NCBI RefSeq assembly: GCF_964204645.1
Contig: NC_134026.1
Location: forward strand, 14,294,150-14,358,149
Reading direction: 5' to 3'
Length of the DNA stretch: 64,000 nucleotides
DNA from: Tubulanus polymorphus
Lineage: Eukaryota; Animalia; Nemertea
The notes under the pieces: generated by a model
Told to the model about the DNA's origin: nothing
The model's input: the letters and a program-made list of their open reading frames with translations, nothing else
The model's database searches: none
Translations under genes and position numbers: made by a program
In this document: in pieces, positions 1-64,000 of the stretch
Numbering within the stretch: the first letter of the stretch is position 1
Layout: each line of letters begins with the position of its first letter

Positions 1-385
1 ACTTAAAATGGTATTGACTACTATATAATAGCCTATATAGACAAATAAATACCGGTAGGCTTTCTTAGCTTCCACACTTCACAACCGAACCAACTGACCT
101 ACCAGTATATTTTAGTCCCAATACGCGCCAACCGGCACAGGCCTACCACTGTTTGTCAACTGGTGTGTTCCGTAGTATGCTATCGTAATCACCTGATACT
201 TGTCTGTCGTTAGTTTTCCTTTCTGAGTTGAACGTAAGCCACCCGCGACTCAACGACCTTGATTTAAACTTGGTGAATTCAAAATCTCTTCATTGACACT
301 TTTGGTGACATGAACAGATCAGTATTATACTAAAATGAAATCACCGGAATAACAATACATCAAAAATATTAAAGAGGTAACAAAA
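1..385. repeat. Unclassified interspersed repeat, uninterrupted copy (starts before the window)
   Basis: Colinear with 26877-27104 joined to 30923-31065 (AAAATGGTATTG.CTACTAT...; CCGCGACTCAACGACCTTGATTTAAACTTG). That second copy is split by a LINE. Confidence 0.75.
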
Positions 386-799
386 ATGCCCGTAAACCGA
401 TCAGACACGTGAACGCTGGACTCGTAAACTCTTGGACTCGGACCCGCTGAGCAATAAATTCATAAAATTGACCTTCAAATTGATTTTGGAGAAGAGAGGG
501 AACAATTCAATAGCTCTTCCTCAAAAAGAAGAGAGAAATATCGGAAAGAAAACACAACATGGCTACTAATGGAACGGGGCCAAATTTCCTATGTTTACAG
601 CTCAACAGTGCCTTTATAACGTGGATTTATCAAAATTCCCATGCAGGATCTGGAGATTGAAGTGAGCTGAAAGATATCATCTGGATTGTATCGGCAACAG
701 CGGTAAGGTAAGGAAGCCTTTACACTTTTAACAAAAACTGTGTGGAAAAGGGAAAGAGAAATATTACAATAATCACGCGAATCTCAATAGGGTTTTTTG

Positions 800-3003
800 T
801 GAAGAAACAGAAAACCCTAAATATCGATAATGATATTTAAGGTAAAGATTATTTTGATAAAGATAAATATAAGCAACAAAAGATAAAAAAAAAACAAAAA
901 ATTAACTAAACAAGAAAAGACCATACATGGAAGATGTAAAAAATTACATTATTTATTAGATGATAAAAGAGATATGAAATAGCTGAAGTATTTAAAATTG
1001 ATATTGGTTCAGCAGCTATTGAGTTTAAATTTTTGGCAAAACATTAGAAAACAATAAAAAATATTTAGAAAATATGAAAGATATAATATAAATAATTACA
1101 GGCGAGGAATATCCAAAAATAAGTATATCTGCGAAAGTTAAATTCATAAAATCTGAAGATAAACCAATATATAATATAAAATCTCATTCACAACATATTT
1201 TTTCAACACATATAGTCGATAGATTAGATAAATGTCATAATGAATGTCCAAATTTTTCAAATAAATCCGATAATAATAATACATCTGATTTTAGATATAA
1301 ATCAACTAATTCTCCATGATCTTTCATTTTGAAATGATTCCGAATATTTAATGTTCCATTAAAAACTTCATCTTTTATATCTTCATTTTTAATTGATCAT
1401 AAAATTGTTGTTTTAAAAATTGTGTTATTTTTAAATCATTATGATTTGTTATAAAAATAATATGGAATTGCGCCTTTTTAACTCATTAATTGAAAATCAT
1501 TATTTTTGGATTATATTGTTTTAATATTTTTAATTCATCACCAATTAAACTTTTAGATTATCAAGAGATCTACTTAAAAATCTATAGGAATCTATGAATC
1601 TTCAATATCCAAATTGAAAAGATATTGATTATGTTTTATGTTGGTAGTAAAGATTTTTCTATAATATGTGAGCGAAGTGGAAGAAGTGAAAGAATTAACT
1701 GTGAAGGAATAACCGAGAACACAGAACAAATTGAATGGTCGCGGCAATTAGAAATTAAATCAAAACAACTTGAAAAGCACAAAAAGAAAAAATGAATAAC
1801 GAAAATAAAGATGAATATAATGTTGAATATAATGTTATTTCTACTCCTTCTAAATTATTTAATGAATTTTTATTATTCAACTGGACTGGTAATTTTACTC
1901 ATTTTGATTGGATGTAATTGGTATGAAAAATCAAATAAATTTTGTTGTAATAATTCTGAAACTTCTACTTTTAAAAACGAAGAAACTACTGAAATTCCAA
2001 AATTCAATATAAAGAATATGGATGAAAATTTTTGAAAATAATTTCATTTAATGTTATTTCTATTTTTATTTGATTAAATATCTCACTACTTTTATCTATA
2101 TATGCGGAGCAATTAAATTGTCCATATAAGTCATTTCGGGTTCTTGATATTTTAGATCAAAAGTAAAATATGAATTTTTATGACTTTACTATCTCCATTA
2201 TTAAAATTTTGTTTTTACCATTTCGAAATGTTTATTCAACAATTATTAAATCATGAAGACCAGCTTTTTTTCCATGATAAATTATTTAACTACCTTCTAA
2301 ATCTTTTAATTCATCTATGTTTAATGAAACCCATTTATCAGGTAAAAATATTTTAAATTCTCGTCTTGTATTAACATTACAATAACTCTAATTTGCTGAT
2401 ATTTTTTCACCATATTTAGTTTTTATTTTTTTCTAATTTCAAAATTTATGTTCAATTTCTTGTGAAACATCAACTCATTTCTCTATTTTATATTGTTGTT
2501 TTGATGGTTTTAATCTATTATTTATTAATGTAAAGAAAGTTTTTCTGTCTCCCATTTATAAGGAAACAAATCAATGAGTGGTGATGAGTGATGTGGCGCC
2601 CTCTCGCCCTCTGGTATGAAAAAGCCATGTTCAATTACTCAACTAGATATGGAAATAGATTTGTAGCACATTTAGACTATAGAGGTATGAGAAATAATCA
2701 TACATTTAGAACATATTAACCAGATAGATTTAATAGATTATCAATTGCATATATTGATGATTTAAAATGAAGAATATTTTATTCAATTTATAAAGGTACG
2801 ATAGAAAAAGGAACCGTGTTATAGATTTTGAATGATTAAAAGATACTAACAACAAGAAATATTATTGCCCAATATGTAAAATAAATATAAATAAATCACA
2901 AAAATATAGAGTATTTAGAAAAATAAATTATAATTAGAATATAATAATGAAAAATTTAAACTGAATTAAATGAATTCAAAAATAAAAAAGAAAGATAATG
3001 TGA
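800..3003. pseudogene. Decayed, rearranged fragments of the AT-rich Maverick/Polinton family (pPolB pieces on both strands and small genes)
   Basis: 830-1250 matches 31830-32250 (KSEDKPIYNI.SHSQHI). 1290-1625 is a reverse copy of the pPolB region at 38920-39270. 2840-3000 matches the zinc-finger N-terminus. Many stops and frameshifts. Confidence 0.75.
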
Positions 3004-4145
3004 CCTTGCTAACAACGATGTCGGCACAACATTAGTTTATGTTGATGGCAGGTTGTTATCCAATATTTTCCTCTAGAACATTGACACAACATTCAGACAA
3101 TGTTACACAAATAAGTCCGCCCTCTGTTGATAGAACTAAGCAATACTGATGATTATACAACATTGCTGCAACATTGATGTTAATCAATGTTAGTTTCGCA
3201 CATGGAGCGTGGTTAATTGCCTAATCTAGACCTTTTTGGCTATGATAAAGATCCATAATCAGTGACTGATAATATTAAGCTACATGATATACAACATTCT
3301 ACAGCTTCGTGCAGTTCTAATCAATGGATACGAAACGATGGGTGTGTAGTTTCTTCCCAGTGAGTCTGCGCCATTTTGTTTTCTCCGTTTGGTTCAGAAG
3401 ATTTCTGTGTATGGTTTATTCTATTTTTCTGCGTCCTGAGCATGATTTGGATATTTATCGACGATGGATGTGACAGTTTCACTGATCTAGATTTCATTTG
3501 AGGTAAGCATATGTGGTTAATTCTTTCAATTGATTGATAAAAGATTTTAGAACATGCCTCTTCCCCATTAGAATTTCCCACCATTTTCCTATTTTATACG
3601 TGACACTTCTGAAATTAGGACAATGTATTTTACAAATATCTTATTCTTTTCAGATATATCAGTGATCAAGGATGTAGATGTGGTCGAAGATAATAGATAT
3701 TAATATATGTTGCATCGTATCAATAAATTATATCGTTTGTATTTATGATGAATATTGAGGTAATAAAAATCAATTCAAAATCGACTCAAATTTATTTACG
3801 AGTTTATCAGTTATATGGCTGTACCCATACAACCGAAGATGAGGATTTAGGAAGAAAAGATTGAAGGCCTCCGATTCATATCATTAGGATGTTGTATAGA
3901 TGTTGTAGGAATGTTTCAAGTAAAATACTGACATTGTGTCAATGTTGTAGAAATATTGCCCGTTTCAACATTTAACATTTCAACGTTGATCCTATGTTGT
4001 GGAGATGTTTGGTACAACATTGCAACAATGTTGTGACAACTTGCTATGAGTCCACAGTTCTCGTTGATACAACATTAAAGCAACATAAGTCTGATCTGAT
4101 TTAATGTTGTTACAACATACCGACAATGTATTTTTGTTAGCAGGG
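3004..4145. mobile_element. Non-autonomous DNA transposon (MITE), CMC/EnSpm-like
   Basis: Termini CCTTGCTAAC / GTTAGCAGGG, a 2-bp TSD (GA) and dense subterminal CAACATTG/CAATGTTG repeats at both ends. Removing it restores AATGTGATAC, as in the Maverick copies near 21990 and 31745. Confidence 0.75.
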
Positions 4146-4271
4146 GATACAAGCAACCAAATATTTAGTGAAAAAAAGATATTATGATCAACATTTAAAA
4201 TATAAAATTCATATCAGATATTTGAATAAGAACATTTTAGGTGAAGATTAATTTTGATGAAAATATAGAGT

Positions 4272-6105
4272 CGCCAGTAATTCGTCATCTAATACAACCG
4301 GATTGTCTCTCAGCAAGCTATACAGGACCTGACGCACAGAACGGATAAGCTGATCCCATGCACCACTAAAGTGGGACCCACTGGGTGGATTCAACTCCCA
4401 CTGAATGCCTCGCTCTTGTAGAGTCTAAGATAATTTGTTGACGTCCAACTTTTCCAATTCACGACGCATCTCGGACTCGGCTCCGACTAAATTGGTTCCG
4501 TTGTCAGAACGCATAAATTTCACTGGCCCCCGACGGGCTACGAATCTCCGAAACGAATTACGAATCGGTGTCCAACGAGAATGCGAGCTCTAAGTGGACG
4601 GCACGTGACGCAAAACATGTGAAAATCACACCATACCGTTTTAGAACCGATCGCGACCGTTTTATTTCGAAAGGACCAAAGAAGTCCACTCCAGTATGGC
4701 TGAATGGTGGCTCATTTACAGCTAACCTCTCGGGAGGTAGATCCGCCATCTTTTGCTCATTCACTCGTCAGCGATAACGACGATACAACGTACACTTATT
4801 AACGACCGACTTAATCAATGTCACGACCCCGAGTATCCAATCGCGACCAAGGTGTCCGACAACTTTATGCGCATCACGAACGATCAACATGGACACGTAC
4901 GAATGTTTCGGTAGAACCAACGGATGACGCTGTTCATAGGAAATTGTTGCACGTTCCAAGCGCCCACCAACTCGTATCATATCCTGATCCAAAAACGCAT
5001 CGACTTTATACAACCTACTTCCCCGAATGACACGACCAGAGGGAAGGACGGTTAGCTCGTCGGCGAAGTGCTGCTGGCCGATTCGAACGATCAAATCGGT
5101 TCCACTGCGAAAGTTTCTTCAGCTGAGGCAACGATACTTATCAGGGTCGACGGGATTGCCCCGAACTTCATCGCGCAGATAAGGAACGACGGTTATCAGC
5201 CAGCCGACTGCCCGACGCAGTTTAAAGCAATTTCGTTAGTAATATATTAACAGACAGACCAGGTGAGGCACCTCATTCTCACGCGCATCCACGCTCCGAA
5301 CACGGGTTGGTTCTTTAATTCCGGATCAACAACGGTAACTCATCAAAACGATTCATTTGGCCAGTCGTCAGGAGCTCAATAAAGAAACCCCAGCCCCTGT
5401 AATCACCTTGCTAGCTTGGCGTCGAGACTCAGCCCGCCAGACGCAACGTCCGATATAACGCGCCTCTATTTCTGTTCGTCTGAACCTGTTTTCTTAGGAT
5501 AGCGCTAACCTTGTTCGCCACGAATGTGCGGAAACGAGTAGATTCGTTTTTAACATATCCTTACACAATAGTTCTGTCTGTCCAATAGAAGAGTCATCCA
5601 CGTGCAAATTGAAACCGCCCTTTTTACAGAGGCTAGTCGCATCATCCACGAAAACCTATGCATCCGGCACAAAGTCAACCGATTTGAAGTAGTCATCCAT
5701 AAAAAAATTCCTGAAGAACGATTCTGAAATCTCTGGTGCGAAATGTTCTTTGTTATCTATGGCAGCTTGTCACAACGCTGCGTTCGCACAACTTGGAGAC
5801 GACTTAGCTCCAAACGAATGACGTGTCATACGATATGTACACGGATAGCGGCTGGTATCGCCGTTTGGCCACCAAAGGAATCGCCAGCAGTCTCTATTCC
5901 TTTCCGGAACTGACACCATGAGGAACATCTTTTCGACATCGACAGAGATAGCAATTCTATTTTCCCGGAATCGCTCGAGAACACCAACTAAGGTACTCGT
6001 CAAATACGGGCCCTGCAACAGAGCAGTGTTCAAGGACGCGCCACAAAACGTAGTGGAACCATCAAAGACAACGCGTATTTTTCCCGGCTTCATCTTATTA
6101 TAAAC
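4272..6105 (-). pseudogene. BEL/Pao LTR retrotransposon A, pol (RT, RNase H remnant, integrase), degraded
   Basis: KPGKIRVVFD, LNTALLQGP, DVEKMF, RFLWW, FGAKSSP; IRVGGRL, HPLVLPK; MADLPPERL...[12 protein letters not shown]...[14 protein letters not shown]. Confidence 0.92.
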
Positions 6106-6111
6106 GCCGTG

Positions 6112-6722
6112 AGTAGTATACAAAATAGCGGTTCTGGCGCAGCCCGACCCCGGTTCTGGCGCAGCCCGACCCCGGTTCTGGCGCAGCCCATCCTTACCCC
6201 GGTATACCGTGTACCCTCTCAAAGCTTTATCACCACCTAAATACCCTAAGATGACAACCCCTGTGGACCGCGGTTCTGGTGGAGCCCGACCCCGGTTCTG
6301 GCGCAGCCAATCCTTACCCCGGTATACCGTGTACCCTCTCAAAGCTTTTTCTCCACCTAAATACCCTAAGAAAACAACCCCTGTGGACCACGGTTTTGGC
6401 GCAGCCCATCCTTACCCCGGTATACCGTGTACCCCCTCAAAGCTTTTTCTCCACCTAAATACCTCAAGAAGACAACCCCTGTGGACCATGGAAAACACGC
6501 CAAGGGGCCGGCAAACCCCCTCCGGCCCCTATAAACCAACCGCTATAATGCACCTACAACAAAGTGTTATTTACATAGATATTTACAGTATATACAATAA
6601 TGTGAAACGCTCTGACCTGGAATTCACCTCTAAGCTGACGCTATTAGCGGTGCGCTGCGGCCTGATTGTCACTGATTGCGAAATAGCCTAGAAAGTTCTA
6701 TGCTGACGCAGAAGCCGGCAAA
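6112..6722 (+). repeat. Left terminal inverted repeat of the mini-Polinton, with internal ~100-120 bp tandem units
   Basis: Reverse complement of 11488-12032. Three copies of CCTTACCCCGGTATACCGTGTACCC...ACCTAAATACC...ACAACCCCTGTGGACC. Confidence 0.93.
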
Positions 6723-7066
6723 TAATTTACAGTTGAATTAGTCGCGCACACTCCTAATTCAACTGTAAATGAACATAATTTACATGAATTTCATATATTT
6801 TAAAATCATTTATACGTTAATTACAAAAGTGTGAGTAAAGTGTGAGTAATAATTCATATTTTAACAGATTTCGAGTAAAAATATAAGTAAAATAAATGGA
6901 TAACTAAAAGAGTATAAAAGTGTGAGTAAAGTGTGAGTGAAATAGTTTATATTTTAAACATATTTCAATATTTATATTTGTATGAGTTAGATTTTTAAAC
7001 ATTAAAAGTGTCAGTAAAGTGTGATTGAAATAATTCATATTTAAAACATTGAATATTTATATTTGA

Positions 7067-7717
7067 ATGAGTTTTAATAAAAGTTTTGTTATAAAAATGA
7101 AGAAAGAAGAAGAAGAACCCAACTTTAAAATCGAAATCAATGAAACCAATATATCATTTTCACAGTTTTACATTAAAAATTATATTTCAGCAACAAATTT
7201 AGTGTCTGCAAGACATTATAAAATCGATAACATAACTATGATTAATCAAATATTATCAAATGAAACATATTTAATTACTGCACTAGTAGATACTTTTGAT
7301 AATGGCGTTAAAAATCCTAAAATGTTCAATACAGTTTTTAATTTTAAAGGAACTTTAGATGAAAACATAATTAATATTCTTAAAACTCCTTTCAATGAAA
7401 GAAATGATGATATAATACTTTCAAAAGATTACAATGATTTGATTAATTTAAGAATTGAAAAAAGACAATTATATTATTTCAATTTTGATAATAAACAAAT
7501 TATCTATAATGAAAATTCATCAAATATTGGCATTCAATGTGAATTAGATAATGAAAAATCATTTAAAGATATTGCAGTTCAATGTAATTTAGATGATGAA
7601 TTTAGAAAATTCAATCATAATGAAAAAGCGCATTGTTATTGCGGAGGTGAATATTTAAAATCACATAAATCAAAGCATTATGAAACAATTAAACATAAAA
7701 ACTGGTGTAAAGAGTAA
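7067..7717 (+). CDS. Hypothetical Maverick protein with a C-terminal CxCG..H..H zinc finger (AT-rich family)
   Basis: 216-aa ORF ending HCYCGGEYLKSHKSKHYETIKH. A decayed paralogue lies at 37450-38016 (-) (KNHISATNLV). Confidence 0.65.
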   Translation: MSFNKSFVIKMKKEEEEPNFKIEINETNISFSQFYIKNYISATNLVSARHYKIDNITMINQILSNETYLITALVDTFDNGVKNPKMFNTVFNFKGTLDENIINILKTPFNERNDDIILSKDYNDLINLRIEKRQLYYFNFDNKQIIYNENSSNIGIQCELDNEKSFKDIAVQCNLDDEFRKFNHNEKAHCYCGGEYLKSHKSKHYETIKHKNWCKE

Positions 7718-7769
7718 CAATTCTACATTATAATTATTGGATTGAGTAAAATGATATATCTAATAGGCT

Positions 7770-7985
7770 GTTAAAATGATAAATTGTTTGACAGTTGAAA
7801 TGATAAATTGTTTGACAGTTGAAATGATAAGACAGTTGAAATGATAAATTGTTCGACTGTTGAAATGATAAGACAGTTGAAATGATAAATTGTTTGATAG
7901 TTGAAATGATAAATTGTTTGACAGTTGAAATGATAAATTGTTTGACAGTTGAAATGATAAATTGTTTGACAGTTGAAATGATAAG
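7770..7985. repeat. Minisatellite, ~24-bp unit GACAGTTGAAATGATAAATTGTTT
   Basis: About 9 tandem units, directly next to the truncated pPolB 3' end. Confidence 0.9.
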
Positions 7986-7989
7986 CGGC

Positions 7990-10900
7990 TTATAAGATGC
8001 TGTACATCTTCGGTCTGAGCCCGACGTACTCCTGGATGGGTGTTACCGCGCACTGGTCTTTCATCTTACCTAGAACCTTCTTGTTGACGTTGCTATGCAG
8101 CGGGTGATTTCCCGGGTAATCGCTAGTATCGTAAAGGTCGTTGTTCGATTCCATGTCTTCGTAGATGTCTTCCATCTCGATCTCTAGCAGGAGACTGTCG
8201 GTGTCAGTGTACAGCAATCGAGTACGATCGCCGTATACCTGTTTCATGTGGTTATAGTAGAAGTCGTACATCAGCAGCTTGCTGAGATCGAGCACGGACA
8301 TCCCTACGTAAACGGGCCTATACAGGTACAGATTAGTCTTGTACATGTGCAGCGCGGCAAGATCGTCGTCAAACACCTTGGACCTGGCGAAGTTCGGCTT
8401 GGCTATCAACTTCCTCAACCTGTCTTCCTCGTTTGTTCTGACAAGCTTCACGTCTACCCTGCGTCTAAGATTTTCCATGGTCTTGCCGAATACGGAGTTA
8501 TTCATCAGCTTGTACAGGTCCTTCTCGAAGTCGATGGTTGCTAGCTTTCTTAGTTTTGTGTTCAGTCTTATATACGGCTCCATCCACGGCGATTGGTCGA
8601 ATTCGAGGGCGCGATGAATCTTTGTGAGCTTCAGTCCTAGCTCCAGGTACAACTTAAGGTTCCTGTAATGAACGACGTATCTCTCCTTGTTGCGGAGATT
8701 AGGCACCAGTTTTTCCGTTTCGGTCGAACCCCCAGTCTTCCTAACAGATCTTGCTGGTACTGCGACATCCAAGCTTCTTGAACCTTTAGCCTTTCCGGTG
8801 CCAGTGGGTACTCGTTGTGCGGGTCGTGCAGCCCCCTGGAGTATTCCAAGTCTACCTCTAGAATGTAGCCTTTCTCTGCGTCATCCGGATGTCCTGATAC
8901 ATTGAGTTTTTGCGGCCTTTCAACCCACTCAAATCCGCCCGTAGGCAGGTGTTGCGACATAGCCCAGCCATATAAGTTATTCGCGTCAAGGTACATTATG
9001 TGTGTCGTCGGCTTCTTTGGATCGTGACCGGGAACCAAAGGATTGTTGGCCCTGCAGTGGCGTTTGCTGACCATGGAAATGCCACCTCGCAGACCCTTTT
9101 CGATGAATAAGAACTGGTCGTAGTCCATTAAGAGCTCTAGTTTAACCTCTGTTTTCTTAAGTAGAGCGTCCCAGCTAAGACCGGGCTGGTGTAATACTGT
9201 GCGGGATCTAGGCCGTACTGCTTCACGCAAGTGGACCTGAAATTCTCGAATACATCGGCGAGAAGAACCGTATCGGTCCTCAGATAGAGGTCGTGGTGGT
9301 CACCCATAGTACGGCACTGAAACGTGGCCCATACCTTTTGCGCGTGGGCGTAGTCTTGATCGCTGATTCCCGCCTCTGATAGCTTGCTGTAGAAGGCTCC
9401 TTTTTTGGAATTTCTCCCAACTGTCCATGTACTCGTATGGGTATACGCCCTTTCTCAGTAACAGCTCTAGTTTTTCGGGTACAGGTTCGGCCGCGGCTGT
9501 CAGCGTTAAGCTCCCCTTAGCGGCTGACGCAACCAGTCTGTCAAGTGGGGCCAGCAAGAACTGCACAGAATCGATGAACCGCAAATTACCGAGACTGAAT
9601 GAGATGTACTTCTCCATGTTATTCGGGATGCGAGTTATCTTTCCTTCAGTCCGACCGATTGTCTGCATGATGAGATGAGGGTCGTAACCGCGGAGGTTGT
9701 GAAACACGACCGGTATAGGCGTGTATTTCGCGGACAGTCGCAACTTGAGGTTGCCCACTCGTTGTGGGCCGGGCCCCGGTAGTCACCCGTTATGTGATCG
9801 TGATCCCTGACTCGATCCTCATAGAGTGGTTTGTCGCATACGTAGCAATTGTCCGCTTCCTCGAATGACGTTTGCTCCTCCCGAGTAGTTACCATAGGCG
9901 CGGGATGGGCGAGCACGCCCTTGATTTTCTCCTCTTCCCCTTGGAGGTGCTGAAGGAATACCGCCGCAGCGTCTTGGCCTCTATAAAGGACGGGTGGTTC
10001 GTGTTTACCGTCGCTTCTCACTACCACGTACGAGAACCCGCACGCCTCGTGAAGTTGAGTCTTTTCGCTACCTTTCTGGTTCGGGTTCCTTCCGGGGCCC
10101 TCGAATTTGGTTGTAATGGCTTCGAAGTCGGCGTAGATGACGAACGGAATCTTGAGCTGCTTGTAATGATTGGTGAACCGCAGCACTTTGTCCTCCTCCG
10201 AGGGCATACTGGTACCCATCGGACGTCCGTTGACTCCTCGAAAATCTGACCTGTGCCTCTCCAGGAGATCTTCTCTGGTGAAACAATGAAGGCACCGCTC
10301 GCAGAAGTGTTTCCTCCCTTCAAACTTACTCTGGGTGAACAACAGGCGATTGAGGTCTTTAATCCATGTGTAATGCTGTTTCTCACCGCTCTCTACGAGT
10401 AGCAAGTTAATTCTAGGAATGGGGGCCGGGCCATCGCTGATATGCAGTGGGTACACGCCTTTGTCATACCCGAACCCGTTTATTGCCAGTCCGTTTTGTC
10501 GTTCGACCATAGGAATCTGACTCAATGGTGTTGGTGAATCGATGCCTGTAAAGTCAAGCTGGTCCCAGTGATTCGCATACTTCGATGGCCTCTGGGGGTC
10601 TCTCTCTACGGGGTATTTCGAGGCCAGTATTGACCACTTAAGGCAGTGATCATCTCTATTTTTGACATTTACGACGGCGTGTCTTCTCTTGACTGCGACG
10701 GGGAGGTCGATATAAGAACCGCCTCTCAACGGTTGATATCTGGCGATATTCAGGAATAGTTCGACTACCCTCTCTACAGCCCATCCGGAACCTTCTCTCA
10801 TATAATTCTCAATACTTTGTAAAACCCTAGCTTCAGCAATACCCAACTCCTCATTTATGTCAGCCGCCTTCGATAGAACGTATTGCTTCGACCAGAAGGG

Positions 10901-11341
10901 CGGCTCGACGTGCGCATAGATGGCGTCGTTCTTCTCCTTCCTCAACGAAACCTGCAGAGCAACGGAGAATTTTACACCCTTAAGGTCAATGATCTCCTCG
11001 ACTAAATTCTCCCTTACATTGTTCCGCTGTTCGCGCAAGAATATCGACGGATCAGTCACATCGGTGGCTGGTCTCAAAACCCAGGCCCTCAGATAATTTT
11101 GGATAGCAAACGGGGCCTTATGAAACGTGGGTTCTGGCTCCGGTAGAATCTCATCCCAAATCGGATCATCGTCCGGTATAATGTTCTCTACCTTGTACTT
11201 GGGTTTTCTGGGGGCGGGTTTTGGCTTTCTCGGAGCAGGCGTTGGTCTGCGGGTCAACTGGTTGATGGCATCGGCATATGTTGCGACAGTAATCTGCCCG
11301 TCTCGAAGTAAATCGGTCAGACTTTTTACCGCGCTGTCCAT
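7990..11341 (-). pseudogene. Protein-primed family B DNA polymerase (pPolB), GC-rich Polinton family; frameshifted and C-terminally truncated
   Basis: EGSGW, VVNVKNRDDHCLKWS, YADFEA (ExoI), RDHDHITG, FHNLRGYD, LRFIDS, LRKGVYPYEY, YLDANNLYGWAMS, KLMNNSVFGKTMEN, YTDTDS, GLRPKMYS. Confidence 0.95.
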
Positions 11342-11487
11342 TTTGCTTTCGCATATATGAGAAATGTATGTCTCTAAATGGAAATTTTTGGGGGGCCCCT
11401 CGTTAGAAGTCGGCACACGCCGAGTGTTGGCAGGGCCTGGCCATGTCCAAGGGACATGGCTCTGGTTGCCTGCCGATGTCTCGGTTG

Positions 11488-12032
11488 TTTGCCGGCTTCT
11501 GCGTCAGCATAGAACTTTCTAGGCTATTTCGCAATCAGTGACAATCAGGTCGCAGCGCACCGCGAATAGCGTCAGCTTAGAGGTGAATTCCAGGTCAGAG
11601 CGTTTCACATACTTGTATATACTGTAAATATCTATGTAAATAACACTTTGTTGTAGGTGCATTATAGCGGTTGGTTTATAGGGGCCGGAGGGGGTTTGCC
11701 GGCCCCTTGTCGTGTTTTCCATGGTCCACAGGGGTTGTCTTCTTAGGGTATTTAGGTGGAGAAAAAGCTTTGAGGGGGTACACGGTATACCGGGGTAAGG
11801 ATGGGCTGCGCCAGAACCGCGGTCTACAGGGGTTGTTTTCTTAGGGTATTTAGGTGGAGAAAAAGCTTTGAGAGGGTACACGGTATACCGGGGTAAGGAT
11901 TGGCTGCGCCAGAACCGCGGTCCACAGGGGTTGTCTTCTTAGGGTATTTAGGTGGAGATAAAGCTTTGAGAGGGTACACGGTATACCGGGGTAAGGATGG
12001 GCTGCGTCAGAACCGCTATTTTGTATACTACT
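11488..12032 (-). repeat. Right terminal inverted repeat of the mini-Polinton
   Basis: Inverted copy of 6112-6722, ending in ACTACT. Confidence 0.93.
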
Positions 12033-12095
12033 GCCGTGATGAGGCAAATACCAGATACGGCCTGGAGTTACCTCACTTCTATCGGTGACGAGTTC

Positions 12096-12326
12096 TGTCG
12101 TGACTCGCACGATAGTGTTTAAGCCCCGTTAACACACATTGAGTTCTCAGTCACAAATCTCAATCTCTGTCACATATCGTTGCATTTCTATAGATAAAGT
12201 TGTATATATCAAGTCATATGTTATGAATAAAACTCAGATCGTGTCTGTATTCCAAGCAGTACTGTGTTTCTCTCTATCTCTCTTATGTGGTGTCGGCGAT
12301 CTCGTACTTGCATGTATTTCACCACA
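12096..12326 (+). repeat. Probable 5' LTR of BEL/Pao element B
   Basis: TGT...CA boundaries, AATAAA near 12227, followed by a PBS. The left boundary is inferred from where the element A reading frame ends. Confidence 0.6.
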
Positions 12327-12331
12327 TAATT

Positions 12332-12347
12332 TGGTCCCTCGAGCCGG
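12332..12347 (+). promoter_or_regulatory. Primer-binding site, tRNA-Tyr type
   Basis: TGGTCCCTCGAGCCGG, one mismatch from TGGTCCTTCGAGCCGG (complement of the tRNA-Tyr 3' end), just upstream of gag. Confidence 0.75.
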
Positions 12348-12381
12348 CGAGCTAAGGATCTGATAACCAGCTGATGTCAAG

Positions 12382-15300
12382 ATGTCAAACTTCGAGACTT
12401 TAAAGCAGCTACGGACCACACATCGTGGACAGTTTACCAAATTGAAGACCAAATGCGATCAGTTACTCACAGAAGAGAGCGCTGCAAAAGGTATGTCCAC
12501 CTTACTTACCTTACGTCATAAATTCGGTAAACTCGAAGAAATTGAGCGAGATCTTCTCAGTGAGTGTACGTTGAAGGGCGCAGCTTTGAGCGAATTCGTT
12601 TCAGCCGGAGACGATGAATTGAATGATAAATTGACTGATATCAATTTTCTCGAATTTGCGTTTAACTAGCTTTTGTCGAAAAATAGGTCCGATTCGAACA
12701 ATGCGCCAACCCATCAAAGGTCGAGAATTTCGTTGCCAAAATTGCAATTACCGAAATTTAGTGGCGATATCCTAAAATGGTCGTCCTTCTTGGATTTGTT
12801 CGAATCTACAGTCGACAACCAACATTCGCTGAGTGACGTCGAAAAGTTCGGTCATCTTAAATGCCATTTAGGCTGTGACGCTAGGCTCGTTATTGAAGGT
12901 CTGCCTTTAACTTCCGTTAATTATGTTAAAGCTAAACAACTCTTGAAGGATAGATTTGGCGTTTCTCATAAGATAAGCGAGGCTAATTTGAACCAACTAG
13001 TTGATTTAGAACCTCCAGTCTACAGTTTAAATTCGTTGCGTCGTTTTTATGATAATTTAGAGCTGCATATCCGAAGTCCTGAATCTTTGAAGGTCGGGGC
13101 CGAGTCCTATGGTACACTTCTAGTTCCTATTATCATGAATAAATTGCCCGCTGAGGTAAAGCGGAACATTGCGCGTGCGAATGGGAGTTGCGAATTTGAA
13201 TTGTCTGTGTTACGTTCTGCGATATTAGATGAAATTAATATTCTCGAGTTCTGCGATACGTCATCAGCCGGAACGATGACGTCACTTCTCGTCGACAATA
13301 ATACCGCAAAGAATGTGCATGATTATAATCGTGTGAAGTTTAAATGTCGTTTTTGTCAGTCGAATGACCATTACCCTACGGCTTGTTGGCTATACGTTGA
13401 ACCGCAGGCTAGGCTGAATTTTGTTTTACGATACAAGTTATGTTTCAATTGTCTTGGTGCTCATAGAATGAATAAATGTTAGTCAAAGGGTTCATGTAGA
13501 GTTTGTAACAAACGACATCATACTAGTATTCATCGGTCGGAATTTCCGGGGCAGTTGAAAGTTCAAGTTCATTCTGTTAATTCGAAAGCTGGGCCCTCAC
13601 ATCCACCGGTAGCTAAAACTCCACGTGAATTACAACATGGTCAAACGTCTAATAACGCTGCTGATTCAGATTCAGGGTCTTCAGATAAGGCTGGCATTGA
13701 TGATCCACCGCCACCAGTTTCTGAATTTAATCATCTTTCCGTGGTTGAGGGTGGTGTTTCCTCTACTATATATCTGAAGACTGCTGTAGCACCGGTGGAG
13801 AGTGAAGGTACTCGTCTTAATGCTCACATACTATTAGATGATGGATCACATCGTACTTTCGTTACGTCGGCTTTAGTTCGCCAGCTAGGTGTTAAACCTC
13901 ATAGATTTGAATCCGTTGATTTGAGTGGGTTCGGTGCTGTCAGTACTGGGTCTAGAGTAGTTGACGTCGTGTGGATCAGTATTACGTGTACTGTTGATAA
14001 ATCAGTTGTTTCTGTAGAAGCTATCGTTGTATCGGAGATAACCAGACCACTCAGAGTTTCTAACGGTTCAGTTAATTGCATACCTGAATTTAAAGGTTTG
14101 AATTTTGCCCATCCGCCGGGGTACAGTTCTAGTTCCTTTGATATCTCATTACTCATTGGATCTGATAATTACTACCTTTTTGTTCTTGGTAATCAGCTCA
14201 TTAAATCTGCATGTGGTCCGGTTGCTGTTCCGTCGAAATTGGGTCATTTAATTGCGGGTCGGTATAACGGTGATGACTTAACCAATTCTGTTCAATTGTC
14301 TATAATTGCTGAACCTGACACTTTCGATCTCAGACGTTTCTGGTCTCTAGAAACGTTGGGTATAGAGTCACCTACTGACCGAGATACATATTTTCTGGAT
14401 GAGTTCTGTAGTAAGTCTATCATGTTAGTAGACGGGAGATACAGGGTTAATTTGCCTTGGAAAGATAATCACGGCATACTACCCACAAATTATAATGTTT
14501 CCAAAGCCAGAACTCGCTCTACGGTTCGTTGTTGGAGAAATATAGTGCTATAATTACTGATCAATTGTCACGTGGGTTTATTGAGCCTGTTGAAATTCCC
14601 TCCGTTGCTAGCACTCGTGAGCATTATATTCCTCATCACCCGGTTTTCAGGCAGTCATCTACTACTCCGATTCGTATTGTTTTCGATTGCAGCTGTCGAC
14701 AGTCGAAGTCTTCCGTATCTCTTAATGACTGCCTGGAAGCTGGGCCACCGTTGCTGAACGATATTACTTCTATTTTGATGCGTTTCCCTTTGTTCAATTT
14801 TGGGATTGCCACCGATATCGAGAAAGCATTCTTGCAGATTGAATTAAGTCCTGATGATCGTGATTCAACCAGATTTTTTTGGTTGAGTGACTCTAGCGAT
14901 CCGGAGAGCGAGTTTACTATATATAGATTCAAGCGTATCTTGTTCGGGGCTACATGTTCACCCTTTTTATTGAATAGTTGCATTATATACCATTTGCGAA
15001 ATTATGAGAGTGAACTTTCTCAACTACTTCTGAGAGACATATATGTTGATAACATTGTATCTAGTGTTCCTACTGAGTCGGATGCTTTGCGTTTTTTCCA
15101 CGGTTCTAGACAATGCTTCTCGGAAGTCAATTTCAATTTACGTTGTTGGTCTTCCAACTCGAAAGAGCTCCAAAAGTCTGCTACTGATCAGGGGGTTATA
15201 GAAAGCTCTACTGTCGTGAATATTTTTGGTATCAGTTGGGATGTTGAAAAGGATGAGTTGTCTTATGTTCCCAAAGTTTTATCATCTGTTTATCCATGCA

Positions 15301-15862
15301 CTAAACGCCTTGTCCTACAGAGAGCTGCAACAGTTTATGATCCACTAGGTCTCCTAGCTCCAGTTACGATTCGAACTAAAATGCTATTGCAGGATATTTG
15401 GAAGCAAAACTTTGACTGGGATGAACCCTTGTCCGTAGAGTTTAGAACTAAATGGCAAACTATACTTGTTGATATTCGTGAGAGTTTAGAGTTGAGTTTC
15501 CCTCGTATTGTAAATTGTCATTTACTGGACGGTACAGATTCACCCGTTGAGTTACATGTCTTTTGTGACAGCAGTATCTCCGCTTATGGTGCCGTTGTTT
15601 ATATTCGTTGTGGAAATTAATCAAGTATTTTGATTGCAAAAGCTAGGGTCGCACCTGTCAAGGAACTCACGGTTCCTAAACTTGAACTTATGGCCGCGTT
15701 AATTGGTTCGCGATTGATTAAACATGCTTATGATTCTATATCTGTTGTTATTGATTTACCTGTTGGACTCTTTGCGTGGTCCGACAGTCAAATTGTACTT
15801 GGCTGGCTTCGTTCGAACAAGAAGTTGTCTGCTTTTGTTTCTAACCGTGTAAAAGAGATCAA
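12382..15862 (+). pseudogene. BEL/Pao LTR retrotransposon B gag-pol (DUF1759 gag, Zn knuckles, protease, RT, RNase H); 3' truncated
   Basis: LPKLQLPKFSGD..W..F, CFNCLG.H, ILLDDGSHRTFV, FWSLETLGI, YIPHHPV, DIEKAF, IYVDN, YDPLG, LHVFCDSS..AYGAV, KARVAP..PKLEL. A few stops and frameshifts. Confidence 0.93.
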
Positions 15863-17300
15863 GTACGCGATATTCAACTCAGATTCACTGTATGCGGTTG
15901 GTAGATCTACTCTCGCGTTCGATTCGTAATTACAAACCACCATATTACCGACGACGCACGTTGGAACTGTATGCTAGGCACCAACGGTCTGGATTGTAAT
16001 CGACTTTGATTTGCCGCGGCAGCCCAATTGAATAACGCTACCTGCTACCTGGATCGAGGAACGAACTTGCTCCCATTCCGGAGACCCACTTTCACATGAA
16101 TAATGGCTAACGTATAGCCGTCACCGTGACCGGACGAAGCACTTATCAACGTAATATCCAATGACGATTTGCAGATTTAGGCTGACACGGACTCTGTCGT
16201 CTGCTTTGGAACAGCAGTCTCCCCGACTGACAGAACCTCAAAATGGAGAATGGTCGGGTGACCCTTATGACACTTAGCGCAAACCGCTGGTTTTCCGGCA
16301 CTCACGTTTGTGGTGACCGGTACACAGACAACCGAAACATAACCGTTTCGATCTCATAAAATCCGACTGTTTCTCAGATGACAAATTTTCGAATTTACTT
16401 AGTTGACCATTTCATGGTCCTTTGCTGCACAGAACAGGCTGGTTTCGACAACCCATTCTCATACCGACGATGGCTACAAAAAGGCTCAGCGTTAGTGATA
16501 CTTGAAAAATGCCGATTAAGTTTCGACGAAACTGGACTGAACTGGCGACCAAATACAGGGTCATCAACTTTCTTAGCTTCCTTTTTAACAAACGCGGTCA
16601 ACGCAGTGAATGACACCGGCGCGGAACGCTCTCTGAGATCATAGACAAGTGACCGCCACTTGCCCTGAAGATATCCTGGTAACTTGGCGACCAACTTACG
16701 GAGATTGTCCGGATACTCGAGAATTTGCATGTCATTCACGGAACTAACAGCACTCTCGCATTCACTTAAAAATATCGAAAACTGACCCGAGCCTCTACTG
16801 TCTTGACTTCAGGACACTGTGGATCCTTTGTATTATTGTTCGCGCGCGCAACGTTACACTTAGGCTCTGAATTATTCGGTAAACGCGTCTGTTCTTCGGT
16901 AAATCGATGACTTAACGCATCGGTGGCGTCGCGTTCACCTTCGACGTCCAACATACGGGAATCGAACAGACTCGCAGCCTCCAATCGGGCGGTGGCTATG
17001 GCTAAATTAGACGATAATTGAAGTTCTTTTTTCTGTAACCGAATTTTCAGCTTAGCTTTCTCTAATCTTTTCTTAGCATGAAACTGATCGAGCTTAGCCT
17101 GGGCCTCGGCTTTAGCCTGCACCTCCTTCAGTCTGGGTACTAATTCGGTGGAACTACAACTCCGTTCACTGCCTGCAGCAACACTACCAGCGGGACTGTT
17201 ACGAATCGACATCTTTAGTAAGTCTCACTCACAGGTGCGAATGTTTCGTTAATGATGTAACTCTGTCGAACAATAAAGAATAAAGTCGAATGTCATAAAT
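15863..17300 (-). pseudogene. BEL/Pao element A gag/protease region (5' part), degraded
   Basis: Coiled-coil gag N-terminus, NLRKLVAKLPGYLQGKWR...DPVFG, and a CFGCL..GH Zn knuckle near 16310-16345. Same strand as 4272-6105. Confidence 0.8.
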
Positions 17301-17384
17301 GCGTCTTCTGTTCCTTTATTTACAAAGACTATTACTATGTGTAATATCTTCAGTTGGGCGTAAACAACTTATAACCGACCATCG

Positions 17385-17850
17385 AAAACATTTTTTATCT
17401 TCATTTTGAACATTAATTACTGCTTTTGTTGCAAATGGTCTTTTGATCTAAGATGATGCTTCAGTATCCTTTTCTGTTGTAAATTTTTTATTCATTTGTA
17501 AACATTTTATTACGTTTTGATTTTTTATTCCTTTTTCTATCATAAATATTTAAATCTAAAAATATGATTTCATTCAATGTTAAACCAGAACCCTCAAAAT
17601 ATCTTTCTTCAATATGACGTTTAAATTCATTAGATATTTTTTCTAATTTCACTTTTATTTGTGTTTTTGAAATTATTTCTTCAGAATGTGTTTGAATGTT
17701 ATACTCGAATTTGTTCTTCTGATTGTATAAAACTTACTTTTCCAGAAGGTCAAATTTCATTTCATCATATGTTACGAAATCCATTTTTTCCATTATTTCA
17801 ATAAATTTACTATAATCTTCTATTGTTGTGGCTTTAAAAAATCTTTTTTA
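17385..17850 (-). pseudogene. Maverick pPolB N-terminal fragment (divergent copy)
   Basis: Minus strand reads IEERYFEGSGLTLNE and TKAVINVQNEDKK, homologous to 22490-22720. Confidence 0.65.
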
Positions 17851-19245
17851 AGCCAGCCGTAGGCTGAGCCTATTACTATACAAATGGAGCGAATTTAAAT
17901 GACATGGTTTTTCATCATTCATTAGAGCATTATCCATTCTCCAACCCCTAGGAAGCAGAATTTTGAAAGAGGGCCTCGTTAAAATTTATATGAGATTTGT
18001 CGCAAAAATCTGAAAAATCTGTTTTAAAAAGCCAATCAGAAAGCGAAGACTCCTCTACGATTGGCTTAGCCGCAGAGATCAGCAGGTGTTCACGTGAACC
18101 CGCGGTATCGTCTACCGTTTTACTTCCGGGTTTTATTTTAAGATCTAAAATTTTATTTCAATATCGATTTCTGTGAAATCTTTAGTTGATTTGGTTTTTG
18201 GGAGGAATATTTCTATTTGCACTACAGAAAATATCATTGACGTTTGTGCAAAGTCCGGGAAAATAGCTTTTTCTCAAATCGAATGGATGACCTTGCAAAT
18301 TAGCCATGTGCTCAAACAGCAAATTCATTCAAATTTTATTGTGCAAAAAAGATATCAAATCCAATTCATTTTTACTTTATTGAACAAGGTCAAACAGTAA
18401 ATCCAATTCAATTTTGTTTTATATAGCAAATTTCAGAAAATGCACTTCTAATCTGCATTCAAATCACTAAGACCAAGGGAAAAGATTTACCTGAGGTATT
18501 TGTTCCTGCCAGCTCCAGTCGCTGTATGTGCTACTTATGAAAGCACGATTGAATTGTATACATATTTGCCTAGCGTTGACTAGTCTATCGAGCTGGGAGC
18601 GTACTTGGACAAATTTAACCCATAGAGTGAATCATTTGCCAATTTATAAAAAGCTGACAGGCTGGATAGTGCTCCTTGGGGCTCTTCTACTACGTAATGT
18701 TTCTAAAATTTCAATGGTATCTTTTATTTCTAGTGAAGCAATGTAATATTTTACATTTTCCATGTAAGCTTAATTTGAAATAGATTTAGTTTTTTTAATA
18801 GATTTTCTTAATTGTTGAGATTTATCATCAAAATATTCTGTTCTTAAAATATTTTTCCTTAAATTTTGTTTTTTTTATTCAAGATGTCTTTTAAAATTCC
18901 TTTTTATTATAAATTCATTACAAACATTGCTTTAAATTTCATTCAATTTTTTTATGATTTGCAGTTTTTTCGTGTCGACATTTTTGGGATTTATCGATGT
19001 ATTTTTTACAATATGGACAATAATATTGATTTTTATTTACATCAATATTTTCTGTTTGGAACTCACTCTTTCCCATTTATAAGGAAAGAAAATTTATAAG
19101 TGGTGATGAGTGATGTGCCTCTCACCCTCTGGTGTGAAAACGTCATTGTCTAAATGATATAGATAATATAGATCTTATAATATTGAAAAATATTAACATA
19201 AATTTGTAATCTTGAAATAGTTATGAAATGTGAAAACCATTTATA

Positions 19246-19372
19246 TATCTAGGCACGAGACGTACGAGTAAGAAACTAAGAATTCTTAAAAGAAACTAAG
19301 GAAAGAAACTAATAATTCTTACTTTCTTAAAAGAATTCTTAGTATCTTACTCGTCCCTCTCGTCCCTAAATA
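19246..19372. repeat. Imperfect ~125-bp palindrome
   Basis: TAGGCACGAGACGTACGAGTAAGAAACTAAGAATTCTT pairs with AAGAATTCTTAGTATCTTACTCGTCCCTCTCGTCCCTA. Confidence 0.75.
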
Positions 19373-19747
19373 TCATATTCATAATTAATGATTTATACCA
19401 TAAATAATCATATTATGTAAATTATAAGATATAAATGTAATAAGATATTGATTTTTACATACATATTGATTGATTCTTATTAATTTAGGATAATATTTAT
19501 TTTTAAGTAGCAGAAACCCTCAAGCTGATAGTGATGGATAAGCATAACCTTCATTACCAGAATAAATTTTGGAAAGTAATATCGTTTTAGCCATAAATAC
19601 AACTGCCTATTGGAAGTGGAGTGGAACAAATCTTGATGCCATAAACATTGTACCTTTTTGACTATCTGAACACATAACCACAAAGTGAATTCCTTTCCAA
19701 TTGACTTTCTTTATATACCAGTAATAATTGGTATGTCTCTATTTCAG

Positions 19748-19913
19748 GTGAAGGCCGCCTCGTGGGCCTTAGGAAAGGGAACATCCGTGGTTATTTGCAA
19801 TGGAACAACCACCCATAGAGCAATCCTTGATATCGTATACGGTAAGAAGGTTGGTACCTTCTTCACACCTGCTGTAGATACTTTCGACTCGATAGAAAAT
19901 CAGGCTTTAGAAG
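19748..19913 (+). CDS. ALDH18A1: Delta-1-pyrroline-5-carboxylate synthase (P5CS), internal exon, end of the glutamate 5-kinase domain
   Basis: TTTCAG acceptor and G|GTAAGT donor. Encodes VKAASWALGKGTSVVICNG...ILDIVYGKKVGTFF...ENQALE, matching the recalled metazoan P5CS sequence VKAALWAL.GGTSVVIANG...DIVEGKKVGTFF. Confidence 0.93.
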
Positions 19914-20070
19914 GTAAGTTTACATCGGAAGTTCTTTCCTTTTATCCTGATGAGTGCGCTTAATTACACCTGTCATCAGTCGTTACCCTAGGCCATATTG
20001 GTGGGAAAATTTCAAATTAAAAAATCTTTTGGCGGGAAAATCAATTATGTTCCGTTAAATCCAAATTAAA

Positions 20071-20669
20071 CTAAAATAAATCCAAATTTATTATTGGTGG
20101 TGATAAAGTACGTATCCATCTTTCGATTAAAGCACATTTTACTTCGTTTTTACGTTGGAAAGAGCGTACGCCTTCGTTTTTCAGATTCTCCGTTTTTGAT
20201 CCGATAAACTCTGTCCCAGAATCCGATTGGATAACGCTAGGTTTTCTAATCTTGAAAATCTTTTTAAAACCATCCACAACGGTAGAATTAAATTATTCTC
20301 TATCTAGACAATACATAAATTACCAGTCACGTATCTTTTGTAAAGAGATATTTTTGTTCTTTTTTACAAAGCCGTGGTAATGTATTTGCGTTTGAAAAAC
20401 TTCGTTCGCCATAATATTGATTCGACATGGATCTTTTCTGTTCGGCTTTCATCGATCACTGCTTTTTGACAGTCGTGATTAGGTTTTCTAGAGTCTTTAA
20501 AATGATTACCGGTTTGCAAAATTTCCATCCCGCACAACACACAGTCCGGATCCGCTCTGATCATACTTTTGGTTTCTTCCTGTTTGGAGACAACGACGTA
20601 TCTAAATCTTCGGTAAGTTCACCTTTGATACTTCTCTTTAACGTTTCATTCGGAATAAGACTCGTTAAA

Positions 20670-20734
<65 letters not shown>

Positions 20735-21230
20735 CTAGGCCAATGTATTCTTTTCTGTAAACGATTTATGTATTTCTTGCTGCAATAACTGTTTAAACTT
20801 TAAGTATTTGAGATCGTCGGGTATTTTGTTATCCGCTAGAAGGTTGTAGGTAGCGGGTGTTTCTTTTTCTTGTCGACACTTCTGACTGGCGATAAAAGCT
20901 TGTATCGAGGGTAACATGGAATCGGGTAAAGTGATTAACTTTTCAACTTCGTGCTGTTGCCTTATCTACTATTCGGTTTGCGGCGTGCGTTAAGACTGAC
21001 GACAGTATAGGTTTCATATAGGTAATAAAATGAATGGTAGAAATCCACCTTTTTGTGAAATTATTTCGTTTTTGTTAAATAGCTATCGAATTGTTGGCCA
21101 GCATACGTATGTAACGCTTATGTTGTTTTAACACGCGTTTATCTTTGTCGCTATGTTTTATATTCCCGGCTAAACTGCTTTTTTATATCTCATACGCACT
21201 TTAAGTCTGGCGGCGCCGATTAGTAATTGT
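20071..21230 (-). pseudogene. Fragments of a second Maverick family: rve integrase remnant and small upstream ORFs
   Basis: RKPSVIQSDSGTEF..KCALIERWIRTL, plus a small ORF containing QKGGFLPFIL near 21025-21055. Confidence 0.65.
20673..20730. repeat. (TA)n microsatellite
   Basis: Direct observation. Confidence 0.97.
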
Positions 21231-21435
21231 ATATATCTTGTTTCATATCAAAGGTTAAAGGGGCGAGTGAGTAAAAAATAAAAATAATTTATTTTCATTT
21301 TTTATGAGCTATATACGATATATACAATTAATCTAATAATTCCGTATATATGAATAACATATAAATAAATAGCATATATAAATGAATAACTTCTAATCAA
21401 TCAAATCAATTTTAATGAAAAATTTGTTATCAAAA

Positions 21436-21780
21436 TGGTGGGTAAACAAACACACAGTGAATTCTGAAATATAATTAAAGATACAACAAATGTCAAATCT
21501 GTAGATTATAAATTTAAAAATTTAAATGAATTAACAATTCATAAGAAATATTTAATTACTAATATTGAAACAATTACTAATAGATATGGAGATAAATTAG
21601 TTATTCACTTAGAATATGAAGGATTAAAAGGAAATAAATATAAATTCAGAACGTATTTACCAGATAGATTTCATGGATTATCAAGTGAAGATCTAGAAGA
21701 ATTATGTTCGGGTGATTTCTATTTCATATACAAAGGTAAGAATGAAAAAGGGCACCATGATATAGATTTCGAATAATATA
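21436..21780 (+). pseudogene. Small Maverick protein of unknown function (YGDKL...RTYLPDRF), with paralogues at 44630-44943 (-) and 56320-56612 (-)
   Basis: Three colinear copies sharing YKFK..ELT..KKYL.TNIET and FR.YLPDRFH.LSSED.EEL. Confidence 0.6.
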
Positions 21781-21812
21781 AAATCAATTTTAATAAATGA
21801 TTTGATATTAAC

Positions 21813-23078
21813 ATGGAAGTAAATAAGAAGTACTACTGTCCAACATGTAAAATCAATATAGATAAATCTCAAAAAGCAAGACATTATAAAACTAAAACAC
21901 ATTTAGAAAATAAATTGAAATAAGAATATAAAGATGATATATTAGAAACTAAATTAGAAGAATTAAAGAATGAAAAAGAAATATATAAATGTGATACATG
22001 TAATCAATCATTCAGTAACAAAAGATATTATAAAAACATTTAAAATCTAAAAGTCATATGATAAATATCAATGATGATATTTTAGGTTAAGATTATTTTG
22101 ATAAAGAAATTGATAATTAAAAGAATAAAAATTGAATTAAACAATAAAAGACCATCCATGGAAGATGTTAGAAATTATATTAATTAATTAGATAATAAAA
22201 AAGAAATAGAAACAACTGTAGCATTTAAAATTGATATAGGACCATTTGCTATCGAGTTTAAAATTTGTAAAGGTAAAACATTAGAAGAAAATAAAAAACA
22301 TTTAGAAAATATGAAAAATATTATAAAAATAATTGCAGACGTAGAATATCCTACGATTTGTATATCTTCTAAAGTTAAATTATTAAAATCTGAAGATAAA
22401 CCAATATATAATATAAATTCCCATTCACAACATATCATTTCAAAACAAAATATAGATGATAGATTAGATAAATGTTACAATGAAATAAAAAGTAAAATAG
22501 AAGAGAAATATTTTGACGGATCTGGTTTAATAATTGATGAAATAATATTTATGACGTTACATGTATACAATACAAAATATAATAAATTAACTGAGTCAAA
22601 ACCAATTGATAAAAATAATTTATCATATTATAAAGATGATAACATAAATGGATCAAGTTATATTAAACTACCATTTAAAACTAATGCTGTTATAAATGTA
22701 CAAAATTCTGATGATAAATGTTTTTATGGACAATAATTAGTTGCTTACATCCTACAGATGATATTACACATAGTTTTAGATTAACTAATTATATACAATT
22801 TGAAAAAAATTATAAGATAGACAATTATCTTGTTGAAATTAAACATATACCAAAAAAAGAAAGAGATAATAATTTAAAAATAAATGTATTCGATTTAATC
22901 AAATTACCAAATACAAAAGGAAATAATATTAAACATTATACACTAGAACCTTTATATTTATCAAAAGATTACGAATCAAATGGTGTTATAGATATACTAT
23001 ATTATGAAAATTATTATATGTGGATTAAAAGAATTAATTTATTTTTCAAATCAGAAAATGATTTTGATAATAAAATAT
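21813..23078 (+). pseudogene. AT-rich Maverick pPolB N-terminal region (Zn fingers, terminal-protein/OTU-like region)
   Basis: YYCPTCKINID, YFDGSGL, GSSYIKLPF..AVINVQNSDDKCFLWTI, YYMWIK. Cut off by the repeat starting at 23079. Confidence 0.8.
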
Positions 23079-23990
23079 AGCTGCCAAGCAGCGATGACGG
23101 GTTTTCTGCAAAGCCATTCAGAATGATGGGAATTGTAGTAAATTGCAACCACTGTGTAAACGTCAAATATGATTTACCTTTGAAACCGAACGTACGCGGA
23201 CGTACTATCAACAAATATGAATTTATTTGACCAGGCATTTATTTTGGCATTCAAACATCATGATACTGTATTATCACCCAAATGGATCTGTCCTATAAAG
23301 AACTCATCCTAAGCGCCTGCTGAGTTGATAGATTGAGTGAATTTACAGATAAGAACGTATTATGATTTGGAATAGATTAAACAAGTAAATCTTTTTATTG
23401 AAATATTTGAATAAATACACATAGTGTAATGTAGATACAATCAATAAATTATGAATTGATTTGGTCTGGGTTTCCGGCTGATGTTGATATTGGCTTTTAT
23501 GGATTACAAATATATGGATTCTATAGTGATAAACAATTGATACCTGCAACATGTGTGTAAATCAAACCTATTCCACTAGTTGCGTGTGTTTCCTAATAAA
23601 CGGGAGAGTCACTCTTGATCTGAGTTATTAGAAAAATAATGTTCATTTAGTTATATAAATCCATTGCCTTTTTGAAAATTCTGTAATAATATTTGTTCTG
23701 TTCTAATTTTTATTACTGTATGAACCAATGATATGCTTTGTAAATGTTATAAAATAAATTTGAATTTGAATAAAATTTGAACATGCAAATCAAGGATAAC
23801 TTGTGTTTTTTTTAACTTGGCTTACTTGTCCTTTGTTAACAGTTCCAGAGTTTCAATTACAATCAAATCCAAATTGGCTAAAAAGTACATAGGACTAAAT
23901 GAAATGAACCGTTAGTTACTGCAAACCTATTCCAGTGTTATGTCGATCGTGTTGAATCACTTTGCTTGAGTTGAAAAAATCTGATCTTCT
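23079..23990 (+). repeat. Unclassified interspersed repeat, copy 1
   Basis: 23154-23990 is colinear and highly similar to 63204-64000. Confidence 0.85.
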
Positions 23991-25424
23991 ATGGTGCAAC
24001 ATCGGTCGAAGAGAGATATCTTGGTGTTGACAGTCCTTGACCATCTAACTTCATGCGTTTGACATTGGAATCAGCATCATACCCATTTGAACTGCAAAAT
24101 ATTCATACAACATGAAAACCTACAGTACATGTATACAGTAATCAAACTTTCACCGATGTCGGATATTTGAATAAACGTTTGGCTTATTTCAGTATTCTAA
24201 AGCAGGAAATAATAAGCCCAATCAATAGGGCCTATTCCCATTGGAACAATGGTATAATGCGTACAGCTGTACCGTACACTTATCAGTCAAGAATGGAGAA
24301 ATCGGTATACCAATCCTACGAACAGCAAAATGTACAGGCCTACAATGATTTCTGGTATACAAGCCGTGACCACATGAACGTGAAATCCTATCCATGGTAT
24401 AATGGCACCAGTTAAAGTAACATCACTGTAGGGTCGACGAGAGGGAAAAAGTTGTGTTTGTAGTACATATACATGGTAGGCTATTCGTACTCACTTAATA
24501 CTTAAAACGCTGTTGTTACCTGTACGTGACTGTAAGGTGATTTCTACAGGTTAGCCGTATGTGAGTACGTTGACGCTCAGACATGCAATATTGGGATTCG
24601 AATCCAAGCGAAAACAAAATCCAGGATGAAAGCCACTAAATATTTGGATGGATATATGAAAGCTGAGGGCACTGGAGTGTGTAATGGGTAGTGTAGTGTG
24701 ATCTGTGTGCATTTGTGGCCAGCACACAGATCACATTGTTCATTGGGGTTTAGTCCAGGACTCGCGAGATTTTCAACAACACGGAAGTAACGTGTAATAA
24801 ATGATGACTTGAATAGCATGACTACCTACCACCCCTCATTATTGTTGGAAAACTAAACGTTCCGCACTGACTAAAAATTAGTAATAATAATTAATAACAT
24901 TTTAGAAATGGCCAGAATTTTAACTTAGGTTCTATCTCATTTTTATTTTACAATTGCGATTTGTATAATTTTTTTTTAAACGGCCGTTAAGGCTTCATGT
25001 TTCGTCTGCAATTCACTGCAAATAGTTACGCAACTACGCGCATTTCAGTGTTTTTGGCAGCTGTACACTCAATCGGCACCGTTCGTGACTAGCTTCACTG
25101 CGGAATTATCATTAATTAACATCGCCATATCACACCATCAACTTATATTGTGCCTTAAAACCCTAACAGCCGAAATAATTGAAATGCACACACGATTTCT
25201 ATCATTGAAAATTGAGAGAGTGGCCGTGTTTGTGTTCTGCTGCTTCGCGTTAATCCCGCGCGGTGGCGCAACCGCGCGGAGTGGGCCCGATACGTCTAGT
25301 AGTAGTCCAGTGATTTACCCACTGTGCCACAGAACGTAACTGCAGGTTGGATGAAATTTGATTTACAAATAGCCTAGCCTCACCTAACCCAAACTCTATT
25401 CTTTCACGCATGCGCGTTTGCAGA

Positions 25425-25640
25425 TTATAGGAACTCACGTACGGCGTTTTTAGGGAACTCACGTACGGTTAACCAGTGGATATCACCGTACAGTCACGTA
25501 CGGGTAACAACTTCGTACTAAAATGGTATTGGCTACTAAGAACTCACCTACGGCGTTAGTAGGGAACTCACGTACGGTTAACCTGTGGAGATCACCATAC
25601 AGTCACGCACGGGTAACAACTACGTACTTAAAATGGTATG
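25425..25640. repeat. Short tandem duplications (GGAACTCACGTACGG units; ~105-bp duplication)
   Basis: Direct observation. Ends in ACTTAAAATGGTAT, the same sequence as position 1. Confidence 0.7.
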
Positions 25641-27104
25641 GACTGGTTGCCTGTCCCATTCAATATGGGATAGGTTTTGTCCGTCCGCCATCTTCCGCAG
25701 ATTTTACGGATCCAATCAGATTTCAGTATTTCATCACGTGAACAATGTAACATGGCCGCCTACACTGTCTCGATTTACGTTCCATGGACCTCTTTAAAGT
25801 AATTTTTTATACCAAAGAAGAAAGAAATTCCATTAAAACTGCCAGGTAACGCTTCTGCAAACTCATCATCATCAGTTACAGCTGCGCCAAGATGTTGTGT
25901 ACTTTATTTCTCCGCTGCTCACGATCTGATAAACTGATCAGGTTTAAAGAGCTTGATTCTGTGAATAACTGCACTAGCGAGCCTTCAATTTGAATTGTGA
26001 TTGGATTATCTGTCTGGTCGAGACATGGTCTTTATGATTCTAAAGACACTATCATTCAAATCAGGGATATCAGGATCGTCCCAATTTGTCAATGAACAAA
26101 AAAACTACTGTTCGATGTCATGAAATACAAAGTGTCATTGCTTATTCTCTTGTCAATTGCTTATTCTCTTGCCAGGGGCTGAACAAGATTTTGTACCAGA
26201 AGTGAACAATGAATATTGAATTCAGTGAAAAAGAATTGGTCGTGATGAATTTTATAATCGATTTCTAGCGAAGTCAACATTGACATTGTGTGGTCCATGA
26301 GAAGAGAGGATATTGCGTATTTTCAATGTGATCTGAGTAACTTGTCTTGACCAAGTCTCTTAATTTGACTGTCCCAACTTGCTGTCTGTATCAGGAAATC
26401 AGTAAGCTGAGGTGGATCCAAATATCTGATCTCACAAAGCACTAAGGAGTTCAACAATTGTAAACTTTATTCAGATACTAAATATAGTCATTTTACAACA
26501 CTGTATTAAAACATCCATTCACTAAATACATCTCACGAACGGTAGAAAGGATGTCCTCTGTTCCTTCAGAATGTTCTGTATTCAGTGACGGTTGCGGCAG
26601 GGCTCACCTCGCATTAGATTTCGATCCTTGTTAGTTTGTATTCCGAGTACCAGGTAAATTATCAGCGGATTTATTTGATACTTAAGCAATTAATGTCTTT
26701 CCGTCCATTGTTAAGGGCAATTTTGATATCGCTCGAAGCTAAGCAGATTAGAAGAGACGCCATCTTAACCAGGAAGTAACTTGCTACTTTACATGTTTGA
26801 CCTTATTTGACATGCATCGAAAATGCGAGGATCGGCACAACCGGTCTCTAATTGAAGATAGAGACCGGTAACCAGTCTAAAAATGGTATTGGCTACTATA
26901 CAATAGGCCTATACTGGCTATAGTCAGACAAATAAAAGCCGGTAGGCTTTCGTAGCTTCCACTCTTCACAACCGAATTGTGTTTAGTCCCAGTAAGTACG
27001 CGCCAACCGGCACAGGCCTAACACTGTTTGTCAACTGTGTGTACTGTAGTAGGCTATCGATGAACACCTGATACTTTTCTGTCGTTTGTTTTCTCTGAGA
27101 TGAA

Positions 27105-30100
27105 CATCTACATCACATCTGTTACGTTGCAGAAATCCAATAAGGCATCAACAGCAACGGTAGAGAGAGCGGGGCGGAAATTTAGATGGTGGTAGCGCCG
27201 ACGCGCGATTTAAAGGCGTCGACGGTTTCTGCTGAAACTTGATGATTGGCTAGATGGTTCCAATCGATAATTGTTCTCGGAAAGAAGGAATGTCTGAATT
27301 GCTCCGTTTGACAGAACTGGACCTGGAAACACTTAGAGTTGTTTGTGACGAAACTCTCAGTACGATTGTCGGTTTCAAAGTCTTTAAGGTGGCTTGCTAG
27401 CCTGACTCTGCGCCTATTTGGCCGGATTGGCTTTAAATACTGGTTGGCTGGCATAGCTGGTACTAACCCCTCAACCACCCTGTACGGAAAAGTCAAGCGG
27501 ATCTTCTTAGGGCGTTCCTCCAGGCTTGGTATACAGAGTCTGTTGAGCATCATGGTGATTACGCGACTTATAGTCCTGTGTAATGAAGCGCGCTGGCTGT
27601 TTTTGAATGCGTTCGAAACGGTCGATGTCCGACCTGAGGTGCGGGTCCCAAACCGACGCTCCGTACTCGAGTATTGGACGATCCAGCGCTAGGTAGGCAG
27701 TGCGCCTACTGTTTTCGGTACAAGTGGCGTAAGTTCCTTCTTAGGAAACCGAGTGTAGAGCTTGCTTTCTTGACGATACTGTATATGTGCTTGCCCCACC
27801 TCAGGTCTTCTGATAACAGGAGGTCAAGATATGGGCTCGACTGAACCTGTTTGAGAGCCACGTTATCTTAGAAATAGAGGTACTGCGACTTTTCACGGAC
27901 GCGGATGATATAACACTTGCGTGCGTTAAATTTCACGCCCCATCGGAGGGCCCAATGTTCTAAATTCTCTAAATCCTGTTGGAGGGTTTTATGATCCTGG
28001 AAAGTTTTTATAGTTCGATAGAGCAGACAGTCGTCTGTGAACAGCCGCACTTGCGACCTAACAACGTCAGGGAGATCGTTAATGTGCACTAAAAATAAGA
28101 GCGGACCTAAGACAGTTCCTTGCGGAACTTCAGATCCGACATGCGCATCTTCAGACGATTCGCCGTCCCTAACGACTGTCATGGTACGATTACATAAAAA
28201 ATCGGACAACCAGTCAAGAAAATGACCACGGATACCATAATTCGTTAGCTTTGACAATAGTTTATTATGCAGAATGGTGTCGAATGCCTTACTGAAATCG
28301 AGTACCGCTATATCCACTTGGTTTCCAGAGTCATATGATGTGAGGAGGTCATGTGTGATGGTGAGTAGCTGCGATTCACAAGAATAACCACTACGAAAAC
28401 CGTGGTTCAAATCGGTCAAAATTGAATGATCCTCAAGGTGAGTACGTACGTGGCGGTAATCTATGTGCTCTAGTAACTTACAGCACACCGACGTGAGAGA
28501 TACCGGACGGTAATTTTCGGCAAGGTGTTTATCGCCCTTCTTGTAAATACTAGAGATGTTGGCGCGACGCCAGTCAGATGACAGGAGCCCAGTGTCCAAT
28601 GATCGCTGGAATATTCGTGTCAACATGGGTGAGATGTTATCGACACACATCTCTAATACCATGTTCGGAATACCATCCGGACCGCATGCTTTTGATGGAT
28701 TAATGTTCGTGAGCAGTTTCTTCACTCCAGTTTCGTCAACTATGATACCGCGGATATCTCGGTAATTATTCCCAGTTATACTTGTCGCATTTGGTGGTTG
28801 GTCATCAGAAGTTGAGAATACCGATTTAAACTGATTGAGGAGAATCCTAGCTTTACTTTTTCCATCGCAATGCAGTTTGCCATCTTCTTTTAGCGGTGAT
28901 ACGCCAACGTTGCCTCTGCGCCTAGACTTAATATACCTCCAGAATGGCTTAGTGTCTTTATTGTCCAGACCGGTTTGGATCGTATTATTGATATGATCCC
29001 ATTCTGCTTTACGTATCTCCCGTCTGCAGTCTTTCTGGAATTGACGATAGGTTTTCCAGTTTTTCCGTTTTTTAGCTTTCGCATAGAGACGCTTCTTACG
29101 ACGGAGAAGCTTCCTGATGGACCTGTTTACCCACGGTAGGGATTTTTTACCTCGACAGGTTTTAGACGGAATATGCCGGTCAACGCTCGCTTTTAAGATT
29201 ACTTTTGAAAAAGTCCCAGAATTCTTGAGGACCTCGGCCGCTTGCATACATTTGTTCGAGATTTGGAGTAATAACGCTTAGATTCGCTCGGAGCTTGTCC
29301 CAATTTGCTCGTGCAAACTGGTAATAACTTCTGCGTTTAGGCTTAACATAGTATGGTTTCGTATCAATGTCTGTAACCACCATATGGTGGTCTGATATAC
29401 CGGTATGGAGGTAGAAGCTTTCACTAGGTTTGGATCAGACGTGAAAACCAGATCAAGGAGATTTTCTTCTCTCGTGGGCTCACGATGCACCTGAGTTAGA
29501 TACGCTAACGTGGTGATATCTATAAGACGTTGTTGAGTTTCGCGATCTGGGCATGGGGCAATAGTAATGGCCGTGTCCCAGTCGATGTCCGGGCAAAAGT
29601 CACCAGCGAGTAAAATATGCTTTGGCTGAGGGCAGTTGGTAATCGGTCCCAGCATTTTTTCGAGATATAAAATACACCGATAATTATTTCACTGCTATTT
29701 TGAAGTTTTACTTAAGCCCAAACCGACTCACTATTTGACGATATATCAAGGAGTTCTTTCAAGATAAGCTGGTTGTTATTAAGGAGAAAAAACGCCACCG
29801 CCTAGGATACTACGGTCATTGCGGTAGGGTATATAGTCTTCCGGAAATAGTTCGGCCGATTTGATGTCAGGACTTAGCCACGATTCGGTGCCAAAGACAA
29901 TGTCGGGTTTTATATAGTTTATAACTGCTGCAAATTCAGCACTCTTATTTCTGACACTCCGACAGTTTACGTTAAGAATTCGGAGGTTTCCTCTATCACG
30001 CGGTTGGTTATGTGCAGAGTTATGCGGTTCACGCGGTGGAGACCTTTGACTGTAGTGACGTTGAGAGGAATGAGCAGATCTACTAGATCTATTAGATCTT

Positions 30101-30922
30101 GCACCAGGGGTGCTAACTTTGAACGGACTAAACGATGAACTGAAGACTGAGTCGACTGACAAGTTCTGGTCATTTAGAGGCCAGTACGGATTTGAGTTGT
30201 TTAACTCGTACGACCTGAATGTAAAGCTCCCGCAGTTTACACTGTCGCATCTGAGACGTATCCATGACACAGTTGAGCAGTTCAAGAGATCATAGTCTTT
30301 GGTACAATGTTCTACACATGACGCATGGATCCAAATATCGCAGTTGTCGCGCGCAACGCCTCGTTCTTCCCATTTTACCGGGTCGTTGCAATAGCCACAT
30401 GGGTATATGCTGCGGTTTGGTTGGCCAGGATTGAATTCGATGTCACCTGACATGAGGAGTATTAGTATATCTCAATGAATTGAAGGGTTTGGTCGACTTA
30501 TGAGGCCTTGTGCGGTTCACAGGGGATGACTGGCTCATTAAGTTACTTGATGAGCAGTAGGACGGTTCAATTATGTCTGTTGACATCTCATAATTATAAC
30601 GGTAATATAAAGTCACAAGGAGTAGAAGTAAACAAACACCAGGCATTCTTGTCGCCGCCATTTTGATGGTCGCCGCATCTTGAATTCTAACGGGGTGGTA
30701 TATTGGGGCCAGAAAACCAGCCAGACCAGGTGTTTTTAGCAAGCCATAGCGATTATGACACTTCAAACAGAATAACTAAGCATTGTTCTTCAGTCTATGA
30801 TAATAACTGTCTTCGAAAGGCTTGTAGAACGGTGAAAAAGCAGCTACGAAAAAAGCGATTAGCAGCTACGAAAAAAAGCCGCCATTACGAACAGCGCCCT
30901 GTCTCTCCCGAACGTAATTCTA
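27105..30922 (-). mobile_element. Non-LTR retrotransposon (RTE-X/CR1-like), near full length: 2A-like peptide, PHD finger, APE endonuclease, RT; frameshifted
   Basis: YPCGYC...CDIWIHASC; ILNVNCRS, GTESWL, GGGVF, AGDF, LDLVFT; KACGPDGIP, NYRPVSLTS, DFSKAFD, VPQGTVLGPLLFL, LFTDD, SFFPRTIIDWN. Short-repeat 3' tail; splits the repeat seen intact at 1-385. Confidence 0.9.
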
Positions 30923-31134
30923 GTAGCCATCCGCGACTCAACGACCTTGATTTAAACTTGATCAATTCAAATCCGTTTATTGACGCTTTTGGTTACATGA
31001 ACTGATCAGCAATATACTTAAATGAAATAACCGGAATAACAAGAAATCAAAAATATTAAAGAGGAGTAAAAGGGATAATAGGGGTTCAGGCCAAAGGTCG
31101 AAAGGTCTAGCTCATACAAAATGAAAAAAATGAA

Positions 31135-31845
31135 AATAATAACAATTTCTACTTTAATTACTCGCGAAACTCATAAAAAATGAAAAATAATTCTCGCACA
31201 CTCGAATTTATTTTTGATTTTAAATGAGTTTCACTCCTAATTCAAATAGAAATTATTATTATTTTCATATTTTTCATTTTTTACTCACTCTCCCTTTCAA
31301 CCTTTAACCTGAACCCATATTATCCCTATTACTCTTAAAATATTCATATACATGAATAAAATATAAATGAATAACATATATAAGTAATTGGGGTTTCAGA
31401 TCAGAGGACGGAGGACGAGCTCTTATAGAATAGATAAATAGATATATTTTAAACATATTTCAATATTTATATTTGTATGAGTTAGATTTTTAAACATTAC
31501 AAGTGTTAGTAAAGTGTGATCAAAATAATTCATATATATATATATATATTTTAAAATTTAGTATTAAAATGGAAGCAAATAAGTACTACTGTTCAACATG
31601 TAATATCAATATAGATAAATCTCAAAAAGCAAGACACAATAAAACTAAAACGCATTTAGAAAATAAATTAAAGTTAAAATATGAAGATGATATATTAGAA
31701 ACTAAATTAGATGAATTAAAGGATGAAAAAGAAACATATAAATGTGATACATGTAATCAATCATTCAGTGATAAAAGATATTATAATGAATATTTAAAAT
31801 CTAAAAGTCATATTAGAAATATGAATAATGATATTTTAGGTGAAG
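31135..31845 (+). repeat. Left arm of a ~700-bp inverted duplication (partner 38015-38765), covering the Maverick upstream region and the pPolB start
   Basis: Both arms encode MEANKYYCSTCNINIDKSQKARHNKTKTHLENK and share GGGGTTTCAGATCAGAGGACGGAGGACGAGCTC. Confidence 0.9.
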
Positions 31846-33215
31846 ATTATTTTGATAATGATAAGAAACATTAGATAATTAAAAGAATAAGAAATAAATT
31901 AAACAATAAAATACCATACATGGAAGATGTAAGAAATTATATTAATTCATTAGATAATAAAACAGATATAGAAATAACCGAAGCATTTAAAAGTGATATT
32001 GGTCCAGCAGCTATTGAGTTTAAATTTCATTAAGGAAAAACATTAGAAGAAAATAAAAAACATTTAGAAAATATGAAAAATATTATAAAAATAATAACTG
32101 ATGTTGAATATCCTAAAATAAGTATTTCATCAAAAGTTAAATTTATAAAATCTGAAGATAAACCAATATATAATATAAATTCTCATTCACAACATATAAT
32201 ATCTAAACAACATATAGATGAAAAATTAGATAAATGTTATAATGAAGTAAAAACTAAAATAGAAGAGAAATAATTTGAAGGATCTGGTTTAATATTTGTT
32301 GAAATAATATTAATAACTTTACATGTTTATAACACAAAATAAAATAAGTTAACTAAATCAAAACCAATTGAAAATAATTTATCATATTATAAAGATGATA
32401 GTATAAATGGAACAAGTTATATTAAACTACCATTTAAAACTAATGCTGTAATAAATGTACAAAATTTTGATGATAAATGTTTTCTATGGGCAATTAATTA
32501 TAAGTTATATATATAATTATAAGTTGCTTACACCCAGTTGAAGTTTATAATAAACATACTTATTGATTAACAAATTATAATAATTTTGAAAATAATTATA
32601 AGATAGACAGTTATCCTGTTAGAATTAAACAAATACCAAAAATAGAAAGAGATAATAATCTAAGAATAAATGTATTTGATTTAATCAAATTACCAAATAC
32701 AAAAGGTGATAAAATTGAACATTATCAAAAGATTATGATTCAAATGGTGTTATAGATATACTTACTATATTATGAAAATCATTATATGTGGATTAAACAA
32801 TTAGATTTATTCTTTAGAACAGAAAGTGATCACCATAATAAAATATATCTATGTAGAAAATGTTTACATAAATTCAGTAATGAAAGTACCTTATCAAATC
32901 ATAAACAATTATGTGAAAATCATGATTATTGTAAATTAGTTTTACCAAATGAAAAAGATAAAATATTAGAATTCAAAAATATGATTACAAAAATAAAGTA
33001 CCATTTGTTATATATGGAGATTTTGAATCATTAAATAAAGAAATAACTGATCAAGATAGAAAAGAAATATATTATAAAAGAAGGAAATTAAATTCTAATG
33101 AAAATGATTTTTCAGATGAACCACCAAAAACAAATACAATTAAAAAGATTCATCAATCAGCTGCAGCTTTCGGGTTATATATAAAATCTGATTATCCAGA
33201 ACTTATTCAATAAAA
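31569..33215 (+). pseudogene. AT-rich Maverick pPolB, N-terminal half
   Basis: Two Zn fingers, FEGSGL, AVINVQNFDDKCFLWAI, HYMWIK, CRKCL...H...C, VPFVIYGDFES (ExoI, across a frameshift). Confidence 0.85.
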
Positions 33216-33381
33216 GATTACAATACTACAGAAGATATTAAAACTGATATTATTCAACATGACATACTTAAAACTGATAATGATAATAAATCCCATGAAA
33301 ACGCTACATTAGCTATAACTTGTAGAGGAATTGTAATAGAATGAATATTATATTTTAAATTTTAATTTTTTTATTTCATAA

Positions 33382-34580
33382 ATGGAAGTAGAAAAGATTG
33401 AAATGGATCATTTAGATGAGCCTGTTATAAGTGATGAACAACCACCTGATTTTAGTGAAACAAGTTTTAGCAATGATAATAAAACAGCATATAATAATAA
33501 TTTAAATAATGATGAAGATGATGATTTTGATGATGATAAAATTGATATCGTATCACTAAAAATATTAAATGAAATGAAAATTAGAGTAACAGGTGCAGTT
33601 GTAAACGAAATATTACCAAAAGTTGTAATAGGTAAAGTTGGTTCAGAAGAAATTGTAAAACAAATTATAAATGATGACCCATTTTTCATGGATAATTTAG
33701 AATTTAAAAATGATGCGTGGTATTATAATCTTGAATTAAATGGTGAAAATGTAAAATTAAAATTATCTAAAATGTTAGCAAGATCTACAATTAAACGTTC
33801 AAAAGGTGGTAGAGAATTTCTCAGAATTATATGGAATGGACTCGATAGAATAAATGAAGAAGAACCAATTCCTTAATTTGATATTAACAAATATTCACCA
33901 TTTAAAAATCCAAATCCAAATCCTACTTATGATCCAGAAATGGAAGAGTATGGAGATCGATTAGATAAATTAAGGTCTTCAACACCCGAAACATCGAGAA
34001 GAGATATTCAACAAATTGATAATGATTCAAGTCAATTACAATTAGTAAAACATTTTGATAACATGTTAGATACAGTTCATTCATTTGAAGAAGAGATGAA
34101 TAGTGTTTTAGATACACCCGGTGCTGAAACTGGAATAAATCGAATACAACTGGAATAAATCGAATACAATCATTACTAGAAAAAGGATTATTTGATTTAA
34201 CTGGTGATGAATTAGAAGCATTTCCTGAACAAGCACGTAGAGAAATTAAAGGTATGCAAGAATCAGCTGATAAAATTGCGCATGAAAAAAGTAAAAGCGA
34301 TATTAAAATTAGAACTTTAGAAAAAGAATTAACTGATAAAAATAAAGAAATAGAACAATTAAAGTCTGATTTAGATCATCGAGTAATTGATGAAATAGAA
34401 TATAGGCAAAAAGAATTACGTTTAGAAAAAGAAAAAGATGATTTAGAATATAATATAGAATTACAAAAAGAAGAAATACGTTTTATATTGAAATCTGCTG
34501 GGAATATTCTTAACTTTGCTGCTGAACATATTATTTTATTTTTAATTACAGTTGTAAGTGCAATTATTTTTGGGTTAGTG
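33382..34580 (+). pseudogene. Maverick/adintovirus pX-like (GasderminX-type) coiled-coil membrane protein, internally deleted
   Basis: Acidic N-terminus with ETSF, a long coiled coil, and C-terminal FILKSAGNILNFAAEHIILFLITVVSAIIF, resembling the recalled C-terminus of this family. A paralogous start lies at 50244 (-). Confidence 0.55.
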
Positions 34581-35666
34581 TTAGTTTATGTTCCAAATAG
34601 TATTTATTTATCAGCCGATATAAAAGTAACCGGTAATAATAATAATTATGTTGTTGATGTTGAAAGATATTTGATTAAAAAATTAACTAAAAAGATCGGT
34701 CCAGAAACAGTTTTCTCATTAGATGATTATAATTTATTTATGCATTATAAAGATTTATGGTTAACTAAAGAAAATATAAATAATATGATATTTCAAGGCA
34801 TCCAATCAGAAAACCAAAATAAATTAAGATCAGAAGCACATAATGCAATATTAACTAATGCTATAGATAAATTGATAAAAAGTATATATGGAAGCAAATA
34901 TAAAATTCCATTAGACTTTGAATTGATAAATAATAATGCGCCTTTATATATATACGCAATTCAAGAAGATATTATATTCGAAATAACATTTGCTCCTGTA
35001 AATGAAATTGTAATATCTAGCGTTAATAAAGATATGGGTTATAAATTATCGAAGATATGTTTAGAATATGATACAGTAACTGATGAAAATATTTCAAGTA
35101 TAATTCAAACTCAATACAATCAAGGATTTTCATTATTATATGATTATATTGATAAATTTAAAACTGTAACTATTAATGCAAGTGATGAAATTATTAATGA
35201 GAATATTAACTTCCCAAGAAGATCTATTAATCAAGGTATATTAATATTTTTTACCATTGCAACATATACTAATGGTTCAATAAATGTTGATAATTATTAC
35301 AATCCTGAAATAACAAAAGTAGAAATAACTATCGAAGGAATAGCAAATAAAATATTTTGTCAAGGAATGAGAATGATAGATCAATGGCCAAAAATTAGAA
35401 AACATTTTATGAATGAAAAAGTAAAATCATCTGAAAATTGTAATATTAATCAAATTGATTATTATACCGGTAATAAATATGCATTATGGTTAGATTTTAG
35501 AACAACAGAGGATAATTCATTACATGGTTCTGGAAAAAAAATACAGAACACTAAAGATGGAATACAATTATTCATGACAAAGAATAAAGGAATCAAAAAT
35601 TTTAAAATGCACATTTATATTATATCCATTAATAATAATTTAGATTTAGTTTCAATGACTTTATGA
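34580..35666 (+). CDS. Polinton/adintovirus major capsid protein (double jelly roll), N-terminally truncated and fused in frame to the upstream gene
   Basis: VPNSIYLSADI, YKDLW, YGSKYKIPLDFEL, FEITFAP, ICLEYDTV, YNPEITKVEITIEG, KYALWLDFRTTEDNSLHGSG, all typical of invertebrate Polinton MCPs (recall). Confidence 0.75.
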
Positions 35667-36396
35667 TTTGATTTATTTTCTGGTATAATAGGTTTATTAT
35701 CATTGGAATCATCTTTATCATCAGATTTGAATTTTGATTTATATATTACACCAGAGAATATAATAATTGTGATTAACCCAATTGTAATATATAAGTAATT
35801 ATTTCGTCCACTATTAGAAGAATCAGATGGATTATTATTTGAATCAATATCAGATAATTTCTGTGATTCATTTATATCAGTTAATTTCTTTTTCTTAGCT
35901 TTTTTTAATTCTGCAGATCTTTTACCTAATTCTCTGGCCCATTTAATTTGTTTCTCTGCTCTAAATTTTTTCTTAACATCATCACTCATTTATTTTAGTT
36001 GTTTTTTGTTTTGGTTCATTTTCTGTTTCACCGTTTGGTTGTAGTACAGCGTCATCTGTTTCGTTCTTACCTGATTTATATTCCATAGGCTTGATATTCG
36101 AAAATGTTATGACGCCAGTAGAAATTAATGTCATGACCGATCCTAATTGAAATGAAGCATAACCAACCCATTTTTGTAATTCAGTCATAACTAAGTAGTC
36201 ATTTTTCAAATCACTATATAATTTATTTTCATCATCAATTGGTATAAACCGGTTACATAACTTAGAATAACATTTGACAATACCATCTGAAATAGAATCA
36301 TTTATTCTAGCTAATCTAGCTTCTTCATAAATCTTAAAATATTTTATTACTTTATCGGGTTTTATCGGCATTATTCTTACTCGATTTCTTTGACAT
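35615..36396 (-). CDS. Two adjacent Maverick hypothetical genes (helical protein; single-TM basic protein)
   Basis: ORFs 35982-36371 and 35615-35989. The same gene pair recurs at 42231-43127 (+) and, decayed, at 49413-50180 (+). Confidence 0.65.
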
Positions 36397-36669
36397 TTAT
36401 ATTAGAGGAAAAAGCTAAAAAAATATTATAAGTATTATAAAATGATGCCAGTATCTCTTTAGGATAATACTAGCTTAGTTCAGTTAAATATTTTAGTATT
36501 AGTTATTGTTTTTTTAGTATTTTTTATTTGTGATATAAAGTATTCTCTTTTGAAAAGAAATAATAGATTTAAAAAAAATTAAAATAGAAATAATGGATAG
36601 TTGAAGTTATTGTTGAAGTTATTGTTTTTTTATTATATTTTATTTGAGATATATTAATCTTTAACCACT

Positions 36670-37419
36670 TATTAAAGACTCAACGTATTGTTCATTATTT
36701 GGATTATTGTTCCATAATTCAATGAATTTCTTTGCTTTTGTTAACTGTTCTAAATATAACTTTAAATCTAGTGTATTAAATTTTATTTTTATTTTCTTTC
36801 TTTTCAAGAGGTCTTAAATTTTTCCAATTCCAAATAAGTTTTTTATTGTATTCATCATTCATGTTAAATTTAGATATCGGTAACGTATGATCAATATGAA
36901 AATAATCTCCATAAATATCTATATTCATTTTATCATCGAATTGATATATAATCCATGATTTGAGAAGTACATCTGAACAGTCTAGCAAATTAGATAGTGT
37001 AACTGAGTGTTTATCTTTACTGAATAAATGTGTTAATCTAGAACTTAAACATTGTTTCACTTTAAAATTAAAATCTGTTTTATATCTTTCTTTTTGATAC
37101 TTTTTCTTATAATCATTATAATATTCTCTATTATTATCCCTCCATTCTCTCATATATTCTGGGTGATTTTCTCTCCATTGTTTATTATGAGCTTTCCACT
37201 TTTCACTATCATCTATATAATAATCTGGATTATTTGATAGAATTTTTTACAATTTTGTTTATTACAAGTTTTGCAATTATAACTTTTGCTATCTTTAGAA
37301 TATTTATCTTTATTAAATTCTGCTAATGATTTATTTATTTTACACTTAGAACATGTCTTCTGATATATATTTATAACACTATTTGTAATATTAATAGTTT
37401 GTGATTGTTCTGGCCCCAT
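36670..37419 (-). pseudogene. HNH-type endonuclease with an N-terminal Cys4 finger, copy 1
   Basis: KTCSKC...F.KD....CKTC; YGDYFHIDHTLPISKF...WNWKNLRPL...EN. Confidence 0.75.
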
Positions 37420-38014
37420 TTATATTACATATTTTTATTAAAATTGATTTCCATATTTGGAGTTATGATATTTTGATTTAAGATGGTGTGATTTATTGCT
37501 TCGAGTATAATATTTTCCACAATTACATAAAACGCTTTCATTAGGATTATATTTAGGTGCAATAATTTCATCATCTCTAATTACATTGAGTTCCAACATG
37601 TTTAAATGATTTTTCATTATCTAATTCACATTGAATACCAAAATTTGATGAATTTTCATTCTAGATAATTGGTTTATCATCAAAATTTAAATAATATAAT
37701 TGTCTTCAATTCTTAAGTTAATCAAATCATTGTAATCTTTAGAAAGTATTAAATCATCATTTCGTTCAGTGAAAGGAGTTTCAAGAATATTTATAATTTT
37801 TTCATCTTAAATTCCTTTATGATTTAAAACTGTATTAAATATATTAGGACTTTTGATTCCATTATCTATCAGTTCAATAATTAAATATGCTTCATTTGAT
37901 AATATTTGATTGATTATAGAAATATCATCAATTTTATATTGTCTTCCATACACTAAATTTGTTGCTGAGATATGGTTTTTAATGTTAAATAAAGAAAATA
38001 AGTTATCATTATTC

Positions 38015-38765
38015 ATATTTTAATATGACTTTTAGATTTTAAATGTTCATCATAATATCTTTTATCACTGAATGATTGATTACATGTATCACATTTATAT
38101 GTTTCTTTTTCATTCTTTAATTCATCTAATTTAGTTTCTAATATATCATCTTCATATTTTAACTTTCTTTTATTTTCTAAATGCGTTTTAGTTTTATTGT
38201 GTCTTGCTTTTTGAGACTTATCTATATTGATATTACATGTTGAACAGTAGTACTTATTTGCTTCCATTTTAATACTAAATTTTTTTTTTAAATTGATTTT
38301 ACACATTTTATTCATTTATATGTTATTCATGTATATATATATATATATGAATTATTTCAATCACACTTTACTAACACTTTTAATGTTTAAAAATCTAACT
38401 CATACAAATATAAATATTGAAATATGTTTAAAATATATCTATTTATCTATTCTATAAGAGCTCGTCCTCCGTCCTCTGATCTGAAACCCCACTTTTCTTA
38501 TTACTTATATATGTTATTCATTTATATTTTATTCATGTATATGAATATTTTAAGAGTAATAGGGAGAATAGGGGTTCAGGTTAAAGGTTGAAAGGGCGAG
38601 TGAGTAAAAAATGAAAAATATGAAAATAATAATAATTTCTATTTGAATTAGGAGTGAAACTCATATAAAATGAAAAATAAATTCGAGTGTGCGAGAATTA
38701 TTTTTCATTTTTTATGAGTTTCGCGAGTAATTAAAGTAGAAATTGTTATTATTTTCATGTTTTTC
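38015..38765 (-). repeat. Right arm of the inverted duplication (partner 31135-31845)
   Basis: Near-identical reverse complement of the left arm. Confidence 0.9.
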
Positions 38766-38789
38766 ATTTTTTATGAGTTTCACTCCTAA

Positions 38790-40790
38790 AATCAAACAGC
38801 TATGTCATAAAATTGAAGAAATCAATAATGAAATAGAAAGATTAAATTTAAATAGATCAAAAGATGTTGCTAAAATACCAACTTATAAATTTAAAATGTT
38901 AGCTAAAACATCTGAGAATTATATATCTTTCCAATTTGGATGTCTAAGATTTATAGATTCATATAGATTTTTAATTAGTTCAGTAGTTAATTTATCAAAA
39001 TCATTAGTTGATGATGAATTAGAAATATTAAAACAACACTATCCAAATAATGATGATTTTCAATTAATGAGATATAAAGGAGCAATTCCATATTCATTTT
39101 ATAAATCGCATTATGATTTCAATATAACTGAACTTACAAAAGAACAATTCTATGATGAATTAAGATCCGAATATGTTAAAGATGGAGTTTATGATAGAAC
39201 ATTGAATATTTGGAATCATTTTTCAATAAAAGATCATGGAGGTTTAGTAGATTTGTATTTGAAATCAAATGTATTATTATTAACTGATATATTTGAAAGG
39301 TTTAGAGATGTAAATCTAAAATATTTTAATGTTGATCCTTGCCACTGTTATTATTATCATTCTAGTTCAGGATTAATTTGGGATTGTGGTTTGAAATTTA
39401 CAGATATAAAAATGGATTTGTTAACAAATATAGATCAATTATTATTATTTGAAAAATGTATAAGAGGAGGAGTTTCAGGTGTTTGGGTGATAGATATTTC
39501 AATGTAAATGATAATCCTGGATATAAGTTATTATATATGGATGCAAATAATCTATATGGTTGGGCAATGATGGAACCACAACCTCATGGAGTATTTCAAA
39601 TAACTGAAATTTTACAGTATGAAACTAATGAAAAATTTCATTGGAAGAAAAGAATTCTAGATATTGGAGATGATTCAGATACTGGATACTTCTTTGTTGT
39701 AGACTTAGAATATCCTGAACATATTAAATTTAAATCAAGAAATATGTCTTACTGTCCCGAACATAAAACTGTAACATATGAAGAATTATCAAATTATCAA
39801 AAAAGAATTAAACCTGATAATCATATTCATACAGAAAAGTTAATGGTGACTCAGGAAGATAAATATAATTATATAGTACATTAGAGAATTTTAAAATTCT
39901 ATTTGAATCAAGGAATGATTCTTAAAAAAGTACACAGATATATTTCATTTAGCCAATCTAAATGGTTGGAAAATATATAGATTTTAACACCAAACAGAGA
40001 ACTAAAGCTAAAACTGATTTTGAGAAAGATTTCTTCAAACTAATGAAAAATGCATTCTATGGTACGACTTGTGAAAATATTAGAAATAGAAATGATATTG
40101 AGTTAGTTAGTAATGGTAAAAGAATTAGACATTTACAAACATATCCTAAATCTATAATTGGTAACAGAATATTTGATGAAAATGTAGCTGCTGTTAAAAT
40201 GAGGAGAACAAGTATGACATTTAATAAACCAATTTATGTTGGAGCATCAGTTTTAGAAATATCAAAATTATTAATGTATGAATTTTACTATAACGTATTA
40301 CAACCTCATTTTGGAGAAAAACAAATAGAAATCTTATATTTTGATACTGACAGTTACATTTTAAAGATAAAAACTAATAATATAACAGATGATTTGAAAA
40401 CATTAAAACATCATTTTGACTTAAGTAACTATCCAAAAGATCATGAATTGTTTAGTAACGAAAATCAAAAGGTCCCTGGTAAATTTAAAGATGAATTAAG
40501 TGGTGAAGAAATGATAGAGTTCATAGGTATTAGATCTAAAATGTATATATAGTTATAGAACTAAACATGAATCAAAGAATTTGAAAGGAATTACCAAAAG
40601 CCTTGTTGAAAAAAATATTCATTTTAAAGATTACATCAATTGTATATTCAATGAAGAAGTTAGAAAACATAAGATGAAATGTTTAAGGTCTGAGGACGAC
40701 CACGAATGTTTATTGAAGAGATAGAAAAGGTTAGTTTGAACCCATTTGATGATACAAGATATATTCTGGATGACGGAATTCATGTAGTCG
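38790..40790 (+). pseudogene. AT-rich Maverick pPolB, exonuclease/polymerase half; intein-free allele
   Basis: LRFIDSYRFL, KGAIPY, LLLTDIFE, IRGGVS, YMDANNLYGWAM, FFKLMKNAFYG, KPIYVG, LYFDTDSYILKIKT, PGKFKDE, LNPFDD.RYI. Confidence 0.92.
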
Positions 40791-40899
40791 TGTATTGTTG
40801 ATGGATACTTAAAATTCATAAGAGAAGAAACAAAAGAGAATGAGATAATTAAAAGAATTATTACATGTAAATCAATTTTAGTAAAAATATGTATAATAA

Positions 40900-41551
40900 A
40901 TGAGCCCAGAAAAATCACAAACTATAAATATTACAAACAATACTGGTGTTATAAATATATATCAGAAGACATGTTGCAAATGTAAAATAAGTAAGCCATT
41001 TACAGATTATTATAAACGTAAGATTGGTGAAGATGGTTTACGACATAATTGTAAATCTTGTATTTAACTAAATACTAGGCAATATCGAGCAGATAATAGA
41101 GAGCATTATAATGATTTTATGACAGAATATATGAGAGAAAGATATCAAATAGATTTTAATCTTAAATTGAAACAATGTTTAAGAACTAGATTAACACAAT
41201 TATTCAGTAAAGAAAAGCATTCAGTTAAGCTATCAAATTTGTTGTTCAGAGGAATTCTTAAAATCGTGGATTGTATATCAGTTTGACGATAAAATGAATA
41301 TAGATAATTACGCTGATTATTTTCAAATAGACCACGTGTTACCAATATCGAAATTCAACATGAACGATGAATACAATCATAAGTTAATATGGAATGGGAA
41401 GAACCTGAGACCTTTAGAAAAACTAGAAAATATTAGGAAGAGAAATAAACTAGATTTACAGTTATATTTGGATCAGCTGTGTAAAGCAAAGACATTTGTT
41501 GAATTATGGAATAGTTCAACAGAGGATGAAAAATACATTGAATCTTTATAA
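40900..41551 (+). pseudogene. HNH-type endonuclease, copy 2, directly downstream of pPolB
   Basis: KTCCKC...CKSC; FQIDHVLPISKF...NLRPLEKLEN. Confidence 0.75.
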
Positions 41552-42230
41552 ACGCTTAGAATAAGAGCCTGATAACGCTGGTCTATATAACTGCCTGTAT
41601 ACAATTGTATAGCTATAGTTAGTTTACAACACGCAGCATGCATTCAATTGTAATTAATCAATTTCATTATAAAAATTACACCTGTTACCATCGAGGCAGA
41701 CAGTGTTTGGCTAGTTGGCAGTTAGAAATTCAGCACGCCTAAGCATAGGACGCATAGGATTTCTCTCTCCAAACAGAATAAGGAGTTACAGTTTACAGTT
41801 CTAAATGTAACTACCGTTTTTGTTGTTATTAAGACGTCGGGAAAGGTGTTACTTTATGTGTTTAAGTGCAGCTTCAGGTTCAATTTTCAGCTTCAGGATG
41901 TAATATCGAGAATCCGAAATGACATGTCTGGACAATTTAATTGCTCCTATAGATAGACAAAAGTAGTGTGATATTGAATCCTAATTTAAATAAAAAGTAT
42001 TAAAAATTACATATCTTTAACTAGCTAGTGAATTCTTTTATATTTTTAATATTTTCTTGTGCAATTCTAATAAACAATAGATTAAATAGATTTTGATAAG
42101 AATTGAATAAAAATTACATAACTTCAAATAGCTAGTATTCTTAGTGTTAACACTAGTATTAACCCAAAGAGTTACTAGTATCATTTGAAGAATAAGAATA
42201 ATATTTTTTAAAACTTTTTTGCTAAAATAA

Positions 42231-43127
42231 ATGTCAAAGAAATCGAATAAGAATAATATTGATATTGAAAAAACATTAGATGATTTGGGATTAACCGAAG
42301 CTAAAATAGAAAATAATAATGATAATGCAGCAACTAATTGTATTCAAAATAATAATATTGATTATGGATACTATTTATATTGTAAGCATCATCTTGAGTT
42401 ACTAATTTCTAGTGGTAAATGCAAAGAATTCATAAGTATAACATTTCAAGAACTAGATGGCATGAAACCAGAAAAAGTAATCAGACATTTCAAAATATAT
42501 GAAGAAGCTAGATTTGCTCGAATAAATGATTATATTAGTGATGGTATTATAAAATGTTATTCTAAGTTATGTAACCGTATAATACCAATTGATGATGAAA
42601 ATGACTACTTAGTTATAACAGAATTACAAAAATGGGTTGGATATGCTTCATATCAATTAGGTTCGATTATGACATTAATTTCTACTGGTGTAATAACATT
42701 TTCTAATATCAAACCTATAGTATATAAATCAGATGATATCGAAACAGATCTTAAATCAGAACAAAAATTAACTAAAATAAATGAATGATGATACTAAGAA
42801 GAAGCCTAGATCTGAAAAAAAATACAGTGGGCAAAAGAATTAGGTAAAAGATCTTCCGAGTTAAAAAAAGCTAAGAAAAAGAAATTAACTGATATGAATG
42901 AATCACCTGATATTAATTCAAATGATGATTTATCTAATGCTTCTTATACTAGGAGAAATAATTACTTATATATTACAATTGGGTTAATCACAGTTATTAT
43001 ATTCTCTGGTGTAATATATAAATATAAATTCGAATCTAATAATGATGAAAATGATAATGATGATAGTAGTGATGATTATATACCTGTTATACACGAAAAT
43101 AAATCTAAATTATTATTAATGGATTAA
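42231..43127 (+). CDS. Maverick hypothetical gene pair, copy 2
   Basis: Paralogous to 35615-36396 (FKIYEEAR, ELQKWVGYAS, YLYITIGLIT). Confidence 0.65.
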
Positions 43128-43133
43128 AATTAG

Positions 43134-43900
43134 ATGAAAAAAGAACAATATTTAAGAGATTTATATTATAACCCAGAGAGTGAAGTATCATATTCTAGTG
43201 TTTCAGAATTATGGGATAGAATTAAATCTGATAAAGAAAATATAAAATATAGTGAATTAAGATTATGGTTACAAAATCAACCAACATATCAAATCCATAA
43301 AAAAATGGATAAAAATTATTTAACAAGAAAAGTTATGGTTTCATATATTGATCAACAATGGCAAGCAGATTTAATCGATATAAAGAACTTAGAAGAATAC
43401 AATAAAGGATATTTTTGGATATTAAATGTTATAGATATATTCAGTAGATACGCATGGTCAATTCCAATCAAAAACAAAACTGGTAACAAAAGCTTTTAAA
43501 GATATATTTAAAGAGGCTATTCCAGGTAAGATACAATTTGATGAAGGTAAAGAATTTGATTATAAAATTTAAAAAAATCATTATTTGATAACGATGTAGA
43601 GTATTTTTCAACACACTCAGATAAAAAAGCATCTATCATAGAAAGATTCAATAAAACATTGAAAACTAGAATGTGGAAATATTTTACTGCAAATGAAACA
43701 TATAAATATATCGATGTATTAGATGATTTAGTGAAAGGTTATGATAATTCTAAACATTCAAGTATTGGTATGAAACCTATACAAGCTAGCAAAGAAGAAA
43801 ATTCAGAAATAGTTTGGAATAATTTATATGGAGCATTTGTAACACATGATTTTGGAGAACCTAAATTTAAAATTGGGCAAGATGTAAGAATATCTAAATA
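43134..43900 (+). pseudogene. Maverick/Polinton retroviral-like (rve) integrase
   Basis: LYYNP, WQADLID, IDIFSRYAW..PIKNKTG, QFDEGKEF, KASIIERFNKTLKTRMWKYF, YDNSKHSSIGMKP, KFKIGQDVRISK. Confidence 0.93.
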
Positions 43901-43924
43901 TATTAAAAAATATTATTTACATCT

Positions 43925-44615
43925 TATAACTAATTCTTAAATAACAAGAATTATTATCTAAATCAATTAGATATCCATTATGATTTCAAATTCAAATTTA
44001 GAATTATTAAATCGTGGAGTACAAGGTTTAAAATCACATTCTGATAAATTTTAATGTTTTTGTGTTCCAAATTGTTTTACATTTCTAATGGTAAAATATT
44101 TAATAAACTAGAATTAACAGTTTTAATTTTATTTGCTTCATATGTTTTTAAAGGTTCAATTAAATTGCAATAAATATTAAAATGTGTAAAAGGCTTTATA
44201 TTTGTTAAGGTATCAACATTTGAATATAGTCTATCCGGGCTAATTCCAAACGGTTTAGCTAAAAGTTTTTTTTTATCATTAATGTGTGCTGTTCGTCAAT
44301 AGATAACCGCATCCTTATTTTATTAGAAAAATCACTTTTATTAAATCTAATTTCAAATTCAGCAGATTCTCCCATTTTTGAACGAGCTCTTTTATTAATT
44401 TCTTGCGCTAATGAATCTAAATTATATAATCCTGGTTCAAGAAATAGACGATACCATTTACCCAAATTTCTAACATAAATTATAAAAGCCAAATGATCAA
44501 GACTTTTATTCGAAATATTATAACACGAATTACATAAACTAATATTTACCAATTTTAAATCTACACGATTTCTAAATTCTCTATCTAATTGTATTAGTGA
44601 AAATCTATATCTTGG
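43925..44615 (-). pseudogene. Polinton minor capsid protein (penton-like), copy 1
   Basis: ISLCNSCYNI, PGLYNL, HFNIYCNLI, and a C-terminal NGYLIDL-type motif. Paralogue at 52495-53239. Confidence 0.65.
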
Positions 44616-45206
44616 TGTCCTTTTTCATTCTTACCTTAATATGTGAAATAGAAATCACCAGAACATAGTTCTTCAATATCTTCACTAGATAATCTATGAA
44701 ATCTAGTAAAATCTAGTATATCTAGTAAATACGTTCTGAATTTATGGTTATTAATTATTAATTATTAACTAATTTATCACCATATCTATTAGTTGTTTCA
44801 ATATTTGTTATTAAATATTTCTTATGAATTGTAGTTCTGTTTACTTTTAAAATTTATAACCTACAGATTTGGCATTTGTAATATCTTTAATTCTAGCTAG
44901 AAATGATTTGTTGTTGTCACTGTGTACTTGTTTACTGTGCATTTATTATACAAATCTTTTATTGAAATCGATTTTTAATATGCCAAATTTCATAAATATA
45001 ATATTCATAAATATGAAATTATTAGATTAAGTGTAATAAATGTTGTTTCAGATCGAAGGTTGAAATGTTGAGTGAATAGAAATAAAAATAAATTCGAGCT
45101 TGCGAGAATTTATTTCTATTTTTATGAGGTCGATCTTTCGACCTTTGATTTGAAACAACTATTATACACTAACTCGTATTATTAAATACTTATTTTATAT
45201 TTTCAG

Positions 45207-45610
45207 CAAATATGGGACTGCAAAATATGCGGTTTTAGCTTTGCTAACCAGCAAACGCTGATACGACACGTGGGTTCCAACTTTAGGACTTCTGATAGTC
45301 AATGTGGCACGTGTGGCAAGGTTTTTGCGCGCAAAGATTATTACAAGCGGCACGCTAAAACGTGTAAGATATACGCTGTCCAACACGTAGTATCGCGGTC
45401 TGTACTACCGGATACATCGGAGGCTAAACCGGTAAGTTTTGAAATTATGGGTTATAAAGAAAAACCGTCATATATTCTACAGATTCAATGTATTTGTCTA
45501 TTGAAGGGGTCTGAGTGCATCAAATGCGGCAAAGTGTTGGACGCGCAGACAACATGCGTCGACACGCCAAAACGTGTAAAAAACTCGTTGAACTACCACG
45601 TGTAAACCCT
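45207..45610 (+). pseudogene. Spliced C2H2/C2HC zinc-finger gene fragment (exon 45207-45431, intron 45432-45506, exon from 45507)
   Basis: TTTCAG acceptor; WDCKICGFSFANQQTLIRH and CGTCGKVFARKDYYKRHAKTC; GTAAGT...AG phase-0 intron; CIKCGKV.GRADNMRRHAKTC with a 1-bp frameshift. Confidence 0.6.
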
Positions 45611-45639
45611 CTACCGTGTGGTAACTCTTCTACAACCTG

Positions 45640-45793
45640 GGCCAAATTCGTATTGGGTCGACTAGTGGTCGGAACTCATAACCGAATGCGCTTGATTTTC
45701 GAACTTTTTCTCCGTAATATAGTTCCGACTAACGGACATTCGGTTTCGTTTGGTTCGACTATAGTCGACTAACTCAGATAACCGAAGGTGGCC
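45640..45793. mobile_element. Small MITE, PIF/Harbinger-like
   Basis: Imperfect TIRs GGCCAAATTCG / CGAAGGTGGCC flanked by CTG on both sides. Confidence 0.5.
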
Positions 45794-46159
45794 CTGATTG
45801 TCACCTCGTTCACCCCGGGACGTCTAACTCTGTAAATAATCGAAATCGAAACTATTTGCTAAAAACCCGTTATTCATGTTTGATATAATCCGAGTATTTA
45901 TCTATTTTTATAGCATTCTTGCGACATATGCGGTTAAACGTTATCTCGCACAACGTGTCAGCCTAGACGTCGGCCCTGCCACAACCGCCACCACAACCAC
46001 CCATCGAAGCGTCCTTTTAACAATATTGATAATGAGGAAGAAGTTACACGTTCGAAGCGCCCTCACTTTGAAAACCCCGATGAAATAATAAGGGGCAATA
46101 TTAAACTGGAGTAAGTAATCGAATACAGCAAACTCGAATAACATATACATTGACGAGCA

Positions 46160-47135
46160 GTGAAACTTGGTTATAAGATATTTGATATATATGAGATTTG
46201 GAATTGGGAGACTAATGAACCGGATTTATTCGAGGATCATATAGGAAAATTCCTCAATGTTAAAACTGAAGCTAGTGGTGTGCCGGCTAAGGATATGTTG
46301 CGTAAACAGAAGGATAAATTCATTTCCGATTATTTCCGGTAATCCAGCTCGAAGAAGATAACATTAAAAAAGCCAAGGGGATGCGAACTGTCGCGAAACT
46401 TTTGAATTCAATGTGGTGTAAACTCGGTCAGGATGAAAATAAGACGATGGCAAAATTTATTTCGGACCCCGGGGAATTATATAGAATGCTTTTGGATGAA
46501 ACTTTAGAGATAAGCGATCTGTTGTTGTGTAATGACGAGGTGCTGCGCGCGCATTACAAAAAACGCGAAGAATTTGTCGGATCGAAAAATTAAACCAGCG
46601 TCGCTTTAGCAGCATTAACAACCGCTCATGCACGACTTATTCTTTTTAGTAACATGGAGAAATTAGGGGAACGAACCCTTTACACAGATACCGACTCCAT
46701 TATTTGTAGCGTGAAACCTGGTGAATTGAATCCGCCGACCAGGAATTATTTGGGTGAAATGACCGATGAATTGGTAGATAAATACGGTGAGGGGGCTTTC
46801 ATTTTTAGAATTAGTTTCGGCTGGACCCAAAAATTATGCGTATCGAGTATTTAGTCCTAGGGATAATGGATTTTTGACTGAATGTAAGGTTAAAGGGATA
46901 AGTTTGAATTTTCGAAACAAACAAATTGTAAACTTTGGTTCCATGTTTGATATAATTTTTGAAGAAAAGTACGACCATCTTTAAATATTAAAAAACCCAG
47001 ACAAAATTAATAGAAAGATCAAGGACTGCTCTATTTACAATTAAGACGAACGCAAAATATATCGCGCCGTTTATACTAAACGAGCTTTCGATCCCGCAGA
47101 TCAGTATAACACACTTCCGTATACGGATATTAATA
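46160..47135 (+). pseudogene. pPolB C-terminal fragment from a different Polinton lineage (KxEASG type)
   Basis: GYKIFDIYEIWNW, FLNVKTEASG, MRTVAKLLNSMWCKLGQ, TTAHARL, LYTDTDSII, YLGEMTDEL, SAGPKNYAYR, CKVKGISLN. Confidence 0.88.
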
Positions 47136-47399
47136 TAGCAAATAGCACCCAGTATTTGATTAATTATTTATTTATACTATTCATTGCGTATTAATTGTGT
47201 ATTTTATCTTATTCATTCTATTCATTCCTAATAAAACGAAAGATTTATGAAACCGTTAGTTTTTTTATTTGTGGTTTCTTTGTCGCGAATTCACCAGTAC
47301 TCGTGATTTCTTGGAAAGAAAGCGCCATCTTCGAATCATTACGTACATTTTCAGATTTTGCTACTGAATTTAGATCTTGACAGTTAGATATCCATTCTC

Positions 47400-48650
47400 T
47401 TAAATTAAACCTTCTCTTGATAAGATTGACCTAATGATTATGCTCTATTAACCTAAGTACGTCATCACATCCGGAAATGATATTATCCACGTACAAACTT
47501 CGAGTGATGTCAATAGCTATTTCAATTCCAAAGTGTTTTAAGTGATATTTAAAAGTAGCATTCAATATGAAAGGGAAACTCTTCGCTCCAATAAACACGA
47601 AATCTGTAGACTATTTTGATCTTGAAAGCGACTATTTCGAAATGAAATGGAAGTTGCTGGTCGCTATCTAATTCATTTGCGGCGATACCGATCGATTCTA
47701 AGCTCAGAAACTTTTCATGTTCTATTTCTTCCTTCACATGGGAAGCATAAGTGGCCAATACAAAGCTCCTACCATCAGAAACGCGTGATCGTGACGCAGG
47801 CCAAGATAACGTATATCCTAATTTCGAATTCACCGCGGTTAGGCCAGGACCACGAATTACGTCATCACTCACATATTACCAAAAATAGTCCGCACCTATC
47901 ACAATTCAAACTTCGAAATACCGTGAGTCCACTGGTGCAGCTCAGCGTACGTCACGTAAATGAGGACAGATAAGTGCGTTCGAATTCATTCTATTGATGA
48001 TGAGAGAAGCAATTTCCGATAAAAAATAAAGCTCCAGACCGATGTGATCTCCATCTATTGTTGAAATATACAACTTCTCGACATCAATTTTTCGGCTTAA
48101 AGAACGATTTCCACCGAAACCGGCAACATTGTTAATTTCAGTCCTGACGATTTTAATCCTAACTTGTCAGCCAATTCTGTCGTTAGAATACCTTGTTGCC
48201 CTAACGTTAAATGATATATTAGCCGAAAAATGGATAGCGTTAATTGCTGTACATAAATTTGCGACAGCCGTTTTTGATGAAACTTGACCATACAACTAGC
48301 TATTATTGGTACCCGTGCTCGCTCGAAACTTTGAGATGTCCAACAAAGTTTCGTGAAACTGTGGGTTGCGATTATGCTTTCATATCAGCCGGTGACACAA
48401 AGTGACCCATAACGTGAATCAGTTTCAGAAATGTTTGGTTATTATTGCAAATTCCTGGAATTCGAATCTCCCTCTTTTCTACCAGTGCACTGACTGGTAT
48501 GGTGTTTTCATCAGTTAAAGTTAAACCATCCGCAACTTTCGTAGCATCGCCGAATATAACAGATCGCAAATAGTTTAACTTCTCTGCCCCTTATAGAAAC
48601 GAGTCTTGTTCGACAGCTGCAGAACAACTGTCCCAAAATGCGGGAAAATC
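47400..48650 (-). pseudogene. Highly degraded BEL/Pao gag-protease-RT fragment (element C)
   Basis: KLNYLRSVIFGDATKVADGLTLTDEN (DUF1759), GLTAVNSKLGYTLS, FLSLESIGI, and a remnant resembling SLYVD near 47490. Confidence 0.7.
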
Positions 48651-48669
48651 AACGATATCACCGGAGAAA

Positions 48670-49015
48670 TCAAAATGAAAAAATGTTTAAGATCTAAAGT
48701 ATCAAATTTATTCAGTGAAGATAAACACTCATACACACTATCTAGTTTATTGGATTGTACAGATGAATTTTTTAAATCATGGATTTTATATCAGTTCGAT
48801 GATGAAATGAATATAGATAATTATGGTGAATATTTTCATATAGATCACGTGTTACCGATATTTAAATTTGATATAAATGATGAATATAATAAGAAGTTAA
48901 TTTGAAATTGGCAGAATCTGAGGCCACTAAAAAGAATTGAAAATAAAATTAAACATAACCAACTAGATATGAAATTATATTTAGATCAGTTAGCAAAGGC
49001 AAAGAAAGTGGTTAG
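48670..49015 (+). pseudogene. HNH-type endonuclease, copy 3 (fragment)
   Basis: NYGEYFHIDHVLPIFKF...NWQNLRPL. Confidence 0.7.
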
Positions 49016-49412
49016 ATAATAATACATTTGTTGAAAATATAAATATATTGATTGAAAATTTAAAATACATTGTAATTCAAAAAGGGGGCCTCGAGTACTA
49101 ATGTATCAGATGCGTATCTAATACGTATTAATATGTAACTGATACATATAACGCATAACATGGTTCAAATAAAATAAAATAAAATCACGTACCTTCTACC
49201 GCAATTGTTTTTATTTTTATTTTATTCGAATTCTATTACTTATATTGTTAACTACAATACTTATTATAACAAATAGAATTAAACAACAAAACAATAACTT
49301 CAAATAGGTATTAAAATCTAATATTGATTACTTGATACTAGAATACTTTAACTTAACTAGCTGGTATTAAAATATTATAGTATTTATTTTATCGTTTTTT
49401 TTTCTAAAATAA

Positions 49413-50185
49413 ATGTCTAAGAAATCAAAGGATAATCTTACAATAGAAAGAACATTAGGTGAACTTGGCATAACTGATAATAAAGATACAGTAACTAATT
49501 GTATTCAAAATATAAATATTGATTATGAATACTATTAAACATGTAAGCACCATCTAGAATTATTAATTGCTAGTGGTAAGTGTAAATAATTCTTAAGTAA
49601 AATAATTTCTTTTCAAAAACTAGATGCTATGAAACCAGATAAAGTAATCAAACCTTCTAAAATATATGAAGAATCTAGATTAGCTAGAATAAATGATTCT
49701 ATTAGTGATGGTACTATGAATTGTTATTCTAAGTTATGTAACTGGGTGATACCAATAAATGATGAAAATTGATTATATACTAATTTTAAAAAGAAAATGA
49801 TAACTTAGTTATGACAGAATTACAAAATTGGGTTTAGTACGCATCATTCCAATTAGGATCGATTATGACAGTTATTTCACTGGAGTTATAACATTTTCTA
49901 TATATTAAACCTATAGGATGTAAAGAAAATAAATCAGATAATAATGAATCAGAACAAAAATTAACTAAATTAAATGAGTGTTGACATAAAGAAAAAACCT
50001 AGGTGTGAGAACCAAATTTAATGGGCGAAAGAGTTAGGTAGGAGATCTGCCGAGTTAAAAAGAGCTAGGAAAAATAAATTTTCTATTATAAATGAACCGC
50101 ATAATAATTCAAATAATAATTTAATTTATGAAATGCTTCTAATATTAGAAATAATTACTTATATATTACAATTGGATTAATTAAC
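49413..50185 (+). pseudogene. Maverick hypothetical gene pair, copy 3 (decayed)
   Basis: Colinear with 42231-42990. Confidence 0.65.
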
Positions 50186-50302
50186 ATACCATCATTATTA
50201 TTTCCCATTTCTCCCATTTCATAATCTTCTCCACCTTCTTCCATTTATATAATAAAAAAAATTAAAATTTAAAATATAATATTCCTCTTATTACAGGGGC
50301 TA

Positions 50303-51231
50303 TTATAGATTAGGGCCTATACAATAATTCATTCTAATATGTGATTTATCTAAATAATTTTGATATCTTACAATGTTTTCTGGAATCGATCTATTTTTAT
50401 CATTATGTATGGAATCTTCAAATAATACTTGGAATTGTTTCTGTGTATCGAATGAAGTGTTGTCATTTCCAATTATTGGTGATCTTGTTTCAACTTGCGC
50501 ACCTAGAATACATATCAAATAAGTTCTAATAGATTTATTTATTCTTTGTATGCCTGATTTTGTAAAACCTTCACTATTTTCTAAAATATAATTAATCCAA
50601 CCATTATTATTATCACTTTTATAATTATGATAAGCTCCAATTCTATGCATATAATCAATTCTTTTTATTTCATACTGTTCACCAATACCTTGCAATTTAC
50701 CATGCGCTCTAAAATAGGAATTAATATTTATATTAAATTCATTACATATTTTATTAAACTTAGATAGATTAATATTATTATCCAATTCTTTAAAATATTT
50801 AAAACCGGGTAAAGGACATTCTTATTCATTTAATATTATTCTGATTTGAAAATATGTTTAAAATCTAAATATTGTGTGAATTAATTTTGAATCAGAATAA
50901 TTCAAATTTTTATCTGAGTTATTTAAATGATCATTCCAACTTATACCACAACCAGTTGTTTCACAATAAACTGCTAAACCTAATTGATTCTGCCAATATT
51001 TCATATTAGATTTTACTTTATATATATGATATTCATCTCGAGTAAAAGTAACTTCATATGTATTAAATATATTTCCCATTTTAGAAATAAAAAACTGTGT
51101 TTCAGTAACATAAATTTCTAAATTATTTAATGAATTTAAAACTAAATTTTTACATGTAATATTTTTATTAAGATTGCAGGAATATTATATTTAATTGATT
51201 TATTATATTGGAAAGCTTTTGGAAACCCCAT
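50303..51231 (-). pseudogene. Conserved Maverick-associated protein of unknown function (WQNQL..A.YC.TTGCGIS family)
   Basis: MGFPKAFQYN..., NMKYWQNQLGLAVYCETTGCGISWNDHL, GFTKSGIQRINKSIRTYLICILGAQVETRS, recalled from invertebrate Polintons. Confidence 0.6.
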
Positions 51232-51247
51232 TTACATAATTAAAAAA

Positions 51248-51685
51248 TTAATAATTTATTAATTCTTTTAATAATTTCTCTTGTTCTTCAACTGTAATAT
51301 TACCATTTAAACTTATTATATAATCTAGTGTACTTTTTAATTTATTAATTTCTTTTATATTAGTTTTAATTTTTTCTTTATTACTTTTTATATTTAATTT
51401 TGAACTTATACCAGTTAAAACACTTGATGATAATCCTAGCACCCCAATTGATAAAGCTAAAGGTGTTAATGGACTGAATATTGCTAGAAATGTTATTACA
51501 GCGCTAGTTGTAACTGAACCACTTATAATAAAATAATATATAATTTTAGATTTTAAATATTTTTTCTTTTTAACTTTTAAATCATTTTCAAATTCTAACA
51601 TTTGTTTTTCCAAATATGTTTTTAATTTAGTTTTATTTTTTATACCATGAGGAATAATATTAACACCATCAATTTTATCATCCAT
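51248..51685 (-). CDS. Maverick two-TM-helix hypothetical protein
   Basis: Intact 145-aa ORF with coiled coil, two hydrophobic segments, coiled coil; TAAATG start. Confidence 0.65.
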   Translation of the reverse strand: MDDKIDGVNIIPHGIKNKTKLKTYLEKQMLEFENDLKVKKKKYLKSKIIYYFIISGSVTTSAVITFLAIFSPLTPLALSIGVLGLSSSVLTGISSKLNIKSNKEKIKTNIKEINKLKSTLDYIISLNGNITVEEQEKLLKELINY

Positions 51686-51889
51686 TTATTTAACAAAAAA
51701 AATACTAATTAGTAAATTTATATGCTACAAATATAACAATAACTGTTCCACCTAAAATCCAAATTATTTCATATTTATGTTGTTCTTTACTTGGGGTATA
51801 ATAATCTGATAATTTAGGTTTGTATAGATGTATTTTTTCTTTATTTGTTACTGCGTTATATAAACTCATTGCAACATCAAACGCATTTA

Positions 51890-52107
51890 CATAGGAGGAA
51901 TATATTTTTGTTTTTCCAAATAATCAATAGTTAAATTAGATAAAGTAACTGCTAATGTTAATTTTAAAATATCGTTTATATCAAATCTATCAACATTAAC
52001 ACTTCCCATTTTAAATACTTTTTTAATACCATTGAATAACCAACAGTTCCAACTGATAATAATGCTCCATTATATAATCCAGTTAATATCCACTTATTAT
52101 CACTCAT
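51890..52107 (-). pseudogene. Small hydrophobic Maverick protein
   Basis: Begins MSDNKWILTGLYNGALLSVGTVGYSMVLKKVFKMG and ends IDYLEKQKYIPP; TAAATG start. Confidence 0.5.
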
Positions 52108-52494
52108 TTATTTATCAAAAAAATTACTATCTTCAAAATATCTATTTGTTTTAGTTATAATTATTTCAACATTTATAGTATTATTAGTTTCATTTTCATA
52201 TATTTCAGTTATTAATCTTTTAATATCATCAATGATAAAATCTTCATCTAATTCATAAATCTTAAACATTCTCTCATTAAATTTGTAATCTTTTCTACAT
52301 TTAAAGTTTCTTTATCTATTGTTTTTTTCATACTCAAATGTTGTTTCATTAGAAAATGCAATATTTTTAATATGTGTAATTACATCAGTAATGTTAAATT
52401 TCATTTCTTTCTCATGTTTAAAATCAAATCCAAAACATATACTCGGTCCTACTGTTATATTCATATTTATACAGTGAAAAAATTACTCTTTACA

Positions 52495-53239
52495 TCTTAT
52501 AATTTATTCATAAAAATTACAGGAAAATTATTTAAATCAATTAAATATCCATTATGATTTCTAATTTCTAATCTAAAATTATTAAAATGAGGAATGCATG
52601 GTTTGAAATCACATTCTGTTAAATTATAATTTATTTGACTTCCAAATTGTTTAACATTTTTAGCGGTAAAATATTTAATATACTAGAACTACAAATTGTT
52701 TCTTTAGTTGCTTCGAAAGTTTTTGTAGGATCGATTTAATTGCAATAAATATAAAAGTGTGTAAAAGGTATTATATTTGAGATGCTTTCTGCGCTTCCAG
52801 TAACTGTAAACGGTTTAATTCCTAACATTTTAGCCATTGGTTTGTTTACCATAAATTTATGTTGTTCATTAGATATCTTTATTCTTATTTTATTAGTACT
52901 ATCAATTTTATTAAATTTAATTTCAAATACAGAAGTGCCCCCGATTTTCAACCGAGCTCTTCTATTAATTTCCTGCGCTAATGATTCTAAATTATATAAT
53001 CATGGTTTTAAAAATAGATGAAACCATTTATCTTTATTTCTCATATAAATCATAAACCCTCTATGTTCAAAAGTTTTATCCGATATATTATAAAAAGAAT
53101 TACATAAACTTACATTTACTAATTTTAAATCGACACAATTCTTAAATTCTCTATCTAATTGTACTAGTAAATTATGTGATTTAGAATTTGACAGTTTTCT
53201 AGAATCAACAAATATTCTTTATTCTTTTAATTCTACCAT
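52495..53239 (-). pseudogene. Polinton minor capsid protein (penton-like), copy 2
   Basis: IFVDSRK, VSLCNSFYNI, LYNLESLAQEI, FYIYCN, LEIRNHNGYLIDLNNFPV. Confidence 0.68.
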
Positions 53240-53880
53240 TATTTATAACATTGAAAAATTACCTTCAACTCCAAAAAGTAAGTTTTCTAATCTCATAAAT
53301 TTTAGCAAAACAACCCGACCTGGCTCGCAGAGTTTTTCAGGGATAAGCATCCCGTTATTGAGAGGCGCCACGAGATACTTATCCATTAGCATTTCTACTT
53401 ACACCCCTGCAACCCACGCCTCACCAATTCTCCTTCAATGGTTGACAGGAAACACATTATATTTAAGGTGCCTAATGCATTTCCTATCAACCTCTTACAC
53501 CCGAAGGGAGGATCGAAAGTCGAAACTGAGGGAGAACCACGGAGGGTGGTCAAAGGTGCATTTTCGAAATGCCCCTGCAAGCCAGGCCCGGCGGCACTCC
53601 AGTGGTGGAATGAATTGCCTTATATACTTAGCTAAAACTCCGAAGTCAATATTAACGGTGTTTCCTAGAAAAACGTTATTTGAAATTATAAATTATTTCG
53701 AATGAACAAATATTTGAAAAGGAAACTAATTAATGATTTACGGATTTTTAACGTTATTATGATATAATTATTAATTAAATTAATAATCAATTAACATAGA
53801 TAATTTTAATCAAATTCAAATTCATTTCAGTATTTCACTCATCACTAAAAATTAATTTTAATAAAATTTTTCCTTAATAA

Positions 53881-55198
53881 ATGGATGAGAAGATACCATG
53901 TGAAATTTGTGGTGAACTTCTAAGAAAAAGTAATATATATGGCTCGACATATGAAAAAACATGATAAAAATTATAAACCCCCTAAAATAAACTGCCCAAA
54001 TTGTAATAAATTATTCTCAAGAAATTATGTTAAAAAACATTCCGAGAAGTGTAAAATTGATGACACAACGATTAATGTTGATAGTAACGAAAGTAATTGT
54101 AATTCTGTTGAATTTGAATCTGAAATTATTTGGAAAAGACCTTTCTTATTCTATGATAAGGATACTATAAAAGATTATTTCTGTGAGCCTTGTCGAATAA
54201 AATATAGACCTGAAAATATAGAAGATTGGGAGAATCATCAATTTCATAAAGCACATATAGATAAAATTTCTAATAAATTTGAAACTGAATTCAATGAAAG
54301 AAAAAATAAAATATTAGAAAAAATAAAATATGAGGAAACGTTTCTAGATAATGAAGAAACACTTTAAAAGTTGGAAAAACAATATAATGAATTAGTAAGA
54401 AAAACATATTATTGTAAATATTGTAAATTGATTATTACACCAAGTAATTCAAATCTACATAATAGAACAATAAAACATAAAGAAAACGTAAGAAAATACC
54501 AAGAGCTTAATGAAGATCTATTACCAAGAAATGATAGAAAAAAATGCCCACAATGTATTTATGGGCACTTAAGACAAGAAGGTCCTGTGATATTTTGTAA
54601 TCAATGTGGATGGCAGAAAAGTTTATGGGGTGATGAAAAAACTAGAGATATTCTTATAGAACCAAAATTAAAATATCTAGATGAAATTTTTAAGATATTT
54701 TCTATGGAAGATCATACACCAAAATATATGCAATGGCTTGAACAAATGAAAATGATAGAAAATAAAAATGGTGAAATAACTAAAAAAGATATAATAAAAA
54801 CAATTATTCCGTCAACATTTAACACACAAGAAAAGAAAATGTATTTATATCTATTATTTAACGATTATTATAAAAAACCTAAATTGACAGAAGAAGATAC
54901 GGAAAATATAAAAGAAACATTCAAAAAAATATTAAGATATTACGTGGATAATAGAATAACAGATTCAATTAATTATGAATTCTTTTTAAATAAGATTGAA
55001 AATTTTTTAAACATCGATATTATATTTCCATTTGATGAATTAACAAACAAAAAGAAACAAAGAGAACGAGATGAAATGTGGTACAATATAGAACTTTATT
55101 TAAATGAGAAAAATGAAATGGAAGAACCTAAACAATTAAATAAAAATGAAGAAACCAGTAGTGATTTCGAGTATGATGATATTGATTTTATGTTTTAA
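53881..55198 (+). pseudogene. Multi-zinc-finger Maverick accessory protein (one frameshift, one internal stop)
   Basis: CEICG, CPNC...H...C, CEPC...H.....H, CKYC...H.....H, CPQC...CNQCG. Confidence 0.6.
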
Positions 55199-55386
55199 TA
55201 ACCATAAGGTAATGTTTTTATTCCATCATCCAAAATATATCTTTTATCGTCGAATGGATTTAAACTAGTTTTTCAACTCCATTAATGTACATCTCGTGAT
55301 CTTCTGATCTTAAACAATTCATTTTATGTTTCATTACAAAAAAAAGTTATGTCATTTGTCTTGATTTTTAGTATGTACGCATCCGT
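55195..55386 (-). pseudogene. pPolB C-extein remnant (TDAYILKIKTND, then a deletion to the C-terminus)
   Basis: TDAYILKIKTNDIT, followed by CLRSEDHEMY...SLNPFDDKRYILDDGIKTLPYGY*. Homologous to 40345-40790. Confidence 0.85.
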
Positions 55387-56311
55387 ATTCCGGGCTATTA
55401 ATGGAAATCCACAGTTAAATTTGCCATCTTCAGTTGACAAATCATAAACATATTCTGATGGGTTATATATTTCGAATAAATCTTTAACTTCTTCAGTTAT
55501 TTCTTTTTCTGTATGCCTTAGATTAAAACAATTTGGCAAAGATTTAATCAATCCAATATTCATATTAAAGCCTAATGAATTACATAATAGATTCAATCCT
55601 GATATACCAACTTTTCCTTTTTGTACAAATGTTATTACTGGAGAACTCGTAATTTTTTAGCACCATCTGCTGCATAGAATCCAATGAAGAACCATTTTCT
55701 TAAATTATCTTTTGCATCTAATACATAATCTGGAACTATCTTTTCTTTTGTTGAAATATTACTTTTAAATATTGCATGAATGTAGAATTCGTCATTATAT
55801 TTTATAGCAAAATCTTTAGGGTTATTCACGAGTATTCTATAAACTGCTGATGATTTCATAACATCCATGATTCTAAATGTTTTATTTGGATAAACTTCTT
55901 CACAGTATTTCTTAATTCTTTCTAATCATTTCAAATCTTGATTACATAAATGCCAAAAATATTTATTACCACTAACATAATTATACACACCTGCTGAACC
56001 ATCTCCCATGAAAAATCCTTTGATAAAATATTCTTTTTCTTCTAATGTTTCGGGTTCTATATTATAAATATTATCAATTATTTCATCAAATGACATATGA
56101 TTCATTCTTTGGAAAAATCTTTTATGTAATAATTCATCTCCAATTTTTATATCAGTTGGTTTTATTTCATCACCATTTCGTTTAATTAAACTATGATCTC
56201 CTGTAACATCTACAAACCCTAATTTAGTTCTAACTCTGTAAATCTTTTTATTTGTTTTATGTCTAATTATATTCTTTAATTTTTCCATCCATTTCTTGTC
56301 CAAACATCCAT
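55387..56311 (-). mobile_element. Intein with a LAGLIDADG homing endonuclease inserted in Maverick pPolB motif C; degraded, block A deleted
   Basis: Block B VDVTGDHSL; LAGLIDADG motifs IKGFFMGDGS and FFIGFYAADG; block H-like LLCNSLGFN; block F YVYDLSTEDGKF; C-terminal LIARN followed by Thr+1 of TD(S/A)YILK. Confidence 0.9.
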
Positions 56312-56672
56312 TAATCCTTTATATTTGAAATAGAAATCGCCAGAACTTAATTCTTCAATATCTTCACTTGATAATCTATGAAATCTATCTGGTAGATACG
56401 CTCCGAATTTATATTTATCACCTTTTATTCCTTCATTGATTTATTACTATGTATATGAGTAACTGTTTCAATATTTGTAGTCAAATATTTCTTATAAATG
56501 TTAATTCAGTTAGCTTTTTGAATTTATAATCTAATGATTTTATATTTGTAGTATCTTTGATTCTAGCTAGGAATGATTTATTGTTCTCACTGTGTACTTG
56601 TCTACTCTGCATTTTGATATATGATTACTTATTAAATTGATTTCATTATATAATATATTATGTATAAAATAT

Positions 56673-56911
<239 letters not shown>

Positions 56912-57483
56912 GTATTCCTAGGTAATAACAAAATAATTAATATTATTAGAATAGATTTATATAATCAAATCTATTTTACTTGTGTATTGATATCAAAATT
57001 ATTAGTATTTCAGAATATATATTTATTCATATTATATTTATAATTTTTCCCTATCTACCTGGCCTACCAACAATTGGTCGTGAAACATTATGGAAGGTAA
57101 ATGTTTGGCCTTGAAAAGATGAAATGATGAAATGTTATGAACTGATTTTGGCGAAATTGTTGTACGCTTCCTAGTACGACATTTAAATCAGTCAGGCAGA
57201 AACCCGTTAAACGCTGCTTTGTAGTTATTTGTAACTGTTTTACGTCGTCAAAATACATTAAACAAACGGCGTGCGCATTCTTTTCATCAAAAGTGTAAGT
57301 AAGTTCGTAAGTATCGTATAAACGAGACTCCCTCTTCTGAATACCCCCGGTGTCCATGCGTATTCTATTCTTTTCAGAAGTTCATATGGTCCATGTTTTT
57401 CGGTTCTATGGTTTATACCTGGCCTATACATTCGACGTCCTCCTTAACGCATTTTTGACAATATTCTTGTTTGTATGTTTCAG

Positions 57484-57627
57484 TGAGAAATGGGGGGAGA
57501 ATTCTTTCTGCTTTGAAACCGGAGGATCGAGCCGCAATTGTAATCGATATTGCAAGGAATTTGATTGAGCAGCAAGGTGATATTTTAGATGCAAACAAGC
57601 AAGATCTTCAGGAAGCGAGAAACAAAG
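57484..57627 (+). CDS. ALDH18A1: P5CS internal exon, start of the gamma-glutamyl phosphate reductase domain
   Basis: TTTCAG acceptor and G|GT donor. The phase-1 join with the previous exon gives ALE-V-RNGGRILSALKPEDRAAIVIDIARNLIEQQGDILDANKQDLQEARNK, matching recalled [36 protein letters not shown]. Confidence 0.93.
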
Positions 57628-58164
57628 GTATTTAAAAGATAAAGTTAGAAGATATAAGTATAAATCGCTGTCTCTAATGTTTTATGACTTTCTTAGAATG
57701 TAATCAAAAATTGAGCAAGCTATGTCTTTAAAGACCGAAAAAAGAACAATTAGATATGGTTGAAACATGTTGACTTTGCCGTAATATCAATTAATCGGCC
57801 CGTTTATGGAATAATGTTTGGCTTTAGGAAACAAAATGACGTCACAACGGAATACGGGAAGTGAGGTCATCCAAAGTGGTGGCCGGAAGTGACGTCAAAT
57901 TCAAATAATATCCGTACGGAAGTGTGTTATACCGATCTGCGGGGTTGAAAGCTCATTTTGTATAAACGGCGCGATATATTTTGCGTTCGTCTTTATAGTA
58001 CATATAACAGTCCTTGATATTTCTATTAATTTTGTCTGGGGTTTAATATCGAAAGATGGTCGTACTTTTCATCGACGATTATATCCACCATGGAACCAAA
58101 GTTTACAATTGGTTTGTTTCGAAAATTCAAATTTATCCTTTTAACCTTACATTCAGTCGACAAT

Positions 58165-63203
<5,039 letters not shown>

Positions 63204-64000
63204 CTGTGTAAACGTCAAATATGATCAGCTTTGAAACCGAACATACGCGGACGTACAATCAACAAATATTAATTTATTTGACCAGGCATTTATTTTGGCA
63301 TTCAAACATCATGATACTGTATTATCACCATGCTTAAAAATGGATCTGTCCTATTAAGAACTCATCTTAAGCACCTGCTGAGTCGATAGATTGAGTGAAT
63401 TTACAGATAAGAACGTATTATGATTTAGAATAGATTTAAGAAGTTAATGTTTTTATTGAAATATTTGAATAAATACATATATTGTAGTGTAGATTCAATC
63501 AATAAATTATGAATTGATCTGGTCTAGGTTTTCGGCTGATGTTGATTTTCGCTTTTATGGATCACAAATTCTATAGTGATAAACAATTGATACCTGCAAC
63601 ATGTGTGTAAATCAAACCTATTCCACTAGTTGCGTGTGTTTCCCAATAAACGGGAAAGTCACTCTTGCTGAGTTATTAGAAAAATAATGTTCATTTAGTT
63701 ATAGAAATTCATTGCCTTTTTGGAAATTCTGTAATAATATTTGTTCTGTCCTAATTTTTATTACTGTATGAACCAAAGATATGCTTTGTAAATATGATGT
63801 AATAAAATAAATTTGAATTTGAATTAAATTTGAACATGAGAATCAAGCAAAGCTTGTGTTTTTTCAACTTGTCTTAAATCCAAATTGGCTAAAAAGTACA
63901 TAGGACTAAATGAAACGAACTGTTAGTTACTGCAAACCTATTCCAGTGTTATGTCGATCGTGTTGAATCACTTTCCTTGAGTTGAAAGAATCAGATCTTC
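63204..64000 (+). repeat. Unclassified interspersed repeat, copy 2 (runs off the window)
   Basis: Colinear with 23154-23990. Confidence 0.85.

Follow-up and report, generated by a model that had tools for sequence, protein, structure and literature searches.

A decayed LAGLIDADG intein in the DNA polymerase motif C of a Polinton within a ribbon-worm intron, and its likely descent from giant-virus inteins

The DNA analysed here, called the window in what follows, is a stretch of 64,000 nucleotides from the nemertean Tubulanus polymorphus (assembly GCF_964204645.1, contig NC_134026.1, positions 14,294,150 to 14,358,149), and all coordinates refer to positions within it. Two exons of a host gene are found on its plus strand, the first at 19748-19913 and the next at 57484-57627; they match exactly residues 277-331 and 332-379 of P0178, the P5CS protein of the same species, with AG/GT borders on each and identity at 103 of 103 residues. 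The intron between them is 37,570 nt long (19914-57483) and contains, on the strand opposite to that of the host gene, a decayed LAGLIDADG intein that interrupts the protein-primed family B polymerase, or pPolB, of a Polinton in its motif C, YxD|TDS (window 56308-55387, minus strand). The first-pass annotation had located this element inside an animal gene, which holds for the intron of P5CS and not for the host coding sequence. An intein of the host protein itself was considered and rejected, since the remnant is intronic and the flanking exons join in frame without it; what lies here is the intein of an integrated virus-like element. It is this window that provides the one link of the pPolB intein with an animal. 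The P5CS intron consists mostly of Polinton debris of several subfamilies, which share 70-90% DNA identity. Broken ORFs at 12367-15929, 27868-30471 and 59368-61399 have motifs suggestive of a BEL/Pao LTR retrotransposon and of LINE elements.

The remnant corresponds to residues 49-354 of the intein of P0002, an intact polymerase described below, with 63% identity over 308 columns (E 3e-140). Along the minus strand it presents the string VWTRNGW (56305-56285), read in the sequence, then block B with its TxxH motif (VDVTGDHSL, 56187-56213), the first LAGLIDADG motif (IKGFFMGDGS, 55995-56024), the second LAGLIDADG motif (IGFYAADG, 55662-55685), and finally blocks F and G (55387-55452), which run from YVYDLST (55452-55432) to FPLIARN (55407-55387) and end in the terminal Asn preceded by Arg. 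Both LAGLIDADG motifs retain their acidic residue; block B, both motifs and blocks F and G were recognized by sequence and profile match together, and for the first motif the Pfam family LAGLIDADG_3 scores above cut-off in the intact relative P0002. Of the residues aligned with the P0002 intein, 51 of 63 are identical in the N-terminal part, which serves splicing, as are 118 of 194 in the endonuclease and 25 of 41 at the C-terminus. Block B reads TGDH in the remnant and TEDH in its relatives, and the penultimate residue is Arg as opposed to Ser, Lys or His, whereas the VYDL of block F and the border ARN|T have the Asp, the terminal Asn and the Thr at +1 in place.

A profile built from 48 inteins of RNA-primed PolBs, without any Polinton sequence, was searched against all six frames of the window and matched the three reading-frame pieces of the remnant in order (E 1.6e-44, 5.2e-18 and 3e-20), its next best match anywhere in the window having an E of 0.17. 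As to the profile search proposed with the initial annotation, this custom profile recognizes all three pieces, and Pfam gives an Intein_splicing match below cut-off (E 4.7e-4) for one of the three and no LAGLIDADG match for any of them. Pfam intein scores are below cut-off for the intact P0002 as well. PHROGs returned zero matches for the three pieces, and the PDB match of the remnant is PI-PkoII (E 1e-4). The strings quoted in that annotation are all in place, on the minus strand and in three broken pieces, and its identification of an intein is borne out by the ordered profile matches and the similarity to P0002; none of the outcomes that it had named as refuting its interpretation was observed. 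Within the intein, the reading frame is broken three times, by frameshifts near 56281 and near 55650 and, between them, by an in-frame stop codon at 55928-55926; moreover, the first 48 residues, with block A and Ser1, are missing together with the entire N-extein. The residue that defines canonical class 1 inteins, Ser, Cys or Thr at position 1, is therefore deleted in this copy, whereas it is Ser in all five intact relatives. The window copy cannot splice in its present state, and the earlier description of a dead copy, lacking block A and the N-extein and carrying frameshifts and one stop, was accurate.

After the terminal Asn, the C-extein begins with Thr at +1 and the second half of pPolB motif C (TDAYILKIKTND, 55351-55386, minus strand), which over 13 aa is 85% identical both to P0197, an intact intein-free pPolB that shares 50% identity with P0002, and to an intein-free pPolB at 40.3 kb in the window. 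The first-pass annotation had correctly read this half motif following the Asn; to be added to it is an internal deletion of about 95 codons, which follows the 13 motif-C residues. Beyond the deletion lies the pPolB C-terminus (55198-55328, minus strand), 80% identical to P0197 over 44 aa (E 5e-21), with a further frameshift near 55270. Neither of the giant-virus polymerases in the test set, P0106 and P0066, matches the C-extein pieces. To judge from sequence similarity, the flanks are those of a Polinton protein-primed family B polymerase and not of a giant-virus PolB, as had been proposed, and the insertion site in motif C is corroborated by five intact pPolBs with the same border.

On the other side, a small Polinton ORF truncated at its 3' end (56316-56701, minus strand) is joined by deletion to the interior of the intein. 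It has no Pfam or PHROG match. Two paralogs were located, one at 44634-45014 and one at 21345-21781, the second of which immediately precedes a pPolB start. A convergent zinc-finger ORF of the same element, with one in-frame stop, occupies 53924-55198 on the plus strand (zf-U1 above cut-off, E 2.3e-7) and is covered by the same multi-copy contigs as the intein. The intron also holds, on the plus strand, a broken intein-free pPolB of a sister subfamily (38791-40795), 65-82% identical to P0197 and with an empty site YFD|TDS at about 40346, as well as a broken rve integrase (43134-43940), which belongs to neighbouring debris; for the latter, Pfam rve is below cut-off (E 0.0014) and ORFs from IMG/VR pPolB loci match with a best E of 3e-42. 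A probable double-jelly-roll major capsid gene at 34700-35666 (plus strand) is a candidate on the strength of an ESM Atlas feature score of 0.97 and of Capsid_NCLDV on 18% of the members of one top cluster; the candidate minor capsid in the window has a weak DUF5901 match (E 0.014). The intron is made of scrambled fragments, and of the 290 inverted pairs detected, the 25 longest include none that bounds the remnant copy as terminal inverted repeats would.

Other Polinton features of the window deserve mention in their own right. An inverted duplication of 775 nt (91% identity, 31111-31833 and 38004-38777) brings a Polinton end region and a pPolB start around the capsid-bearing block. A second Polinton pPolB, with a G+C content of about 50%, lies outside the P5CS intron at 7999-11017 (minus strand); it is intein-free and falls in a clade without inteins, and the window thus has empty motif-C sites at 40.3 kb and 8.2 kb. 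Free-standing ORFs with an HxDH motif are present in three copies, at 36779-37246 (minus), 41195-41548 (plus) and 48597-48902 (plus), one of them with a weak match to endonuclease VII (phrog_1035, E 0.003), and these ORFs are candidates for a second selfish nuclease of the window's Polintons.

Four public runs of one organism, all from one study, contain the stretch. From three of these runs, which may include the source sample, 1,229, 324 and 348 contigs were mapped at 80-100% identity; they cover all 30 bins, intein and flanking genes alike, with a depth that is not a copy number and with no listed piece spanning the stretch. A marine metagenome run with a share of 0.09, mostly in short partial matches, was left out of the evidence, and no RNA dataset is among those listed as containing the stretch. 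In the three runs, most of the depth lacks the window's stop codon and first frameshift, and loose contig ends gather at 56314-56317 and 55339-55346, which are the two deletion junctions. It follows that the Polinton family is multi-copy and that the damage is likely private to the window copy, the decay of which is likely its own.

The first remnant piece, used as query, recovered 29 proteins, eight of them partial proteins with a pPolB intein, and the best long one is P0002, a complete protein-primed PolB of 1,693 aa in which PF03175 and LAGLIDADG_3 are both above cut-off and an insert of 354 aa is bordered by YGD|S and N|TDS. A search with this insert produced 1,101 matches, the best 120 of which include five pPolBs (P0002, P0010, P0032, P0047 and P0049), the others having PF00136; a profile search added five pPolB-intein fragments among 132 new rows. 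The five intact pPolBs represent five clusters and both pPolB classes, and in every one the insert sits at YxD|S...N|TDS and keeps Ser1, TEDH, two LAGLIDADG motifs, VYD, the terminal Asn and Thr at +1. The predicted model of the P0002 intein has a pLDDT of 92.5, and in a Foldseek comparison each of the 12 rows listed for ranks 1-13 is an intein that carries a homing endonuclease (E 2e-18 for the best); I-DmoI and PI-type proteins, with the alpha/beta fold of LAGLIDADG endonucleases, are among the structural matches, and on this model the intein is predicted to have a Hint fold. A PDB search with the full alignment, dominated by polymerase matches, was left out of the evidence. Scans of viral and metagenome contigs yielded no DNA locus of an intein-bearing pPolB: the pPolB extein is present in none of 161 contig loci (1, then 80 retained of 517 and 80 of 441, one further scan giving none), and 0 of 26 IMG/VR pPolB loci carry an intein. 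Related inteins outside PolB motif C were observed in P0009, P0027 and P0267, of which one resembles topoisomerase II and has several inteins, another contains PF04991 and PF00535, and the third is unclassified; RNA-primed PolBs with lengths of 1,800-2,800 aa are frequent in the set P0033-P0058, and in some of them the intein profile matches two or more stretches.

These relationships pose a question of descent: how did one intein come to occupy the same catalytic motif in polymerases that do not align with each other? The pPolB inteins are 37-44% identical to giant-virus PolB inteins, and 37-43% in the comparison with three giant-virus-type inteins, and the exteins of pPolB and giant-virus-type enzymes have a BLAST match in 0 of 15 pairs; lateral transfer is therefore hard to avoid. 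Mimivirus PolB (P0106), for which the available part of PMC549080 reports an intein of 351 aa in R322 at residues 1053-1403, has its insert at the same site, with 38% identity to the remnant. The closest relatives of the remnant are other Polinton inteins (43-63%), ahead of that of Mimivirus, and so the remnant belongs to a Polinton-specific intein lineage and is not a fresh jump. A quick intein tree of 109 rows, 102 of which have RNA-primed hosts, places the pPolB inteins in one clade (support 100) inside a clade of RNA-primed PolB inteins (99). In a careful tree of 52 rows, hand-picked from the 109, which had been gathered by similarity to P0002, and with a root of our choice, six pPolB inteins are united in one clade (100/100), itself nested in a clade of 37 rows (100/99), the remainder of which consists of RNA-primed PolB inteins. 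Five RNA-primed neighbours match GVMAG-labelled contigs at 99-100%, the label presumably standing for giant-virus MAG, and the C-terminal string GFPLI is common to the pPolB inteins and one giant-virus subclade. Judging from the nesting and the relative diversity, the donor is likely to have been a giant virus and the direction from giant virus to Polinton. The kinship with giant-virus PolB inteins noted at first reading has been confirmed, and the proposed movement between a Nucleocytoviricota PolB and a Polinton is well supported as a transfer, probably in the direction just given.

The intein could be equally real and mobile and yet have come from another donor, such as an archaeal, phage or protist-virus PolB, or have moved from Polintons to giant viruses. 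By the AU test, a tree that places the pPolB inteins outside the giant-virus subclade is not rejected (p 0.21), nor is one in which P0010 falls outside the Beta-class inteins (p 0.33); most tree neighbours are metagenome proteins, and the same allele is found in archaea according to the available part of PMC549080, as well as in the Asgard-labelled MAG record P0115. We consider these origins unlikely, though worth keeping in mind, in view of the nesting support of 100/99, of RNA-primed hosts that are far more numerous and diverse, and of the GFPLI string held in common with a single giant-virus subclade. As to P0115 itself, it is a PolB labelled Candidatus Heimdallarchaeaceae MAG and may be archaeal or a mis-binned virus.

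A second displacement is suggested within the Polintons. The Alpha and Beta labels used here are our own assignment from the strength of Pfam matches; PF03175 is above cut-off for both P0002 and P0010, and P0010, with its strong PF03175, is Alpha in the sense of PMC8502044. The inteins of P0010 and P0002 are 46% identical and their N-exteins do not match, so that a jump between the pPolB classes is indicated wherever P0010 branches. In the comparison of intein and extein phylogenies that had been recommended, the inteins form one clade across both classes and the exteins of pPolBs and giant viruses are unalignable.

Evidence for mobility comes mainly from the cluster of P0032, which has 136 members, 15 of them listed, on contigs of 57 kb to 1.0 Mb; with a 129-aa member left out and another that ends before the site, 13 alleles were compared. 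Seven have the intein and six precisely lack it, and alleles of the two kinds are about 99% identical away from the site (95% in one case). All ten fixed differences between them fall at -7 to +44, against none in the other 1,131 positions (p 5e-14), and the family as a whole varies most around the site (6 of 20 positions, p 4e-5), p values that are overstated because members of one family are not independent. After the site, the residues of the intein-bearing alleles equal those of P0188, a protein from a sister family, over 13 positions. Co-conversion of the flanks is established for homing endonucleases, and the P0032 tract, seen at the protein level, is the pattern that homing with co-conversion would predict.

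Part of this evidence could also be accommodated by one entry into a Polinton ancestor followed by inheritance and loss, with an endonuclease that no longer homes and with the P0032 tract produced by ordinary recombination between subfamilies. Among Beta-class hosts, intein identity (42-47%) and extein identity (39-50%) are indeed comparable and the two trees branch alike, a similarity of pace that would fit old co-descent as well as homing. However, such a history would have to explain why ten of ten fixed differences cluster next to the site when the sequence to its left and right is about 99% identical, why the intact copies retain both LAGLIDADG motifs, and how the P0010 intein came to lie in an extein that does not align; it would also require four precise losses or gains, since intein presence needs at least four changes on an extein tree of 48 rows. 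We judge it quite improbable.

Homing may also have left traces in the target. Within the intein-bearing clade, 5 of the 16 rows that lack the intein have the motif-C variants DCDS or DTDA, against 0 of 24 elsewhere (p 0.007); with one family merged, the count becomes 3 of 14 (p 0.04, counts read by eye). Escape from cutting is a possible reading of these variants, and only a hint, because the window's own intein-bearing copy also has a variant, TDA. The forms YTDCDS, YFDTDA, YGDTDA and YMDCDS were noted in P0155, P0157-P0159, P0161, P0162, P0202, P0204, P0262 and P0307, which are intein-free alleles with intein-bearing relatives.

Two further explanations have been rejected. The rearranged state of the copy, with no listed contig spanning the remnant, might suggest a giant-virus insertion, a contaminant or an assembly chimera that merely appears joined to a Polinton gene; this is very hard to reconcile with a C-extein that groups with pPolB and not with P0106 or P0066, with the same junction found intact in five independent pPolB clusters, with a G+C content of 26% next to 25.5% in the neighbouring pPolB, and with the position of the remnant between consecutive host exons. 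A Hint domain of the Hedgehog or BIL type, of the sort that metazoans do possess (PMC5784728, in the part available), can be dismissed, given the two LAGLIDADG motifs, the terminal Asn with Thr at +1, the insertion in a catalytic motif, the exact presence/absence polymorphism and the fold matches to homing inteins.

We therefore favour, with good though not full confidence, the interpretation of the remnant as a dead LAGLIDADG intein in motif C of a Polinton pPolB within a ribbon-worm intron, the intact kin of which are predicted to splice and likely to home, and the lineage of which is likely giant-viral. Direct observation covers the insertion site and the arrangement of domains, the flanks of pPolB type, the intron of the host gene, the intact relatives and the coexistence of alleles with and without the intein in one Polinton family. 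Following established intein chemistry, an intact precursor would splice by means of Ser1, the TxxH of block B, the terminal Asn and Thr at +1, and would thereby restore YxDTDS and an active polymerase. In other Polinton copies, the endonuclease would cut motif-C DNA that lacks the intein, and repair with an intein-bearing copy as template would transfer the intein along with a short flanking tract. The lineage may have arisen by a single acquisition from a Nucleocytoviricota PolB allele, then resided for long in Beta-class Polintons with repeated gain and loss, and made at least one jump between the two pPolB classes; the copy in the window would subsequently have decayed through two deletions, frameshifts and a stop. 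A bolder version, in which a living giant-virus-derived intein homes among germ-line Polinton copies in animals, jumps between classes and drives escape at motif C, amounting to a homing drive with its arms race, is advanced only tentatively, as plausible and not yet probable.

Polintons would then constitute one route by which an intein enters an animal genome. They would also preserve a record of genes passing from one virus phylum to another at a catalytic motif common to polymerases that are otherwise unalignable, and such an exchange implies a cell in which Polintons and giant viruses were present together. The many copies of a Polinton family allow intein-bearing alleles to be compared with intein-free ones, and homing, co-conversion and target-site escape become directly testable. 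The intein also accounts for Polinton polymerases of 1,500-1,700 aa, its lineage may be a source of new Ser1 inteins and homing endonucleases, and its presence opens the question of why animal host genes remain without inteins.

In the part of PMC5784728 available, inteins are given as absent from metazoan genomes, and those of viral polymerases are listed solely from large DNA viruses and from viruses without a classification; inteins of invertebrate iridoviruses are cited there, so that inteins in animal viruses are not new. The available portions of PMC12220804, PMC3671162, PMC5718144, PMC2814812, PMC13768754 and 10.1101/299784 have nothing on inteins in Polinton pPolBs or animal genomes. 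The word intein is absent from the main text of PMC10748475, PMC8502044 and PMC8097293 and from one supplement each of the first two, Hint domain and LAGLIDADG have 0 occurrences in the text and supplement of PMC10748475, and Polintons are unmentioned in PMC10710043 and two supplements. Across the published literature searched, no Hint/LAGLIDADG intein is reported in a Polinton pPolB or an animal genome; subscription journals, Repbase, InBase and bioRxiv supplements lay outside the search, and an earlier mention is possible. By these searches, the occurrence of a known giant-virus PolB intein allele in Polinton polymerases and in an animal genome is previously unreported.

The system can be set beside several that are known. 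The intron shares with Polintons/Mavericks (adintoviruses, as described in the available part of PMC8502044) a divergent Beta-like pPolB, an rve integrase and a probable capsid gene. According to the accessible text of PMC10710043, nuclear scaffolds of Klebsormidium, Tetrabaena and a labyrinthulid bear virus-like DNA polymerases with inteins, which resemble the present case in that an intein resides in a eukaryotic nuclear genome by way of an endogenous viral polymerase gene; algae and a protist are the hosts there, whereas the intein studied here is carried by a multi-copy Polinton in an animal. HNH and VSR nuclease inserts in Polinton pPolBs (PMC10748475, part available) have in common with the lineage of the remnant a nuclease domain inserted in the polymerase, and PMC11071308, in its available part, cites that paper in suggesting that nuclease inserts in pPolBs come from intein invasions; unlike them, the Polinton inteins have a full splicing domain, a position at the active site and presence polymorphism. 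Finally, the inteins of Mimivirus and of allelic Nucleocytoviricota PolBs are like those of Polintons in their motif-C site, Ser1, TxxH, two LAGLIDADG motifs, terminal Asn, Thr at +1 and length of about 350 aa, but the carrier in our case is a protein-primed Polinton polymerase, which sits in an animal chromosome and is unalignable with the giant-virus enzyme, and the clade of the Polinton inteins is a separate one with long branches.
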